A stretch of 63,214 bases of DNA, counting the filler, from Vermamoeba vermiformis (taxonomy: Eukaryota), in NCBI GenBank assembly GCA_045837725.1. It is 5 parts of 5 records of this genome, joined end to end, with 100 filler letters (N's around TTAATTAATTAA, not from the genome) between each part and the next. Parts side by side here need not be neighbours in the genome. Positions count along the whole stretch, not along the records: positions 29,077 to 49,298 come from JBEWZL010000173.1; 4 more parts are not named here. The stretch is one strand, 5' to 3'. The notes beneath the pieces were generated by a model. The model made no database searches and was not told the origin of the DNA. It was given only the letters and a program-made list of their open reading frames with translations. Below, piece after piece: positions 1 through 63,214 of the stretch; position 1 is the first letter of the stretch; each line of letters begins with the position of its first letter. Made by a program: the position numbers and the translations under genes.

Positions 1-2
1 CG

Positions 3-203
3 CAACAAGAACCTCACCTTGATGAAGATCCAATCGAAGTTGGACGCAAGATCAGAGACGAAGGACTCACACCTCAACTTCCATCATCATTGGAGTGCTT
101 GACTGACTTCACATCGATCATGAATCAGTGTTGTGCATTTGATCCGAACTATCGTCCGAGTATCGAACAAGTCCTTCAAAAACTCGAGCAGATTCCTCTG
201 TAA
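3..203 (+). CDS. 3' end of a TKL/tyrosine-kinase-like protein kinase (partial)
   Basis: Frame 3 reads QQEPHLDEDPIEVGRKIRDEGLTPQLP...IMNQCCAFDPNYRPSIEQVLQKLEQIPL*, matching kinase subdomains X-XI (CxxxDPxxRPS). Confidence 0.8.
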   Translation, partial: QQEPHLDEDPIEVGRKIRDEGLTPQLPSSLECLTDFTSIMNQCCAFDPNYRPSIEQVLQKLEQIPL

Positions 204-483
204 CTTGTACTAGCGATTAATAGAACTTGGATACAATTCTTTTTACAAGTGCGTAATGGTCGGTTGATGTGCTGCAAGCATGTTGGATCAGCTGATCAAG
301 ACCGAATTCATAACAACTCTGATCATACTTGGTACATCCAGAACTTCAATCTAAAGCATCATTGAAGTTTTAATTAGTAGTAATAATTAGCACTATTTAA
401 GCCTGTTAAATTCCATTTCATGGCTATCAAACGTCCTTTATGAAACACACTGTCAAAGATTTTTATTTCTGATCAGATGATGA

Positions 484-1720
484 CTAAAACATTTTTTTTA
501 TATCCAAACACCACCTTCTATCTTTGAGTGTGTCAATATTTTGAAAGATATTGAGTGCCAAGTTACCAAAACTTCCTAATTCGGGGGCAGTTACATGTTT
601 AAATATATTTAGCCAAATCTCCATTGGAAAGAGTTGATATGATTCTGGTCGTTTAGCAATACTAATTAGAGCAATTATCATTCTCTCCAACATGTTGTAC
701 TTCAAGTATTTTTTGTTAAATTGAGTACACTTGAAAATGTTTTGTTCTCTACCATCCTTGCTTGATATAAACTCTTGGCTGCATTCAATATGAGTTAATG
801 ACCGATTGATCATCAAAGCCTCACTGATGGTATCAAGCCCTTCTAAACCAAACTTGTTGTATGATGCATCAAGATAACTTAATGACTTGGTCTTACTTAA
901 AGCAATGCAAAGATATTCACATCCTTCAATGGTCATGTTCGTTCTTGCCAAGCTCAAAGTGTTAAGCGTAGTGTTGTTTTTGAATAAATCTATCAATACT
1001 TCACAACCTTCTGTTCCAATTTCATTTTCTGAAACATAGAGTGCTTGCAGTGTTGTGTTATGTTTGAGTGCATTGCATATGCTGGTAAATCCAATACTTG
1101 TGAAGCTATTTGAACTGAGATCAAGGTATGACAGAGCTCTATTTGCTTTGATTGCATCTTCTAAATATTTACAGCTTACATCATCAATATTGCAATCAGC
1201 AAGACATAGACATTCAAGAGACTTGTTGACTTTCAGTGCTTCACTTAACACTTTGCACCCTTCAACACCAATGTCAGGATTACTTTGCATATCGAGGTTT
1301 TTTAGTGAGTTATTGATTGCAAGAGACTTGCTTAATAATTGGCACGCAGCAGATGTTAATTGAATGTTTCCAATATTCAAGGTTTCAATTGAGTTGGTAA
1401 ATTCGATCATTCTGCTCCACCAAGAAAACTCCAAATCTAAGTGACTGTCGTAAAAATCGACCTGTTTCACGGACTGATTCGCCATAAGAGCATTCCAGAG
1501 AAGTTTGAAACAATCCTCTGGGATGTGGCTAGTGCCATGAAAGGAGATTGTCTTTAGGCTTTGATTGGTTGCGATTGCGTCACTAAGTAGCGTCCATTCT
1601 TGTACGGAATCAATTTTGATGAAATTGATATTCAAAACGACAAAACCGGCTGTTAGTTCAAAGGGCTGCCCATTTTTTAGCGCTTCTCTTAGTTTGGGAT
1701 AATTGCCTGCAGTAATCTTC
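484..1720 (-). CDS. RNI/NLRC3-like leucine-rich repeat protein with C-terminal F-box-like motif
   Basis: ORF 484-1635 has ~28-aa LRRs (LKNLDMQSNPDIGVEGCKVLSEAL, LSYLDLSSNSFTSIGFTSICNAL). The frame stays open to a likely acceptor near 1720, so the true start is further upstream. C-terminal LFPMEIWLNIFKHV. Confidence 0.85.
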
Positions 1721-2197
1721 TCTTAATTAGGTATTGTCAACCCTTTAAGGAATTTTTTACCTGCACTTTGTTGTTGCCGGCAATTCGTATTCGTTTTGAA
1801 TAATTTTGTTGATCTGCGTTTTGAATTAATTTTTTATTACCGCAATTAAAAAATATTAATTTAGCCACTAACCTGTATCAATCATGTCCTCGAGAGTTCT
1901 CTTCCTAAAAATAATCATTTTAATTAATTATGGATTTGGTAATTCAATTTATGGTACTTCTGAAGTAGTATATTCTGTTAACGCGAGTAAATGCGCTTAC
2001 ATCTGGTAAAGAATAATTTACTGATGCCAACTTGTGTTAATTTAATAGTAATTGTTTCGTGAATGAAATTTTGTGCACAGTGCACTTGTCAATCCATCTT
2101 TGGCAGCTTTGAGTAGTGCATTACGCTGGTCTTCTTCGTAACTGTGTTACAAATCATTATTCCTTTTATTTACAACAATGGTACTCATTATTAATAT

Positions 2198-3190
2198 TTA
2201 CGTCATGTGCGGGGGTCTCGTACTCAATAACGTCGTACATTGCAGTAATGTAGCCGTGGGTTTGCAACACTGCCTCTTCTGAGTATTTGCAGTGCACGCA
2301 TCAATAACAGTCCTCAATTGAGTCATATTCTCGTGTAATTGTGATATTAAGACGTTGTTTTTGAGTAGATCCGCTTTCTTCGGTTCTTCTTTGAGTACAG
2401 CCAACAACAAATGATACAACAAGGCCACAAGCATGAGCGGCGAGGCAGTTGACCTCCTGCCTTTGCTGTACGGCCTGTATAACAAGTCCTGCAGCAAAAA
2501 GCGATGCAACAGGGAAGCTGACGGTACGAATGATGCATCAACCTCGTTGGTGTCAGTACGAGCTCGTTTGAGCGATCTCGTGCTCGAACCACGTGGACGA
2601 ATGTATTCTTGTAAGAGACTTGAGTCAAAATTACGCTCCAGAATGTTCGCAGTTACTTCGCAGATAACTTTTGGGTACTTGAAGGTCTATTAAAGGTCAC
2701 TTTTCATAAATTGAAGCTTGATTGATTGAGTACGTACCCTTAATATGAGTAGGCGGAGTGAGTCATCCCTTAGTGAATTAAATAGTTCGTAGAATTGTAA
2801 GTAAATCAGGTTGTGCAGTTTTTCATCGTGCAAGAACGCCAACAAGATGTGTTCGAGGAAGAGGCAGCTGAGCTTGCGTACTGGAGATTGCGTTTCTTCT
2901 ATTAGGCACGACACGATTGGAAATAACTCGGTTGCAATCTTCGATTTGTGCTAAATATAGTTGATGCCTTGCCTTCTCTGCCGTGTGCTTCGATCGGATC
3001 CAGATTTGCGAGCCATTCTTTAAGTAACAATAACGAACCATCGATCATTGTAGTCGTCGTTTTATTAGCCTTGAGCATTTGTACGAGGGACGTCCAATCT
3101 TCCGGCTTGCCCGTTGCAGGCCTGTTACAAAGTAGTGATCTAATTTTGTAAATTTCGAGTAGCGTTTTATCTTCGTCATCAGCATCGCCT
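2198..3190 (-). CDS. Hypothetical multi-exon protein
   Basis: Minus-strand open segments (2198-2509, 2690-2914 and upstream) separated by GT..AG-like gaps; no recognisable motif. Confidence 0.4.
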
Positions 3191-3615
3191 TGATAAATAA
3201 ATAATAATTAAGATTATTACAATTTTTTTTAATATTGAATTAAAACTAATTTTCTGTTGGAAGTCGTGCTGTTGGTCATTTATAATTATTTACCTTTCCC
3301 CGATAATACATCGATTTGGCTCCTTATATATTTTTGTATATAGCTTTACGAAGTTAATTTTGATAGCCAAGAGATTTTCGGATTTGGACTCACGCTTTAT
3401 CTAGCTCGGGTATAGCGTTATAATTGACGTATTTCTTCATATTTTATTGTACTGAATTGTATCATGCTGAAAGTAAAAAATAATAATCTAATGGAACGTT
3501 CCAACTTTTTTCGTGTCCCCTCCGTTCGCTGAATTATTTTGATTCAACCTAAAACAACAGCACATGAGACTAGTTACGTCATATTTACCAACCTTGATAT
3601 CAACACGTCGCTATA

Positions 3616-4558
3616 ATGGGTAACACGGCGAACAAGTACGTACTTGAGCGAATTTTTAGCTTGCGAGTCATCCAGCTCGATCTAAATTTTGCTGATGAAA
3701 CAAGCAATCCTAAAAATTTAATGATTAATTGTTATTATTTTTGTATAGAGTAATGGCAATATTGCCTGGTCCATTGTCATATCACAAACAAGAAGATAGC
3801 AGATTTACTAACTTGCCTGAAGATATGATGATCGCTTTAGTGGAGTTTTTAGAGCTCAAAGATTTCATTTCCTTAATTACGACGTGCAAATACTATAACT
3901 ACGAATTAATTGGTCAAGTAAGTCAGATGTCCTCGATCGATGATTTTCTATTTAAATCAATTAACTAATTTGATGCTTTCAGAGCAACATATTATGGGCT
4001 CATATTTGTCGTAGTCTTGGCAACATTAATTTCATTATTCGATCGATTCAATTTGGTAGACGGTGGAAAATCAACGCTGGTCAAACTGTGGATCTCAACA
4101 AAACCATCGATTTGACTGATAGAGATGTCGTAGCAGCGTTCAATTTCCGAGAAATAGTCGAGGAATATTATTTGCGAATACTTCACAAGGCTAGCTTGAG
4201 AAACGAAATGGAACATTACTTGACGAGACAATTGCAGTTCCATTATTATTTAATTACCGTAGAAGTAGAGCAATATAGCAGTGCTAAATTAAGGCAATAT
4301 TGGACTAGGGACCTGTCGAACTACAAAAAATTTCGTCAAGATTACTTTTTTATTGTGGATTTGGATGTGGACCCTTCAGCGGTCGATAAATTAGCGGACG
4401 ATGGATTGCCATATACCAAAGGAGGGCGTATTGTTGCTTACAAGAAGTCTAAACGCGATCCAGGCGAGCGCAGACTTGACACAAATACATCCAGAGCAGA
4501 AATGGAACGGCGGTTTGTGGAGAAGATGCGAGAGCTTAAAAACCTTGAAAAACAATAA
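3616..4558 (+). CDS. F-box protein, possibly N-myristoylated
   Basis: ATG GGT AAC (MGNTAN) followed by an intron; F-box FTNLPEDMMIALVEFLELKDFISLITTCK; last exon ends at TAA 4558. Confidence 0.7.
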
Positions 4559-4907
4559 TACTAGTGTACGTGAAAAATATAAACCTATTATTCATTATTA
4601 GTAACCTTTCATAAGCTCCTGCTTTGTCTTAACATATTTTAAGCGCAATTCAACTTGCATTTTGAGAGACAATGTTAGTTTTAAGCTTATGAAGCACCGT
4701 GGTTGATTGCTTGCCTGAAGATGTTCAGAAGTGCGTAAGTTCAGTAAGCCACTCATGATGGCTCCATGTGCTCGCGATTTTATGTTCACTACTGACACAT
4801 TTCCTTTTTTAGATCTCGCTATCTAGTTTGGGGTTGATCGTGATCATGAAATTTGGCACTTTTGACACTGAGAGCGGTAAATGCACCACAACAGCGACTA
4901 ATTTATT

Positions 4908-6725
4908 ATGGAAAATTTCATCTCGAAAGAGTTCTATCGTGTGCATCTGGTCGTCTTCGGATTGACTTTGGCTTCTCAACGACGGCACTCGCTGCAACAG
5001 ATACGACTATTAGAAACTCTAATGGCACGACTATCAATATGGAATGCGTTGAAATTATTTACCAAGGTAAGACTGACTGTCAAATTTTCGGCAGATCCAC
5101 TAATCCAAATTTTAGGCAGCTTGCAAGAGCCTTTCGACTTACCTATTAGTGGCGAAGTTACTATGGATATTGAGAATACGTATAATAGAATTTTTATGCT
5201 TCGACGACACGGCGCAGTGGATGATTTCGTTTTGGATGCACAAAATGCCGGTGCCCTTGCAGTAATTATTATTTCTCCTACCTTCTGTAAGTACCATATA
5301 TATTTTGCAATACAATTTACGAACAAATCCCGGCGATGATGACTTTTTGACGAAAATAATTTCGACAGATGTCGGCGGCTACATGAAATATCGATTTGTA
5401 GATAAGGCAAATATAGCCAATATTAGTATTCCTTTCTTCGAATTTGGTCTAAAGGACGGCGAAATATTGCGAGACATGTACGAGCACAGTGAGATCCAAA
5501 ACATTACGTTTATTCCGAAAGGTATGAATCTTATCTACAAACTCGTTATTTTATTAATATGATATTTAGATACCATCAATCCATGGGATTCATCGTTCAA
5601 TAACGCCGGCTATTTTCTTTGGACAGGTACACATGTTGCTCCGCGTGTCACATTTTGACACTCCGGATCTAGAGCCGAAAAATCGGAGTACTAACTGAAA
5701 TTAATACTTAGCACTATTGGGTGTTTATTCTCTTGTAAATATCTCGCTGATAATTTGGAAGATGAAATTGTTTATCGGATTCTACCAAGGATTCAGGATG
5801 TCGATGCCACTATTTATCTTAATGATCGAGCTAGTATCTAATACACGTACGTAATATTATTATATGAATACAGTACTGATTTTTGACCAGTTCGTATCGC
5901 CTCAACTGTGGATATTGTGTGCGGGAACTGGATTTACCCTGAACTCGTTTGCGTTGCCCTCAGTGAAATATCAGTGCCGTTTGGAATATCATCGTTCATG
6001 CTAATATCACTATTTTGGCACGAGATGATGACTTCAGCGACTGTCGTCGTGCATCCGTTCATTGTCAAAATGCGGATTCCATTTTTCGTCGGCGCAGGCG
6101 TGTTGTTGGGACTACAACTCTTAAGAATTTTCTTAAAGTCATTTACTAACCTCGATGGATTGGGTGCTATCGCTGGTAAGTCCTCGTATAACGGATCTCA
6201 TTGGAGCTAATTCGAACAATTGCAGCTGTAATGTATCTCGTGTTTAGTATTGGCTTGATCGCGCTATATTTAGTCACTGGAATTAAATTGCTGCTCCGAT
6301 TAAAGAAGAGCAAGCACTTAGGACGCGCAGTCAAGCTACGAAAGGTAAGGTATTATTTTTAGATCTGTCCTCTTTCATTGCTAACACTACTTCAGACAAC
6401 AATTAAGATCTTAGTTAGCGCAGGATTTTTGTTCTTGTTCTTTTTAATAGCAGCATTTTGGACCTCAGGCTTGGCATACTATCCGATCCGTAAGATCTCT
6501 TTGTTGTTTTTTTTGTTGAAATTAACTCCTTGCTTAGGTTATATGGTTGTTTGGTATGCTACGTTTACGTTCTTAAATTCGACGTCGTTAATGAATATTT
6601 TGGCGTTTGAATTGCCTGCTGGTGCGTCAACAACGAGTACTGGAACTTCGGGCAATTCGGGATCCGTTCAAACTCCAAGATCCTCTTCTACCGCAATCCT
6701 AACTACAAATCCAGTAGCTTTATAA
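4908..6725 (+). CDS. PA (protease-associated) domain + multi-pass (about 7TM) membrane protein
   Basis: PA signature DAQNAGALAVIIIS and ISIPFFE, then hydrophobic exons (SVPFGISSFMLISLFWHE, MRIPFFVGAGVLLGLQLL, TTIKILVSAGFLFLFFLIAAFW) and a Ser/Thr-rich tail. Start uncertain. Confidence 0.65.
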
Positions 6726-6830
6726 TTGTAACAATAGTAAAAATTGGCCAGAAATATGTGCAGTTGTAAAAATACTTTTTTACTTCGAATTTAAAGTTCT
6801 GACCAAAGACCACGATTGTAAATCAAAACT

Positions 6831-9800
6831 ATGCCGCCAAAAAGAAAAAGGGTCGCTAATGCTACTGAAGAAGATGAAGGCCCAACGAAAAAGCAAAAGT
6901 TGATTTCCACGAAATCGAAGTCAAATTTGAATCAAGCCCAGATAATTCCAAAAAATACCACAACTGCTGGTAAATCAATAGGAATATCCTGGTCATCAGA
7001 TTTGCCTCCAGAAATATTATTCAGAATTTTTACGGTTGGAAAATTTAAACCAAAAGATCTTCGAAAGGCCAGCCAAGTTTGCTGGTCATGGAACAGTTGT
7101 CTGAAAGATGAATCATTCGGATGGGCTCCCTTTACAACAATAACTATGGCTATAATATGGGACGGTAAGATCTTGGCCTCGATCTTGGTCTTTTTTTCGC
7201 AAGCTGATATTTTATTCAGATCATCGCAAGACTGATCAAACTCCACCGCAAAACTTCTACTTTGGGTATGCCACGCCCCAACCCTATAGTGGTCCCAAAC
7301 CGACTGAACTTAAAGTAATCAACACCCCGCACTACCTCTCTCAAAACGGTTACAGCAACTACGGTACCGAAGTGATTCAAGTATGAGATTAAATTAATTT
7401 AAGACGCATATGTTTATTAATAATATGCTACAGTTGCTTAAAAACGGCAAACAATGCGCTCTGGGCTACATAACTTCCGGAGTTTTGCCGCGACATCTCC
7501 GAGATCTCGAGAGCAATATTTACGAGTACCGTTTGAAACAAAATATTCAGCCAGTGAATATGGGGTACTATAATTATGGGGCCACTAGCACTAGTACCCA
7601 GTATGATATCAAGATTGAAATTAACTACTCTCGGTAAGGACCTTAAGATACACACTTGAACGACCGTTCAATAATAGTCACTATTTTTGCAGCCTCGAAA
7701 ACAAGATTCGCAAGAAAGAAAAGATTCCGCTTGACTTGCTCTCGGCGACTATTCTTCGTACCGCGAAAGTGTTGCAAGACTGCCCAGCCTTCGAACACCA
7801 TGCGTACCTCCCAAAGCTCTTCAATCCAGACGACACTTTCACGCCCACTGTAAGACCTTTGAATCTTTGAATTTACGTTGTTTGACTGACCAATCAAATT
7901 TGGCAGGTACTTCCGGTCATCACTGAGCAACCGAAAGAAATTGTCAATGTGACATTGCACCAGTATCAAATTGAAGCGATCAACTGGATGGTCAACATCG
8001 AGAAAGAATGTCACAAAGGCTTTTCAGTCTCGCCGCTGATTCCATCTAAGTCCGGAAGCATCTTCCTCAATTGTACTCCCACTGGACGCGAGCTCGTGTT
8101 GTTGGAAGACACACCGAAGCACAACCTGACGTACAAGCCGAAAGGAGGAGTGATCGCTGATGAGATGGGCCTTGGAAAGACTGTTGAAGGTAACACCTGA
8201 CTGTCATATATTAATCTCATAGTCTACGTGCTCATTCGTTATTGTGATAGTTATTGGTCTGATTCTGTCCAATCCCAAGCCTGACAGTCTGAACGAGCGT
8301 GACACGTCGCCGTACTTTGCGAGCAAAGCGACACTTGTATTGTGTCCGAATCAGTTGGTGCATCAGTGGAACGCAGAGATTGAGAAGTACTCTGAGCAGA
8401 AACTGACCGTGATTCAACTCACGACCATCGTGCAAGTCAAGAAGCATACTTATCAAGAGATTATGGATGCTGGTACGCTGCAGCCAATAATCCGCTGAAA
8501 TACTCCTTTAACTAACCACGTCATTTTTAGACGTCATTATTGTCACGCATAACTTGCTTCGAAACAACAACTACTTGTCATTTGCGGACAACTGGGAGTC
8601 AAAGCTTCAAGTAAGTCGTACACTTGTTCCTTTATAATAATAGGTCTGGAGGAGCTAACGACATTCGCGCTTTTAGAAAGTGAAAGATAAAGACGCCAGT
8701 ACCATCAGCGGAATTATTCTGAACCACTTCCATTGGTATCGCGTCATCATCGATGAAGGCCACGAAGTTATTGATGAACTGAAAATCAGAAGTATAGATG
8801 CGGCATAATGAACTAATATCGTACTTATTACTAATATTTCCGTTCACAGCTGACCTGTGCTCGATGCAACGAGATTTCAATTGGTACATGACCGGCACGC
8901 CTTTCCCAACGCTGTAAGTCTGATTCAAGTCGATATTTCCGCGGCCACTGATCATCTTCACAGGCAATCTTTGGAACATGCTCGAGAGTTCCTTGGCATA
9001 ATGTTGCCTAGAAATCCTTCCCACGAGCTGTTAACATTTGATGGTGGCAGGATGTACGACCACCTGTTCCAGCGCCCTACTACTGAAGTTTACGTCGAGT
9101 AAGTCCATACTTGAAGAGTCCTAAGTCCGTCTAATCGCTTTATAGGGCTGCTCTCGATGACATAATGATCAACAACCTCGTGTGGAGAAACACAAAAGTA
9201 CGTGAATGTCAATTTTACTAATGATGTACTGTGCTAACATCTGAAAACAGAAAAGCGTCAAAAAAGAATACGAAATGGTCAAGACCAAGCACAAACTGGT
9301 CTTGTTGTCGTTGTCGCCGACAGAACAAGCAGTGTACGACGACTTCACGGCTGAAAAGAACTATTACGCCATCAAATCTGATCCTCGTCGCTTGTTGTGC
9401 ACCAAGCTCGACAGTGCATGGGGCAATACATTGACTGAAATCAGAGAATACTGGAAGGACGTGAAGAAGACTCGCATTGCTGAGAAGAAAGCGATTGTGA
9501 AAGAGCTCGAGAAAGGCTTCAACAACAAAGCCCTGGAAGAAATGCACCACAGCACTCGTCGTGCCATCAGCAACAGATTTGAACGAGAACGAGCCTCCGT
9601 GCAAAGAATTATTGATAAGGACAAGGCGTTGTTGAAGCAGTACGAGGCTATTGTAAGTGTCACCAAAAATATGATGATGTTTGGCGGTTTGAGAGGTGTC
9701 TCACATGTACGAGCAGGACCCACCAAAGAAGCTGCAAAAGAACTCATTTGAATGGCTGCTCGAACAGTACGGCACAAAGACAGCTAATTTGATTCAGTTC

Positions 9801-10571
9801 TTGCGCAAGCTATTTGAGAAAGACGAAACAGCACGTGCCATTGTGTTCTCTCAGGTACGCTCTGAATAACGACTGTTTTTTGAGTCTGACCTGCTTATTC
9901 GTTTAGTTCCCTGACTACTTGAAAACACTTCAGCGCGTGTTAGAGGACCATGACATTCCCACGAGCAGTGTCAAAGGGTAAGTGCCAACCAATCAATACA
10001 CCTCCTTCCTTAAACAGTTGTTAATCACACTGTTCGCAGCAATGTGCACAAGAAGTCGAAAGAGCTCGGCAAGTTCAAAGCAGAAGAGTCCGATGTGAAA
10101 GTCGTGCTTCTGAGCTTGACCAAAGTGGCATCAGGAATGAACTTGATCGAAGCCAGTCACGTCATATTGATGGGTACATTATAATTAGTAGTCAATACAG
10201 CATATTATTGATCGAGCACACTGATTGGTTGTTTTTCAGATCCACATCCAGGCACACGCGAAGAAGCAGAAGCGTACGAGACACAAGCAGTTGGTCGTGC
10301 CTATCGTCAAGGACAAACCAAAGATGTGACAGTGATCAGATTCATCATCAAAGACAGTGTCGAACACACTCTTTATGTTCGGAACTGTGCCAACGAGAAA
10401 GGTAACAATCCATCAAAACGATTTGCTTGGCTTCATATTCTAACCGCTCTATTATTATTTGTAGAGGAAAAAGTGACATTGACGAACACTCCTTCAAAAA
10501 TGCTCGTACGAAGCAACAGTTTCAGCGTACTGCTTGCCAACAGCCAAGAGTTGTGTCGTAGTCAAGAATAA
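6831..10571 (+). CDS. F-box + SNF2-family (Rad5/Rad16/SHPRH-like) helicase, copy A
   Basis: MPPKRKR NLS; F-box WSSDLPPEILFRIF..SQVCWSWN; LHQYQIEAINWM; motif I GGVIADEMGLGKT; Ia ATLVLCPNQLVHQW; II RVIIDEGHE; III WYMTGTPF; IVFSQF; SGMNLIEASHVILMDP; QAVGRAYRQGQ. Confidence 0.9.
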
Positions 10572-10641
10572 CAGAAAATCACATGGAATATAATTCAATC
10601 ATAAAATTACAGCTTTATTTTTTGATTTTGTTCCGACACGA

Positions 10642-13404
10642 TTATTGTTCGGGGCTCGGTTTTTTTTGTTCGTACATTTTCAACTTGCCCTTCAGCTCGA
10701 AGATTTCGTTCTTCAAAATCATATTCTCGTGATAGAACTTCTCGTACATCGAGCGATAATCATCGGTTGTGGTCTCTTTGAGTTTTTTGTTCTCACTCTT
10801 GAGTTCTTTGATCTGATCACTCATCGCTCTCACATTGCTCGCAAGATTGGCCATTTCATCTTCGAACGATGAGCCTCCTGTTGACATTGGCACGCTACCA
10901 CTCTTGCCTGCACTGCCATTGAAGCTTCCCGTTGTGGTGCCTTTGTTGGTCGACTTCTTGCGATCACTCGACGATGCAAACTTCTTGGTGTAAGATCTGA
11001 TCACAGCTTGAAGTTGTGCTTCGTTCATTTGTCGGAGCTCTTCTTCAGTGTACGAGAACAACAGTTTGATCTTTGGAATGAACAACACACTGAGCGAGGT
11101 CATTGTCAAGAACAAGATGCAGCAGCACAACAGTGCGAAGCGAACAATGACATCTGTCACCAAGAAGATGACTGCGACAAAGATAACGATGAAACCAAAG
11201 TTGTACATCTAAATAGGTGCAACTGTTAATACTCTGAAATACATGAGAGTCGAACAAAGATGATACTTACAGCCCAACCAATGTACTTGGCTTCGTTGTA
11301 GAGTGTCAATCGAAGCTTGCTCACGAGTGCTGAGATGATGATGCCAAATATCATCACGATACCGTTGAACACGAGCAAAGTGATGCCAGTGGGGAAGTGG
11401 AACAAGCAGAATGAGAACTGTTGATCACCTTCATTCTGGAACTCGAATGAAGCAGGTTGAAGTCCCATCATCACAGCCAAGATGACACACTCACCCAACA
11501 AGATCACTCCAACACCAAAGCCAACATCACGATCAGTGTATTTGACAAGTTGAAGTGACTTGTTCGAGAACAACAAATAGATGCGTCCTGTCTTTGCGAA
11601 CAAAGATCTGAAGATAACGTTGGTCAGTAATGTGTTGACACGTGTCACAAGTGTCAAAGTGTCAAACACTCACCCGAACAACAATGCAAAGCCAACAGGA
11701 AGCATCCAAATGAACAAATTGCAACCAATCATCGTGTTTGAGACGAATGCAATGACTGAGCCGAACATCAACATGCCTCCAATGCACATTGAGATCAAGA
11801 ACACACCACTCGATGCGATGATCACCTTTGACTTGCGACTGTAGGTAAACACGTTAGAGATGAAAAGGAACACATTAATAATACGTACTACTTGAGAGTG
11901 ACAATCAAATAGAAGAAGGTGCACATGACACAAAGTCCGCTCAACACCCACATGGCGATCTGAAGGTCAACTCCGACTTCTTTGTAGGACGCTGATTGGA
12001 TGAAGGATATTAGCATCAGTTATCTCTACAACACTATTAGTGCACTTACAAGGACGGATCCAGTTCTCCCAGATCTGTTCGTTCGCTTGGACCCACTGAC
12101 AAGCAACGTCGAAGACCGAAGTATTGACATACAAGTTAGCCAAGAGTTCGGTCATCTGATTGCCGTTCAATGAATACGACTGTGCTAAGAAAGCAGTTTC
12201 AGGACTGTACTCGGGCAGATTTGTCCACATCACTTTGCCGAGAATTTCAGGAGGATAATACACAGCTAATCAAAGTTCGATGAGTACACTTATTATACGC
12301 CACCGTTGCATATAAGATGCACTTACTGTCGTTCGGCAGTTGAATACGCATCAAGCTATAGACGCTGTCCAAAGTGTGCGGTCGCCAGAAATAAAATAAC
12401 ATGGGCTCTTTGCGGGCATAACGCTCCTTCAAGACATCAGCCATCTCGCCTTCACCACTCAAGAACTGGATGTTGAGGGAGTAATTTTGGTCCTTGATGA
12501 TTCGTTCTTCGACCTCCATCCAGTTTCGATCACCAAGAATGAGCGTATTGTTGAAGTAACCAGCGACACGTGGATCCGAGAAGTCACCGAACAATGCCTC
12601 GGGGACGTCATCGAGGACATATCTAGGCACGTACCAGCCTATAAATATGAGATTTAGTTAATAGGGTAAAGTAATAAACGGAGTTGATGAAATTGTTTTG
12701 TCTCGATCAGTTCTGCTCAAAGTAAGCGTCAAAATAGAGAGGTGATAAATCAAGATGAGGTAAGTTCAATACGTTATATGTGACACAAGGTTACGATAAA
12801 TCGACCATGCAACAATTCACAAACAAAAACTGTCGATCCAACTTACCGACTTGACCAACCATGCCGAGAGGGCCGGCAGAAGTAATAGTCTTGTCTTGAA
12901 TAATGTATTGTTGCTCTTGTTTTACTCGCGATGACGGCCTATCGGTAAACTGTTAGTGTGCTTTGTTGGAGATCTAGAAGTTGTGCACAAATAATAATTA
13001 TCAATGTAGTTGATACTAAAGGTCGTCTTACCAGTATTCCAATATTATATGAACCTCTCCTGTCGACATTCTGTCCCATGCTTCACCGCTATCGTCGATC
13101 GCGACAATTTCATTCCGTACACCGATTGCTTCGTCCAATAAAATGCTGGCGATGTAAGCATTCAAGTACGAACTCGACCAAGGGTTTAATACAATTTTTA
13201 CAGGGTTTCTGGCAGCATAGCCTAAAATTTTGTAAATTAACGAGATGCGTCACCTTTTAGCGGCTGGATCTACATACCTGCAGGGCGAGGTCTATTCAAG
13301 CAGGGTCCTCTTGCACTATACTGTGTAGTAGTATCTTGAGCAATGATGGTCGCGAACAAAGCTACCAGCACAAGACCACCTAAGATGCGTAAAGTAGCGG
13401 ACAT
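10642..13404 (-). CDS. Class C (GABA-B-like, 7tm_3) GPCR with ProX/OpuAC-type binding-protein ectodomain, paralog 1
   Basis: Signal peptide MSATLRILGGLVLVALF; ectodomain PWSSSYLNAYIASILLDE..ILEYW..GWYVPRY..PMLFYFWRPH; 7TM SLFAKTGRIYLLF, YNEAKYIGWA, FIPK; coiled-coil tail. Confidence 0.85.
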
Positions 13405-14070
13405 CGTTCGCGGCACTGATCTGTGTACGAATTGTGGGCTTTACGTGGAAGTTAAAATGTTAAATTAAAATATTAACCAGAAAATCAGAAACATTGGGAA
13501 CCTATCAATCAGTCATATCGTGTCGTTCGGCGGTATTTTTTTCCAAGTTAGGAAATTTGTTGATCCATGCTTGTGAATTACATAATTTCAGCATCTCGTG
13601 TTAAGATTATAACAAGAACACATAAATAGTTTCGTTTAGTCTCTAAGGTATGAAACAATCGCTGCACGAGTAACAAACGAAGATGAGACGTTGATCTTTT
13701 AGTATTCGAGAAGATAAAATACTAGAATGCTGAACATGTGTGTATCATACTTAAAATAATCGATAGACTACCAACATACTTCGATATTAATATTACTAAA
13801 TTCAAAAATAAAAATTGCAAATACCAAAACTTGCCAATACTTGAAATTCTAATAATGTTCAAAACACGCGATGTTAGGGTAATTGTTGATATAATTTGCT
13901 ATTTAAATTCGAACACATACCATCTGAGGACTTGCCCGTACCTGGTGGAAAATTTTGTGGTATAATGAATACAAGTCACTATTGTTCAACAACGCATACT
14001 TAATGCAGCTATGTTGCACTTGCGATAAATAAAATTACAAATTTATTTTCTTTTAAAAATTCGCGTCATG

Positions 14071-16860
14071 TTATTGGTCGGGCTTGCTTTGTTCGTACAC
14101 CTTGATTTTACCCTTCAATTCAAATATTTCATTCTTCAATATCATATTTTCATGGTAATATCGTTCGTACAAGGCTCGATAATCTTCGCTTGTGGTCTCT
14201 TTGAGCTTTTTGTTCTCACTCTTGAGTTCTTTGATCTGATCACTCATCGCTCTCACATTGCTCGCAAGATTGGCCATTTCATCTTCGAATGACGAGCCTC
14301 CTGTTGACATTGGCACACTGCCACTCTTGCCTGCACTGCCATTGAAACTTCCCGTGGTCGTGCCTTTGTTGGTTGACTTCTTGCGACCACTCGACGATGC
14401 AAACTTCTTGGTGTATGAGCGAATCACAGCTTGAAGTTGTGCTTCGTTCATTTGTCTGAGCTCTTCTTCAGTGTACGAGAACAACAATTTGATCTTTGGA
14501 ATGAACAACACACTGAGCGAGGTCATTGTCAAGAACAAGATGCAGCAGCACAACAAAGCGTATCGCACGACAACGTCAGGCACCAAAAAGATAACAGCGA
14601 CAAAGATAACGATGAAACCAAAGTTGTACATCTAAATAGGTTTTGTTAGCTATCGGAGGAAGTTGAAAGATTGCATGAGCGAACTTACGGCCCAACCAAT
14701 GTATTTGGCTTCGTTGTAGAGTGTCAGTCGAAGCTTGCTCACGAGTGCTGAAATGATGATGCCGAACACCATCACGATACCGTTGAACACGAGCAAAGTG
14801 ATGCCAGTGGGGAAGTGGAACAAGCAGAATGAGAACTGTTGATCACCTTCGTTCTGGAACTCGAATGAAGCAGGTTGAAGTCCCATCATCACAGCCAAGA
14901 TGACACACTCACCCAACAAGATCACTCCAACACCAAAGCCAACATCACGATCAGTGTATTTGACAAGTTGAAGTGACTTGTTCGAGAACAGCAAATAGAT
15001 GCGTCCTGTCTTGGCGAACAATGATCTGAAGATAATGTTGGTCAGTAATGCTTTGACACGTGTCACAAGTGTCAAAATGTCAAAGTGTCAAACACTCACC
15101 CAAACAACAACGCAAAGCCAACAGGAAGCATCCAAATGAACAAGTTGCAGCCAATATGGGTATTCGATACGAATGCTGCGACTGAGCCGAACATCAACAT
15201 GCCTCCAATGCACATTGAGATCAAGAACACACCACTCGATGCGATGATCACCTTTGACTTGCGACTGTAGGTTAACACGTTAGACACGAAAAGGAACACG
15301 TTAATAATACGTACTATTTGGCAGTCACAGCGAGATAGAAAACTGAGACACAGAAACAAATGCCTGTTAAGACCCACATGGCGATCTGAAGATCCAATCC
15401 TACTTCTTTGAACGACGCTTGACAGTAGGTGTGAGCTTTTGAACCAAGCACATATAATATTATTTTGACTTACAAGGATGGACCCAGTTCTCCCAGATAT
15501 GTTCGTTGTTCTTGACCCAATCACACGCCGTGTCGAAGATAGATCGGGTTTGATATAATTTGGCCAAGAGCTCTGTCATTTGATTACCATTAAGAGCGAA
15601 TGACTGTGCTAAGAAAGCTGTTTCAGGACTGTACTCAGGTAGGTCTGCCCACATAATCTTGCCAAGAATTTCAGGAGGGTAGTAGATCGCTGGATCGAAA
15701 GGTTAGGACAATTTGTGTAGGACCATAAGACACGCTATATACTTACAGTCGTTAGGTAGCTGAATACGCATCAAGTTAAAGATGCTTTCCAACGTATGAG
15801 GCTTCCAGAAGTAAAACAACATTTGCTCCTTGCGCGCGTATCGTTCGATGAGCATTTCGGTCATTTCAATTTCACCGCTCAACAACTGAATGTTAAGTGA
15901 GAAGTTTTGATCTTTGATGATGTTAGCTTCAACGTCCAGCCAAGTCGGATCACCAACAATCAGAGTGTTGTTGAAGTACTCGGCAACATTTGGATCCGAG
16001 AAGTCACCGAACAATGCTTTGGGGACGTCATCGAGGACATATCTAGGCACGTACCAGCCTATTAATATGAGATTTAGTTAATAGGCGTTGAATTAAAAAC
16101 GTGGTTTCCAAATAGATAACGGTCCAGTTCAATTTTAAATTCGCGTCGTTGAAATTGCTTGTTCAAGTCGCGAGCACGTGGTCATTAATTAACGACGTGA
16201 TGTCTAACAGATTGACATGGCAACCTGGCGAGATACGAAATTTCCAGAATTTCACCGCCCGACTTACCGGCTTGCCCAACTGTACCAAGAGGTCCTGCAG
16301 ACAATATAGTTCCATCATTGTAAATGTATTTTTCTTCCTGGACGCGTTGAGTAGAAGGCCTGTCAATACCAACGAATTAAATTTTAATAGTCAAACTTCA
16401 AAATTCTTGCTTTTCCATTTAAGGCAAAAAGTAAGGGGGACAGCTCGCAGGGTTCCCTAAATTATATAGTAATACTCACCAGTACTCCAGCAATGCATGT
16501 ATGTTGCCTTGCGATACTTGGTCCCACGAATCTGCTCCGTCGTTGATCGTGACCAACTCATTTCGTACACCGACTGCTTCGTCCAATATAATGTTAGCGA
16601 TATATGCACCAATTACAGAGCTGGACCACGTTCTCATAGCAAGTTTGACAGGGTTCCTAGCAGCATAGCCTAGCAACAAATGTCAGAATCATTTCTTCAA
16701 ACTGCTGTCACACGCAGATCCGCATACCAGCAGGGCGAGGTCTATTTAGACAAGCTCCTCGCGCACTATATGGTGCAGCAGTCTCCTGAGCGACTGCCAT
16801 TGACAGGTAGACTACGAAGGCGAGTGCTGCAGTGATTATGAAACGAGTTGATCTTGCCAT
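14071..16860 (-). CDS. Class C GPCR with ProX/OpuAC-type ectodomain, paralog 2 (tandem duplicate)
   Basis: MARSTRFIITAALAF signal peptide; TWSSSVIGAYIANIILDE..LLEYW, QMLFYFWKPH; 7TM exons almost identical to paralog 1. Confidence 0.85.
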
Positions 16861-17562
16861 CTCGTTGGAGATCAATTTAGATCGGGACTTGTGTGGTGCT
16901 CTGTGCGACGAGTAAATGAAATTAATGCAGTTGGGGAATAATCTGATATGTTGTTGTTGATCACAGTACACAGTGCTGTGCGTCAGATTGCTATTAAAGG
17001 AAATTCGTTTAGCCGTGTGCACGCAAGATCTGCCTGAGATTGAATTATCAGAAAGGAGTTGTGATACTAAATTATTATTGACTTACAGTTGCGTTGAGCC
17101 CTTCCGTTTACCTTCACAAACGCGCAACTTTTTGCAACGGAAACCAATAAAGCGATAAAAGCAATAATGATGATTAAATTAATGATAAATTGGCCACTTT
17201 TTGCGAATATTATAATTATGTTATAATTATAATTGGCAGAATCTTGCCTGAATTTAATAGCCGCCATCCAATTTCAAAAAGCCCAGTAAGTTCATAATAT
17301 TATATTCCTATCAACAATCTTCTCTATTGCCGTGCGACGAATTTAATTTTTCTCTATTAATGCGAGAAGCACGAGAGGCAAAATGAAACCGTTACTCGTT
17401 ATTTAGATCTTCTTCGCCAATGCACGTGGAGCTGGGCTTACTGCACGCATTGTTAACTATGACGTCATTGTCACTCATACTGAATGGTGAATGGTGCTTC
17501 AAAAGGTTTAAGTGAAAATGATTGTCCTTCCTTTTACCTATTTATTCTAGAAGATAGCACAG

Positions 17563-18642
17563 ATGTCGTCTTCTACCTTTATTTATTCCGTAGTGGCCCG
17601 TTCTAAGGTCGTATTGGCCGAATATAGTGATCCTAATGCTTACAAAGGCAACTTTATCGTAGTTTCCAGACTCATCTTGGAGAAGCTGGATTCGTCTACA
17701 GATGTGAAGAAAGTCTATACTTATGATCAATATATGGTCCACATAGTCGTAAATTCAGGAATAATTTACATGTGCATCACGGAGAGCTTGCAATCCGGCT
17801 CGATTATGCGTGTAATGAACTTTTTGGAAGAGATTCAGAAGCGATTTACTCAAACATACGATAATAAGAAAATAGCTAATGCAGCTGCATATGAAATGAA
17901 CGATGAATTCGGCCGTGTTTTGCAATCCCAAATGGTAACGTATAATTTGTAAAATATTAACTGCTACTTTGTTAGTTTATAGCCAATTCCTCGCGCAAAT
18001 TATTTTAAATAACCAAAATAATATATGATATTATTTTTCCTATTTTTTCGAACTTTCTTGTCCCTTTTGTTCTTTGAAATAGATGCACATGTCAATCTTC
18101 AAGCTGCTTAATAACATGTCATTTAATAGCAATACTGGTCCTCAAATATTGCAAATGATCGTAGCGCCGCCCTCATGAATAAGATTGAAGGCGTAAAAGG
18201 CATATTGATGGAGAATATTGAAAGATTGATGGATCGAGAAGAAAAAATCAGCTTGCTCGTCGAAAAAACACAAGAAATGCAAGGCCAATCATTTACTTTT
18301 GCACAGAAGAGCACTGAATTGAAGAGGAAGTTGTGCTGGAGAAATTTCAGATTGTACATCGTTATTGCTGTTTTGTTGATGGTACGTGCGCCTCAGATCC
18401 CACATATTTCAATTCTTATGAGCTTTTTATGGCTTATATTAGATACTATAGCATTAATTTGTAATACTGGCTAATAGACCTCCTACTAGGTTCTTGGTTG
18501 GTTGATCGCATCCTCGATCTGCGGTTTCGATTTCTCCAAGTGCGGTGGTGACGGTGAAAATCCTCCCCCTCGATCATCTGCTGCTACCCTATACGGATCA
18601 ATTACCGCCCTCGTTGTTTCTGTCGTCAGCCTACTATTCTAA
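17563..18642 (+). CDS. VAMP7: Longin R-SNARE, VAMP7-like
   Basis: Longin domain (IYSVVARSKVVLAEY..FLEEIQKRF..AYEMNDEF); synaptobrevin motif VKGILMENIERLMDREEKISLLVEKT; TM segment; final exon 18490-18642. Confidence 0.9.
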
Positions 18643-18921
18643 AGGCGGCCGTGTTTACCTACCAAGTTGCAGTTTAATTTACGCGTAAATTCGTCGGTTA
18701 AATTGCAACGTTTTGACCTCATTTTGTAATAAATAACTTTATGCTGTATTATAGCACATGAGAATATGGCTGCTGGTCGAAAATCTCAGAGACGCATTTA
18801 ATTATTAAGCGTTTATTTAAATAAGTGATTGATTAGATTACAATAATATATATTAGGTAGCAGTTAAGTATGGTACAATCTATTAAAGTACAGGTTCCTT
18901 AGGAGGTAAAAAAGGAACGCT

Positions 18922-21900
18922 TTAATCGCTATCGGACGAGGACGAATCTTCGTCATTTGAGGGCAGAGATGACGGAGACGAGGACAATCCCGAAGAAGAC
19001 GGGGAGGCAGCCACATTAGTATTAGTGTTGGGTGATGTAACGGGCGAGGACAAGCCACTCTTGTCGAGCAACATGTCAGTGCTCGTGTGAATGGTCAATT
19101 TCTCTTTCTCTAAATAGAATAGAACCATTAGCACTCAGCATACTTTTAAGGGAGTACATGTGACACTTACGCAAGAGTTTCGCCTTCAGTTCTTTGTTCT
19201 CTTCTTCAAGGTCCGTGTAGCGCTTCTTAAGTTGGTCAATCATCGCAGTTTCTTCAATATTAGCTGTGCAAGGCACGTGTTAGCAATGGATTAGAACTCT
19301 CAGTCTAGGTGCAGTATACTTACTCGAGGCGTTGGACAGAGCAGACATGTAAGTCGAAGTTTGACCCATCTTGTTCAAGTTCGAGTTGAGGGCTTTAGGA
19401 TCCTTTTGTTCTGCAGAAAGAGGTTGGGTTAGTCTATCATTCACTATTTACATGGTCCTCAACACTTACTCGTCAACACGAAGTGCACTTTAGGCATGAA
19501 CAGAATAGTCACTGTCGAGAACACCCCGAACAGAATTGCGGCAGATCTGCAGAAAATGGAGTTAGTGACCGATGCTAATAGTCGCTAATATAACATTTGT
19601 ATCATACCTAATGATGGTGTCTACCATTCTGTCGGTGATATTAATCGAGTACACGATCAACAAGATCAAACCAGCGAATGTCAAGAGGTACATGGAGATG
19701 AGCACGTATTTAGACTCGTTGTATTCACTCACGACCTTGCGGGCCCAAATACCCAAGATGACACCAGCAATAATAAGACCACCCTAATAATGTACGTATG
19801 AGCAATGTATGACATGCGATGACACGTGTCAATCAGTCACTTACGTTGTACACGATGAGAATAATGACGAAGGGTGTTTCTCCTTCGCGTGAGCATTGAG
19901 TGTAGTTCAAAGCAGGTCTGCGTTACAATAAGTATACTAGTCAGCTGTTGAAAGTATTGTACGTACCTCAATGGATCTGGTTGAATGTACTCGGCAACAG
20001 GAGTAAATGCAGCGCTCCAGATAACCAAAACAATCTGTGCGTGGTGAGTACATTGCACTCCTATTATTTGAAGCACTTACAATCTCAACGGACACGAGAA
20101 TAGCAACCACTTTGAGCAGTTGAATGTTCGGGATCTTGAGTGCCTTCAACTTCTTGTAGGTGAAAATTCTCCAAATACGCCATGTCTTGGCCAACAAGTT
20201 ACTGTAAAATAACACGTCAACACATTGAAAAGGATTCAACCGAGGCCAATGAACTTACGCGAACATCATGCCGAAGCCCAAGTTGAACAACCAGTAGCGG
20301 GCAATGCATGCGCCAGTAGTGGTTTCAAGGGTCCATAAGAAGACTATAACAACGGTTAGACCAGTACTAACTTCATACGAGTGTCACTTACTCGAGGCAA
20401 ACATCATCAAGGCACCAAGCATAATCAACTCGACGAAGATGAGCGAAGCAGCAACGATTTGAGGCTTGTCTCGCCACACGTAGAACAAAATCATCAAGAA
20501 CAAACAGAAAGCGACGCCTAACCCAGCGATGGAGATAATGGCGATTTCAGCGGGAGTTTTGTACCAAGACGGGTCTTCAATGCGTTCGCTCCAAGTGGGC
20601 GCGGGGTAAATGGCTAAAAATATCACGTTAGTGCTGTCAATTTTACACGTGTCACGTATATTCGTACCATCCATTTCAGCAGAAGATAAGGGAGATACGA
20701 GATACGTGTCCATGTTTTGATCGTATTGCACGGTAGCAACTGTTGTAGTGGTCAATTGGCCGAACGGCGTGAACTGCAGCAAGCCATAGAAAGTTCTCAT
20801 ATTAATCTGAGGGAGAGTATTAGGCGAGGTCGTAATAAATATAAAATACGAGAATCATACGGTAGCTAAGCCACGAGCAACAAGTGTCGGTTCTGACGAG
20901 CGAGCAATTTCAGTGGCTGTTTGGAAAGCCATACCAGCAGCATAGGAAGCAGCTGCAATGTACCTGATATGCATTAATTAGATATGATACACATTAAGTT
21001 ATATTAAATGAGATACATACGTTGGACTTTGACCGAACGCATTCGTGTATGTGTTGAAAAACAATTCGGGACTGGTCTCGTTGGCTGTCTGAATGAAATG
21101 TTGTGCTTTCACTGAACCATCTTCGATGTGTTCTCGGCCTCGTAATCTCTCGTCCCAAGGTACCACAGAGATGATATATCTAAATAAATAAAATTATTAG
21201 TTTCCTGATCTGAAAGTCGATCCACCGACTCAATTCAAAAATAATTTCTTAAAATATGTCATAATGTACCTTCCGTCTTCTCCGAGCTCTTCTTGATAAT
21301 TGCCAGTAATGCAGTTGGCCAAGATGAGAGCGTTAGGCATGAAATTGTTGGCTTTGGCTCGCTTGACAAATTGAATGCAGCCGTCAGGAGATGTAGCACC
21401 AATAACAACATCTAATAGTACGTTGTCAATAATTATATTATTATGGTTAATCTTTCGGAGTGGAGTAAAAAGATTGCGTCCGATCCGCCAGTACGCGATG
21501 ATTGAATTTTGATATCATTGCAAGATTAATACTTACCAGCACCAGTATTGGCTAATTCGGCAATAACGTCGTCAATTGAATCCAATGAATCGAGCTTGTA
21601 AGTGTTTTTAACTTGGAAATTATTATCGGCAGCGCTGGTCGAGGCTCCATCGGCCATATTCCTATTAAATTGGAATATTAGACACGCATTTACAATACAT
21701 TCTAAATCTAGATCGGAATAATTTCAATTTGCACGAATTGCTGCGGAGAAGAAAGATCTACCCCAAAACTTACTTGAAGTCTTCAGTATCTTCGTAAAAT
21801 AGTGCAACAGATCTAGCACCCTTGATTTTCATCAATGTAATTGCAGGCTGGAAATAAGTCGATGGAGGGGGCAAAAGTCCGGTCAACAGATCGAATCTAC

Positions 21901-22910
21901 GATTGCCGTTACTGGAACAGGGCGATTGGCTTGTGTCGCATTCGAATAGGGTCTGAGAGTCATCTCCAGCTATAATTAATCGTTGTTAGAGAAATTTGCG
22001 TGGATAAACCGAATTTAATTAAAGGACCGCTAGATGTGACGGGTAGAAAAATGACAGATCCTTCGCGTGATTGCGTTAATTTATACGAATATAATAGTAT
22101 TGTAACAAAAATTATTGTATTAATCGAATTTTTATCGAGTCCCGTACGTGACAACCGCATCTAATTTGAGCTAAAAATACTTTTAATCGATTGCGTATAC
22201 TTTAAGTAAATATAACGTAAATTGCACTTAATAAATATCCAAAGGCTATAGTCTAATTGAATGACGGAATGAATCAGAAATTGAAACAATGGGTAAGCCC
22301 CATTAATTTCGGATCGAACGCAATAATATTGAAATTGCAACGGATTATAAAGATACGAGGGTATGATGCTTATAACAGTACTTACTGGCAAATGTGACTA
22401 TCGTATTGGCAACAATTTGAGCTGTTTCGTTTGCCAGTACCGCTGAAAATGGCGCAAAGATCGCCGTAACGTTTCCATAAACACCATTAATAATATCCGT
22501 GGCTGCGGCGCGTGTCTTGGTGACCATATCAGCTTGGGAGCTACCGCCGACATCAACTATATTATATTAAATTTGAATTAATTTAATTTTACGTTACACG
22601 GTATGATATCTGCTTCAAAAATCTTTATAAATTAAGGAATTTAATGGCTTAAATATGATTTATACGAGCGCTAAATATCATGCTTCGGTATGCACTTACT
22701 GATCTGCAGCGTAATATTGTTTGGGACACCGCTGATAGTCAATCCACCCTTCTGATTAACTGTATTGGCCCATAGAGTAACGGCTTGGACTATGTGAGTT
22801 GCATCGCCAGCGTATTGACCAGTCAAGGGTTGCGGCACTGCGATAATCAGATTCGCCGAGACGGCCGATAAAGCAACAAGCAAAATCCAACAGATGCCAA
22901 TCAACTTCAT
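18922..22910 (-). CDS. Class C GPCR with LivJ/Venus-flytrap (type I binding protein) ectodomain
   Basis: Signal peptide plus PLTGQYA..LWANTVNQKGGL; TFYGLLQFTPFGQ; 7TM NLLAKTWRIWRIF, EYNESKYVLISMY, FMPK; coiled-coil and Ser-rich tail. Confidence 0.88.
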
Positions 22911-23073
22911 CTGTTTGCTGCGATTTAATTCGTGACTTATGTTGTCGCTATATAACTAGCTTTATTTTAAGGGTTAGACAGGTCGTGCACCTATTTTTTG
23001 ATTCTGTCACTTGTCATAAATCGGTTGGAGATTTCTGCGTACGGAAGCACATCCGAAAAAGCGTTCAAGCAAC

Positions 23074-24717
23074 TTATAGTACAAATATAATAAGACTATA
23101 TATACATAATGTTACATAATATTGCTTACTCGAGCTCGCTGAAACAGCCCATTTCTCGAGGTAATCCATTTTGAAGCTGAATCCGCCAGGCGCTGAGGAA
23201 TCTGGAGTGGCAACAATAGGCAACCATACATATGTAGCGTTCTTTAATCCACCAGGGCCTAAAGTAAAGAATTAAAATCATTCAATCGAGGACGGGATCC
23301 CATTCACAACTTTGTAAATAACATAATTAGCCGCAATACCTTTTTGATTCCATCGGTCTCCCATATATATCAGCTGTATATTATGTTGGTTATCTTCGTA
23401 AGGCAGGACATAGGCTGACTGCGAATTGAACGTTGTTTTGGATCCTGCATGAAAAATTAAGGTTAATTTCGGCTGAAATAGAGCCGTAGAGGGTCTTTTG
23501 GAATCTATAGTATTAATATAGCTATGTATTAGGGAACGTACTCGAAGGATTGCCGAGCGAAGTCCATGAAGCACCGATCAGAGGCCCATCCGCTACAAAC
23601 AGCTCAGCGGGGTTGGGATCCCAATCTGAGCGGTAAATTTAAGATGTATATCGTGCATATTTAGCATAAACTGCATTAAATATTCAACCAATTACGTACT
23701 AGTCAGATGCGACGTCCACAAGTAATAGTTGCCTTTATACTTGAAAAGTGCTTGGCCTTCACGCGATTCTGCATATATATTTTAATAAATATGCTATTGT
23801 TAATATATATAGGTTGTTCTTACTGCCAATAAAGCTAACTAACTCCACAGTGTTTAAATAATCATTCGTTAGTAACGAGATCCCGACAAACTGATTCATT
23901 ACGGAACGAATTAAATATGCACGACCATCGTCATCTTGAAATAACGTCATATCATAGCTTCCTTGCCTGGTTGAAGATTTTGTAAGCGACATCTGGTTCG
24001 GAATCTGCTTCTGACTCTTTTGTACGTACCCGTCGGGCTTGAAGGCGTGAACAAATTTATACGGACCAATAGCATTATCAGCAATAGATACTCCTACATA
24101 AGGATCAGTAACTTGAGCGGAGTTGAGGTGGATGTACATCACGAATTTGCCAGTGCTCGGATTCTTAATGACTTTAGGCCGATCTATTATGAAAGGTGGA
24201 CCAAATCTAACACCAGTTATATCATTTTGTTTGAGAACCTGATTTTAAATCAGTTTTAGAGTCTTTCAAAACGGATTTCGTACCGTGCCTTCGAACTTCC
24301 AATTAGTCAAGGACTTGTCGCTAGTCGAATAGCAATTTACGCCGTGAGTGGACAGGTTAGAGTTTTTTTGCGTCTCTCCAAACCAGTAGTACACTCCGTT
24401 ATCTATAAATAGGCAGTATTGTTAATTTGCAAAGCACATCCGCAACATTACGCAATTTAAATCGCAAAATATTTTAAATAAATACCTATTAACATGCCCA
24501 TGCCATGAGCTTCAATTCTGTTCCCATTCTACGGTAGATGTCAGAAAAAGATAAATTTGCAATTGATACAAAAGGTTATTCTTACAGTATCGTACCATAC
24601 TCGCCCAGAATATATATAATTATCTTCAGCAATATTATTTTCTTCTAGTGAGACCTCTGTAATGCAGAAAATAATTGCGATCAGGGCTAATAACCAAATT
24701 GTTGGGCTGTGCCCCAT
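23074..24717 (-). CDS. Secreted glycoside hydrolase family 43 (GH43_24/exo-beta-1,3-galactanase-like), GPI-like tail
   Basis: Signal peptide; IEAHGMG, YYWFGE, GVNCYS..NWKFEG, DRPKVIKNPSTGKFVMYIH, DMTLFQDDDGRAYL, TFNSQSAYVLP, YMGDRW, YVWLP; ends ...SASSSKQYYVTLCIYSLIIFVL*. Confidence 0.88.
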
Positions 24718-24950
24718 TCTATGAGACTAAATAATAGTCTAAAAAAATATATAATACTATAATCAGAGGTGTTTCTATTGTGTATTGTTACAAATTGTCT
24801 TGAGAGTTTCTACCGAAATTTATTTTTGCTTAGGCGATGACAAACACAGCGAGATGGTCATTTTAGAAATGGTATAAAATATAGTTATAGAGTTTAAGGC
24901 TGAGCCGACATGAATTTTGATCTTCACCGATGATTCTTGACTAAGTGCAG

Positions 24951-27900
24951 CTACTGGGAGTTAGCGAGCAGCACACCAAAACTGTTGCTTCGCACGAGCT
25001 TTTTTGAAGGAGTGTTCGTCAATGTCACTTTTTCCTCTACAAATAATAATAGAGCGGTTAGAATATGAAGCCAAACATAATCGTTTTGATGGATTGTTAC
25101 CTTTCTCGTTGGCACAGTTCCGAACATAAAGAGTGTGTTCGACACTGTCTTTGATGATGAATCTGATCACTGTTACATCTTTGGTTTGTCCTTGACGATA
25201 GGCACGACCAACTGCTTGTGTCTCGTACGCTTCTGCTTCTTCGCGCGTGCCTGGATGTGGATCTGAAAACAAACCTATCAGTGAGTGCTCGAGTAATAAT
25301 GCTCTATTGACCACTAATTATAACGTACCCATCAATATGACGTGACTGGCTTCGATCAAGTTCATTCCTGATGCCACTTTGGTCAAGCTCAGAAGCACGA
25401 CTTTCACATCGGACTCTTCTGCTTTGAACTTGCCGAGCTCTTTCGACTTCTTGTGCACATTGCTGCGAACACAGTGTGATTAATAAATGTTTAAGGAGGT
25501 GTATTGATTGATTGGCACTTACCCTTTGACACTGCTCGTGGGAATGTCATGGTCCTCTAACACGCGTTGCAACGTGCGTAAGTAGTCAGGGAACTAAATG
25601 AATAAACAAGTCAGACTCAAAGTGATGTGTTATTCAGCGCGTACCTGAGAGAAGACAATGGCGCGTGCTGTTTCGTCTTTCTCGAACAACTTGCGCAGGA
25701 AGCGAATCAAGCTGGCTGTCTTTGTGCCGTACTGTTCGAGTAGCCATTCGAACGAGTTCTTTTGCAGCTTTTTTGGTGGCTCCTGCTCGCACATGTGAGA
25801 CACCTGTCAAACCTCATCATATTTTTGGCGACACTTACAATGGCCTCGTACATCGCTAACAGGTTTTCAGCTGTTTCAATGTCGCGCTCTGCTTTTGTCT
25901 TTTCTATCTCATATCGACCGAGAAGAGCACGACGAGTGCTGTGATGCATTTCTCCCAGGGCTTTGCTTTTCGAGTCTTTATCAATCTGTTTCACAATCGC
26001 TTTCTTCTCAGCAATGCGAGTCTTCTTTGCATCCTTCCAGTATTCTCTGATTTCAGTCAATGTATTGCCCCATGAGCTGTCGAGCTTGGTGCACAACAAG
26101 CGACGAGGATCGGCCTTTGGGTTGTAGCGGTACTTCTCGGTTCCAAGATCGTTGTAAATGGCTTGCTCTGTTGGCGACAACGACAACAAGATCACTTGAC
26201 GTTTGGTCTTGACCATTTCGTACTCTTTTTTGACGCTTTTCTATTCTCAGAAGTTAGCACAGTACATCATTAGTAAAATTGACATTCACGTACTTTTGTG
26301 TTTCTCCACACGAGGTTGTTGATCATTATGTCATCGAGAGCAGCCCTATACAGAATTAGATAACAATAGACTCGTCAGTGTATGTTACGTACTCCACATA
26401 AACTTCGGTCTTTGGTCGACGGAAGATACTGCATTGAAATTTGGCGTTCCAGAATGTCGAGAGCTCGTGATCTTTGCTTCGAGGCAGTGTCATTCCCAGA
26501 AATTCTCGCGCACGCTCCAAAGAATGCCTGCAATGCGTTTAACGATAAGCATGAGCGTGTCTCTTGCACTTACAGCGTTGGGAAGGGAGTGCCAGTCATG
26601 TACCAATTGAAGTCCCGTTGCAACGCATTCAAATCGCCTTGTCAATATTCAATCAGTATCGCTGCAATGTTGTCTACAGTAACGACGTACCTGATCGATC
26701 TATAATCTCGTGGCCTTCATCAATGATGATGCGATACCAATGGAAGTGGTTCAAAATGATTCCTTTAACGCCACTAGGATCTTTATCTTTCACTTTCTAA
26801 TGGCTGAATTAGTGACGTTCGTCAACTTGAATAATAACGATCTTACCTCGAGCTTTGACGCCCAATTTTCAGCAAATTTGAGGTAGTTGTTGTTTTGCAG
26901 CAAGTTATGCGTGACAATAATGACGTCTAAAAGCGAGGACTCGTTAGCCTAAAAAAGTTTAATTTTCAGAACTCGTACCAGCATCCATGATCTGCTCGTA
27001 GGTGTACTTCTTGACTTGCACGATGGTTGCGAGTTGAATCACGGTCAGTTTCTGCTCAGAGTACTTCTCAATCTCTGCGTTCCACTGATGCACCAACTGA
27101 TTCGGACACAACACAAGTGTCGCTTTGCTTGCAAAGTACGGTGATGTGTCACGCTCGTTCAGACTGTCAGGCTTGGGATTGGACAGAATCAGACCAATGA
27201 CTATCGCAATAATGCATGAGCACGTAGACTATGAGACGGATAAATGACAGTCAGGTGTTACCTTCAACAGTCTTTCCAAGGCCCATCTCATCGGCGATCA
27301 CTCCTCCTTTCGGTGTGTACGTCAGATTGTGTTCTGCTGCGTTCTCACGAAGCACGAGCTCCCGTCCAGTTGGAGTTGGATTCAATAAGATGCTTCCGCA
27401 GTCAGACGGGATCAACGGCGACACCGACACCCCTTTGTGACACTCTTTCTCGATGTTTACCATCCAGTTGATCGCTTCAATCTGATACTGGTGCAACTTG
27501 ACGTTGACAATTTCTTTCGGTTGCTCAGTAATGACCGGAAGTACCTGCAAATAATGTCAAAAAACCGCCATCAGACAAAGTGGTCTAATTATCGCTTAGT
27601 ATGTTCATTAAAATTGCTCCACGTAGCCAACTTACCGTAGGAGTGAATGTGTCCTCAGGCTTGAAGATGCGTGAGAGGTAATCGGCCTTAAATGCCAGGC
27701 AGTCTTGCAGTACCTTTGATTTGTTGAGAATGTAGGCCGAGATTAAGTCCGTAGGAAATTTTTGTTTCTTGCGGATCTTGTTTTCGAGCCTAGAATTTTA
27801 GTCAAGTACGTTAATACTCAGTTGAATCACAGTATTAATGTTACCTGTAATAGTTTATCTTGACATGCAGATGGTAGACTTCGGTACTGTACATATAGTA

Positions 27901-28607
27901 CCTCTGAACCTTGACGAGCTCGTAGTCATAAATGTCGTCGGCCACATCCGTCAACCAGCAAATAGGGTAGGTTGATATTGTAGCAAGAGCGCATTGCTTG
28001 CCATCACAAAGCAACTAAGTTAAGGTAAATATCATCCCCTGCAATTGGTCATTGGATCCTTACTTGAAGTACTTCGGTGCCCGTGCTGGCGTAACCTTTA
28101 ACGTAAGATGGAGTTGGGATCACTCTAAAAGAAGTAGGAGCGGGACCACGATACTCAGCATATGGAGCTGAGTAGTATGGATCGGGGTCTTTTTGTGCCT
28201 TCTTGTGGTCTGCGAAGACGTCAGCGCCAAAAATCGGATCTGTTTTCCAATAAAAACTTACCGTCCCATATAATTGAAAGAGGGAGGTTAATAATAGTGG
28301 CCCAGCCAAATGCTTCGTCTTTTAAGCAGGCATTCCACGACCAACAAACTTGGCTTGCTCGGCGCAGATCTTGTGTGTTGAACTTGTTGATGGTAAAAAT
28401 TCTAAATAATATTTCCGGCGGTATGTAATGGGACCACGATGATTCCATACTCTCTTCGTTATTTTGTAGCTTCTTTGGGGTTGTCTTAGCGGCATCCACC
28501 TTGGAAACTGATTTCGTCTTCGATTTCGGAGAAATCAGCTTCTGCTTCTTGGTGGGGCTCTTGTTTTTATCCGAAGCGCTAACTCCTCTCTTTCTTTTTG
28601 GTGGCAT
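24951..28607 (-). CDS. F-box + SNF2-family helicase, copy B (inverted paralog of 6831-10571)
   Basis: MPPKRKR; F-box WSHYIPPEILFRIF; GGVIADEMGLGKT; IIDEGHE; QAVGRAYRQGQ; matching exon layout; ends 7 codons earlier at a TAG. Confidence 0.9.
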
Positions 28608-28792
28608 AGGTTTGTGGACGATAGTTGCAGTTGGTTGTACAAATGTAACGAAAAACAAAATTTTGAAATTCGACTGCAAAAAAAGGCGCCAACATTAACA
28701 ATTGTTGCATTAAGCATTTTAATACTTACATTTATAACAAAGCATAACTTAGCTCTATGCCACGTATTAATATTAACGGATCTCGTTCTGTT

Positions 28793-28976
28793 TCATTCGA
28801 GCTGTTGCAAAACCTCTTCAATTGATGGCCGTTGCTCAGGAGACTTCTGCCAGCACTGTTTCATCAGTGAAGACAGCTTTGTAGGGAACGTTGAAGGCAC
28901 TTGTGGTGTTAATCCTTCGTCACGGATCTGTCTTCCGATGGTGATCGGATCTGCGTTCAAGTGCGGTTCTTGTTGT
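28793..28976 (-). CDS. 3' end of TKL-like kinase (partial), paralog of 3-203
   Basis: Reverse strand reads QQEPHLNADPITIGRQIRDEGLTPQVP..LMKQCWQKSPEQRPSIEEVLQQLE*. Confidence 0.8.
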
Positions 28977-29076
28977 NNNNNNNNNNNNNNNNNNNNNNNN
29001 NNNNNNNNNNNNNNNNNNNNTTAATTAATTAANNNNNNNNNNNNNNNNNNNNNNNNNNNNNNNNNNNNNNNNNNNN
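28977..29076. other. Assembly gap with TTAATTAATTAA linker
   Basis: 44 N + 12-nt linker with stops in all frames + 44 N. Confidence 0.97.
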
Positions 29077-30189
29077 TAATTTTAAATATACATGTAGAGC
29101 TTAGTAAATAGTAATTAACCTTTACCAAGTTGGGCCTGTTACAAAAGTTGAATTAGATAAAATGAGAAATATCTCATTCTGAAAACAAAGTTGCTTCAAA
29201 ATGATCAACTCACCTCAGGCAGTACCACGAATAAGGTTGGTTGCCAAACACTTGAAAAAAAATTTTACATCTGTGATCTGAAAAATTTTACTGCCTGTGC
29301 ACTGACCACACTGAACATATTGCCTGATATTGGTTGTGCAAAATGAAGTCAAGTTGTTTTTACAATGATGTAATGAAATAGCTCGGACTGTTACACCAAA
29401 AGTAAAATGCACTTACAGTCCAGTGTTTCATTTGGATGCTTGTCATCAACTTGTTGTAACAAGGCCTTGATTTGAGAACACTGTGTTGGTAATTGAGCAA
29501 ATAAGTTTACATTCCCAGACCCTCCACCATGGAGCAAATATGTGGGACAACATTTTCCAGCTCCTGGCAAAATTTTCCAAGAAAGAACCCAATGCCATCT
29601 TTGTTTTCAATGGACACAAATTCAACATGAAAGTTGGTGCCCATCAACTGCCTGTCAAGGAGAACTGCCTGGGCTGATATTTTTGGATTTCACTCTGGAT
29701 ATTGGACTGGTTTTGTAGCAAAAATAGTCCAGTCCACAGTCCAGTGGTCCAACTTTTCATCACAACCCAAACAACCAGCACATGCCCCCAAGAATTCATC
29801 AAACAGCCTTGTCTGTCATGACAAAACAAAGTGTGTAAGTACTTGTAAGAAAGAAAATATATCTAAACATTCACAGGTTCCAAATCAAGAGATAGATACA
29901 TGTGTTGACAAAAAAATGCATCCTGAAGTATCAAACATACATACTGCTTTGAGTACAAGTTACTTAACTTATGATGTACAAGCTGATGTATTAAAGTTGT
30001 AGCAATTGCCTTATCTTCAACTCTTTGACATACTGCTTACACAATAAGAGTGAGTAGTTGCTTGAACGAGGTTGCAGACTTAGTTGTACAGTGTTTATAG
30101 ACCACATTAACAAATTTAATTTTCAAATTGTTGAGATACTGGGCCGAGTGATTGTGTCTGTTTGCCTCTCAGAGTTCAACAAACAAAAT

Positions 30190-31640
30190 TGTCTGAATAA
30201 AACATCTTGTCGACCACCTAGTAAGCCATCGTGTGAGTGCTCAAGTACGAGCTTGCGTAATGGCTCAGGAACTACTAGCTGTCAAATTGTCAATTGGGTC
30301 ATTGGGTTATCGAGAAGGCGATACAAGATATCGTTGTCAAGTAGCCATTCATGCTTATACATAAGTGTATAGAATCGTTGAAGATGATCTCTCGCAAAGG
30401 TCTCATGTACAATGAAGTCCTTGATATAGTTGATTGAAGGGTCTTCGTCTTGAGCCTTTACGAGTTGTTCACATGTCCAAGGCCACGGCATAGTCGTTTT
30501 AGACAAAAGTTCTGCAACTGGATAACGCCAGAGAGTGTCAGCGTTAGTGTGCTTGGATCCAGCTCAGAACACGACGTCGTAATTGTAATCCATCAGTGTG
30601 GCTTGCCAGTGGCTAAAGGTATATTATTGCCAACTTGATATGCTCGAGGACAGTTCGTAAATTCTTCAAATGTTCTTTCCAAGTGTGGGAGAATATGATG
30701 ATATCACCCAGATAGCAAAGGCAGATCTCGTATTTGAGTCCTGACAAGATCATGTCCATTGCACGTTGGAATGTCATCAGAGCATTTACGAGGCCAAATG
30801 GCATCACTTTGAATTGATAAAGACTGTGGTGTAATGAAGGCAGTCTTTTCCACGTCATCTGGGTGCATCATGATCTGCCAGTAACCAGAGACGCAGTCCA
30901 TGGTCGAAAACCAGACCATGCCAAAAGAGAATAGAGAGTAAGATCCAAACGAGGCAACGGGTACATGTTACGCACTGTTGTCTTGTTAAGACGCTGATAA
31001 TCGTTGCAAAAACAGATAGAGCCGTCTTTTTTTGCGCACCAAGACCACTGGTGAGGACCAAGGTGAAGCAGAGGGCTCAATGACGCCTGATGCAAGCATC
31101 TCATCAATAGCATCACCCTTGATCTTGCTCAGTGCAGCGAAAAACATAAGGCTTAGGTTGGACACCATGAGCGTGAGGTTCGGCGATGATGCGATGTTTG
31201 ACGTTGGTTTGAATTATGTCGAATGGATTTTGTTCAGAAATCTATCGCGATAATCCAGAAGGACCTTCTTGATCTGGATCAATTGCTTGGAAGTGAGTAA
31301 GACTACTGTTGAAGGAGAATTGAGAAAGAAATTGCTCCTCAGTGTCGGGTGACGGGTTGACAGGTGTCAATGTCAAAATGAGATTCACAAAATTGTAGAG
31401 TAGGGATTGAGCTTGCCAATAACGGTTCCTTTCTTGAGTGTAATAGGAAACATTGTGCTATTGGCCAAATTCAGCATAATAAGACCATCAGAAGAGACAC
31501 TATCGATAGTACACGCTTCGTATCAAAGTTTTGTGTTGTAGATCAGGTGACGGGACCATAATAGCTACAGTATTGGGTCATAACAAGACAACAATGGGAT
31601 TGATATAGGCCGTGAATGGTTTGAATTCCAAATCACAGTC
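30190..31640 (-). mobile_element. Decayed Ty3/Gypsy LTR retrotransposon pol fragment
   Basis: RT motifs [57 protein letters not shown] (from YxDD). RNase H end HTNADTL and integrase start LVVPEPLRKLVLEHSHD. Frameshifts, stops and an internal deletion. Confidence 0.9.
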
Positions 31641-31951
31641 CAACACAACTTGTTGTCGGTTGAAGAAAATAATTTATAATAATAATTTATAATAATTTCA
31701 CACTTTTCCAGTCAGGAGGTCACTTTTCCAGTCACTACCCAATTAGGAAGTGATGTTCTTGTACTCATTCAAGCAAGCAAATAGCAAATACTGCAAGAAC
31801 ACATACATGTATCAATATTTTTAGTAATTATTCAAAAATGTTCGGATCAGGTAACAGTGAACACCACTAAATTGTGTGTTTGTGCCACGTGAAACAGCAG
31901 TATTGACGAGTTATGCAGGCTTTGTTTTTACATCATTTTATCAATTAACTT

Positions 31952-33336
31952 TTACACAATATCAAGAACAGCAGGTTCATTGTTACCTCTCCAAAAGGGC
32001 AGTTTTTGAACTACATTGTCTTGAAACCAGGTTCTAATTAAATAATATGTTGTTATGTACCAGGCCATTGAACGATGCACAATCAAAGTTATAATTCCAT
32101 CCATAATCATAGCACCAAAGGTCACTAGCAACTTTTGGTTGACACTGCGATCCCTGAGAATGTATTCAAAGAGTATTACTTCTAATGCTTGCAAGAATAG
32201 TCCAAGCCAGCTTCCAGAACTCAATATCTGAGTAAGAAGTGCCAAAAACCCAAAATATACTGCAGATTGCGACCATTCATGGCCTTCAGGTGCAGGGAAG
32301 CTGTTTTGTTGATTGTAGTTGATAAACTGGGTCATCAATTTTTCTTCAATTGCAGCAAAAGCCAGCATTGCAGTGATGCCATTCTTCCAGTTGTCTAGCA
32401 TATTGCCTTCAACAATTAGAATTAATTCTTTAATTGAAGTTGATGTGAACAGGACTTACTTTTCTGGGCAGACAATTCATAATAATATGGAGATCCAATT
32501 CTGTAACTTTGTTCCCCACCATCAATCTGAGACCTAACCTTCGAACTACTTTTGCCAAGTCCAGATGTGAGATTTCAGGTCTTTCTGGGACCACTTGTAT
32601 CCACAGATAGGTAAGTACTCCTTTGTCCTTGATTCGCAATTCTACATCACTGATATCATTAGTTAAATTGCATGCAGTCAAATATTGCTTACATGTAGTG
32701 TTCTCTAGTAGGAGCCATTTCTGGAACTACTGGGGTTTGTGTAGTGAAGTCATTGATGATGAAGAACAGCACAAGATTAGCTCCTATAATTGTGATGACA
32801 GTTGAGGCAATGCTATTAGGCCATGCACCGTGGCAGAATGTTCCCAGCAAAATGATCAACATCCTTGAGAGCACAACTTTAGATGGCAGGGTTGCAAACA
32901 ATGAGGCTGCCCAAACAAGACCTCCAAAGTTAAATGCATAAGTATCCCTGTTTAATAGTTAGTTCTTCTCTGAAAAGTCCGATTCCAGTTACTTACCCGA
33001 AATTGACGAAATTGAATGACAATGCTGCCATCAATATGAAGAGAATGTTCTTTGCTTTTTCTCTTTTGGTCACTGGAGTTGTTTTTGAGTAACTGATAGA
33101 GATAGTAGAATGTTTGCCTTACTTTTGAGACCAATTATTATTATTGTAGTCCCTGGGTAGACTAAAGTACTGACAATCCTCCCAGTGGAAAGCTCCTGGA
33201 GGTACACTTTTTGAGGATCCAATCCCAGTTTGGTGCAGGCTTCCTGTACACATTGTTCTGCGGTGCTCCTAACACTATAGCTACGGTCTCCACAAACAAT
33301 AGAGTAACTGTAAAAAGTTAAATTGAAATCAGGCAT
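31952..33336 (-). pseudogene. Degenerate membrane-protein gene (Ubl-like N-terminus, hydrophobic possibly rhomboid-like C-terminus)
   Basis: Broken ORFs 33070-33336, 32689-32901, 32430-32681 and 31952-32401; CpG-poor; several TM-like stretches. Confidence 0.35.
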
Positions 33337-33651
33337 CTATTTTAACTTACAAAGCCATTTCTGTTGAAGATAGTGGTAGTAGTGAAAGTTGTTGATGGTT
33401 AATTTTTAAATAATAATTTAGAAAAAAACAAAAAGAATTCTTTTTAAAAAAAAATTTTTGTTAAATTATCAAATAATTATTTAAATGCAGAGGACTTGGT
33501 AAATAATCGCCTTTTGCATCAAGAATCTCTCTGTTAATGAGCAACATTTGTCTCTTGGTCAAAATTAATAGTGACAATTAATGCACCAATCCCATAATTT
33601 GCTGAAATTTGCAATAACTTTTAATGATTTTTTTGCAACTACTTCAAACAC

Positions 33652-34238
33652 AATGACAGACCACAAAGCAATTGCTCACCTGAAAAACGCAGTTCGAAGT
33701 GGTGCATCAGAAAATCTTAAATTAGACAGGCAAATTGCTGACTTTTATGATAATTATGTTGAGCTCATTTTGGCACATTGGGACTTGGATAATTTGCAGT
33801 GATATTCGATGGGACAATTATGTTGCTATTTTGCACTCAATTTATGAGTTTGATGGTGTTAGCTTTTTTCAACATTTTTTTTGCTCAGTGGAAGCACTTG
33901 CAGCCCAATATTATGGAGAAGATGCAAAGTACCATTATCACTTAACTCCATTAGTTGGTTGCTATCATTGCCTTTATTGGGTTAACAATGTAAGTTAAAC
34001 ATGCAAATTTTACTGTTCTAATTCATTAATCTTTGCATGCAGGGCTGTGGAATTAAATACAAGGGCTTTCAGAGAATAGTTTCAAGGACTGCATCATAGA
34101 AAACAATTTTGCAGTATTTCAATCTTGATAAGGAAACTCATAGACACAACACTACTTACTATTTAACACACAATGGTGCTTTGGCTAAAGAGCTATTGCC
34201 AAATAATTACTATGTTCTCCATAGATTGGAATTCTAAG
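33652..34238 (+). pseudogene. Degenerate hypothetical gene
   Basis: Overlapping broken frames 33581-33802 and 33735-33998, an intron, then stops; CpG-poor. Confidence 0.3.
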
Positions 34239-34366
34239 TTGAATTCCAGTATTTATTAAATTACTATTAAACAATTTTTTGAAAATAAATTCCAGCAGAA
34301 AACACCGTTTCAAATGTTTGAAAAGCTGCTATTCCTGAAGTTAATTGGCTGGCTCAACAATTTACA

Positions 34367-35004
34367 CTACTCTAATTTTTGTTTTTGGGGTTCAATTGGT
34401 TGCATTGACTTCTTTTTACACAAGGTGTAAGTCTTGGAGGGCTGAAGATCTTCAACAGGCCCAACTCCATTTTCCATCAAACAATATTTGGGCGCATCAG
34501 ACGGCTTTTTTTTGAACCATGGCAGAATTTCAGACATTAGTGAAGTTGTTAAAATTTCTCTGAACGTCAGCCATCCATTGGTCACGATGCAGCCCTGCAA
34601 CAACAGATTTAGTACAGCCACACAGTAGCAAATCTTACCATATTGTTCTTAAATGTACCATAGTCGTCAATAATTTCGTAATGAAGAACATCGTCAATCG
34701 TGGCTGATCTGCCAAATCGCTGCTGTGCAAACGAAACTGCTGTCGGGATGAAATTCAAGCGAAAGATAAATCCTTCATCGTGGCCTTCTATTATTTTTAG
34801 AATAGATGCACAATATTGACCAACAGAATATTTCGTTAAATTTCTGGCTTCGCGTTGAGACCAGATGTATTCCAATAATTCCTCGTAAGGTCTTGCAACC
34901 GCTCCACCAACTTCAGTCTGAAGCTCTTTGGACAACCAGGCATAAACAGCTTGTTTTAACAATTTTAATTCGTCGTTTATTGAGGGCGAGTCGTTGTTTT
35001 CCAT
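34367..35004 (-). CDS. Hypothetical two-exon protein
   Basis: ORFs 34609-35004 and 34367-34621 join in frame through a GTAAG..TGCAG intron. Confidence 0.6.
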
Positions 35005-35188
35005 TTGAACGAGAAAAAAACAAAAAAAAACGATAATCCAAATTAATTACTTCGTTGATTTAATGCCACATAATTAATGGAAAATTAGGTACTAGATGCT
35101 CGAAAATACGGCCAAAAATGCAAACGGAATTTGGTTTGGTTTATTTATTTGAGCGAACTGTAAACAACATTAAACAATTTAATTTGTT

Positions 35189-36359
35189 ATGAAGCGTCAA
35201 TGTAGTGAATCAGAATTAAATCAACGAAGCCCACAGAAAATCAAGAGAACTCACGAGCGGATCGAGAGTGCAAATAACTTTCGGTACGTTTATTAGTTAT
35301 AAATACGGTAATTATAATTAACTAAAATAATTAAGCAGCAACAAACCGCCGGTCAAAGACTTTACCGCAGCTTTATTAGTACGTAATTAATCAACGGAAA
35401 GTTAGGACAATTGATTTATCATTCTATTGTTTTAAGAGCTCACAAATAGCGAATATAACGATAAGTGGCACGAGTTACGGTTTTGGCTTCCTTTTTGCAG
35501 ACGATCTGCTCGTTACACCTCGCGCAACATTTCCTGCAGATGCCACTACAGCTGAGCTCTCCTTTTTAGCCTGTCCACGCACTCCTTTTAGTGCCACTGT
35601 GCTTTGTTCGGCCAATCGCTGCACTACTCTCCAACTAACGGCAACACCAACAACGAGCGACCTGCGAAACGGAGATCAAGACCTTCAAACAGCCCAACCA
35701 CTTCATTCCATGCGCGTACGCTACGACGCTGAAATTTCAGAGGGTAATGACGTCAAATTAGTAGCATTAGATGAAAAAGAAGGATTGAAATGGATCGAGG
35801 CCAAACTTGGACGTCCTTGCAGTAGCTTCTTTACAGTTGATACTACCTGCACAACAATTCCATCAGGAACGCCAATATTTAACAAAGAGTATGAAGTGGT
35901 TGGTATCGTTATCAGAACTTCACCAGTTGGTATGTTTCGTAGCGGATCAAATCCACCTAGAAATTTATCGAACTAATTGCTATTGCAGACGGAGTTACTG
36001 CTGGCTATCTTAACGAGCTCGATCTCAAAGTTAAAAGAGAGAAGCAGATCATCGTGCGGCCCGTTTGGATGCTATCAACATCAGCCTGCGAGGCGGTAGT
36101 GCAGGATCTGGTCAAACAACCGGACAGCTGGCGAAAGATTGCTGCAGAATTATATATCGATCCACAGAATATTGTTAATCAGGCAGGCGACGATGAACTC
36201 GCGCGATGTCGGATGCTGCTTGAAAGATTGGACAGCGAGCCAGTGTTAAAGCTGAAGAGTGCCCTCAATGAAATTGGTCTGCATCAAGCCGCGCAACAAT
36301 TAGGGTCGACTGAGTTCACGCACGATCCTTTCAGGAGCCGCTTAAAGCTCAATCCGTAA
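35189..36359 (+). CDS. Inactive trypsin-like (Trypsin_2) domain fused to C-terminal Death-like domain
   Basis: Four exons splice in frame. Trypsin-fold motifs SYGFGFLFADDLLVTPRATF and IPSGTPIFNKEYEVVGIV; then SWRKIAAELYID..DELARCRMLLERL..VLKLKSALNEIGLHQAAQQL. Confidence 0.7.
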
Positions 36360-37513
36360 AGCCATCTGGTCTCTCTCGCATTTTATAAGAGCTTAGAACT
36401 GTATAGTGTATTATATATTAATGACATTAAGTATATAAATGATAGTTATATCGTATATTGCGTAAATATCAACCTTGGTAAGAATAATCAAATTCAATTA
36501 TAATTTAATTTTAAATAATAGTCTCAGTCCTGATGCTTCGTTTTATCGCTATAATGTAATACCTACGTATAATTCATCCTGTACAAAATTCAAATTAATT
36601 TTAGAGTGGCTCCAACGACGACGAAAGTGCAACGGTAACTTGATGCGACTTTGACGAACCAACGCGGCTTCTTGAAAGTCTCTCGTAGCGTGTTATACAA
36701 ACTATGGTTCGTGCGAAATACAATGTATACAATTGTGGTGTTCAAATTGTTGGTCTAATTGCAAGGCAACACCAAAGTTTAGCGATCTAAAAAATTTTCA
36801 GGTTCGTTGTTATTAACGCTTTGTCTGATGCACCACAACAAATATTATTGTATTTGTTTATACATATCAGTAGTACGTCATTTGTGGACCTAAGAAATGA
36901 AATGAGGAACTTTAACTAGTTAAAGCAGAGCAAATCTGGGTCGTGGGTATGTTCCGACAAATTAATGTTATTATTATTTTAATAATCGCGCATAATATTA
37001 TGATAATTATTACACAGCTCTTAAAATTATTTCTAACAATTATTGGTTGATCAATTTTAATTCTGATTTTTTATCATCCACGAGCATTATTGTTAGCCCG
37101 ATTCAATAATATTATTTCCTACTGTAATCTTGATTGTTCTTCCCAATGAAAAATGCAAATTGATTCTGTTATATTTTTCATATTGCACTATGGCTGCAAC
37201 GGTTATGCGCCGTTGTGGGGCGTGATCCAAAAAACACGCTCAACTTGCAGATTATTAACGTAGTTGAACAATGTCGTTGATGAAATACTAATATCATTGC
37301 AAATGTTGATTAAATAATACTATTGCGTCGCTCTAAACAAACGCCCGTTTAAATAGAGAGTTCTATCATAAATTTCAACATCCGCTCGAAAAATAAGCGA
37401 AATTTTTAGAGTCGTGCTTCTTCATGCCACACTCGAGTTGCTAATTATTTGTTAAGCGATATTGTCGAACACAATAACACTTCAGCGAAGTTATATTCAA
37501 AACAGACTTCGAG

Positions 37514-39944
37514 ATGCGAAGCAAAACAAAAATTCTGTTGTTTTTCATACTGCTATGCACGCCTTACTTGGCATATACAGCGCGAATATCTATGCATCCT
37601 GCTTGCCATCCACAAAAGCGAGGGCTGTTAAATCAAATGACGTAAGCAGATGCACTTTCAACACTACATCCACGTACTAACTCTTGCTTCAAACAATAGT
37701 TGTGCCACAGAAAATGATATAGAACACTCTAAAAAAATAGGCGCGCAATTTATGCACGCTAAAATCATGCAAACAGAACATAAAAGGTCGAGTTCAGTCA
37801 AGCTGGATCCGATCATATTGGTGCCAGGTAACTATCCGCTTTCTTGATATAAATATCGTCACAATATAATATTATTTATATAGGTTTGAGCGGTACCGCG
37901 TTAGAGGCAAAATTGGAAGGAGTTCAAGGACCGCACTGGATTTGTCGTTCAAATTCTGACTGGTACCGAGCTTGGATCAGCTTTTCGGAGCTAGTGCCCG
38001 AAGTAGTGGTAAGAAATCAATAATGCAATATGAAAATATTTACTAAGCCCGAGCTCCTGTGCTCCAACCAAATAGGCCGAAAAGTTTTTTTCAAACTTGT
38101 TCATTCATTTCGATTTTTCTAATTATTTGAAGCGACGAGACATTGCTAGTATTTTTTGCAATATCATTCCTAATTTGGTTATTTAGGACTGTTGGTTCCA
38201 TACTTTGGATGTATTGTACGACGAAAAGAACAACACGTACTCGAACAACAAAGGCGTGTCAATGAGACCGATGGATTGGGGCGGTGTCAAGGTACGCTTA
38301 ATGACCGCGATACTGCATTTGACACGTGTCAAACAACTGCTTTAAGGGACCCTTAAACTGGTCGATTAGATTCGAGACAACAAATTCGGATCAGATCTGG
38401 TTTATTACTCTTGGAAATTGAAATACTAAAATTAACGTACCAATGTGATATGATATCACATAATGATCTAATCCTTCATTTCTTTTTCAGGGCGTCGACT
38501 ACTTGGATCGCATCTTCGGTTACCCGGTCTGGTTCTCAGCCTATTTTGCACCGTTGATTGCCGCTCTTGAAGGCGCTGGTTACGTCGCTGGCGAAAACTT
38601 GCGCGCAGCTCCGGTAAGTGCCCAAATATAGCACTATCTGCGTCACTGACAGTCATTAACGGTGTTTTTGTTAGTACGACTGGCGCTTGCCCAATCATCA
38701 CGACGACTTCGTGCCCAAATTGAAAGCACTGATTGAAGAGACCTATTATAGCAATGGCAATGCTGCCGTGCACTTGTTGTGCCATTCCATGGGCAACTTG
38801 CGCTTGTTGGACTTTTTGGATGCACAAGACAAGGAATGGAAGGTGCGATGTCGAAAAATATTTTTCCGCGAGATCTTATTATTCAATAAGCCACGTGCTC
38901 GAGTGAATTTACGTCGGGATATTTAGCGAACGTAGTCTAATTGACTCGTATTTTAGGACAAATTCGTCGCGTCTTGGATCGCAGTATCAGCGCCGTGGTC
39001 AGGCAGTCCAAAAGCCATTAGAACTATTGTAAGTTCGATGATTCAAATTATAATCCTAATTCCAGTCCATTACTTACTAATATTTTAATAGATCTCAGGA
39101 GATAACTACGACTTTAAGTTTGGCTCGGTGCCCATTATCAATCAGATCAAGATCCGAGATTTAGCTCGTACATCAGGGTCAGTATTTAATGCTCCGATTA
39201 ATGATTTTTAGCGAAATGCAATGACTCACCTGTCAGTCTACAGAGGTATAATTAGTCTCGTGCCATCCGAGCTGTACTACGAGAACACGACCATTGTTTA
39301 CACAGACAAGCGCAAGTATACTGTAGGCGATTTTGAAGAGCTGTTTAGTGACATTGGTTCTAATGTAAGCAACGATAATTAATCATTGGCCCTTAAATTC
39401 GATTTTGAAAATTTCCTCGCTGAATATCTTTTTTTTGCACCAGATCACAACGAGTATTTACGAACAAGTCAGACCTTCAAAGTACTTGGCCGACAAAGCG
39501 CCCGAAGTGACCGTCCATTGTTTGTTTGGTACGTCTAATCTAATTCTGTATATTTCCGTAAAAGGTCTCGTAGGGTTTTGACCGTGTGCATCCAGGAACG
39601 AATTATCCAACCGAATTTATGTACTATTACAAGAACGGTTGGGACAAGGACCCGGAGATTTTTTACACCGAGGACGGCGATGGAACGGTACGTGCACGCA
39701 TTAATTGGTGATTTCGCAATGTTTGGTGCAACAACATTAAAACCTTCGGAGATTTTTCAGTGAACGGCTGGCTGATTCATTAAAACTTTAGGTACCAGCC
39801 AGTAGCTTGACTAAGTGCAAGCGGTTTCGAGAAGGCCAATCAGAGCCCGTCTACATTGAGACTTTCAATTTGGCCGAACACACGAATATTTTGACCGACG
39901 AAGATATTTTCACTTATGTATTAAACGTGACAACGCACTATTAA
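37514..39944 (+). CDS. LCAT / group XV lysosomal phospholipase A2-like
   Basis: Signal peptide; PIILVPGLSGTALEAKL, LRAAPYDWR, HSMG nucleophile motif, APWSGS, DGDGTVP, AEH. Confidence 0.92.
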
Positions 39945-41242
39945 ATGTAAATAGTTTAAATTCACTTACTACTTATGACGTGGCATTAGTGCAATATTAA
40001 AGTTGCAAAAACTTCAATGAGTTTTGAATGAAAGTTGTTCGTCTTTGCCTTTGTGTTAGCTAGATCTAGCTTCTTAGCTTGTGTATGACGTGCTAATGAG
40101 CATTAGTAATTGCATCAATTTCCTAAACAGCTCGTTGTTACATTACTAGCGAGACAAGCATTAGGATCGCACAATTTCAGATTCGGAAACCGCCCGCGAT
40201 TTAAAATTTAAAATAATGCTACGTTGTATAATAAATCAGCCACGCGTATTCGAGGTGCAAAGAGGAAGGAACGCGTGATTGTGCAAGCCCACAAATTAAA
40301 ATTCCAACGGCAACGTTACTAATTATTCGATTGTAAGATTAGATTACGCTATAATACCACAATAAACGCTTAGTAATACGTCATACCTTAGATTGTGACG
40401 TCAGTATCATCAAATATCGCGAAAACTGGCAATTCAAAGAGATCTAATTGAAAATAGGCGGATGTAAATTGTCGATCTGCTTCCAAAAAGTTTCGGGAAT
40501 AGCAAGAATGAGACTAGCAGATATGTATTTCTTAATGCATATGATTACGGCGACTAAATCCACGTAAACGCACAATGCATGTTTCCCCCGAAGTTTCTAT
40601 AATTCGACCAATCAGAAACATCGTTCAGTGAAAAGGTCCTATCGGAATGAAAGTCCACGTGCAGATGAATCCAAAACAAGCGTAGATTTCATTGTGTGCG
40701 ATGTGTTGGACCAATCACATCGCTTCAATCGCGAATCACGCACCAATTACGGCAACGCGTTGTTCATTTCCTTTATTTTTGTATTTTTTCCTTCTCTTCC
40801 TGTTTTTTTTCAACATCTGCTAAGCACATCCGTGCAACACTTCATATTTATTTTTTAGTATTCTTTCAAACTGAGTGCTAATAATACATCAAGCCGTGGT
40901 GGTGACTCGACGAGTAAGTTAATTAGGGCTCCATCCTTGCTCCTACGAGTTTATAAACCTTCCTCGGACAATTACATCATCTCAATCATCTTATAATTAC
41001 TTAAATAACCGAGTACACTCATAATAATATTAAACTAAGCCTATTAAATTGGTGAATAGATTACATCTCGCTTTCGAATTTCATGAATCTAATTATTTTA
41101 TATCGATGGAGGATAATCTATTGTAATAATTATGATATAATATAGCAATAATACGTATTAACACTATCAAATTATAGAAATGGTAACTAATTGCCCCATT
41201 CTCGTAGATTTAACCAAGTCCCGGGGTTCGTCTTCCCCGTTA

Positions 41243-42198
41243 ATGGACAAGGACGAAATAGTCAAGGAGTTTTATACACTCAAGGACGTGTATAACAAAG
41301 GTTGGATTGACGATACCGAATTTCAGCAGCGAAAAAGGCAATTAGTCGATCGAGTCACCAATACCACTTATGGCGAGATCTGGAACGGACCAGGCTCGCC
41401 CTCTAGAAACAGTACTTCAATAGCAAATAGTAATCCAACCAATGCAAAGGCGAATTTATTAAACAAAGACAACAACGGACGAAAAAGTTTTTCAGAAGAG
41501 TCGCACGACCTCTTGCTCAGAGAAAACGGTCAAAATAATGGCGCCAATAGCAAAGAAAATGGCCGAAACGGCAGTTTAGATTCAAGTAATAGCAAATCTG
41601 ACTCCAGCAAGCGATCTAGTCCCGATTCTAATGGAAAAGATCCCGGATTCGAATCGAGTAATCCGATCAACGTTTCTCCACCAAATGGACCGGAGACCTC
41701 AAGTGACGATAGAAATAATATTGACAATTATCACGACAATGGCGACAACCGGAAAAAAGTTGCCTCAATCGATGCTCTGATCAACAAAAATAGCCCACCG
41801 AGCACGGCTCAGCCGACAATTGTATATCCTGTGGTAAGTCAAACTATATTCCGGGATATTGGGTAACAGTTCATCGGTGTTTAATCTTCAAATCTATGCA
41901 CATTTATGGCAAATTTAAAAATTCTCCGATCTCAAAACTCCGGTGAGAAAAAAACCCAAACTATACGCGTGCAAGCGTCTTTTGTTCTCGGCTTTATCTT
42001 TTGGATACTGCCATTCATCATATAACTCATGTTTAATCACCCAGGCTTCGCCGGGACTGATGATGGACGGCATAATGCCTATGAATAGGATGCGACGCAC
42101 CGCGACTTCGGAGCCCAGTAATGACGGTAAAGGAGATGACCGAGTTCTGTCTCAGCTTTTATCTGACGACGTTAACATTAATAATCGATATTCTATTG
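41243..42198 (+). CDS. 5' part of host gene (SHOCT-like N-terminus, Asn/Ser-rich linker), interrupted in an intron by the transposon
   Basis: LKDVYNKGWIDDTEFQQRKRQLV is SHOCT-like; exon 2 ends ...NNRYSI at a GTACG donor near 42199; no continuation before the element. Confidence 0.6.
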
Positions 42199-42232
42199 GT
42201 ACGACTTTCCTGGCTTTCGAAATTACATCTAT

Positions 42233-42267
42233 CGAAAGGTATTGTAAAAGTGCATTTGGGTACATTT
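42233..42267 (+). repeat. Left terminal inverted repeat
   Basis: CGAAAGGTATTGTAAAAGTGCATTTGGGTACATTT versus reverse complement of 49264-49298 CGAAAAGTATTGTAAAAACGCATTTGAGTAAATTT. Confidence 0.88.
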
Positions 42268-42270
42268 AGT

Positions 42271-43314
42271 TTATTTACGGTACATAAACTTTTGCTTTGC
42301 TCTTCTATTATTGTATTGAGGGCGGCCCAGGCTTGGTCTTCCAATAGAGTTGCGTATCACTCTAGGTCGTCCACGCTTTCCTTTGCGCACTGCATAGTGA
42401 AGAGCTTGCTTGTCCTGGTGAGTAATTTCAGTTTGTTCCAGCTCCATTGCCCATCCACTATAAGGACCAACAGATTCTTTGGATACATCTTCTGTTGGTA
42501 CATAGGGAAGCTGTCCCCCTGGTCCTTTCCACCAAATCTTCTTTCCACTGGAGTCAAAGGCACGTTGGGAGTCTTGTTTGCCATACACCTTCAGGAAATC
42601 ATTCTCAAACCAAGTTTTCATTTGAGCATCTTGCATGTTGTAGTGATCTGGTAACTTGGCAATGAATTCCATCACAATTGCATGTAGAGCATCCAACAGA
42701 GTTTGCAAAAACTGAGGTTCGTTCAGGAGGCTAGCAGGAGTGAAAGGTGGAATGTTTGCCTTATGGAGAGTTTCAGCACGCAGATAGTTTCCAACTCCAG
42801 GAAAGAAGTCTTGATCCAGCATCAATACACAGAGAGGAGTAGTAGCCAGGTTCTTGCGGGTAGCTTTCAACTTCTGTTGCAGGTGCTTTTTGAATGCTGA
42901 TGGTTCAAGGAAGAAGTCATGTGAAAGAGTGTCAGGTTTGTAATCCACATATATAACAATGTGGTTGCTGGGCTTGTGGAAGAGTCCAATGACCAAGCCA
43001 TCTGCACGATGGAAAGCAATAGCCACAAATTTGCTTTCAGCTTCATACTGTTCAGGGGTAAGAAACACAACTTGTCCTTTCATGCTGAGAGAGATGTAGA
43101 GAGTGTGCTTAAGTTGACGTTTTTGCCGCAGCTTGATAATAAGCCACTTTCCAATGGCAGAGGCAGAGAGAGTATACTGTCCATTCATGGTAGGTAGGGG
43201 CTCTGAAGAAGTAGGTACTTTGTATGGACCAGTGGATATTGAGTTGAACTTGTGGCCCTTTGCTTTGGCATTGATGGCACTTGCATCTAGCTTGTTTTCA
43301 AGGTATTCTGGCAT
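42271..43314 (-). CDS. NEIL1-like (Fpg/Nei) DNA glycosylase/AP lyase, intronless, C-terminal AT-hook
   Basis: N-terminal MPEYLE (catalytic Pro2/Glu3); SASAIGK; H2TH PLCVLMLDQDFFPGVGNYLRAETLHKANIPPF; zincless-finger-like LKVYG..DSSGKKIWWKGPGG; tail KRGRPR. Confidence 0.92.
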   Translation of the reverse strand: MPEYLENKLDASAINAKAKGHKFNSISTGPYKVPTSSEPLPTMNGQYTLSASAIGKWLIIKLRQKRQLKHTLYISLSMKGQVVFLTPEQYEAESKFVAIAFHRADGLVIGLFHKPSNHIVIYVDYKPDTLSHDFFLEPSAFKKHLQQKLKATRKNLATTPLCVLMLDQDFFPGVGNYLRAETLHKANIPPFTPASLLNEPQFLQTLLDALHAIVMEFIAKLPDHYNMQDAQMKTWFENDFLKVYGKQDSQRAFDSSGKKIWWKGPGGQLPYVPTEDVSKESVGPYSGWAMELEQTEITHQDKQALHYAVRKGKRGRPRVIRNSIGRPSLGRPQYNNRRAKQKFMYRK

Positions 43315-43492
43315 TTGTTGTGTTGTCTTTAGAATCAATTTAAAAATGACAGTTTGCTAAGAATTCTCCTTTTATACCCTACTATTTTAGAAAGTCAGCG
43401 AAATTTTGACGAAAAATCAACGAAATCTATTACTTCTAGAAGTTTCTCATTTTATTTAACTAGCAAGAATTTCGCAGAACGTCAGGAACTAA

Positions 43493-44948
43493 TTATTTGA
43501 ATTTCGAGAAGGTTTGCACTACTGCACTGAATGCCTCTTGAGACTCAGCTTGCTGTTGCTGTTGTAACAACAACATGAAATTAGCCTGTTGTTGTGCCAT
43601 TGCATGCCGATGGTGCACTTGTTGAAGCTCTAGCAGTTTTTGAAGCTGGAATGGTACGTTGAACAGTGGAGTGACATTGTGCGTGGCAGGTTCCAAAGCA
43701 ATCGGATTTGGAGAACAATCTTGATTAGAAAGAGACGGTGCATTTTGAAGAGCACTATCACTCAATGGTTGGGTTGGTTTGAGCAGCGTCTCTGGCTTGA
43801 GCTTTGGAGCCTCCATCACTTTCTTTTGTTGCTTTGGCTTTGGCTTGACACTAACAGAGCTCTCCGAGTCAGAGGATGAGGAGTCAGGTAATATCTTTGG
43901 AGCTGGCTTGCGCTCCTTTCTTCGACGCAGTGCCTGAGGGATTGCTTGCTTTAGCTCTAAGTTCAAGGTTATTAGATGATACTACTGATGTTTTTGATTA
44001 TACCTTTTTTGATTACTGGCACACTCTTCACAGGAGGAGAACGAGAAGAACGAGGTGGTTGGGTACGAGTTGCACTCTTTGGATGCATTTCTTTGGGCTT
44101 TAATTTGGACTTTGCCGGAGATAACTTTTTTTTCTACAAAGGTGAATAAGCTTTTATCTTGATAGATAGCTAGGTTACCTTTGCACTGATGTACTCCTTG
44201 AATAATATGTCCAGTTGGGGCTGTTGCCCAGAGCTTGTTTTGCCGTGGATTGTCAGGACCTCGCTGAACTTGACCTCGATGACCTTTGCTAGAGTTGGGT
44301 CGGCAAGAAGGACTTTGTTGTATTGTTTGTTTCTCTTAATGAGAAGGACAGTGTGGAGCCCAGCATTTGATTTCAAGGCAACCAAGTCTCCTGCCTCGAT
44401 GCAGAAGTTGTCCACTCTTCGAGTCACTTTGTAATAACACTTCTTTTCCCAAGGCTCTCCAAAGTAAATGAAGTACTCAGTGATGTCCTCTGCAGTGAGA
44501 GTTAACTATTGTAGAAGTGTACAAACAGTAGGACTTACTCTTGTCTTGTTCGGATGAAACTGGATCGGCGACAGGCTTTTCTTGGCCGTCCAAGCTAATG
44601 GCTTTATCTTCTATAATAATGCATTATAATATTATATTTTAGATAGTAGTGTAATTATTTATTACCTATAGTATTGAGGAGTTGATCTGAGCTTTTTTCT
44701 TTGGATCGAGCTAGATTTGAATCATCGGCAGAATTGTCAGCTATTGAAAAATGAAATTAAGCTTACATTAAGCTAATGTATATTATTTTACTATTATATC
44801 CTAATTATTAAAGGTAATATCTCATACCTAATGACTTCCGAGATGGATTCAGATCTGAGGAATCAGTTTCAGTCTTTTGCTCGGGAGGGCTTGCATCTTC
44901 GGGGGTTGTTGGTACTTCAATAATAGAGTTTTCTGGGTTATTAGCCAT
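43493..44948 (-). CDS. Transposon cargo protein with BAH/SH3-barrel-like domain and Q-rich C-terminus
   Basis: Spliced from MANNPENSIIE; central KCYYKVTRRVDNFCIEAGDLVALKSN..IEVKFSEVLTI; Lys/Pro/Ser-rich linker; Q-rich end. Confidence 0.55.
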
Positions 44949-46030
44949 TGTTGTGGTTATCTAATGACTTCCGAGCAACTTCTGATTTTGTTCTCCCAAA
45001 AAAGGAAGTTACCAGGGCTTTGGGCACGAGCCAATTTACCAAGCCATTTTCTTATTACTATCAACAAGATAACCCACAACTACTACAGCTACTATTAATA
45101 ATAACATCAATATCATTGGTCATTTTATTCAAAACACTATGGAGATTAATTCAAGGTAAGCCGGGTCAGATTTGATTTTCCTCCCTCTTCGGAAGTCATT
45201 AGAAATTATTCTTTTGAGTTATTAATAATTAAAAGGGCTTTAAAGTACAGCTCTAATAATATCCTAATGAAGGAATTGACAATTTAATGAAAAAAGTGAT
45301 CGGCACAATTTCATATCTGCCTCGCAAGTCATTTCTAATAATTATTCAGTGCTGTTAATATTATATGATGATATTAATATAGTATATAATGCACTTATGG
45401 GCTTTGTTTTGTTTATGCTTTGTTTATAGCTTATCTTTAATGCCAACTACCCCGTGCCCTCAGTAAAATGTTCGGCAACCAAGTTAAATGCACTTGTAAC
45501 TCCATATACAGCATTCAGATAACTCAGAAAAGATAGATAAATGAATATATTGTCCTATTTGACATTTGTAGCCTTTGTATGGCTTCTCAAGTTCTGCCGG
45601 CAGTCAGATCCAACTTTAACCACTTTCCAACACTACTTTGCCGAACTTCCTAAAGAGTAATTATATGAAGTATTAATTGTGCATAATATAAACGTGCAAT
45701 TACTTATCAAATGAAAAATCTTGACTGGTAGTTACAGTTCGGTTGTTGAGTCCTCCCATTGCGCAACTGTTTGCCGAACAAAACTAACTTAATATATGCA
45801 CTTAATACACCACATTATGCCTAATTCAATGATATTCGACTGTCTGAAAAATGACTCAGCGATGATGTCGAAACAAACTTTGCACCAACTTTTGCACCTC
45901 TGGTCTACGACTTTGCCGAACACTATTTCATTGATAATTGAATATTGTTAATCATTTATAGTTTATATATTATATTGTTGGCTCGTTGAAAAATCACTGC
46001 TCAAGTTAGTGACTGACTTGTCTTTTTTAG

Positions 46031-49000
46031 ATTTCAAGGATTCCTGTGGGGCTCAGCTGGTAGGACTTGGTGAGCTTTCTCATTAGTAGTACTAACCTAG
46101 AAACTAGGAATGAAAGATCTGTGCACTATTGAAACTGTTGCCCTGGTGCTTCGCCTAACACTGCAGTGTATTCCTGATTTGCAGCTGACTAGTAATTTCT
46201 TTCGCTTGCTTGCAACCTGGATTCAATTTGCACCATTATCAAGCTCAGCATTACATCAATTGAAAGTTGATTTAATTGAAGCTCTTGGACCAGTAGCTGG
46301 ATGGACTCCGTGCCAATCATACGTTTCTATTGGAGCAATACTGTCTGCTGCTATCAAAACCTTGCCCACAGCTGAAGCAACCCTTTTTTGCACTTCTGAA
46401 GAGCACAGATCAAATTGCCGCTGCCCCTTAACTATCAAACAATTCAACAACCCAACTGTTTATGTTGCTGAGAAACTTTCTGACAGTACGCTCTCCGTTC
46501 AGGCTTCAATTCACCATTTGATAGACTATTGCCAAAAAATGCCTATGCCGTGTGAATTTTGTGGAGAATTTGCAGTGGAACATCGTAAGAAACTCCAGTG
46601 ATGTCAAAGATATATTCTTACAAATGTGTTAGGAACAATGCACCTTCCAACCGTTCTCACAGTGGAGTTGGGCAGATATAAGAGACAGTTCACCAATATT
46701 AATTTACAAATTGAACCAACTCTCCACTTTGGAGATAGCACATATAGTCTACTAAGTGCTTTGATGTGTGATGGGGTGCACACCACGTGTTACTTTCTTA
46801 ACAACAACGCCACATACTTTTATGATGGGATGCAAAACAATGGTATAGCCTATCGAGTGAATGAAGATATCAATGTTAGCAAAAACAAACAATACATTGA
46901 TCATTTGGTGTACATTAAGCAGCAGGTCTGTTGACATTTGTCTGTATTCCAGTATTGACAATCTAAATAGGACCTGGCAACTAAGAAAGAAGTTAATGGA
47001 ATTGCATTGTTTCAATCCATTATATCAAAAGCTGAAGAGGAGCCACTCATCTCTCGCTCATTTTTCAGAGAGCTCACAGCCGTGAAAGTTCCCTCTCAGA
47101 AAGCCCAACATGCAAAGAAAGACAAACTAGTGAGTGAACAGTCAATAACAAAGGGTATGTTTTCGCTTCTAAAAAAACACCTCTAACTTGTTTACACCAG
47201 TTCAACAAGATAGCTGTTGTAATGCAAGGTGCACTTCATTGTTTACGTATCAACAGATTCTCAAATGTCGCAAAATGGTAGCTGACATGAATGAAAGTGA
47301 AAAAACAACTTGGCTATTGAAATTTATGGGAACCAACATGAATATATCAGATCCTTCAGTTGTGTTTTTGATCAATGGAATGTCAGTTTGTCAGTTGGCT
47401 TTCTGTCGGATCTATGGTGTAGCCGTTCAGAAAGTGATTCACTGCAAGCAAATGCACCTTAATGGCAGTACTGCAACTCTACATGGTAATTACTTTCGAG
47501 TATATGATACTCCAAAGAGAGACTCTGTTGCAGCATGGATTTCAGCTTATTGTGAAACCTATGGAGACTATGTTCCTACAAAGGATGAAATTCACTTACC
47601 ATCTCATTTAACGTAAGTTTGTATATAAAATAGAATATGGTTGTAATTACTAGCTTCAGAAACAAAGAGTGGTACAAACTTTTTGCAGAAGAGTGCAAAC
47701 TGCAACGGCCAACTGAAGATATTCCCAGTTTTGAGACATTCAAGCAAGTGAGGCACAAGCAATTTAAGGTACATTAACTTGAATCCTATTAATACTAATT
47801 ATCAATTTAGAATGTTAAAAGACCGAAAGAAACCAGACTGGGAAAGTGCTCAACATGCCTATTAATTAAACAGAAGCGACTTCAATCTGGTCTGTGTGAA
47901 AAAACTCTTTCAGCTCTTAAGCAACAAATGCAAGATCATATAGCCTATATTACCAGAGATAGACAAGGTTATCGAGTTCGAACAGATATTGCTATCAAGC
48001 AACCTCACCTCAAGATGAGTGTCATTACGGACAAAAGTGGCTCATTTTGGTTGCCTCATTTTCATCCAATGCCAAAAGAATGGACAAATGTAACTTTCCT
48101 ACCTGTCAGTTTTGTTGGCTTCATCAACCATGGTCTGAACAAGAGAGAATTGGTGTTTTTCAAGGAAACAGATTATGTAGCAGATTCAGACTTTTACATC
48201 TCACTGCTTTTCCATCACCTAAAAGAGTCACTTCTCACTCTAGACCCAGGCAAGAGACCAAGAACTCTTTACTTGCAAGTAGATAACAGTGCCGCAGAAG
48301 GAAAGAACCAGTATCTGCTACAGTTTGCAGCAGCTTTAGTGCACCATAACTGGTTCGATGAAATATTCATTCACTACCTTCAACCTGGACATACCCATGA
48401 AGACATTGATAGATTGTTTCAGTTATTCCACACTTACTTTCGATGGAAAGTTATAGAAACTATGGACCAAGCAGTGGAATTTGCCAGAGCCATCTATCCA
48501 AAAGACATTCTCATTCGTGAATTACAATGGCCAGTATATTCATGGAAGAAATGGTTTCTTGGCTTTTCACAGTCAATAAGTGGACATAAGGACAAGTATG
48601 CATTTTGGATCAAACCTGGACTTGACAACACTCCTTCTCTTTTGTATAAGAAACAGTCACTGGATAATGAATGGACGGAAGTTAAAGATGAACTTTTCAG
48701 CGCAGCTCCATCTGGTCAGCCTTCTGTGATACAACCCACTTGCCCTTCTGCCGATTTGATTCAAACTATTGTTAGCAAGGCTCAGAAATTCTTGTCAAAA
48801 CAAGTAAGCTTTCAACTTTGAAACCGTTTCTTAAGGCTAGTTTAGGCAATTGAATATTTCGAAGCTCTGGCACAATACAAACCGATTCAAAGTTCTGAAG
48901 CAATGTTCTCCATTGGGCAAGTGAAACCAGAAGTGCCTGCCCCAATAATTAGTACTAGCTCAAAACCAGAGGTAGAAGTGTTAACCAAAAAGCGCAAACG

Positions 49001-49241
49001 AGATTTCACTCAGGGTATGCTGTTGGCAACTATTTGAACCAATACTAATTCTTTTCAAGACCAAGAGGAATGGATTGTCAAAAGAGTAGTTGACCATAGG
49101 AAGAATGGAAACAGATTAGAATGGTTGGTTCTGTGGGAAAATGGAGAGCAATCGTGGGAACCACGAAATTGCTTCATTGATGCTGACCAAAGCAAAAACC
49201 AGGAATGGGCAGAGTATGAACAGAAAAGAAGGAAAAAATAA
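46031..49241 (+). CDS. USP-like cysteine peptidase - Sola-type DDD transposase - chromodomain fusion (5' exons probably start near 45440)
   Basis: FQGFLWG..DLCTIET (Cys box), CEFC, LPTVLTVEL, GVHTTCYF..YFYDGM (His/Asp box). In-frame splicing into CCNARC, LGKCSTC, VITDKS, LYLQVDNSAAEGKN, GHTHEDIDRLF. Last exon EWIVKRVVDHRK..EWLVLWENGEQSWEP. Confidence 0.82.
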
Positions 49242-49263
49242 CCAGTTGTCTTATAAAAGTGCG

Positions 49264-49298
49264 AAATTTACTCAAATGCGTTTTTACAATACTTTTCG
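49264..49298 (-). repeat. Right terminal inverted repeat
   Basis: Reverse complement matches 42233-42267 at 30/35 positions; abuts the gap. Confidence 0.88.
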
Positions 49299-49398
49299 NN
49301 NNNNNNNNNNNNNNNNNNNNNNNNNNNNNNNNNNNNNNNNNNTTAATTAATTAANNNNNNNNNNNNNNNNNNNNNNNNNNNNNNNNNNNNNNNNNNNN
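49299..49398. other. Assembly gap with linker
   Basis: N run containing TTAATTAATTAA. Confidence 0.97.
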
Positions 49399-49624
49399 TC
49401 TGCTGTGGTTCAACTCAAGTCAGATTGTTTTGCTACGAGCAAAAATGCCAAAAAGGCCTACCGAACAAAGAAAAGAATTATGCAACTTGAACCCATACCT
49501 GACGCTCCAGATGTTTAATGTTTCAAAAGTTTATTGTTGCTAAGTACTAATATGTGTATATAAAACAAAAACTTTCTGCAGGAATAGAATTAAAATTTCA
49601 TGGTTAAGCCAGCTTGGTCGGAGA

Positions 49625-51629
49625 TTATGCAAATTGAATGTCTTCTTCCGACTTAATTTCAATTACTGGCTGAGGTCCTTCTCGTCTGCCCAACGGATCA
49701 GCAACGAGTACCTCCTTTGGGAACAATACGCCCGTCTTCTTTTGGATCACAGTGATAGGAGTTTGGTAAGTCTTGAATCTACCGTACGGTTGGTTATATT
49801 CGGGGCCTTCAAGGTAGTTTCTGATGAGCTTATCCTGCGTCTGGATGTACGCGGTTGCCTACCAAGTTTTAGCATTGTCTGTTTAAACGTAAGATAGTAC
49901 TTACGAACAACTTGTTGTTGTGAAGAGTAACGACCACTTTCCAAAACTCGCTTGGAATTTGCACACCATCGTAGTAGCCGTCAACAGGACTCAGCACTGG
50001 GCCAGTGAAGACAGTGACAAGGAAATTGTTGTCAGTTGCGCGATTGAGGACGTAGTTCTCGAGCTCGAGCCACGTCTTCTGATTCAAGTCCTTGTGCTGA
50101 GGAGAGCAGTTGGTGAAGTGGAAGGTGTCTTCATTCGCATTAGTCACTTCGCCGTCATCTCCCCAGCATGGATCAAGTCTGCGAACCAAGTGACCACGAT
50201 CGAACATCAAACCTTCCTAATTAGGTAAAGAAGTTAATCCCTGACAACGACAAAGCAGTCTTAATATCCGTACCTTACGAGCGTTGGAGTAAAAAGTGTT
50301 TGACAACTGGTCTGCAAGAGGAATGCGCGGGTCGTACTTCCACACGTCGCGTCTGTGCACTTGAACCAGTTTTCTTCCGTCGATGTTGACTGCGGTGAAG
50401 AACGCAAGTCTTCGGTCCTTATTGAACACAATGCTGAAGTGCTCGTACTTGAACTCAGTGCCATTCTCGTGCATCGCAAGTTGGTCTTGTAAGTCGGGGC
50501 GAACAGTTGGCAACGGAACTTCGTGCTGCAAGAACGCGGGATCGTATCCGGATCGTCCATTCAGTTCGTCCTCGGAGAAAACGCGTTCGAGATTTCGAGG
50601 TGGTGCGGTTAAGAGAGGAGCAGGTGGAGCAGGCAAGGGTCGCATTATTTGACCGTGGAACAATCTGTTGGCAATCTCGACGATCTTAGCACTCTCCACA
50701 GCAACATTGGCAACACCATAGACGCCACCGTAGTGCAGGCCAATAGCTCTTCCAGTGACTAGCGACAGAATCACTGAGCCACTGCTGCCTCCGAGAGTCG
50801 TTGCGTCGTGGAAGATGTCAGTGGGATGGTGCAGCATTGTGTCGTCCTTGTAAGCGTAGCCAGGCGACAGTCTCTTGACGTCGTAGATGTCGTCAAAGTA
50901 GTACGACATTTCTTCATCAGGATTGCGAGAGTCGTAGGCAGGATGGCCAATGACGACTATCGGATGCTTCTTAGGCAAATGACCGACGACAGCGCCGGGC
51001 TCCAAAGGAATAGGACTGCGAGGCGGATGGTTTACCGGCCATGCCAAGCGAAGAATTGCGATATCCACGCCGTAATCAGCTTCAGCTGCTGAAGCAATAT
51101 AGAGCACCTCAGCAATTCCTGCCTAAACGGGAAAGTGTAAGGAAGGAAATTTCATCGAGTTTGCAATGCCTACCTCTTCGGTCACGAGTGACAGATGCTC
51201 AGCAGTGAAGTTCACTTTGACTGTGATCCCACGCTGAATTTCTCTATTGGTCGCGCAAAAACATAGCGCCACGTGTCTGTTAGTGACCATGATGTTGTCG
51301 TGGATGAGCCATCCGGTGCCAAAGTACTTCATCAATTTGATTTTTGGGTTGTGAGACACAGCGTAGATTCTGCCCACGGACCGCGTGAAGTTCTTCACCA
51401 TGTAGAAAGCGAGCTCGACTTGCTTTTGAAACGGACCAAGTGGGACAGTAGGGAAAGTATCATTTTGGATCTTCACCGTGGGTCTGCCTCGTGCGTAGAT
51501 GATGGCCTCACGTTTATTTTCGTCGCTTTCCACTATTAATCATGAGCATTAGTTAAACGCTAGGCGAAGATGAATTACTTGCGTACATTGCGGCGGGCGA
51601 GCTGGTTTAAAGCTGCTGTTGCGTTCCAT
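49625..51629 (-). CDS. Trypsin-like serine protease fused to DNA/RNA non-specific (NucA/EndoG, beta-beta-alpha-Me) endonuclease, bacterial-type
   Basis: EAII..RP..IQND; triad TNRHV / VDIAILRL / HDATTLGGSSGS; linker GYDPAFL; nuclease YEHFS..RRLAFFTAVNIDG, FDRGHLVRRLDPCWG, TFHFTNCSPQH..LNQKTWLELE, IPSEFWKVVV; four GT-AG introns. Confidence 0.92.
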
Positions 51630-52873
51630 GATGTTCGATTAATAATGAAAAAAAAGAGCCTTAACTCTTTAAATGTCTTTCGCTAGTACTTAAATTGTAA
51701 TTTCAAATTGAAACATTATTCCGCTGAATTTGTAAACTTGCCCGTGTAAGCTGTAAACGAAGCAGTTTTTTTACGGATCGCTTTAAGATTTGGCGCTAAA
51801 GGCGCAATCATGCAGGATATACACTATCAAATGAAAAAGCAACAATATTCAATTATTAAACACTAAATTAAGACTTGCCATCAAAATGCCTGTCAGGACG
51901 CGGAAAATTAAACAGACATGTCTTTCCAAAGTAGGCATGGCAACTGGGTTATTATTATCTCGAGAAAGTTGTGTAAATCAGCGACTGTAGACCACGTGTG
52001 AGTAACTATTTGATTCGTTTAACTTAGTCTCAATTCCCTAACAAAATTATTGAACGTGTTAATTTCAACCTGTAGCTGACTATATTTATATAACAATTAA
52101 TTGAAATTTAATCGAGTCTGAATTGATTAAAATGAAATCAAAGGTAAGTAAAAACGGATCTTGCTAAAATTTAATTATTATGATAGTGTCAGACCCCGAT
52201 TATTACCTTAGCAGTTGATTACTGATAATGGCGTATATTTTTCAGCGGTTTTGGACAAGGTCATTTTGTTTTTATAACGGTAAAATTTAATGAAGACGTC
52301 GCAAAAAATTAATGAAATAATTGTAAAAAAGTGGATTGCATCATTAATGGATTATTTAACATTATATCTAATTTCCTTCGATAATTATATTTTTACGTGG
52401 CTTAGAATTCAAATTTAAAATTGAGCTTTTTAACTCTCACCTTGCATCTCCAACAGCTGTCATGCTGACACAGAATGCGGTCACCATATATAAAGCAGCG
52501 AATAAAAACAAATTCTATCACATTGTCAAACCAGTTGTGGTTGTGGTCGAGTTACCGGATCAATGATGAAATGATGGACGCGACATGCGCCTCCTCATCG
52601 TGCGATTTTGACCAAATCGAATAATTAGTTAATCTATCATATGATATGACGAGTGGCAGCGGATAAAGCACTTTGCACGAGAAAGAATGGAGATCGAGTT
52701 CGGATACGGAATTGACTCAATTTATCAAATCCTCATCGTGCAAATTCATTCATAATACGTTCATTTGCTATACAGATAGCATTCTATATCATGATATGTT
52801 TTTGAGGACAATCGCACGCTTCAATTCTAAAATCCGCATCGATACAAATACAGTAAACTTTATTTTACGCCAA

Positions 52874-53629
52874 TTAGCACTGCATTGCCATCAAATACAA
52901 TAACATGGTACAAAGAGTTAGTGAGATATTTTGGAGTCCTAATGTAAGACTGTTTGCTTCGCTTGTCTCTGGATCGGAGTTTGGTGTTGGGTTTTCGCTT
53001 GGTTGATCTAACAGGCAGTACGATGCACCGATAAAAGGATACTGCGTCATGCATGTTGCAAATGGCGATATATAGGAGTATACGCACTCACTACAATCAG
53101 CATTGCATTGTGATTGATAAACAGATTCGGATGTGCTGTTGCAGAACGAATTACTAGTAACGTTGTTCAGTGTAAAACATAATGGTGCCGTTACTGATAT
53201 GGAGTGTATATTATTGGGCAATATATCACAGCTATAGTTCAGTCTCGTGATGAGAACAGTCGATCCTTCAACGAGCGCTCCTGGATTTGGCAAAGAATTG
53301 ATCGTCACGTATGAGAATGCTCCACCAAAAGTCATGTAGCATGTGTTGTGAGGGGTAGGAATAGGAGAACAATCAATAGAGCAAGCAGTATCTGAGCACC
53401 AAGTTACGGTCAATTCGCCATCTTGAAACGTTGCTTTTCTGGATGTGTTCGTCAAGTAGCTAAGGGGCAAGCATACATTCAATGGCATTATAGTAGTGAT
53501 TTGAGCGCCTTGAGTGCAATTATCGTCGGTGAAAGAAGTCACCGTCCAGTATTCTGCCGGCAGTTCTGAAATTTTCAGCGCGCCATAAGCGGATGCGATA
53601 AAAAATACGAGAATAACAATTGCTTTCAT
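52874..53629 (-). CDS. Secreted Cys-rich, probably GPI-anchored surface protein
   Basis: Signal peptide, two Cys-rich halves, many NxS/T sites, Pro/Ser linker, hydrophobic C-terminus. Confidence 0.75.
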   Translation of the reverse strand: MKAIVILVFFIASAYGALKISELPAEYWTVTSFTDDNCTQGAQITTIMPLNVCLPLSYLTNTSRKATFQDGELTVTWCSDTACSIDCSPIPTPHNTCYMTFGGAFSYVTINSLPNPGALVEGSTVLITRLNYSCDILPNNIHSISVTAPLCFTLNNVTSNSFCNSTSESVYQSQCNADCSECVYSYISPFATCMTQYPFIGASYCLLDQPSENPTPNSDPETSEANSLTLGLQNISLTLCTMLLYLMAMQC

Positions 53630-53736
53630 TGTATCAAATACATAGAATTGATTGAATATGAATTATTTCCGCTTGCAATTTATCGCCATAACGTGAATCT
53701 TTCGCGCGTAACTTTGTGATCCACTTCAAAGTTTGT

Positions 53737-53836
53737 NNNNNNNNNNNNNNNNNNNNNNNNNNNNNNNNNNNNNNNNNNNNTTAATTAATTAANNNNNNNN
53801 NNNNNNNNNNNNNNNNNNNNNNNNNNNNNNNNNNNN
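53737..53836. other. Assembly gap with linker
   Basis: N run containing TTAATTAATTAA. Confidence 0.97.
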
Positions 53837-55921
53837 ACAGAAACACCTTTAGCGTCCTCTTACATCTATTTTGCTGTCATTTCAAGTGAAGGACATCTAT
53901 TTTTTGGTTCAGCGACCAATCTCTGGGACCATCAGAATACGCACAGAAAGCATTGGCCCACCAGCCATAAACTTTAGCTGAAGCAAAGGTTTGAACTTTG
54001 GATCTGTATCGCTTGAGTTCTAAACTTTCTTTCTCGTGTCCTGTCTGCAGTCATGGACGTTTGTTCAGTACATTAATTATTTGAAGTTGGAGAAGCCAAA
54101 CCTCAAATGTCTCCCCTTGTGGGTCCTTATCTTATCTTGCAGAATGCCATTGGAGGCCTTTTGCATGTGGTGGGAATTTTAACTGAGATCTTGCAAGTCA
54201 ATTTGGATGCTCTATCCATTCTCAGTGAAAGCTCAGTGAACCCTATGGCTAAAGGAGTACGCATGAACACTGCCAAGCTTGACACGCACTTGAAATCCAA
54301 TCATTGTCCAAGAGAACTGTAGTGTGGACATGACTCGTGCAAATGATAAACGTCACTGGGCACTGCAATGCTCCAGGGCCCTGGGTGAGCGCTCTGTTCT
54401 CCAAAGAACTTTCCAGTGCCAAGTATTGACCACGCATCCATCATAAACTGAAGATACTATGTCCCGTCCGCCTTTGCAGAACAATGACATTTTCCCTCCA
54501 GAGGTTGGCCAGGCCAAGTTGGCCAGTGTGGCCAAGCCTTTGTGGCCAAAAGCCTCCCGATGCCAATAGTAGCCCTTCCTGGGTCCGCCAGTGCTAATGG
54601 CAAAGTTTGGTATTAGTTGGTCTATTACTAACATCAGTGGACACGGCAACCCCATATCCGCCACTAGTTTTATTTTACTTATTTGATTAAGCGTATCACA
54701 CCAGCAGCTGTGGACAAATTCATATAAATCAAATTGAATCTTGCAATTATGTTGTTGTACCAATTGGTGATGGATGCTGACAAATTTCACTAATTTAAAA
54801 AAATCTTGGATGACTACGTATCATATAGCAGTGTGCCACTGGAAAAGTTAAATGCATTAGAGCAAAATAAATATTTCCATGAGTTCTTTAAAGAACATTT
54901 TGCAGCCTATTTTCTAAATGCCCAAGCTGTGAGCCTAAGCCGGATAACCGTAGTACCTTGGGTCCGCTGGTGCTATTGAAAAGTTTGGTGTAAATAGGTC
55001 AATTGCTAACACCAGCGGATGCAGCAACCTAAAAGACACACCCCATGTTTTGCCATTCAGTTTCTTCTTGGTGGTAGTTCAACGCTACACTCAATGAGCG
55101 CAGTGTGGCAATGATATCAACAACTTGACTCCCATGGAAACAGCCATATTTTCTGATGTTCAGCTTCCAGAAAACGGTTGCCAGACCAGATGTATGCCAT
55201 GGTCTCTCCTGTAATTTGATTTTTTGGATAACTTTGTTGAATATCTATTTACAACTTCCCCTTATGCAATCAGAGGATGAATTGAAAGGGCTACAGAGAT
55301 AAAGGAAAAGGGAGAGAACTGAACATCATATCATGTGGTTCAATAAAATTCAATTCATGCAGCAAGGTGAAAGGTGCCATTGCTCTTTGCGGGGCAATCT
55401 AAGTGCAAAGACTTTAATGTGCCTGAGTTAGTAGTAAACAGAATTTGCTCCAGTTTGTTTTTATAGTGGTCTTTGTAGTATGCCAGATCTTCATAGAAAT
55501 TGCAGTTTAATGAGCACCAAGGCGCACTGAAGACCTGTTCGGATCCTAGGGTCAGAAATACCAGTTTGCATTAAATTTAGTGAGGGATTGTCTTTGTAGG
55601 AGTAGGTCGCTGGCTTCCATGCACCATGCTTCTCATTCAATGCAACATCGGTATTCATTCAATGCTAAACCTCCATGTCAGCCTGTGTGAGCCTGAAAGG
55701 ATAATCAAATGAAGTTGCCGTTGTTGGCATGACCTGACAGACACCACTAATGGCTTGTCACCCCCACGCCCAAAGTGCTCCTTTTACAGCTGGCACCTGG
55801 ATCCCCAGAAAGAGTTTGTTGTTACACACAATTTTTACGAGGAGTTTTTTACTTAGGGACAGGGACCAAAATTAGGTTGAAAAATTTCATTTCCACATCC
55901 CACCAACAACAAACGGATGCT
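53837..55921 (-). pseudogene. Degenerate CpG-poor remnant, probably mobile-element derived
   Basis: Short broken frames, isolated contig, low CpG; no firm family assignment. Confidence 0.35.
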
Positions 55922-56021
55922 NNNNNNNNNNNNNNNNNNNNNNNNNNNNNNNNNNNNNNNNNNNNTTAATTAATTAANNNNNNNNNNNNNNNNNNNNNNN
56001 NNNNNNNNNNNNNNNNNNNNN
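55922..56021. other. Assembly gap with linker
   Basis: N run containing TTAATTAATTAA. Confidence 0.97.
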
Positions 56022-56110
56022 TTACATTATATTGCTGATATTTATTGCAGTAATATTTTCGGCATATTTATTTTAATACTATATTCTACATTTCTAACTT
56101 TTTACTTTAG

Positions 56111-58873
56111 TTGGCGAATCCTCAGCTGCAAGCACTTTCGTTAAAATCCAAAGTGGATATTTACCTGGACTTTTTGGTGAAGGCTCGCAATCGAAAATGG
56201 TTCGACGCAGGCTACGCAGATGAACTCGTACGGCAAATTCTCCTTCATCCAAACCACGCTAGCCGCGAAGATTTCATCTTCTACTTTGTCCTCTTTGCGT
56301 ACCATCAAATGCTGCCCCCGTTGGACGACCAAAAGCTGTATTATCCTCTTTGGTACTTTGAGTACCGCGATCGTGTCGCGAGCACTCTGGGACTGAAAGT
56401 GGACGGTCAGCAGTGGTCCGATTTTAACACCGCATTCAACGTGTTTCCTTACCGGCTTCAATCTGCAATGGCAATGTGCGCCGTTCGTGCCTCGTGTCGA
56501 CAATCAATATCGGGCATGGAAGTGCAAAGCCAATTCTACTTTCTCTGGTGCGCTCTTCGCTTCAAGATGGCCTATTGGCAGTCAGATGACACATTACGAG
56601 TTCTCCTTGATGAATTGCAAGCCGAGAACCCGAAATGTAATTATGACTCGCCCTTGTTCACGCTTGACCATAAAAATTACCTCGCGCCTCCCCTTCAAAG
56701 TATGTTTCTTTGTTACCGGTATTTGTCTAATTTCCACGTTAAGGGACTATCCTTCCCGTAAATACAATATCCAAAAGTCAGCAAAAGAAGAACAAGAAAA
56801 AAAGAGCGGATGCTGGCATTATTGAACAGATCCGGTTCGAACGTGTTGGATTTATTGGCGAATGTCATGGCATTGGCGAACGCTGGTTCCATCCAGAGCA
56901 GTTTAATACTGCAAGGGCAATTTACGTCATTTCTACAAGTAACCGAAAGCGCAAGATCGACGAAGTACGAAGCGAAAGCAGTGCACCGAAACGCAGAAAG
57001 GTACGATAAAAAGGAATGTAATCATAACTGAATATTTGTTATTTAGATCGATGATAGTTTTCGGCTAGAGGATCACGAAATCCAAATCTCCGATCAGCCA
57101 GATCAAGCCGAACAATACTCGCCAGTAGTAAGCCCTCGTATTTATGATGCAATAGAAATGCCCGTAAGTAAATATTTTACTGCATATGAACCTTATTGCT
57201 AATACCAATAGGATTCCCCAAACGTGCCTGCAACTCCGCCATCCGAAGGTGAGCAAGCCGAAGAAGTTGCACGCGTTGGCAAAGTAATTTCTGGCCAAAA
57301 AGTTGCTGTGGACAGCGAGGATACACGAAGAACCCTTGAAGAAAACGTACCTGCTTTGCGTGCAACAACAGCGAACGACGTGATACCTGTTACGCTCTCT
57401 CTTTCGTCAGTGCCACGCGAACTCTGGCTTGGCATTATATGGGATCTGTTGCAGACGCCGCGTGCTATAGCTTGCTTCGCTCAGACATGCCACCAAGCGC
57501 TAGAAACTGTCGTTGATTGCTTCTCTCGGAGTGCTACTTGGCAACGCTTCAAGATCTACGCCAAGTTTGCTTCCTTGGGTCTCAAGTATGAACTAGTCCA
57601 GCCTCATGAAGTGTATTCTTACCACTTCGAAGTCGACACTCTGCGCTCTTTTCGGCTCAACGCAACATCTTTTGGTCAGCTACGCGAAGCCCACTTCCAC
57701 CACTTCTGCCTCGTGCCAGATGACATCTGCTACGTACTACAAAGTTGTACCAACATAAGGACACTGGCTTTTCATGGCTCTAACTTAATTCCTGAATCTC
57801 TGGATAATTTATCGCGGATGTAAGTTTCCTTGCACGGATTTGAACGACAAAAACTAATTTATTCGTTAGGGCAACCCGAATTCAAGCACTACAAATAAGC
57901 GAGCCGAACGCTGTCTTGGGGAAGGCGAGGGTACACCTTAATATCTCCCAAAATCTCCTGCCGATCTGCTTTCCAAATCTGGCGGCTCTTTCGATGCGAA
58001 ACATGACCATGGCGACGCAAACTTACTACATGCCCGGAGCTTTATCAACCCGTCTTTTGTTTTTGGATTTAAGAACTAAGGGCTACGTTAACAACTTCTA
58101 TGGCTTTTTGAAGATGCGAAATCCGTCGACAACTTCCGTCATAATAGAGCTCTACAAGCTCTTTCCTAATCTCCGTGGTTTACGCTTGCCGTTGGCCGAT
58201 CGTCCTGCCCTAGGGAGAAAAGTGGTAATCACTTTCCCGACCCCGCCTCCCTCTTTGGAGTTTTTGGAGTTGTACGGCTATGCAGATCTGGGCGTTGAAA
58301 TCGATCTTGATCACGTTGATACTGGGCAGCGCTTGCGCCATATCAGCTTGATTGATTTGCTCTTTCGGTTTCCGTTCCGCGAGACTCTCAGCCTACCGCC
58401 CGATTATGGCGATAAGGATAGGAAAAATTGGTCGCTGTACATTGGAGGTACTACGCTGACCTTAAACTCGCGCATCTTTGAGGCACTCCTCAAGCAGAGA
58501 CCGTAAGTAATTGTATTTAACTGAAATATTTTTTTATTAATTTAATTTAATTAGGTTTTCTTGGGATTACAAACAAGGCGTTGAAGTACGCCTGATAGAG
58601 CGCCCTAATATCTTTGCCGAGTTGTTCGACATCGCACAGAAGATTGCTATCAACTCTTATTCGGAAGCCGAGAGGCAGATGCTGATCGAGAGAAATCGAA
58701 GCTCGAGCCGTTTTATGCCAGACACACCTGATTTTCGTTTCGCTTCGGATGTGGTAAAAGAAGAGTACTACCGATTAATGAAGCTTCCTGGCGTATTTGA
58801 AATCCGTGACCGCGCTAATTTCAGGCGCTACAAAGATTGGTTCGACTGTTTCGTTGCCGAAGATCGCTTATAA
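56111..58873 (+). CDS. Large multi-exon protein with internal F-box-like motif and degenerate LRR-like region (5' end missing)
   Basis: Exons from 56111 splice in frame (via a RKRK..KRRK exon) into ORF 57224 with LSSVPRELWLGIIWDLL..AIACFAQTCHQ; later FPNLAAL / FPNLRGLRL / LEFLELYG. Confidence 0.55.
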
Positions 58874-59001
58874 ATTTCACATAAAAATAGACCAATCGCC
58901 GTCGAGGCAGGTTTTTGGCAACCCACTTTCGGTTGGCGCTCTTTCGTCTTTTGTACCATTTTTTGGATCAAGCAACCACAAAGTAAGTAGCGCGAACTCT
59001 T

Positions 59002-61027
59002 TTGCAAGGATCGTTGTCCTTCTCAGCTGAGTTCGCTTGCTCAGCTGCTAGTCAAAGTGTTCTCCTTCTGCGACAGAAGGAGGTACTTTTTTTTTTAAAA
59101 CTTACTAACGCTTCGTCACGGTTAGTGGATGTACTGGACACAGTCAAGAAATTGGCAGTCAAGCCCAAGCGCAACGTTAGTCACGCCACCTCCGACGATC
59201 GTCGCTTATCATTACACCGATCTGCTCGCAAAAAAAGACGACTCTCTCCCCGTGGTTTCACTCCAGTTTGGAAGAAACCCAAGCTTCATCACGACAGACT
59301 TAGCCCGGTATCTAACGATCAGGTATGTAATTATTAACATATCTCGTATTATGGAGATTTTTTGGCGCGCTTTACTTAACTCCAATTTTAGAACTCACCG
59401 GACACCGACTCAACCCAGCAAGCTACAAGTTTTGTCAACTACAAGTCCCCTGTTCGTGCTTTAGTACGGCGGCAAGCGAAAGTTCAACGCGTTCTTGCCT
59501 ATGAGTCCTCATCCGATCGCTCGAACCAAGAGTCCATTCAAAGTAGTAGTATGGACGAAGGAGAAGATGAAGAGTTGGCCGAGTCTGACGACTTGGACTC
59601 TCCTGAGCTTGCTCAAAAGGATTGGGATGACCTTCACAATCAAGAAGAGCAACCTACTGCTTCGGATGCGGAGTTTGTCGAGTCTGATAGCCTTGGCCAC
59701 AACGATGAGGCCGATTACCAGCCATCCTCCGATGTCCCAATGTCTTCGTCTTTTACTTCCTCCAAAAGCTCTTCAAGATCGGCGCCTTCGCTGAAAAGTC
59801 CTGGATCGGTAAGTTCTCGTCCTCCTACTCAAACCACAAACTAATAGTTAATTTAAGGATAAGCCCTTAGATGAGCCTTCGCAAGTAGCTGCCCCCTCCA
59901 AGGAACAACAACCCCTTGCCGAACCAGAAGCAACCACGGCCGAGCCAATTAAGAAGCGCCGCATCCACTTGAAGATTTCAAAGCCAAAAGGCAAGCAGTG
60001 TACTCTTGTATTTCAGATAAACGTTATGGATGATTAATATTAAATATTAGACTCTTCTATATCTGAGATCGATGCGGGCCGCAAGCAATTTATAAACAAT
60101 TTGATTGAAATTATCGATCAACTGCCCCTGCACGATGTCAAGTTGCGAGTTTTGCAGACACCTGATGGAGCATCTCTTCAAGCTGTTGTATGTGACGCTG
60201 ACGAGTACCCTCTCTCGCAACATGGCTTAGTCGACATTGAGAACATTAAGCGAGAGGTTATTAAAGCTCGAGACAAAGAATCCTTTGATTTCAGTAAGTA
60301 CTCAGAACCTAATTCTAAGCTTTGCTAACAACATTTAGTGGGGGCTTCTGCCGGAGTAATGAATGCCATTCGTTCGTGCTCTTTTTCACAGACATTGTAC
60401 GCAACGGTCATGAGCTCGGAGAACTTTATCGAGATTGCAGGGGTCAAAATTAAGATGGCTGGCCTGAGTGACTTTGTGTTACGTGGTCAACTACCCGCTG
60501 CTGATGCGCCAGCTGCATTGACTTCGCAAATCAACCGAGCCTTGACTCATCTTCAAGCAGTAGCTACCGTCCAAACCGATGCTTGCGTGCTTGGCAAATT
60601 AAAACTGTTCTACCTTGGCGGCTTATTGAAGGCCTGGACGAAGAAATTACACGCGGACAAAACAGAAAAGAATCCTAATCTCAGCGAAAGAATTATCGAG
60701 CAGTTGGTCAATGACGACCTGTACAAGTTGATATCTACTGAAGTGCCTGCTTTGGTGCGCGTGACTCCAGACGACTTTGACGCAAGGGCTGCTGTTCAAT
60801 CTGCTGTTCCTCAGTCACCACTTCGCCGTGACGGATTCCGCGCTTGGAAGTCAAGACTTTTAAAGTTCTTTGCTCTATGCTCTATAGAAAAAAACCTATT
60901 ATTCTCGGATATTTCCTTTAGCTACATCGCGAAATCGTTTCCTAACGCGGATGTTGCTGGCGAGCTATTCGCGTACATTAATTCAAATTTAGACGAGTTC
61001 CCTAAATGGAAATTACAAATAAACTAA
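59002..61027 (+). CDS. Hypothetical multi-exon protein (basic and acidic low-complexity N-terminus, helical C-terminal domain)
   Basis: ORFs 59002-59337, 59551-59844, 60101-60328 and 60338-61027 separated by short GT-AG introns. Confidence 0.5.
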
Positions 61028-61040
61028 ATCTGTTTATTTA

Positions 61041-62933
61041 GTGGAACTCACTGATATAACAAACCGTGTTTTGAACTCCGCCAATACCAGGTACTGCTCA
61101 TCCCGATTCGGATGCGAAATGACCGTTATTTTTAGTTATCCTGGGAAGCTAGCAAAGACCAAGAGTATTATCGATATTTTAATGCCCAGCGAGTTACCGG
61201 AAAAAGAGAACTTCAACGCGAATGACTTTGCCTCTGATCTTGTCGAAGATGGTGAACTCACGAAATATTTTTACCAAGACTTCAGTCTCACTCCTGGAAA
61301 GGGTAAGTAATAATAATGCGTTATACATGGCAATTGACTAGTTCCAGATCTATTAGATTACGACAATGAAACCGTCGAATCTACACAACCTGTTGTTGAA
61401 TCCGGCTTTAGCCAGCCACCCGAGAGCTTTTCACAGCACGATCAACTTCCTGAACAACGATCCAAGCCTTCAAAGGGTCGCTCTGCATTTAGACCAGTTT
61501 GGAAGGAGAAGGTGCCTAAATTTGTGCCGCTGCGTTCTAGATCTCGATCCTCATCTGCCACCGAGGTTACAAGCTCCGAGAGCCAGAATTACGAGACTAA
61601 CGAAGTTTGGAGCGATACTGCGAGTAGTGTTATTGATCTAACGAAGTTTGGCGACATGGATGTCAACAGTCAGTATGCAGTACTAACTAGTGCAGAACGG
61701 TACGCGGGATGACAACCTTTCACAGCGACCTATTAACGCGTGCTAATTTAGAAAGCATATGGTTCGTCGGGCTTCTGGAGGAGTTCGCTATCGCTCCGCA
61801 TACAAAAAGCAACTCAGACAGGCCCTTGCCAACGGCTCCTTAAAGCCAACATTGTTTACGCATCGCATGTCGAAGTCTGCTGTCACAGTTGCAACAGAAT
61901 CCGACTTCGATTCAGCTGCGTTTACGGACTTGAGTTGGCTAACATCGCGAACAAGCTACGCGCCTGAACCGTATCTGACGGAGAACAAAGACTGCAATTT
62001 GGTTCAAAAGTTCGATCTTGATTTTACTGGGTTGTTATTCGAGTCTTTTTCATTTGTCAAAACGACGATTGCTATGATTTACGCGCCCAACCTGGCGTTA
62101 AAAATGCCGAGCTCAAAGATGCATTATAACGGAAAGGGTATTCACAATTTTGTTAATACCCATTTCGGGTAAGTGATCATGTTAATATAATATTTTCTTA
62201 TTCAACTTAAATTTTAAAGGGACGTTGACGACAAATATCGCATTTGGGTCTTCTTTCCTTTCACTGTAACCAGTGAGTGGAGTAATGTCATTCACCATTT
62301 CTTCGAGCATTGCGTTCACACAGGTAATACTCATACAAGAGTTAAGCACCAATGCTAATTATTGCGCAGGTGTATTGTCTTCACCTCAGTCGCGAAGCAC
62401 TCCGATCGCTAGACCTTACGCTACTTTGCGCATGGTTAAAAAGGCTGGTTCAGCGTGCGCGATTTATGCTGAGACGTTATCGCACATGCAATCGGTCCTC
62501 AAAGACTACACAGCAAGCTATCCCGAGTGCGTTCTTTTCCAATTATTTGCAGTTTAGTCAACTAATATATTCCAGGTACGCACCTGCTTTTGCGATTCAA
62601 CGATACGGCAAAAAAGAACGAATGTCGTTACGGGCTGAGGTAGAGACGCACTGGAAGGAGTTGTCTTCGATGTTCAACATGGAGATGGTTAACGTTCGTA
62701 AAGAAGGCGAGAAAGCGTTCTTCTATCAAGATGTTGCCATTGATATAATGTACGTAGACTAGGCCTTGTTAGTTCCTCGCTAACGATAAATATCAGGTGG
62801 TTAGGGTTAGGGGCAGATTCCTTGGCGAACGAAGTGAGGGTTAGGGTTAGGGATGTATCTACCAGCTTTGCACTTCCTTTGCAGGCTAGCTGCAAAGCTC
62901 CCATTTGCACATGAAGTAGACTGGTCAGAAGGA
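61041..62933 (+). CDS. Hypothetical multi-exon gene whose last exon contains telomeric repeats (likely truncated)
   Basis: Exons 61041-61304, 61759-62169, 62220-62322 and others; putative last exon WLGLGADSLANEVRVRVRD is built partly from TTAGGG units. Confidence 0.5.
62799..62852 (+). repeat. Two short interstitial telomeric tracts
   Basis: GG(TTAGGG)2 at 62799-62812 and AGGG(TTAGGG)2 at 62837-62852. Confidence 0.9.
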
Positions 62934-63017
62934 TTATGACCCAAAGTGGTCCCGTGTGGATAAGTGTCAGCGACTTTGCGGAGGAAAGGCCCGACCATGA
63001 CTTTGCAAAAATTTTTT

Positions 63018-63214
63018 GGGTTAGGGTTAGGGTTAGGGTTAGGGTTAGGGTTAGGGTTAGGGTTAGGGTTAGGGTTAGGGTTAGGGTTAGGGTTAGGGTT
63101 AGGGTTAGGGTTAGGGTTAGGGTTAGGGTTAGGGTTAGGGTTAGGGTTAGGGTTAGGGTTAGGGTTAGGGTTAGGGTTAGGGTTAGGGTTAGGGTTAGGG
63201 TTAGGGTTAGGGTT
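63018..63214 (+). repeat. Telomeric array (TTAGGG)n, chromosome end
   Basis: About 32 perfect TTAGGG units to the end of the window, G-rich strand running 5'->3' toward the end. Confidence 0.98.

What the first reader, a model, noticed from the sequence alone, without database searches (positions are those of the whole stretch)
42233..49298. TIR-bounded Sola-like transposon carrying a DNA glycosylase and chromatin/ubiquitin modules: candidate anti-silencing element
Seen: 35-bp TIRs (30/35) enclose exactly three genes. The NEIL1-like stop codon begins 4 nt past the inner edge of the left TIR and the transposase stop lies ~20 nt from the right TIR, so the glycosylase is cargo rather than a neighbour. 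The three frames appear intact although the element is CpG-poor. Known: the LQxDN..GHTHEDID core is typical of Sola-type DDD transposases. Other DNA transposons carry epigenetic effectors (fungal KDZ/Plavaka elements with TET/JBP, plant VANDAL with VANC). I know of no Sola element with a Nei glycosylase. Inference: glycosylase + BAH-like reader + chromodomain + USP-like peptidase may form a toolkit that reads or erases host silencing marks, or repairs its own deamination damage.
Basis: partly seen in the sequence, partly recalled or inferred. Interest (0 to 1): 0.92.

Follow-up and report, generated by a model that had tools for sequence, protein, structure and literature searches.

The report
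Transposon carrying a DNA-repair glycosylase gene
This is a real, multi-copy 7-kb DNA transposon of a freshwater microbial eukaryote that carries, besides its transposase, a well-conserved NEIL1-like DNA glycosylase and a second chromatin-type gene as its own cargo, a combination I could not find described.

Summary
Imperfect 35-nt terminal inverted repeats (30/35) at 42233-42267 and 49264-49298 enclose three genes. They are an intronless NEIL1-like Fpg/Nei glycosylase, a spliced gene with a weakly BAH-like beta-barrel, and a roughly 920-940-aa transposase (DUF7869, RNase H fold, D-D-E/D motif) ending in a chromodomain.

The glycosylase is cargo, not a neighbour:
- In three diverged metagenome relatives (about 68% nucleotide identity) the gene-2/glycosylase order is kept.
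- In L001 and in a fourth, degenerate relative (L004), homology stops at the repeat tip.
- Glycosylase dN/dS is 0.07-0.16.
- In a DNA run of the same organism, glycosylase and transposase unitigs have the same depth, about ten times that of the flank.

The element has CpG o/e 0.42 in a genome at about 1.0.

Not shown: the target-site duplication (the right flank is lost in a scaffold linker), Sola membership (no reference library here), the USP-like peptidase call (no Pfam or PDB sequence hit), expression, and any function.

The anti-silencing or anti-decay role is inference, at about 0.35. I found no Fpg/Nei glycosylase reported as transposon cargo. I rate it a new variant of a known kind.

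The parts
42232..42267 (+). Left terminal inverted repeat (tip at 42232 or 42233)
   Evidence: Inverted repeat 35 nt, 30/35. Homology with the diverged relatives L001 and L004 ends at 42231. The termini align across 4 ends. A flank contig of run X2 leaves the window sequence after 42231.
42271..43314 (-). Intronless gene for a 347-aa NEIL1-like Fpg/Nei DNA glycosylase/AP lyase with a C-terminal AT-hook-like tail
   Evidence: Pfam Fapy_DNA_glyco 26.3 bits (cut-off 25.5) and H2TH 32.3 bits (cut-off 34.7). Best PDB sequence hits are NEIL1, E 9.5e-11. P2, E3, E6, K56, N176 and R179 are conserved against distant Nei-like proteins. dN/dS is 0.07-0.16 against relatives.
43493..44960 (-). Spliced accessory gene 2 (about 6 exons read by eye): acidic N-terminus, conserved beta-barrel domain, K/S-rich linker, conserved Q-rich C-terminal helix
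   Evidence: ORF pieces. tblastn to L001/L002 gives 60-70% aa identity for the domain exon, 74% for the C-terminal helix, and a poorly conserved linker. The splice sites were read and are not confirmed by RNA.
44173..44505 (-). Exon of gene 2 encoding the conserved ~105-aa beta-barrel (weakly BAH-like)
   Evidence: Alignment A2. AF2 gives pLDDT 70.3, with one of five models good. Foldseek finds no match at E<=0.001. The VIA wide top 3 are Rsc2, AIPP3 and EBS BAH domains, Z 8.9/8.8/8.6.
44961..46109 (.). Divergent intergenic region (GC 0.345) with a cluster of four TTGCCGAAC motifs (45470-45921) and a perfect 15-nt inverted repeat (44960-44974 / 45189-45203)
   Evidence: The 9-mer has 5 matches in the window, 4 of them here, against 0.40 expected. 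Repeats. A role as promoter or binding sites is inference.
46110..49241 (+). Spliced transposase gene (about 920-940 aa, 7 predicted introns)
   Evidence: In-silico splicing gives one open frame from the ATG at 46110 to the stop at 49239-49241. The start codon and the last acceptor are uncertain, and no RNA support was available.
46110..46934 (+).
   Evidence: No Pfam family at E<=1. No USP among PDB sequence hits. No counterpart found in the full-length relative P0011, the only one compared. The Atlas lead is weak: a UCH family on 11% of the rank-3 cluster (score 0.94) and on 73% of the rank-17 cluster (score 0.89).
47173..47616 (+). Cys-rich (CCxxxC) N-terminal region shared with other DUF7869 proteins, presumed DNA-binding
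   Evidence: BLASTP to P0010 residues 85-232 gives E 2e-14. The DNA-binding role is inference.
47811..48821 (+). Catalytic exon: DUF7869, an RNase H-like DDE/D transposase core (D74, D158, E197/D198/D200 of the exon translation)
   Evidence: Pfam PF25273 E 4.7e-39. The acidic residues are conserved in A3. The AF2 model has pLDDT 81.2 with beta-beta-beta-alpha-beta-alpha-beta-alpha order. Foldseek best hit is IstA at 6.5e-5. VIA gives Mos1 Z 9.7, Metnase 9.6, IstA 9.4 and retroviral integrases 8.3-9.4.
49038..49241 (+). Last exon: C-terminal chromodomain of the transposase
   Evidence: Pfam Chromo E 0.0016, 18.8 bits, below the 25.1 cut-off. PDB sequence search gives HP1alpha (CBX5) chromodomain E 1.3e-4, followed by HP1 and CDY chromodomains. 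Two of the three aromatic-cage positions are aromatic in that alignment.
49264..49298 (-). Right terminal inverted repeat, cut by the contig end or linker
   Evidence: L004's end also matches it at 88.6% over 35 nt.

Best explanation
The region 42232-49298/9 is one copy of an autonomous cut-and-paste DNA transposon, recently active in this microbial eukaryote.

Shown:
- Its transposase has an RNase H-fold DDE/D core (Pfam DUF7869) and a C-terminal chromodomain.
- The element is bounded by TIRs of about 36 nt, conserved across diverged relatives.
- It is present at about ten near-identical copies.
- Two accessory genes are part of the mobile unit and under purifying selection. One is a NEIL1-like Fpg/Nei glycosylase with its catalytic residues intact and an AT-hook-like tail. 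The other is a protein with a small beta-barrel domain.
- The element and its relatives are strongly CpG-depleted in a genome that is not.

Inferred mechanism:
- The transposase binds the TIRs and moves the element.
- Its chromodomain tethers it to methyl-lysine chromatin.
- The host marks the copies by CpG methylation.
- The element's glycosylase/AP lyase excises oxidised or deaminated derivatives of (methyl)cytosine in or near the copies, possibly guided by its AT-hooks and by the gene-2 protein, and nicks the site.
- Host base-excision repair then restores plain cytosine. This counters silencing and/or the C-to-T decay of the element.

My odds are about 0.9 for the anatomy (real transposon, glycosylase as selected cargo) and about 0.35 for this functional reading. 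The confidence given is a blend.
For: Boundaries and mobility:
- TIRs 30/35.
- L001 and L004 (about 68-70% nucleotide identity) lose homology with the window exactly at the TIR tip. L001 then runs on for 1158 nt of unrelated flank.
- A water-metagenome contig (X3) joins the same left tip to a different flank. An X2 contig follows the left flank to 42231 and then leaves, a candidate empty allele.

Cargo:
- The gene-2 then glycosylase order is kept in L001, L002 and L003. The adjoining TIR is seen only in L001, and in L004 next to a degenerate glycosylase.
- In run X2 all 6 listed element unitigs, which include glycosylase piece 42578-42936 (4287.5) and transposase pieces (4685.6, 4849.3), have depths of 4092-4927. 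The 2 listed flank unitigs have depths of 383 and 611.
- Glycosylase homologue P0002 and transposase homologue P0006 each have a 7167-bp longest contig. P0001's cluster sits on contigs of 7139 and 7136 bp, about the size of the element.

Selection:
- pN 0.18-0.21 against pS 0.65-0.76. dN/dS is 0.07-0.16 in the 4 pairs with a finite dS, out of 5 pairs printed.

Enzyme state:
- M1-P2-E3, E6, K56, the H2TH motif with N176/R179, and a zincless C-terminal finger all align with NEIL1-like proteins.

Transposase fold.

Motive for a DNA-modification role:
- CpG o/e is 0.42 in the element against 1.02 and 1.01 in the flanks, and 0.22-0.36 in the four related loci.
- NEIL1 has been tied to TET-dependent demethylation (PMC5566547 and PMC4117777; title and start of abstract seen in the listing).
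- Transposon-borne TET/JBP is read as anti-silencing in fungi (PMC12730594; abstract and passages).
Against: - No functional, expression or methylation data. The two RNA runs laid are from a strain only 90-95% alike on the flank and gave no reads on the element, which says nothing either way.
- No Fpg/Nei enzyme is known to remove 5mC itself. A demethylation role would need a host oxidase or deaminase, and I could not look for one because no genome is held.
- CpG depletion shows that C-to-T decay happened anyway. It could also reflect history in other hosts or selection to avoid CpG.
- A diffusible enzyme does not obviously favour its own element.
- The conserved finger arginine of Nei/NEIL1 is lysine in the window copy, P0001-P0003 and P0012.
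- The reader domains are weakly founded. BAH-like scores Z 8.6-8.9 only, and the chromodomain is below the Pfam cut-off.
- The transposase was not seen on the same DNA as the glycosylase in any relative whose sequence I could read. L001-L003 end before it.
- The TSD is not established.
Confidence: 0.5

Rival explanations
1. The glycosylase/AP lyase serves transposition or self-maintenance rather than silencing. It would process or repair DNA at excision and insertion sites by beta,delta-elimination nicks feeding gap repair. Alternatively it would simply lower the mutation load of a heavily damaged, heterochromatin-resident element.
For: Fpg/Nei enzymes are bifunctional repair enzymes with conserved catalytic residues here. 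The gene lies 3 nt from the TIR and is strictly co-inherited. Purifying selection is strong. The element shows the CpG-to-TpG decay such an enzyme might be selected to limit.
Against: From my own recall, not a search, no cut-and-paste DDE transposon is known to need a glycosylase. The two full-length DUF7869 relatives found (P0010, P0011) show only a DUF7869 domain at Pfam significance, but their neighbouring genes were not seen. A trans-acting repair enzyme gives no copy-specific benefit. CpG decay has not been prevented.
Confidence: 0.25
2. Counter-defence against a host base-editing or base-modifying defence. The enzyme would remove deaminated or otherwise modified bases that a host deaminase or modification system places on repeated DNA (a RIP-like process), before they become fixed mutations.
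For: CpG depletion is specific to the element and its relatives. The glycosylase clade is isolated, with only 1 of 315 hits at E<=1e-30 among 1.84 billion representatives, as expected of an arms-race gene tied to one element family.
Against: Uracil or T:G removal is normally the job of UDG/TDG/MBD4-type enzymes, not Nei. No host deaminase or RIP-like system could be looked for. The dinucleotide signal is plain CpG loss, which ordinary 5mC deamination explains.
Confidence: 0.12
3. The glycosylase is a passenger. A host NEIL1-like gene was captured by the transposon and carried along without benefit to it.
For: DNA transposons do capture host genes. The nearest non-element relatives are eukaryotic NEIL1-like proteins.
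Against: The ORF stays intact at 67-70% aa identity across at least four lineages, with dN/dS 0.07-0.16 at saturated dS. Clade-specific features are conserved down to the 35%-identical P0012: the N-terminal MPEY(L/I)ENK, the VGPxSGW extension and the GKRGRP tail. The order and distance to the TIR are kept.
Confidence: 0.05
4. The glycosylase is an ordinary single-copy host gene that merely lies next to a transposase, and the inverted repeats are chance.
For: None beyond the fact that the window holds only one copy.
Against: The glycosylase unitig depth equals that of the transposase and is about 7-13 times the flank. Homology with relatives ends at the TIR tip, not at the gene. The TIR core is unique to the two ends, with 0.03 matches expected.
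Confidence: 0.02

Closest known systems
Fungal DNA transposons that carry a TET/JBP dioxygenase (Kyakuja/Dileera/Zisupton, Plavaka and others; PMC12730594, abstract and passages read)
   Same: These are cut-and-paste DNA transposons that carry, beside the transposase, an enzyme acting on modified cytosine. The authors read that cargo as escape from methylation-based silencing.
   Different: The cargo here is a Fpg/Nei glycosylase, which acts at the excision step, not a dioxygenase. The host is a protist, not a fungus. The transposase is DUF7869 and has a chromodomain. That paper mentions a glycosylase only as the host's TDG.
Arabidopsis VANDAL (MULE) elements with the anti-silencing protein VANC (PMC5735166, PMC10398659; titles and abstract starts seen in the listing)
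   Same: A DNA transposon encodes an accessory protein that counteracts epigenetic silencing of its own copies. The motif clusters in non-coding parts of the element may be a parallel to the VANC binding sites.
   Different: VANC is a sequence-specific DNA-binding protein without known enzymatic activity. Here the accessory gene is a DNA repair enzyme, and no anti-silencing effect has been shown.
Mammalian NEIL1 (PDB 4nrv, 1tdh, 5itx and others)
   Same: It is the best sequence match among solved structures (E 9.5e-11). It shares the N-terminal Pro-Glu, the GK lysine, the H2TH motif and a zincless finger without the four cysteines. NEIL1 is linked to removal of TET-oxidised cytosines (PMC5566547, PMC4117777, listing).
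   Different: Similarity is low (25-29% identity to four more distant full-length Nei-like proteins). The finger arginine is lysine. The protein has an added VGPxSGW segment and an AT-hook-like tail. It is encoded inside a transposon and is multi-copy.
Sola superfamily of DNA transposons (Sola1-3; Repbase classification, PMC4455052 passages; defining paper Bao et al. 2009 not held, recalled only)
   Same: A TIR element with a DDD/E-type transposase. Atlas neighbours of the catalytic exon include DUF7869 clusters commonest in tardigrades, a phylum whose curated repeat library lists Sola (PMC11071193). That is only a coincidence of taxa.
   Different: No Sola reference sequence or profile could be compared, and the 4-bp TSD was not verified. 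From recall, no Sola element is described with a glycosylase or chromodomain.
Chromoviruses (Ty3/gypsy retrotransposons whose integrase ends in a chromodomain; recalled, not searched)
   Same: The DDE enzyme of a mobile element is fused at its C-terminus to a chromodomain, thought to steer integration into marked chromatin.
   Different: That is a retrotransposon integrase, whereas this is a cut-and-paste transposase. The chromodomain here is below the Pfam cut-off and has 2 of 3 cage aromatics.
Mimivirus Nei glycosylases (PDB 4mb7 'Endonuclease 8-like L720')
   Same: It is another Nei-family glycosylase encoded by a genetic parasite of protists, and it is a PDB hit at E 5.1e-5.
   Different: It is a giant-virus repair gene, not transposon cargo, and it scores weaker than NEIL1. 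Two scans of viral contigs and one phage search found no relative of this element's glycosylase or transposase.

Membership tests
Class II TIR (cut-and-paste) DNA transposon | Terminal inverted repeats at both ends | tested here: met
   35 nt, 30/35. The core is conserved in 4 ends from 3 elements.
Class II TIR (cut-and-paste) DNA transposon | Repeated in the genome as a unit with sharp ends | tested here: met
   Unitig depth is 4092-4927 in the element against 383-611 in the flank in run X2. Different flanks are joined to the same tip. Homology with relatives ends at the tip.
Class II TIR (cut-and-paste) DNA transposon | Target-site duplication or an empty site | tested here: inconclusive
   The right flank is lost at the linker. 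One X2 contig leaves the flank after 42231, a candidate empty allele, but its continuation is not in the window. TCTA precedes the tip at two insertions, and AAGA and ATAA do so in relatives.
DUF7869 (Pfam PF25273) | Score above the curated cut-off | tested here: met
   134.4 bits against a cut-off of 26, E 4.7e-39, covering profile positions 2-190 of 192.
RNase H-like DDE/D transposase or integrase | RNase H fold with three acidic residues on beta1, beta4 and the following helix | tested here: met
   The model has pLDDT 81.2. D74 lies on the first strand, D158 at the end of strand 152-157, and E197/D198/D200 at the start of helix 197-210. D158, D198 and D200 are invariant in 9 of 9 sequences, and D74 is kept in the 8 that cover it. 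The top structural matches are Mos1, Metnase, IstA and integrases. Catalysis itself was not tested.
Sola superfamily (Sola1/2/3) | Significant sequence similarity of the transposase to Sola reference transposases | not testable with these tools
   No Repbase or Dfam profile is on hand. Pfam has no family named Sola. The defining papers are not held.
Sola superfamily (Sola1/2/3) | 4-bp TSD (recalled from Bao et al. 2009, not seen) | tested here: inconclusive
   See the TSD row. Only left-end junctions were seen.
Fpg/Nei (H2TH) DNA glycosylase | N-terminal catalytic Pro2 and Glu3 after the initiator Met, and the conserved Lys of the GK motif | tested here: met
   M1, P2, E3 and K56 are nearly invariant and E6 is invariant in alignment A5, which includes distant Nei-like proteins. 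They are invariant in the element clade.
Fpg/Nei (H2TH) DNA glycosylase | Pfam N-terminal domain and H2TH domain above cut-off | tested here: inconclusive
   Fapy_DNA_glyco scores 26.3 bits against a 25.5 cut-off (passes). H2TH scores 32.3 against 34.7 (just below). Of 36 PDB sequences with E<=1, all are Fpg/Nei/NEIL proteins, the best at 9.5e-11.
NEIL1 subfamily | Zincless finger in place of the Cys4 zinc finger, with the conserved Arg | tested here: inconclusive
   The segment aligns with the NEIL1 zincless finger and has no Cys4. The Arg is Lys in the window copy, P0001-P0003 and P0012, and Arg in P0004. No phylogeny with named sequences was made.
BAH domain (gene 2) | BAH fold or sequence family | tested here: inconclusive
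   No Pfam hit. Foldseek gives no match at E<=0.001. The 3 VIA matches with Z>=8 are all BAH domains (8.9, 8.8, 8.6), then KOW and Tudor barrels at <=7.5. The model has pLDDT 70.
Chromodomain (transposase C-terminus) | Pfam Chromo above cut-off, and an aromatic cage | tested here: inconclusive
   18.8 bits against a 25.1 cut-off. HP1alpha scores E 1.3e-4, and most of the 32 PDB hits are chromodomains. Cage positions are W, W and G where HP1alpha has Y, W and F.
USP/UCH (peptidase C19) domain (transposase N-terminus) | Sequence family match with Cys and His boxes | tested here: inconclusive
   No Pfam family at E<=1 for either exon. No USP among PDB hits at E<=10. In the Atlas, a UCH family sits on 11% of one cluster (score 0.94) and 73% of another (score 0.89). 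The resemblance of the LPxxL..GxH..YDG stretch is by eye only.

The most novel reading that the evidence does not exclude
This is a transposon-encoded base-excision 'eraser' module. The element family would carry its own Fpg/Nei glycosylase, plus chromatin-reader-type domains, to remove host cytosine-methylation-derived marks or lesions from its own copies. That would make it an independent, glycosylase-based counterpart of the TET/JBP cargo of fungal transposons and of plant DME/ROS1 demethylases. It would be the first case of a Nei-family enzyme recruited for epigenetic counter-defence by a mobile element.
Probability: 0.3. Interest if true: 0.85.

Novelty: new variant of a known kind. Interest (0 to 1): 0.68.

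Why it matters
DNA transposons that carry enzymes acting on DNA modification are rare, and they show how mobile elements fight silencing. The known cases use TET/JBP dioxygenases or DNA-binding anti-silencers.

This element family has kept a base-excision glycosylase under strong purifying selection, 3 nt from its terminal repeat. It is CpG-depleted in a genome that is not.

If the enzyme acts on methylcytosine-derived bases, that would be a new route of transposon counter-defence and a new biological role for the Fpg/Nei family. It would also yield a compact, possibly chromatin-directed glycosylase of practical interest.

Even if the role is plain repair, it is a clear and testable case of selected enzymatic cargo in a eukaryotic cut-and-paste element. 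It also gives the Pfam family DUF7869 a function as a DDE/D transposase core.

Tried and rejected
- Whole-genome search: no genome is held for this window. Copy number, TSDs and the host's methylation genes could not be examined directly.
- RNA: no RNA holder was listed. The two RNA runs laid (X19, X21) gave 44 and 52 reads, none at 99% likeness or more and most at 90-95%. All lay on the left flank apart from a trace depth (0.07) in the last bin in X21. They come from a diverged strain, so this says nothing on expression or splicing.
The right flank therefore stayed unseen. The loose-end sequence after 42231 is not elsewhere in the window.
- Viral origin: two scans of viral contigs and a tblastn against phage records found no relative.
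- USP-like peptidase: Pfam and PDB sequence searches were blank, and only an Atlas lead remains.
- BAH-like: Foldseek found no match at E<=0.001.
- Sola classification: a search for 'DUF7869' in papers gave 0. The Sola papers found give no motifs. The defining papers are not held.
- Prior description: searches combining glycosylase, Nei or formamidopyrimidine with transposon, transposase, cargo or TIR turned up no transposon-borne Fpg/Nei glycosylase. Supplements were not read.
- Earlier findings of this scan: nothing on this genome, sequence or family.
- Other copies in the window: none by blastn or tblastx.
- Considered and rejected: a host gene beside a transposase, and a neutral passenger (see rivals).

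Full report
**What is in the sequence**

The window is eukaryotic DNA (short GT..AG introns, about 40% GC) built from contigs joined by 44N+12+44N linkers at 28977, 49299, 53737 and 55922. No whole genome is held for it.

The repeat finder returns inverted arms at 42233-42267 and 49264-49298, 35 nt long and 86% complementary. A 20-nt core of them matches nowhere else in the window (2 matches, 0.03 expected).

Three genes lie between the arms.
- An intronless minus-strand ORF at 42271-43314 (347 aa). Its stop lies 3 nt from the inner edge of the left repeat.
- A spliced minus-strand gene at about 43493-44960.
- A spliced plus-strand gene from 46110 to the stop at 49239-49241, 22 nt before the right repeat.

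An exhaustive walk over GT..AG introns of 35-130 nt gives a single open frame of about 920 aa with 7 introns of 41-75 nt for the third gene. The script enumerated 504 models and I looked at the longest. The start codon and the last acceptor are uncertain, and nothing is confirmed by RNA.

**The genes**

Gene 1 is a Fpg/Nei glycosylase.
- Pfam Fapy_DNA_glyco scores 26.3 bits (cut-off 25.5). H2TH scores 32.3 bits (cut-off 34.7).
- All 36 PDB sequences with E<=1 are Fpg/Nei/NEIL proteins. The best is NEIL1 (9.5e-11), ahead of plant FPG (2e-5), Mimivirus L720 (5.1e-5), MutM (2.8e-4), NEIL2 (5.5e-4), Nei (0.04) and NEIL3 (0.09).
- M1-P2-E3, E6, the GK lysine (K56), Q168 and G173-G175-N176-Y177-R179-E181 of the H2TH motif are invariant or nearly so against distant Nei-like proteins.
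- The C-terminal finger aligns with NEIL1's zincless finger. Its arginine is lysine in the window copy, P0001-P0003 and P0012.
- The tail has GKRGRP/GRP repeats. I read these as AT-hooks, a motif recalled from memory and too short for Pfam.

Gene 3's exon 47811-48821 is Pfam DUF7869 (E 4.7e-39).
- In an alignment of 9 family members, D158 of QVDN and H194-T195-H196, D198 and D200 of GHTHEDID are invariant. D74 is kept in all 8 sequences that cover it.
- An AlphaFold model (pLDDT 81.2) has the RNase H order of strands and helices, with those residues on the first strand, at the end of the fourth strand and at the start of the following helix.
- Foldseek's only 3 matches at E<=0.001 are IstA (IS21) chains.
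- The Foldseek-independent search puts Mos1 (Z 9.7), Metnase (9.6), IstA (9.4) and retroviral integrases (8.3-9.4) on top.
- DUF7869 is therefore a DDE/D transposase core.

The other parts of gene 3 are less clear.
- Exon 47173-47616 (a CCxxxC region) is shared with the family member P0010 (E 2e-14).
- The first roughly 275 aa have no counterpart in P0011, the only relative compared for this part, and no Pfam or PDB sequence match. 'USP-like' is left with only a weak Atlas lead.
- The last exon matches HP1alpha's chromodomain (E 1.3e-4) and many other chromodomains. It is below Pfam's cut-off (18.8 against 25.1 bits) and has two of the three cage aromatics.

Gene 2 has three recognisable parts: a conserved exon of about 105 aa, a variable K/S-rich linker and a conserved Q-rich C-terminal helix. 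The model of the conserved exon is mediocre (pLDDT 70.3, with the other four models at 35-44). Foldseek finds nothing at E<=0.001. The three matches with Z>=8 in the wide search are all BAH domains (Rsc2 8.9, AIPP3 8.8, EBS 8.6), followed by KOW and Tudor barrels. The tool notes that best Z values of 7-8 are common, so 'BAH-like' is a lead, not a finding.

**Is the glycosylase cargo?**

Four lines of evidence say yes.

1. Diverged relatives keep the arrangement.
   - The metagenome scan matched 262 stretches, of which 4 encode a relative (L001-L004, 63-69% aa).
   - blastn shows L001, L002 and L003 collinear with the window from the start of gene 2 through the glycosylase.
   - In L001 (4092 nt) homology ends at window position 42231, the repeat tip, and 1158 nt of unrelated flank follow. 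L004 ends the same way, and its tip also matches the window's right repeat (88.6% over 35 nt).
   - L004's glycosylase is degenerate (7 stops in the read frame), as expected of a transposon family.
2. Selection is strong. Nei-Gojobori estimates give pN 0.18-0.21 against pS 0.65-0.76. dN/dS is 0.10 (window-L001), 0.15 and 0.16 (window-L002 and window-L003) and 0.07 (L001-L002). dS was saturated for L001-L003, and L002 and L003 are identical in their overlap.
3. Depth is equal across the element. In run X2, labelled with the same organism code as the best holder, the listed unitigs of the left flank have depths of 611.3 and 383.1.
   - All six listed element unitigs have depths of 4091.5-4926.9.
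   - These include a glycosylase piece (42578-42936, 4287.5) and transposase pieces (46840-47822, 4685.6; 48959-49270, 4849.3), each with 0 differences from the window.
   - That is about 7-13 times the flank, and the same for cargo and transposase.
   - Of the 509 contigs laid, 380 were 99% alike or more, 112 were 95-99% and 17 were 90-95%.
   - X2 may be the source of the assembly, so this is not independent of the window. It is still a valid internal ratio.
4. Contig sizes fit. The glycosylase homologue P0002 and the transposase homologue P0006 (72% aa) both have a 7167-bp longest contig. P0001's cluster sits on contigs of 7139 and 7136 bp, about the element's length. This is suggestive only, because I could not read those contigs.

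A limit remains. In no relative whose DNA I could read did I see the transposase and the glycosylase together, since L001-L003 stop before it.

**Ends and target**

An X3 (water metagenome) contig joins a different flank to the same left tip and fits the window from 42228. An X2 contig follows the window's left flank to 42231 and then continues into sequence that is not in the window. The X2 contig is what an empty allele would look like, and it would put the first element base at 42232. Both insertions then have TCTA next to the tip, while L001 and L004 have AAGA and ATAA. Without a right junction the TSD is not established. One X2 contig joins a copy truncated at 46735 to CCCTAA repeats.

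**Composition**

CpG o/e is 0.42 in the element (glycosylase 0.26, gene 2 0.49, intergenic 0.60, transposase gene 0.35). It is 1.02 and 1.01 in the flanks. The two 3-kb bins that lie wholly inside the element are the lowest of 21 (0.51, 0.45). The related loci score 0.22-0.36, and L001's element part scores 0.25 against 0.58 in its flank. The family has thus long lived under CpG loss that the host genes here do not show. This fits repeat-directed CpG methylation but does not prove it.

**How isolated is the cargo gene?**

Against 1.84 billion representatives there are 315 hits at E<=1e-3 and 18 at E<=1e-10. Only 1 reaches E<=1e-30, its own clade (P0002). The next, P0012 (35% identity, E 1.1e-24), shares the clade's VGPxSGW segment and GKRGRP tail. 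After that come ordinary NEIL1-like eukaryotic proteins, such as P0014 from a protist transcriptome. The catalytic exon's Atlas neighbours are DUF7869 clusters from tardigrades, arthropods, chordates and diatoms.

**Where it occurs**

Sixteen of the 22 listed runs hold part of the stretch, 7 of them half its words or more, from 9 studies. They include water and aquifer metagenomes, of which I laid only X3 (15 of its 28 contigs at 99% or more).

**Explanation**

The anatomy is that of an autonomous, recently active cut-and-paste transposon with two selected accessory genes (about 0.9).

For function I commit to a reading at about 0.35. The glycosylase/AP lyase removes oxidised or deaminated (methyl)cytosine derivatives in the element's chromatin, so that host base-excision repair restores cytosine. 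This counters silencing and/or decay. The chromodomain, and perhaps the gene-2 barrel, provide chromatin targeting.

The links to known biology are these.
- NEIL1 has a reported part in TET-dependent demethylation (PMC5566547, PMC4117777; listing only).
- TET/JBP cargo of fungal transposons is read as anti-silencing (PMC12730594; abstract and passages).
- VANC of VANDAL elements counteracts silencing (PMC5735166; listing only).

Against this reading:
- Nei enzymes are not known to excise 5mC.
- CpG decay has happened regardless.
- A diffusible enzyme is not copy-specific.
- There are no functional data.

The rivals are a repair or transposition helper (0.25), counter-defence against a repeat-directed mutator (0.12), a passenger (0.05) and a mere neighbour (0.02).

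**Novelty**

Three literature searches for a transposon-borne Fpg/Nei glycosylase and one for DUF7869 found nothing. Supplements were not read, and subscription journals are mostly absent from the library.

I rate it a new variant of a known kind: a cargo-carrying DNA transposon with a new class of cargo. Sola membership stays open, because no reference could be compared.

Noticed in passing
window 45470-45921 and 44960-45203: Four copies of TTGCCGAAC lie within 450 nt of the divergent intergenic region (5 in the whole window, 0.40 expected). There is also a perfect 15-nt inverted repeat at 44960-44974 / 45189-45203. Both keep CpGs in a CpG-poor element and may be promoter or protein-binding sites.
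   Followed up: partly
window 46735 (run X2): One contig of the organism's DNA run joins an element copy truncated at 46735 directly to CCCTAA repeats. This is a telomere-capped broken copy, and it suggests a TTAGGG-type telomere.
   Followed up: no
window 42228-42232: Two different insertions (the window's and one in a water metagenome) have the same four bases, TCTA, next to the left tip. This is either chance (1 in 256) or target preference. The diverged relatives have AAGA and ATAA.
   Followed up: partly
window 7900-10569 vs 24933-27551; 10601-12665 vs 14029-16085: An inverted segmental duplication (82% identity, 2.7 kb) and a tandem duplication (83%, 2.1 kb) of host genes. The tandem pair encodes multi-pass membrane proteins with a coiled-coil tail.
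   Followed up: no
window 50217-51122 (-): An ORF combines a trypsin-like peptidase domain (Trypsin_2, E 5.2e-7) with a DNA/RNA non-specific endonuclease domain (E 2.2e-7). This is an unusual pairing in one reading frame.
   Followed up: no
window 30001-33000 and 54001-57000: Further CpG-poor 3-kb bins (o/e 0.53 and 0.69) lie in an otherwise CpG-neutral window. They may be other repeats under the same pressure. No similarity to this element was found.
   Followed up: no
window 28977, 49299, 53737, 55922: Identical 44N + TTAATTAATTAA + 44N linkers show that the record is contigs strung together. Adjacency across them, including the element's right flank, cannot be assumed.
   Followed up: yes
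P0010 and P0011 (C-terminal ~100 aa): Two distant full-length DUF7869 proteins end in a segment whose pattern (FWLAQI..V.YKLHYWE / FFLAKI..VRVQFWE) looks like a small chromatin-reader barrel. If so, C-terminal reader domains may be a general habit of this transposase family.
   Followed up: no

Follow-up and report, generated by a model that had tools for sequence, protein, structure and literature searches.

Proteases acting on ubiquitin or SUMO have been described on DDE/D transposases of several kinds, including Ginger1, MULE elements with Ulp1 and a Trichomonas transposase_11 joined to a C19 peptidase, the last being one named case (PMC2836005, partial text). Ginger1 transposases bear Ulp1, OTU and PHD domains, and one family adds a histone-reading PHD (PMC2836005, same portion). 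Helitrons encode VTD and OTU deubiquitinases that retain their catalytic residues, have been shown to be active and are proposed to protect transposition proteins from being degraded (PMC9741609, in part). DNA transposons of fungi, in 11 lineages, carry TET/JBP genes proposed to counter silencing by methylation (PMC12730594, in part), and a C-terminal chromodomain is present on the integrases of Gypsy chromoviruses and other Gypsy elements (PMC12477816 and PMC6839031, excerpts). Sola elements have a DDD transposase, terminal inverted repeats (TIRs), a 4-bp target-site duplication (TSD) and a size of 2-9 kb (PMC10741241, in part). Exchangeable cargo is known for Sola2 (PMC3627910, in part), and in Sola1-1_Ec32 the opposite strand encodes an accessory DNA methyltransferase (PMC12477816, in part). 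Each of these systems is a precedent for one part of the locus described here.

That locus occupies positions 46031-49241 of a 63,214-nucleotide stretch of DNA (the window; five records joined with filler) from the 43-Mb assembly of Vermamoeba vermiformis (GCA_045837725.1). Its predicted product consists, in order, of a USP-like peptidase, a linker, a Sola-type DDD transposase (DUF7869) and a chromodomain. Like Ginger1, MULE-Ulp1 and the Trichomonas protein, it joins a putative ubiquitin or SUMO protease to a DDE/D transposase, but the published peptidase-bearing transposases belong to other superfamilies and the Ginger1 peptidase is C-terminal (PMC2836005, in part), whereas here the peptidase is N-terminal, a highly divergent USP and spread over a multi-family clade. 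Helitrons also have a transposon-encoded deubiquitinase, putative in the present case, but they are rolling-circle elements and use another peptidase fold (PMC9741609, in part). The C-terminal chromodomain recalls chromoviruses; these, however, are LTR retrotransposons, whereas the present element is a TIR DNA transposon with an incomplete aromatic cage and no sign of targeting.

The gene lies within an inverted repeat pair (42233-42267 and 49264-49298) that brackets a transposon of about 7.07 kb, extending from 42231 to at least 49298 (family 1). The left TIR (42231-42267, plus strand) starts with ATCG at the left end of the element, and the right TIR (49264-49298, plus strand) has its final two bases inside an assembly gap; TIR length is about 35 bp (about 35-45 bp). 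A DNA search of the genome with the transposase exon gave 13 matches, five at about 100%, one of them the window's own contig, and eight at 71-72%. Family 1 accordingly comprises five copies of the 7.07-kb element that are 99.5-100% alike, besides a sixth, partial copy at a contig start, and family 2 is a 6.1-kb sister element in eight copies whose ends are common with family 1; the right TIR coincides with the contig end in 6 of these 13 copies (C173, C234, C70, C198, C186 and C163), so the copy numbers are lower bounds. All seven copies with both flanks have a perfect 4-bp TSD of varying sequence, and none has a 5-bp TSD. Because its copies are nearly identical and flanked by 4-bp TSDs, the element is a recently mobile cut-and-paste DNA transposon. 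A protein search of the genome with the transposase (29 matches) adds family 3 (L023 and L024; 38% at the amino-acid level), family 4 (L025) and more distant lineages.

Several other features of the surroundings were observed. TTAGGG telomeric arrays are present at 63015-63214 of the window and at L025:6453-6810; the window copy is about 14 kb from the former and the family-4 copy a few kb from the latter, and most other copies are internal. A gene at 49869-51539 (minus strand), with GC above its surroundings, has a trypsin-like peptidase and a non-specific endonuclease domain (Pfam) and looks like a bacterial-type fusion. Large diverged duplications occupy 6800-17000 and 24900-28600: a 3.4-kb tandem pair lies at about 10650-16800, and the segment at about 6800-10550 recurs in inverted orientation at 24900-28600.

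The model of the spliced gene (plus strand) has eight GT-AG introns of 42-48 nt, no internal stop and 948 codons plus a stop, a minimum, as the start codon lies upstream of 46031. The first identified coding exon (46031-46059) contains a short conserved QGF.WG motif; in family 2 and the metagenome relative P0017 a Met immediately precedes this first conserved motif. The peptidase follows in two exons, one (46108-46584) with helices, Cys pairs of putative zinc-binding fingers and the putative catalytic Cys (codon 46122), the other (46633-46925) forming the USP palm, as judged from the fold of a family-3 homologue, with the putative catalytic His (46779) and Asp (46824). A stop-free, Met-free linker exon (46971-47154) leads to the Cys-rich N-terminal exons of the transposase (47201-47768, comprising 47201-47612 and 47660-47768), which are presumed to bind DNA, and these to the DUF7869 catalytic exon (47811-48803; Asp codons 48030, 48282 and 48408). 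A second linker exon with a basic NLS-like stretch (48846-49014) precedes the C-terminal chromodomain exon (49060-49241). The linker exon is flanked by intron 3 (46926-46970, 45 nt, GT..AG, phase 0) and intron 4 (47155-47200, 46 nt, GT..AG, phase 1). The preliminary description had placed introns after YIKQQ and SITK; both are present with GT-AG borders, and the model is open throughout.

Comparison among families supports translation of these exons as one protein. Family 2, which is 73% identical at the amino-acid level in the transposase exon, has introns at equivalent places. When families 1 and 2 are compared, synonymous changes approach saturation but amino-acid sites remain conserved throughout the peptidase, linker and transposase exons, with pN/pS of 0.30/0.76 in the Cys exon, 0.33/0.73 in the His exon, 0.49/0.72 in the linker and 0.18/0.82 in the DDD exon. 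The linker exons of the two families align with a score of 88.5, whereas 1000 shuffles never exceeded 40, and identity is 20/54 in exon 8 and 41/59 in exon 9, the chromodomain. Retention of either intron 3 or intron 4 leads to a stop; the linker exon is devoid of Met, and in the exon that follows, conserved transposase residues already precede the first Met. In family 4, an intron-free ORF (L025:2531-3367) contains the His box together with the start of the transposase, and a further ORF (L025:875-1990) the DDD core together with the chromodomain. The only indel in the gene among five family-1 copies is intronic, and in family 2 two of the eight copies have lost 7-8 nt of the His exon.

Because of the equivalent exon layout in family 2, the conserved linker and the family-4 ORF joining His box and transposase, the peptidase, transposase and chromodomain are best interpreted as a single polypeptide produced by predicted splicing, in agreement with the preliminary description. 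The fusion might instead be a prediction artefact, the peptidase and transposase being separate or alternatively spliced products, given that the donor site of intron 3 is less usual and that a transcript retaining this intron would yield a free peptidase. RNA reads bearing the same species label (three runs) are about 90-95% alike to the window and cover a neighbouring host gene but essentially none of the element, and are uninformative on its expression. Separate products are nonetheless highly improbable, as the exons are only 45 nt apart, the linker between them is conserved and Met-free, and in family 4 the junction falls within one intron-free ORF.

The catalytic core of this predicted polypeptide matches Pfam DUF7869 (E 4.7e-39). 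Of its DDD triad, the second and third Asp are invariant in all nine aligned rows and the first in all eight rows that cover it. By eye, the Asp-x6-Lys-Asn and His-x5-Asp spacings agree with the Sola2 alignment in part 1 of 2 of supplement S10 of PMC3627910. The element agrees with Sola in its DDD triad, 4-bp TSD, TIRs and size (PMC10741241, in part), and its ATCG/AACG termini resemble the AACCG termini of Sola1-1_Ec32 (PMC12477816, in part). The core can thus be assigned, as the preliminary description had it, to a Sola-type transposase because of its triad, TSD and motif spacing. It does not belong to Sola2: next to the second and third Asp, its residues are unlike those common to the Sola2 rows in that part of the supplement.

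In a tree of 20 transposase cores, the seven USP-bearing rows cluster with modest support (82/69), well apart from an Ulp1-bearing lineage. This second lineage of DUF7869 transposases has an N-terminal Ulp1 (C48) peptidase (L034:1887-4987, minus strand; L035:3-2426, plus strand; L036). In L035 Ulp1 and transposase share one 808-aa ORF, and L034 also has two chromodomain stretches, with a homeodomain ORF nearby.

The N-terminal domain is less readily classified. The peptidase exons match no PDB sequence and no Pfam UCH profile, although a domain this divergent and interrupted by introns may escape the latter. Structural modeling was informative for the half containing the His box. A model of the His exon of family 3 (9 sequences, pLDDT 87) was searched against 48,161 chains, and the top 15 were all USP-family (Z 7.5-5.8, 88-98 residues, rmsd 2.9-3.8), led by USP25 (Z 7.5, rmsd 2.9, 93 aligned), USP9X (7.4), USP1 (7.4) and USP7 (7.1), although the top Z falls below the tool's caution line of 8. 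Foldseek ranked USP7/USP15 first for the same model (probability 1.0, E 5e-3), with 0 PDB matches at E 0.001, and a second Foldseek search placed a viral USP first (E 4.7e-4). The modeling, which concerns the family-3 homologue rather than the window's own exon, supports a USP/C19-type palm fold for the His-box half. A model of the Cys half, made on family 2 from a shallow alignment of 3 sequences, reached a pLDDT of 65, and structural searches with it gave no meaningful match. A C19 fold, one of the points to be checked in the preliminary description, thus finds support in one half of the domain and no fold match in the other.

A His-exon profile from three families, compared with 1.84 billion proteins, gave nine matches: four close exon fragments, two unannotated proteins aligned over the His box, the protein P0008 (E 2.8e-5) and two repeat-rich sequences that are probably false hits. 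P0008 has a USP-like Cys and His box, and the nearest Atlas clusters to its N-terminal USP-like repeat include viral UCH families (0.88-0.91) and a picornaviral leader protease (0.92), a lead only; the Cys-half profile does not align to P0008. The family-4 ORF had no usable match in Atlas, and a weak search with the His-box profile among long proteins (length window 759-2165) found none.

Catalytic residues provide a second line of evidence. The Cys, His and Asp are in the order expected for C19, and they are kept across families that are only 20-30% identical in the peptidase domain. Across 44 scanned loci, the Cys is present in six of seven Cys-exon matches, the seventh being without that stretch, while nine His-exon matches have the His in every case and the Asp in eight (Asn in one); families 3 and 4 were used to build the profiles and so match by construction. 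The canonical USP Cys box contains an Asn for which families 1 and 2 show no clear counterpart. A catalytically dead ubiquitin-binding or scaffolding module would account for the divergent Cys and His boxes, the lack of a Pfam UCH match and the pseudo-USPs (PAN2 and spliceosomal entries) among the structural matches, but conservation of all three residues at such low identity makes this quite improbable. The domain represents a minimal and highly divergent USP subfamily that escapes Pfam, and from its residues and half-domain model we infer an active, minimal USP-type enzyme.

Such a domain might alternatively act on its own polypeptide. The preliminary description had suggested self-processing, in which the protease would cleave itself off the transposase like viral papain-like proteases. 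A minimal papain-like domain placed N-terminally, ahead of a variable linker, would suit such a role, and coronavirus papain-like proteases do occur in the structural list (Z 5.3 and below). Cellular USPs rank above them, however, and the linker exons of families 1 and 2 have no Gly-Gly site; self-processing is very unlikely.

At the other end of the protein, the chromodomain is real, as judged from sequence matches. The best PDB match is CBX5 (E 1.3e-4), followed by further HP1/CDY entries and also cpSRP43; the Pfam Chromo match (E 0.0016) is short of the curated cut-off. The preliminary description had proposed a chromodomain with an aromatic cage in EW..W..SWEP. The domain stands, but the cage does so only in part: of the three positions in the CBX5 alignment that we take to form the cage, two are aromatic (both Trp) and the third is a Gly in a three-residue deletion, while the Trp of SWEP aligns with a CBX5 Trp outside the cage. 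The complete three-residue cage of an HP1-type methyl-lysine reader is therefore not present. Families 1, 2 and 4 and 6 of 24 metagenome loci have the chromodomain, family 3 gave no chromodomain match, and the first cage aromatic is missing in metagenome loci L054 and L055.

These features bear on whether the chromodomain, like that of chromoviruses, recognizes a methylated histone and steers the element towards silent chromatin when it inserts. Its C-terminal position, its best matches to HP1/CDY-type proteins, its conservation between families 1 and 2 and the occurrence of chromodomains in the separate Ulp1-bearing lineage would all fit such steering. Insertion sites were compared by CpG observed/expected ratio (o/e) within 300 nt: two of seven have depleted flanks (0.38 and 0.57), as steering would predict, but five are host-like (0.93-1.40), and CpG-depleted repeats are not favored in this small sample. 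None of the seven sites is crossed by a long ORF. Given also the missing third aromatic, the loss of the first in two metagenome loci and the lack of a family-3 match, histone-mark-guided insertion, as put forward in the preliminary description, is unlikely. The chromodomain is more plausibly a dispensable chromatin-contact module than a canonical methyl-lysine reader.

The ends and copies of the element, together with a swappable cargo, a divergent accessory gene and phased CpG motifs, extend the preliminary description. Next to the left TIR, an intron-free gene (42271-43314, minus strand) encodes a 347-aa NEIL1-like Fpg/Nei DNA glycosylase that starts Met-Pro-Glu. It has the N-terminal Pro-Glu, glycosylase domain and H2TH of this group (Pfam H2TH E 1e-7, Fapy_DNA_glyco E 1.3e-5), and NEIL1 is its best PDB match (E 9.5e-11). 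All six genome matches to this gene are inside family-1 elements. In the same slot, family 3 has a probable TET/JBP-like dioxygenase gene (L023:1916-2929), as indicated by weak matches to Pfam Tet_JBP (E 0.034) and, among only three PDB matches, to CcTet (E 0.68) and a second TET entry (E 1.4). Family 2 has neither cargo, and the slot is swappable among sister families. Family 3 thereby resembles the fungal TET/JBP transposons in having a TET/JBP-like dioxygenase inside a TIR element, whereas family 1 has a NEIL1-like glycosylase instead; the words Sola, ubiquitin and protease are absent from the available part of PMC12730594. TET/JBP-like 2OG-Fe(II) oxygenase genes form an expanded family in this genome (24 matches).

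The accessory gene (43493-44948, minus strand) is head-to-head with the transposase gene; a five-exon model gives 362 aa with a Gln-rich end. It has counterparts in sister families, with similarity to family 2, and two of its ORFs have no significant Pfam match. Between these divergent genes lie two sets of CpG-containing motifs. Set A (44830-45333) comprises four 12-bp copies, two direct and two inverted, in pairs each 133 nt apart (4 matches against 0.88 expected), with similar pairs in family 2 and L041. Set B (45637-45921, plus strand) comprises three exact 10-bp copies 133 and 142 nt apart, the family-2 spacing being 141-142 nt. Family 2 and L041 preserve the 133 and 141-142 nt spacing. 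Within the window the 7-base core motif shows no enrichment by itself; only the longer motifs and their spacing stand out. The CpG motifs at 44830-45921 are retained despite CpG loss elsewhere in the element, and their spacing is nucleosome-scale.

CpG o/e is 0.22-0.74 in 11 transposon coding stretches, the NEIL1-like gene included, versus 0.98-1.27 in seven host stretches; the TET-like gene is not depleted (1.31). Because transposon CpGs are depleted and the genome has a DNMT1-like gene (E 1e-72), the host probably methylates CpGs of transposons. The family carrying the NEIL1-like gene is itself CpG-depleted, so this cargo has not prevented CpG loss. The differing DNA-repair and DNA-demethylation cargo of sister elements may help them to evade host silencing. 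One could extend this to a multi-part machine countering DNMT1-type methylation, in which the chromodomain would hold the transposase on silenced chromatin, the USP would clear ubiquitin marks through which methylation is recruited or sustained, the accessory protein would bind the CpG motifs phased at 133/142 nt in the divergent promoter, and the TET/JBP-like or NEIL1-like cargo would erase or repair modified cytosines on element DNA. Such a coordinated role is speculative, and we consider it decidedly doubtful.

Relatives occur beyond this genome. Of 24 metagenome loci with the transposase, the His exon is upstream in six and the Cys exon in four, several loci being broken by contig ends or frameshifted. 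Loci with the same domain order indicate that the architecture is not confined to this assembly. No relative was found on viral contigs, and neither of the two longer transposase relatives found has a Pfam peptidase or chromodomain match. Relatives of 4.6-4.7 kb (L026:3788-8383, L030:1652-6291 and L031:3309-8049) have TIRs and a head-to-head accessory gene, with no USP or chromodomain match. The metagenome loci L053-L055 have an internal deletion that leaves the accessory gene, a Cys-box remnant, the transposase end and a chromodomain without the first aromatic.

Taken together, these observations make it rather probable that the locus is the autonomous gene of a Sola-type element with a tethered minimal USP-fold protease, a dispensable chromodomain and exchangeable cargo, in a CpG-methylating host. 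One spliced mRNA would give one protein of about 950 aa. In line with established transposase chemistry, the DDD core would cut at the TIRs and insert with a 4-nt stagger. The N-terminal cysteine protease, modeled in one half, probably retains the ability to remove ubiquitin or a ubiquitin-like tag. As it is tethered, it could act on the transpososome itself, or on adjoining chromatin or repair proteins; with these putative substrates, the transposase would be spared degradation, or access and repair would be eased. The chromodomain would provide chromatin contact, and the element would carry an exchangeable base-modification or repair gene within a host that appears to methylate transposon CpGs.

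The preliminary description had called the three-part architecture unusual. A literature search found no USP or chromodomain fusion reported for Sola, the founding Sola paper, subscription papers and Repbase entries lying outside that search, and the portions seen of PMC5751038, PMC4455052, PMC3985635, PMC6839031 and 10.1101/2021.09.26.461848 contain nothing on a USP-transposase-chromodomain architecture. The architecture has more precedent than the preliminary description implied, since C19 on another transposase and Ulp1 plus PHD in Ginger1 were already published (PMC2836005, in part). A NEIL1-like glycosylase as transposon cargo was likewise not found in the literature search.

The locus addresses the question of why many transposases carry ubiquitin or SUMO proteases. 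It adds a divergent minimal USP subfamily to these proteases and a NEIL1-like glycosylase to the known cargo. In this one genome the transposase family is represented by two lineages, one bearing USP and the other Ulp1; both have chromodomains, intact and recently mobile copies are present, and in a compact element of 6-7 kb the role of each module is testable by point mutation.

Follow-up and report, generated by a model that had tools for sequence, protein, structure and literature searches.

Gene structure, transcripts and contig setting

The window, i.e., the whole stretch of 63,214 nucleotides from Vermamoeba vermiformis that was analysed here, harbours on its minus strand a gene for a protein in which a predicted trypsin-type protease is followed by a predicted NucA/EndoG-type nuclease (Table 1). 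A gene with four spliceosomal introns had been proposed for this locus by an earlier sequence-only reading, and this model was confirmed, as RNA-derived contigs were found to skip the introns at the predicted borders. The contigs used originate from the RNA runs X5, X15 and X17, i.e., from three studies besides the possible source, and from the DNA run X1. The X5 contig (1,898 nt) lacks all four introns and shows 0 differences to the window; intron 1 is spliced out in X5 (51532->51587) and X15, introns 2 and 3 are spliced out in X5, X15 and X17, and these three introns are retained in the X1 contig. Intron 4 is removed exactly in X5; it is also removed in X15 and X17, where 1-2 letters at the junction are substituted. 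RNA-contig cover is absent at, e.g., 50494-50807 (X15, X17) and at the first bases of exon 1, which is reached in the 5' direction up to 51612 by X5 and up to 51626 by X15. The start ATG is preceded by an in-frame TAA three codons upstream, exon 1 is co-linear with the related protein P0001, and for exon 5 a tblastn search with the gene model returned 100% over residues 522-598. Because the RNA contigs lack the four introns that the DNA contig possesses, the locus is a spliced nuclear gene and contamination is excluded, which had also been the earlier argument from the introns.

Table 1. Coordinates of the gene, its exons and introns, predicted functional residues and contig neighbourhood in the window.
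Feature	Position	Strand	Description
Gene-bearing contig	49399-53736		4,338 nt; linker on each side
Whole gene	49625-51629	minus	5 exons, 4 GT-AG introns (46-57 nt); CDS 1797 nt, protein 598 aa
Exon 1	51587-51629	minus	43 nt; start codon 51629-51627; hydrophilic N-terminus
Intron 1	51533-51586	minus	54 nt, GT..AG, phase 1
Exon 2	51174-51532	minus	359 nt; conserved N-terminal EAI..R..RP motif; first half of predicted protease incl. His101
Intron 2	51123-51173	minus	51 nt, GT..AG, phase 0
Exon 3	50274-51122	minus	849 nt; Asp154, Ser248, Pro-rich linker, GYDPAFL, start of predicted nuclease domain
Intron 3	50217-50273	minus	57 nt, GT..AG, phase 0; 7 codons upstream of DRGH
Exon 4	49905-50216	minus	312 nt; predicted catalytic core of nuclease: His426, Asn462, Glu470
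Intron 4	49859-49904	minus	46 nt, GT..AG, phase 0
Exon 5	49625-49858	minus	234 nt incl. stop TAA 49627-49625; C-terminal part of nuclease and tail
3' UTR	49510-49624	minus	AATAAA 49535-49530, ATTAAA 49519-49514; RNA contig ends at 49510
His101	51275-51273	minus	Protease triad, TNRHV
Asp154	51065-51063	minus	Protease triad, VDIAIL
Ser248	50783-50781	minus	Protease triad, GGSSGS
Pro-rich linker (about aa 291-325)	50654-50550	minus	Roughly 35 residues, disordered; low pLDDT in P0001 model
His426 (DRGH 423-426)	50192-50190	minus	Nuclease site
Asn462	50084-50082	minus	Nuclease site
Glu470	50060-50058	minus	Nuclease site
Sole other long ORF of contig	52877-53629	minus	251 aa, Cys-rich, hydrophobic N-terminus; no Pfam family

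Transcripts are present in several unrelated samples, environmental metatranscriptomes included. Comparison of the X15 and X17 contigs with the window revealed 26 coding differences, 20 of them synonymous and 6 non-synonymous, which, given 405 synonymous sites out of 1794, corresponds to a rough dN/dS near 0.09; the gene is kept under purifying selection. As the gene has introns, is spliced and expressed, and evolves under purifying selection, it is in use. Its composition is host-like: observed/expected CpG is 1.06 in the CDS vs 0.96 in the window, in line with the normal CpG content noted earlier, and the GC3 of the CDS (0.57) lies, like its CpG, inside the range of other window ORFs. The GC content of the gene, 0.50, exceeds the window mean of 0.41.

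The window consists of five contigs chained by N44-TTAATTAATTAA-N44 linkers, and since the gene is located on a 4,338-nt piece between these artificial linkers, its physical linkage to the other window parts is not established. For the second long ORF of this contig, the nearest Atlas clusters are those of Eukaryota/Evosea with a score of 0.90-0.91, a weak assignment that is below the recognition level (1762 vs 2300). A longin-domain ORF searched for the host lineage had close matches at 94, 66 and 55% and plant matches at 36-45%, which was uninformative.

Domains, catalytic residues and predicted fold

The encoded protein combines a Trypsin_2 protease with a subsequent Pro-rich linker and an Endonuclease_NS nuclease. 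With the exon-3 translation, Trypsin_2 (PF13365) was recognised at 31.1 bits and hence above the Pfam gathering cut-off of 27.6, under which the exon-2 piece alone remained (14 bits) as is expected when a domain is split across exons; Endonuclease_NS (PF01223, cut-off 23 bits) scored 107.5 bits with exon 4 and 30.9 bits with exon 3. For full-length P0001, Pfam yielded 46.1 bits for Trypsin_2 and 164.8 bits for Endonuclease_NS, the latter covering profile positions 18-220 of 223. An NCBIfam search returned no meaningful family, and the protease part matches the PADLOC 'nacht' model at 1.9e-14 as well as RT-protease defence protein models.

Both active sites were found as anticipated by the sequence-only reading, i.e., with an intact His/Asp/Ser triad (H101, D154, S248) and an intact DRGH..N..PQ..N..W..LE nuclease site, to which next to the residues listed in Table 1 also N453, P456-Q457, W466 and L469 belong. 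In alignment A3 the triad columns hold H in 113/114 rows and D and S in 114/114 rows each; the columns of the DRGH His, Asn462 and Glu470 are invariant (114/114 rows), with the R-G-H/N/N/E columns conserved in 113-114 of 114. When P0001 is aligned with Serratia nuclease and NucA, its DRGH, Asn and Glu coincide with their drgh and lnq motifs, whereby, from the Serratia nuclease literature, we take the DRGH His to be catalytic and the Asn to be metal(Mg)-binding. Likewise, the motifs GHPAxDSR, KRLSPG and GYDPxFL, earlier regarded as typical of bacterial proteins, locate to columns conserved family-wide and are represented here by GHPAYDSR (193-200), KRLSPG (217-222) and GYDPAFL (326-332).

The fold was assessed with P0001, which is 76-81% identical to the window protein. 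Its AF2 model possesses a mean pLDDT of 88.7 and a pTM of 0.71, with low confidence at residues 1-20 and 303-308 only. Foldseek comparison of the protease part identified staphylococcal Esp (6u1b, TMt 0.75) and an exfoliative toxin (5c2z, TMt 0.55), and that of the nuclease part 1qae, 4e3y and 1smn (TMt 0.71 each) next to EndoG 6lyf (0.72), with an overall range of 0.64-0.72. As judged from the model, the protease is of the S1 type (PA clan) with a glutamyl-endopeptidase-like double beta-barrel fold, and the nuclease belongs to the non-specific beta-beta-alpha-Me type known from NucA, Serratia nuclease and EndoG. Sequence matches of P0001 to the structures of this group range from E 9.6e-09 to 8.6e-06.

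The absence of a signal peptide, as stated earlier, is reflected by the lack of an N-terminal hydrophobic stretch: Kyte-Doolittle hydropathy reaches a maximum of 1.16 in the first 60 residues (window of 9) and of 1.27 in the whole protein (window of 19), hence neither a signal peptide nor a membrane segment was identified by hydropathy. The N-terminus carries acidic residues, and inspection together with hydropathy revealed no presequence-like stretch. Anabaena NucA, Serratia marcescens nuclease and EndoG/ExoG (1zm8, 2o3b, 1g8t, 6m3f) share nuclease fold and active site with the window protein; however, these are stand-alone, secreted or mitochondrial enzymes, controlled by their compartment or, according to PDB entry titles, by inhibitors (NuiA, EndoGI), whereas the window protein is protease-fused and devoid of a targeting signal. 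It does not group with mitochondrial EndoG/ExoG: it carries the protease fusion, has no presequence and finds its best relatives in bacterial fusions (41-44% identity over the full length), with EndoG chains matching the nuclease core alone (E 5.8e-06 or weaker).

Relatives and origin

A search for longer proteins (E<=0.001) returned 211 matches; PF13365 and PF01223 co-occur in all 120 listed, and among these every named organism is bacterial. In bacterial genomes, 572 of 586 candidate stretches encode a relative, whereby query residues of about 22-598 were matched. Bacterial species that encode the fusion number in the hundreds and represent at least 8 phyla (32-42% identity), which corroborates the earlier assignment of the architecture as typical of bacteria. 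Most bacterial homologues carry some 33 N-terminal residues that are missing from the eukaryotic version. Among 1.84 billion representatives searched, 874 were found at E<=1e-30, and only one 50%-identity cluster was of eukaryote type, comprising the window protein, P0001 and P0002, the latter two being eukaryotic by assumption. P0002 swaps to a different C-terminus, that of a 3'-5' exonuclease, exactly at the position of intron 4; the nuclease His, Asn and Glu are intact in all three proteins. Near-full-length matches show a gap between the P0001 cluster and proteins of 41-44% identity, with one partial match at 49%, and the only near-length protein of high identity is the window's own exon-3 ORF. 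Atlas clusters are 97-100% Bacteria.

In the careful tree, which is unrooted, the window protein, P0001 and P0002 form a clade (support 100/100) that resides among bacterial sequences; its long stem measures 1.2 substitutions per site. A quick tree placed this clade as sister to the lypABC-type clade with weak support (SH-aLRT 82); this sister grouping is lost in the careful tree. Since the eukaryote-type clade there resides in a polytomy, no donor is named. A viral vector was considered as well and obtained no support from IMG/VR, where 3 of 33 pattern matches are relatives, all restricted to the protease part (query residues 22-286), absence from one collection being weak evidence. Scans of metagenome contigs with exon 3 (89 pattern matches) and with alignment A2 (82 pattern matches) each gave 0 confirmed relatives.

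Taken by its bacterial affinity and its narrow distribution, the gene was in all likelihood acquired from bacteria, as the earlier reading had proposed. The phylogeny and database searches which that reading had called for thus place the gene among bacteria, and as to amoebae they provide a weak lead only, namely the resemblance of the neighbouring ORF to Evosea clusters. Vertical inheritance of an ancient eukaryotic gene, or a transfer from eukaryotes to bacteria, would be compatible with the long stem that attaches within the polytomy of an unrooted tree; however, a broad vertical spread in eukaryotes, named beforehand as an observation that would speak against acquisition, was searched for and not found, and the single eukaryote-type cluster, the lack of further near-length proteins of high identity and the wealth of relatives in at least 8 bacterial phyla render this descent very improbable. 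Still further down the scale, with a practically negligible likelihood, ranks the explanation that the gene is a bacterial contaminant, a product of misassembly or a pseudogene in decay: the 4.3-kb contig is tied to the rest by artificial linkers only and the gene exceeds the window mean in GC, yet the introns removed in RNA of three studies and present in DNA refute it, an open frame extends through 598 codons, there is an excess of synonymous changes, and GC3 and CpG are those of other window ORFs.

Conflict systems and proposed function

The window gene is a new eukaryotic member of a bacterial family that has already been described, namely as the 'NucA-peptidase system' of Kaur 2020 and as LypC, which is encoded in the CARD-NLR-like lypABC operon of Caulobacter. 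In the available text of Kaur, Burroughs, Iyer and Aravind (eLife 2020, PMC7159879), 'System 3: NucA-peptidase' consists of a core of NucA and a trypsin-like peptidase, sometimes in one protein, accompanied by trypsin paralogues, S8 subtilisin and STAND NTPase; it is bacterial, mostly alphaproteobacterial (45 organisms in Table 1), nuclease activation by proteolysis was proposed, and a eukaryotic member is not mentioned there. For LypC of Caulobacter crescentus, the one homologue encountered that has been studied by experiment, the accessible portion of a more recent report (Nat Microbiol 2026, PMC13236601) states that exchange S296A abolished GTA-linked lysis, that H471A/N505A was without effect, that the protein is destabilised without its nuclease domain, that a homologue from Caulobacter endophyticus lacks this domain, and that LypC binds neither LypA nor LypB in two-hybrid assays. 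Homology to LypC is suggested by the architecture and by the Caulobacteraceae loci; according to the same source, LypC comprises 662 residues vs 598 here, and the spacing of its catalytic Ser/His/Asn residues is 175/34 vs 178/36. In contrast to LypC, the window gene is eukaryotic and intron-bearing, encodes a shorter N-terminus and is devoid of a LypA- or LypB-like neighbour.

The conflict context claimed earlier was recovered around the bacterial homologues. Of 80 loci, 16 contain a second Trypsin_2 gene, 13 an AAA_16 STAND gene and 7 a subtilase, i.e., the partners known from the NucA-peptidase system, and the complete gene order of trypsin (~590 aa), STAND (~1,030 aa) and fusion was found in 8, two Caulobacteraceae included. 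Moreover, single-polypeptide versions joined to AAA_16, NACHT or caspase occur among the relatives. By crude clustering, most bacterial loci have no recognisable partner within +/-8 kb, and PADLOC identified nothing in the LypA- and LypB-like bacterial neighbours. As in LypC and the fused NucA-peptidase proteins, both domains of the window protein reside in one chain, and its alignment to bacterial fusions runs from end to end; however, neither the 4.3-kb contig nor the 63-kb window contains a sensor or partner gene (trypsin paralogue, STAND/NLR-like NTPase, S8 subtilase or EAD1), which makes the window gene a homologue of the effector rather than a demonstrated system member. ORFs 35380-35976 and 35961-36359, considered as a trypsin-like/Death-like pair, were rejected, as Pfam recognised neither and hhalign vs A3 gave a probability of 6%.

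According to the accessible part of Tuck et al. (Science 2025, PMC12799240), a trypsin-like defence protease unmasks a non-specific DNase by site-specific cleavage, and Hachiman and AVAST are among the systems with such trypsin/MBL pro-nuclease pairs; in these pairs a gene of its own encodes the nuclease, which has the metallo-beta-lactamase fold, whereas here the nuclease is of the beta-beta-alpha-Me type and part of the same chain, hence the likeness is one of mechanism only. In a Pedobacter CARD-NLR system, as far as the obtained text of PMC10312443 reports, point mutations in the endonuclease domain abolished defence, the effector being a different fusion.

Considering all of this, the gene may encode a latent, bacterial-derived protease-nuclease effector acting in defence or regulated cell death of a microbial eukaryote, a reading to which we assign a probability of roughly 0.5; the literature counted for it, in its accessible parts, comprises PMC7159879, PMC5714182, PMC13236601, PMC10312443 and PMC12799240. 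The suggested mechanism assumes that the soluble protein of 598 residues would be made in the cytosol as a latent two-enzyme effector, corresponding to the module by which STAND/NLR-like conflict systems of bacteria exert their effect. Its protease, acting in cis or between copies, would control deployment, e.g., through cleavage within or close to the linker or through cleavage of other substrates. Subsequently, the nuclease would degrade nucleic acids indiscriminately, resulting in cell-autonomous defence or regulated cell death. As the gene is alone on its contig and lacks some 33 N-terminal residues, it was possibly uncoupled from the bacterial sensor and placed under altered control. We infer the cytosolic location, the latency, the proteolytic control and the role in immunity or cell death, and the earlier wording of a 'protease-gated antiviral or suicide nuclease' might apply on these terms. 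The simple picture of a protease unlocking a nuclease is weakened by LypC, which, in the text available (PMC13236601), needs its protease with the nuclease residues being dispensable; as the H471A/N505A variant kept the phenotype and LypC binds neither LypA nor LypB, the nuclease is perhaps not the executing activity.

It was also considered whether the protein, like LypC, is mainly a signalling or processing protease whose targets do the biology and whose nuclease is accessory, scaffolding or stabilising. This is rather unlikely, though the most serious of the alternatives: beyond the loss of lysis with LypC S296A alone, the instability of LypC without its nuclease domain and the natural absence of this domain in C. 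endophyticus (PMC13236601, as far as available), the viral contigs carrying the protease part only are consistent with it. Against it, the nuclease His, Asn and Glu are intact in all three eukaryote-type proteins and invariant in 114/114 aligned rows, which argues for selection for nuclease activity, and the Pedobacter mutants lose defence, even though theirs is a different fusion (PMC10312443, in the part at hand). A more mundane function, in which proteins and nucleic acids are turned over in bulk by a housekeeping or nutritional hydrolase obtained from prey bacteria and without any conflict role, is improbable. Phagotrophs often retain bacterial hydrolases, and expression in unrelated samples suits such a function, but the protein has no signal peptide or membrane segment for delivery to phagosome or lysosome, an unrestrained non-specific nuclease would be toxic in the cytosol, and among the relatives from bacteria the association is with STAND, NLR and caspase contexts, not with secretion.

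The effector reading may be extended, tentatively, to a sensor-less, self-contained cytosolic 'death switch', which would descend from the effector part of an NLR/STAND immune system of bacteria and act as executor of abortive infection or programmed death, with loss of the N-terminal extension representing its rewiring to a eukaryotic trigger. Animal mitochondria release HtrA2-type protease and EndoG separately; if the extension held true, one chain would unite both kinds of activity. Transfer into eukaryotes is known for several bacterial immune modules. For the trypsin-NucA effector, no eukaryotic case was encountered in the literature as far as the papers' available text goes, and their supplementary tables could list one. 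Standing by itself, the gene makes a simple system in which to ask whether the module is autonomous and whether the protease gates the nuclease. As a plain hydrolase, it would merely add to the HGT genes of a phagotroph; as an effector, it would provide a data point on how eukaryotes reuse prokaryotic NLR-like effectors for cell-autonomous defence or for cell death.

Gene model, splicing and expression

Joining the reading frames across 49400-51800 yielded a five-exon gene on the minus strand, whose coding sequence (1797 nt) encodes a protein of 598 aa and whose extent is exactly that proposed by the sequence-only reading (49625-51629). Its start ATG is the first after an in-frame upstream TAA, and the four introns (54, 51, 57 and 46 nt) all possess GT..AG borders, with a GC content of 0.33-0.41 as compared to 0.50 for the coding sequence. 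GC3 (0.57) lies within the range of the window's other ORFs and the CpG observed/expected ratio is normal, as had been claimed (1.06 versus 0.96 for the whole window). Pfam, run exon by exon (cut-offs 27.6 bits for Trypsin_2 and 23 bits for Endonuclease_NS), identified Trypsin_2 with 31.1 bits in a single-exon translation and Endonuclease_NS with 30.9 bits on exon 3 and 107.5 bits on exon 4. Both catalytic sites, earlier read as intact, were found complete, namely the protease triad H101/D154/S248 and the nuclease site DRGH (H426), N453, PQ, N462, W466 and E470; the motifs GHPAYDSR, KRLSPG and GYDPAFL are all present. Neither a hydrophobic N-terminus nor a membrane segment was found in the protein, in agreement with the lack of a signal peptide noted in the sequence-only reading. 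The model is co-linear with P0001 (599 aa), one of its two closest database relatives, and with bacterial homologues, without gaps at any exon junction.

Part or more of the gene stretch is carried by 20 of the 24 listed public sequencing runs (10 studies), four of which were compared in detail. DNA run X1, possibly the window's own source, has a single contig across the stretch with the introns retained. Run X5, labelled only 'RNA?', holds one window-identical contig of 1,898 nt which lacks all four introns, cut at the predicted borders, and terminates at 49510, just beyond AATAAA and ATTAAA signals. The contigs of X15 (an RNA-Seq library labelled as another organism) and X17 (a biofilm metatranscriptome) diverge by 1-2% from the window, all four introns being removed in X15 and introns 2-4 in X17, whose cover leaves out intron 1. 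Removal of predicted spliceosomal introns is thus seen in three studies, which documents expression and, as the introns alone had been taken to argue, excludes bacterial contamination. Comparing the X15/X17 contigs with the window gave 28 single-letter differences (2 in the 3' UTR, 20 synonymous, 6 non-synonymous), with only 405 of the 1,794 coding sites being synonymous; the resulting rough dN/dS of ~0.09 is approximate owing to incomplete contig cover. The gene is kept by selection.

The structure was modelled on P0001, not on the window protein, using the 114-row family alignment A3 (mean pLDDT 88.7, pTM 0.71), with disorder confined to residues 1-20 and to residues 303-308 within a Pro-rich linker. 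In Foldseek searches the N-terminal half resembled staphylococcal proteases of the glutamyl-endopeptidase type, and the C-terminal half resembled Serratia nuclease, EndoG, NucA and ExoG; at the sequence level, too, the nuclease part can be aligned with NucA and Serratia nuclease, their DRGH and LNQ motifs matching in position. In A3, 113-114 of the 114 rows keep the catalytic sets of both domains and K215-R216 of the KRL motif, and 109 keep E23 and R31 of an N-terminal motif; in the GY..FL motif that directly follows the linker, G323 and F328 are conserved and Y324 is nearly invariant. The N-terminal motif is preceded by a median of 55 residues in bacteria versus 22 in P0001 and the window protein.

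Distribution and phylogeny of the fusion

A search with exon 3 retrieved 211 longer proteins at E<=0.001, and all 120 matches listed carry both Trypsin_2 (PF13365) and Endonuclease_NS (PF01223), every organism name given being bacterial. P0001 (76% identical over exon 3, ~80% across the whole model; contig of 1,896 nt) and P0002 (65%; 2,157 nt) are set apart from the remaining matches at 27-44%, and among near-length proteins the sole close match was the window's own exon-3 ORF. An exhaustive HMMER search with P0001 against 1.84 billion 50%-identity representatives gave 5,659 matches at E<=0.001 (874 at E<=1e-30); below the P0001 cluster the next near-full-length matches are at 41-44% identity, and one partial match reaches 49%. 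Of 586 candidate stretches in bacterial contigs (one genome per species), at least 572 encode a relative, and the 80 loci retained stem from Pseudomonadota, Actinomycetota, Acidobacteriota, Bacteroidota, Planctomycetota, Chloroflexota, Myxococcota and Thermodesulfobacteriota. The Atlas protein clusters closest to P0001 are 97-100% Bacteria, and IMG/VR viral contigs hold only three relatives, each with the protease part alone. The architecture is bacterial-type, as had been claimed: in bacteria the fusion is old and abundant, and the eukaryote-type is seen as a single tight cluster.

We infer that P0001 and P0002, whose contigs barely exceed the coding sequence, are eukaryotic transcripts. P0002 (682 aa) keeps to the family sequence as far as the precise site of intron 4 in the window gene, its nuclease domain being truncated at profile position 174 of 223; beyond that point (~522-682) a partial 3'-5' exonuclease domain follows (PF01612, residues 530-665, profile 42-166 of 173). 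This switch could stem from splicing (alternative or read-through), from a genuine exchange of exons or from chimeric assembly.

The quick tree comprised 73 rows: 63 loci (of 70 with a fusion-family ORF, 7 falling outside the accepted length of 520-760 aa), seven P-proteins, P0001, the window model and a P0002 sequence cut at residue 530. The three eukaryote-type rows (window model, P0001, P0002) group together (support 100, stem 1.13) and are weakly sister (SH-aLRT 82) to a 16-row, mostly proteobacterial clade. A more careful tree of 49 rows (46 loci chosen to span clades and the same three eukaryote-type rows) recovered the eukaryote-type clade at 100/100 with a stem of 1.2 and the proteobacteria-rich clade at 100/98. 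Nesting among bacteria, proposed as a check, held in so far as the eukaryote-type rows form their own clade among bacterial rows; their relation to the proteobacteria-rich clade is a polytomy and hence no donor is named. As both trees are unrooted, it is distribution rather than topology that indicates the direction of transfer.

Bacterial systems and possible function

Crude ORF calls in the 80 bacterial loci were clustered and one representative per cluster was run against Pfam. Recurrent neighbours of the fusion gene are a second Trypsin_2 protein (~585 aa) in 16 loci, an AAA_16 STAND NTPase (~1,030 aa) in 13 and an S8 subtilase in 7; the complete same-strand order trypsin, STAND, fusion occurs in 8, seven of these within the 16-row clade, five more members of which have no upstream flank in the sequence. 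Single chains unite these parts in P0168 (AAA_16, Trypsin_2, Endonuclease_NS), P0217 (2,277 aa; Trypsin_2, AAA_16, Trypsin_2, Endonuclease_NS) and P0173 (caspase, two Trypsin_2, Endonuclease_NS), and further single-chain forms bear NACHT or AAA_16; P0217, P0168 and P0173 provide Rosetta-stone-type support for a functional link among the operon genes. The protease part matches the PADLOC 'nacht' model (1.9e-14) and RT-protease models. The conflict or defence context ascribed to the bacterial relatives is thereby supported. Three related Flavobacteriaceae loci (L012, L020, L024) have a patatin-like phospholipase of ~579 aa directly upstream of the fusion gene, recalling the phospholipase and endonuclease effectors of CARD-NLR systems (PMC10312443).

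Trypsin_2 was found coupled to this nuclease group by Jablonska et al. 2017 (PMC5714182), and Kaur et al. 2020 defined a 'NucA-peptidase system' in which a proteolytic cascade was proposed to deploy the nuclease (PMC7159879). The Caulobacter lypABC operon, reported in 2026, encodes LypA (CARD-trypsin-ATPase, 592 aa), the NLR-like LypB (1,027 aa) and LypC (trypsin-linker-endonuclease, 662 aa) (PMC13236601), and Wein et al. described endonuclease-bearing effectors in place of gasdermin in CARD-NLR systems (PMC10312443). The bacterial locus contexts agree with these descriptions. For bacteria, the protein family, its architecture and the proposed logic are already in print; the novelty lies in a copy that belongs to a eukaryote, has introns, is expressed and stands alone. 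Full-text literature searches gave no report of a trypsin-NucA fusion in a eukaryote, though supplementary tables, which were outside the search, might list one.

The window gene, which is expressed in a eukaryote, encodes a soluble protease-linker-nuclease whose two active sites are intact, and derives from a STAND/NLR-tied bacterial effector family. A cytosolic non-specific nuclease would have to be held latent, and proteolysis controlling its deployment is our best guess, given that a protease is part of the chain, that conserved motifs flank the disordered linker and that there is precedent in a defence-type trypsin protease which activates another kind of pro-nuclease, one with an MBL fold, via site-specific cleavage (Tuck et al. 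2025, PMC12799240). The likely setting would be cell-autonomous defence or regulated death. That the gene is real, eukaryotic and of bacterial origin is held with high confidence, the mechanism is put forward tentatively, and the explanation as a whole is given a probability of about 0.5.

The main competing explanation, in which the protease does the work and the nuclease is accessory, is rather unlikely. It takes at face value the reported abolition of GTA-linked lysis by LypC S296A, but not by H471A/N505A (PMC13236601); the invariance of the nuclease site across the family speaks against a purely structural nuclease domain. Improbable is a plain nutritional hydrolase, which fits poorly with the absence of a targeting signal. 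Vertical eukaryotic ancestry of the fusion is very improbable, as a broad eukaryotic distribution was not found: a single eukaryote-type cluster was seen among the 1.84 billion representatives, and no other close near-length protein. Contamination or a pseudogene is extremely improbable considering the spliced RNA contigs and the excess of synonymous differences. As a stand-alone copy, the window gene could reveal if the module functions in the absence of its bacterial sensor.

Surroundings of the gene

The window consists of five separate contigs joined by four linkers, and gene order across contigs is therefore no evidence of linkage. The fusion gene's own contig (4,338 nt) holds one other ORF, which has hydrophobic N- and C-termini and no Pfam family; as a weak lead towards an amoeba, its nearest Atlas clusters are eukaryotic (score 0.90-0.91) with Evosea (Amoebozoa) as commonest phylum. 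One Atlas cluster is mostly Nucleocytoviricota, and 16% of its members carry a CfaA_B_C domain. For a longin-domain ORF the search yielded no close relative with a name.

Features of the window and their coordinates
Feature	Position	Strand	Remark
Exon 1	51629-51587	-	joined-frame gene model
Exon 2	51532-51174	-	joined-frame gene model
Exon 3	51122-50274	-	joined-frame gene model
Exon 4	50216-49905	-	joined-frame gene model
Exon 5	49858-49625	-	joined-frame gene model
Contigs	1-28976, 29077-49298, 49399-53736 (fusion gene), 53837-55921, 56022-63214		
Linkers (N x44, TTAATTAATTAA, N x44)	28977-29076, 49299-49398, 53737-53836, 55922-56021		artificial
Neighbour ORF	52877-53629	-	251 aa, intron-less, Cys-rich
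LRR protein ORF	484-1722	-	CpG-depleted
Fpg/Nei-like DNA glycosylase ORF	42271-43356	-	CpG-depleted
DUF7869 protein ORF	47811-48821	+	134 bits; CpG-depleted
Multi-pass membrane protein, coiled-coil tail	10642-11669, 14071-15087		two tandem copies
ORFs recurring inverted	6822-7235, 9245-9751	+	at 28221-28694, 25707-26240 (-)

The three CpG-depleted ORFs show an observed/expected ratio of 0.26-0.47 versus 0.96 for the window and 0.96-1.25 for most other ORFs; methylation of cytosines in these places, or a separate history, may account for this. After the DUF7869 ORF comes a small one that matches a chromodomain weakly (18.8 bits, below cut-off); the pair (47811-49241, +), which looks like a transposon-type element, forms the very end of the contig left of the fusion gene's contig. 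The inverted recurrence among near-duplicate ORF sets (6822-11669 and 14071-15087 versus 25707-28694) suggests a large inverted duplication in the first contig, and the last contig ends in TTAGGG repeats (~63015-63214, + strand), resembling a chromosome end.
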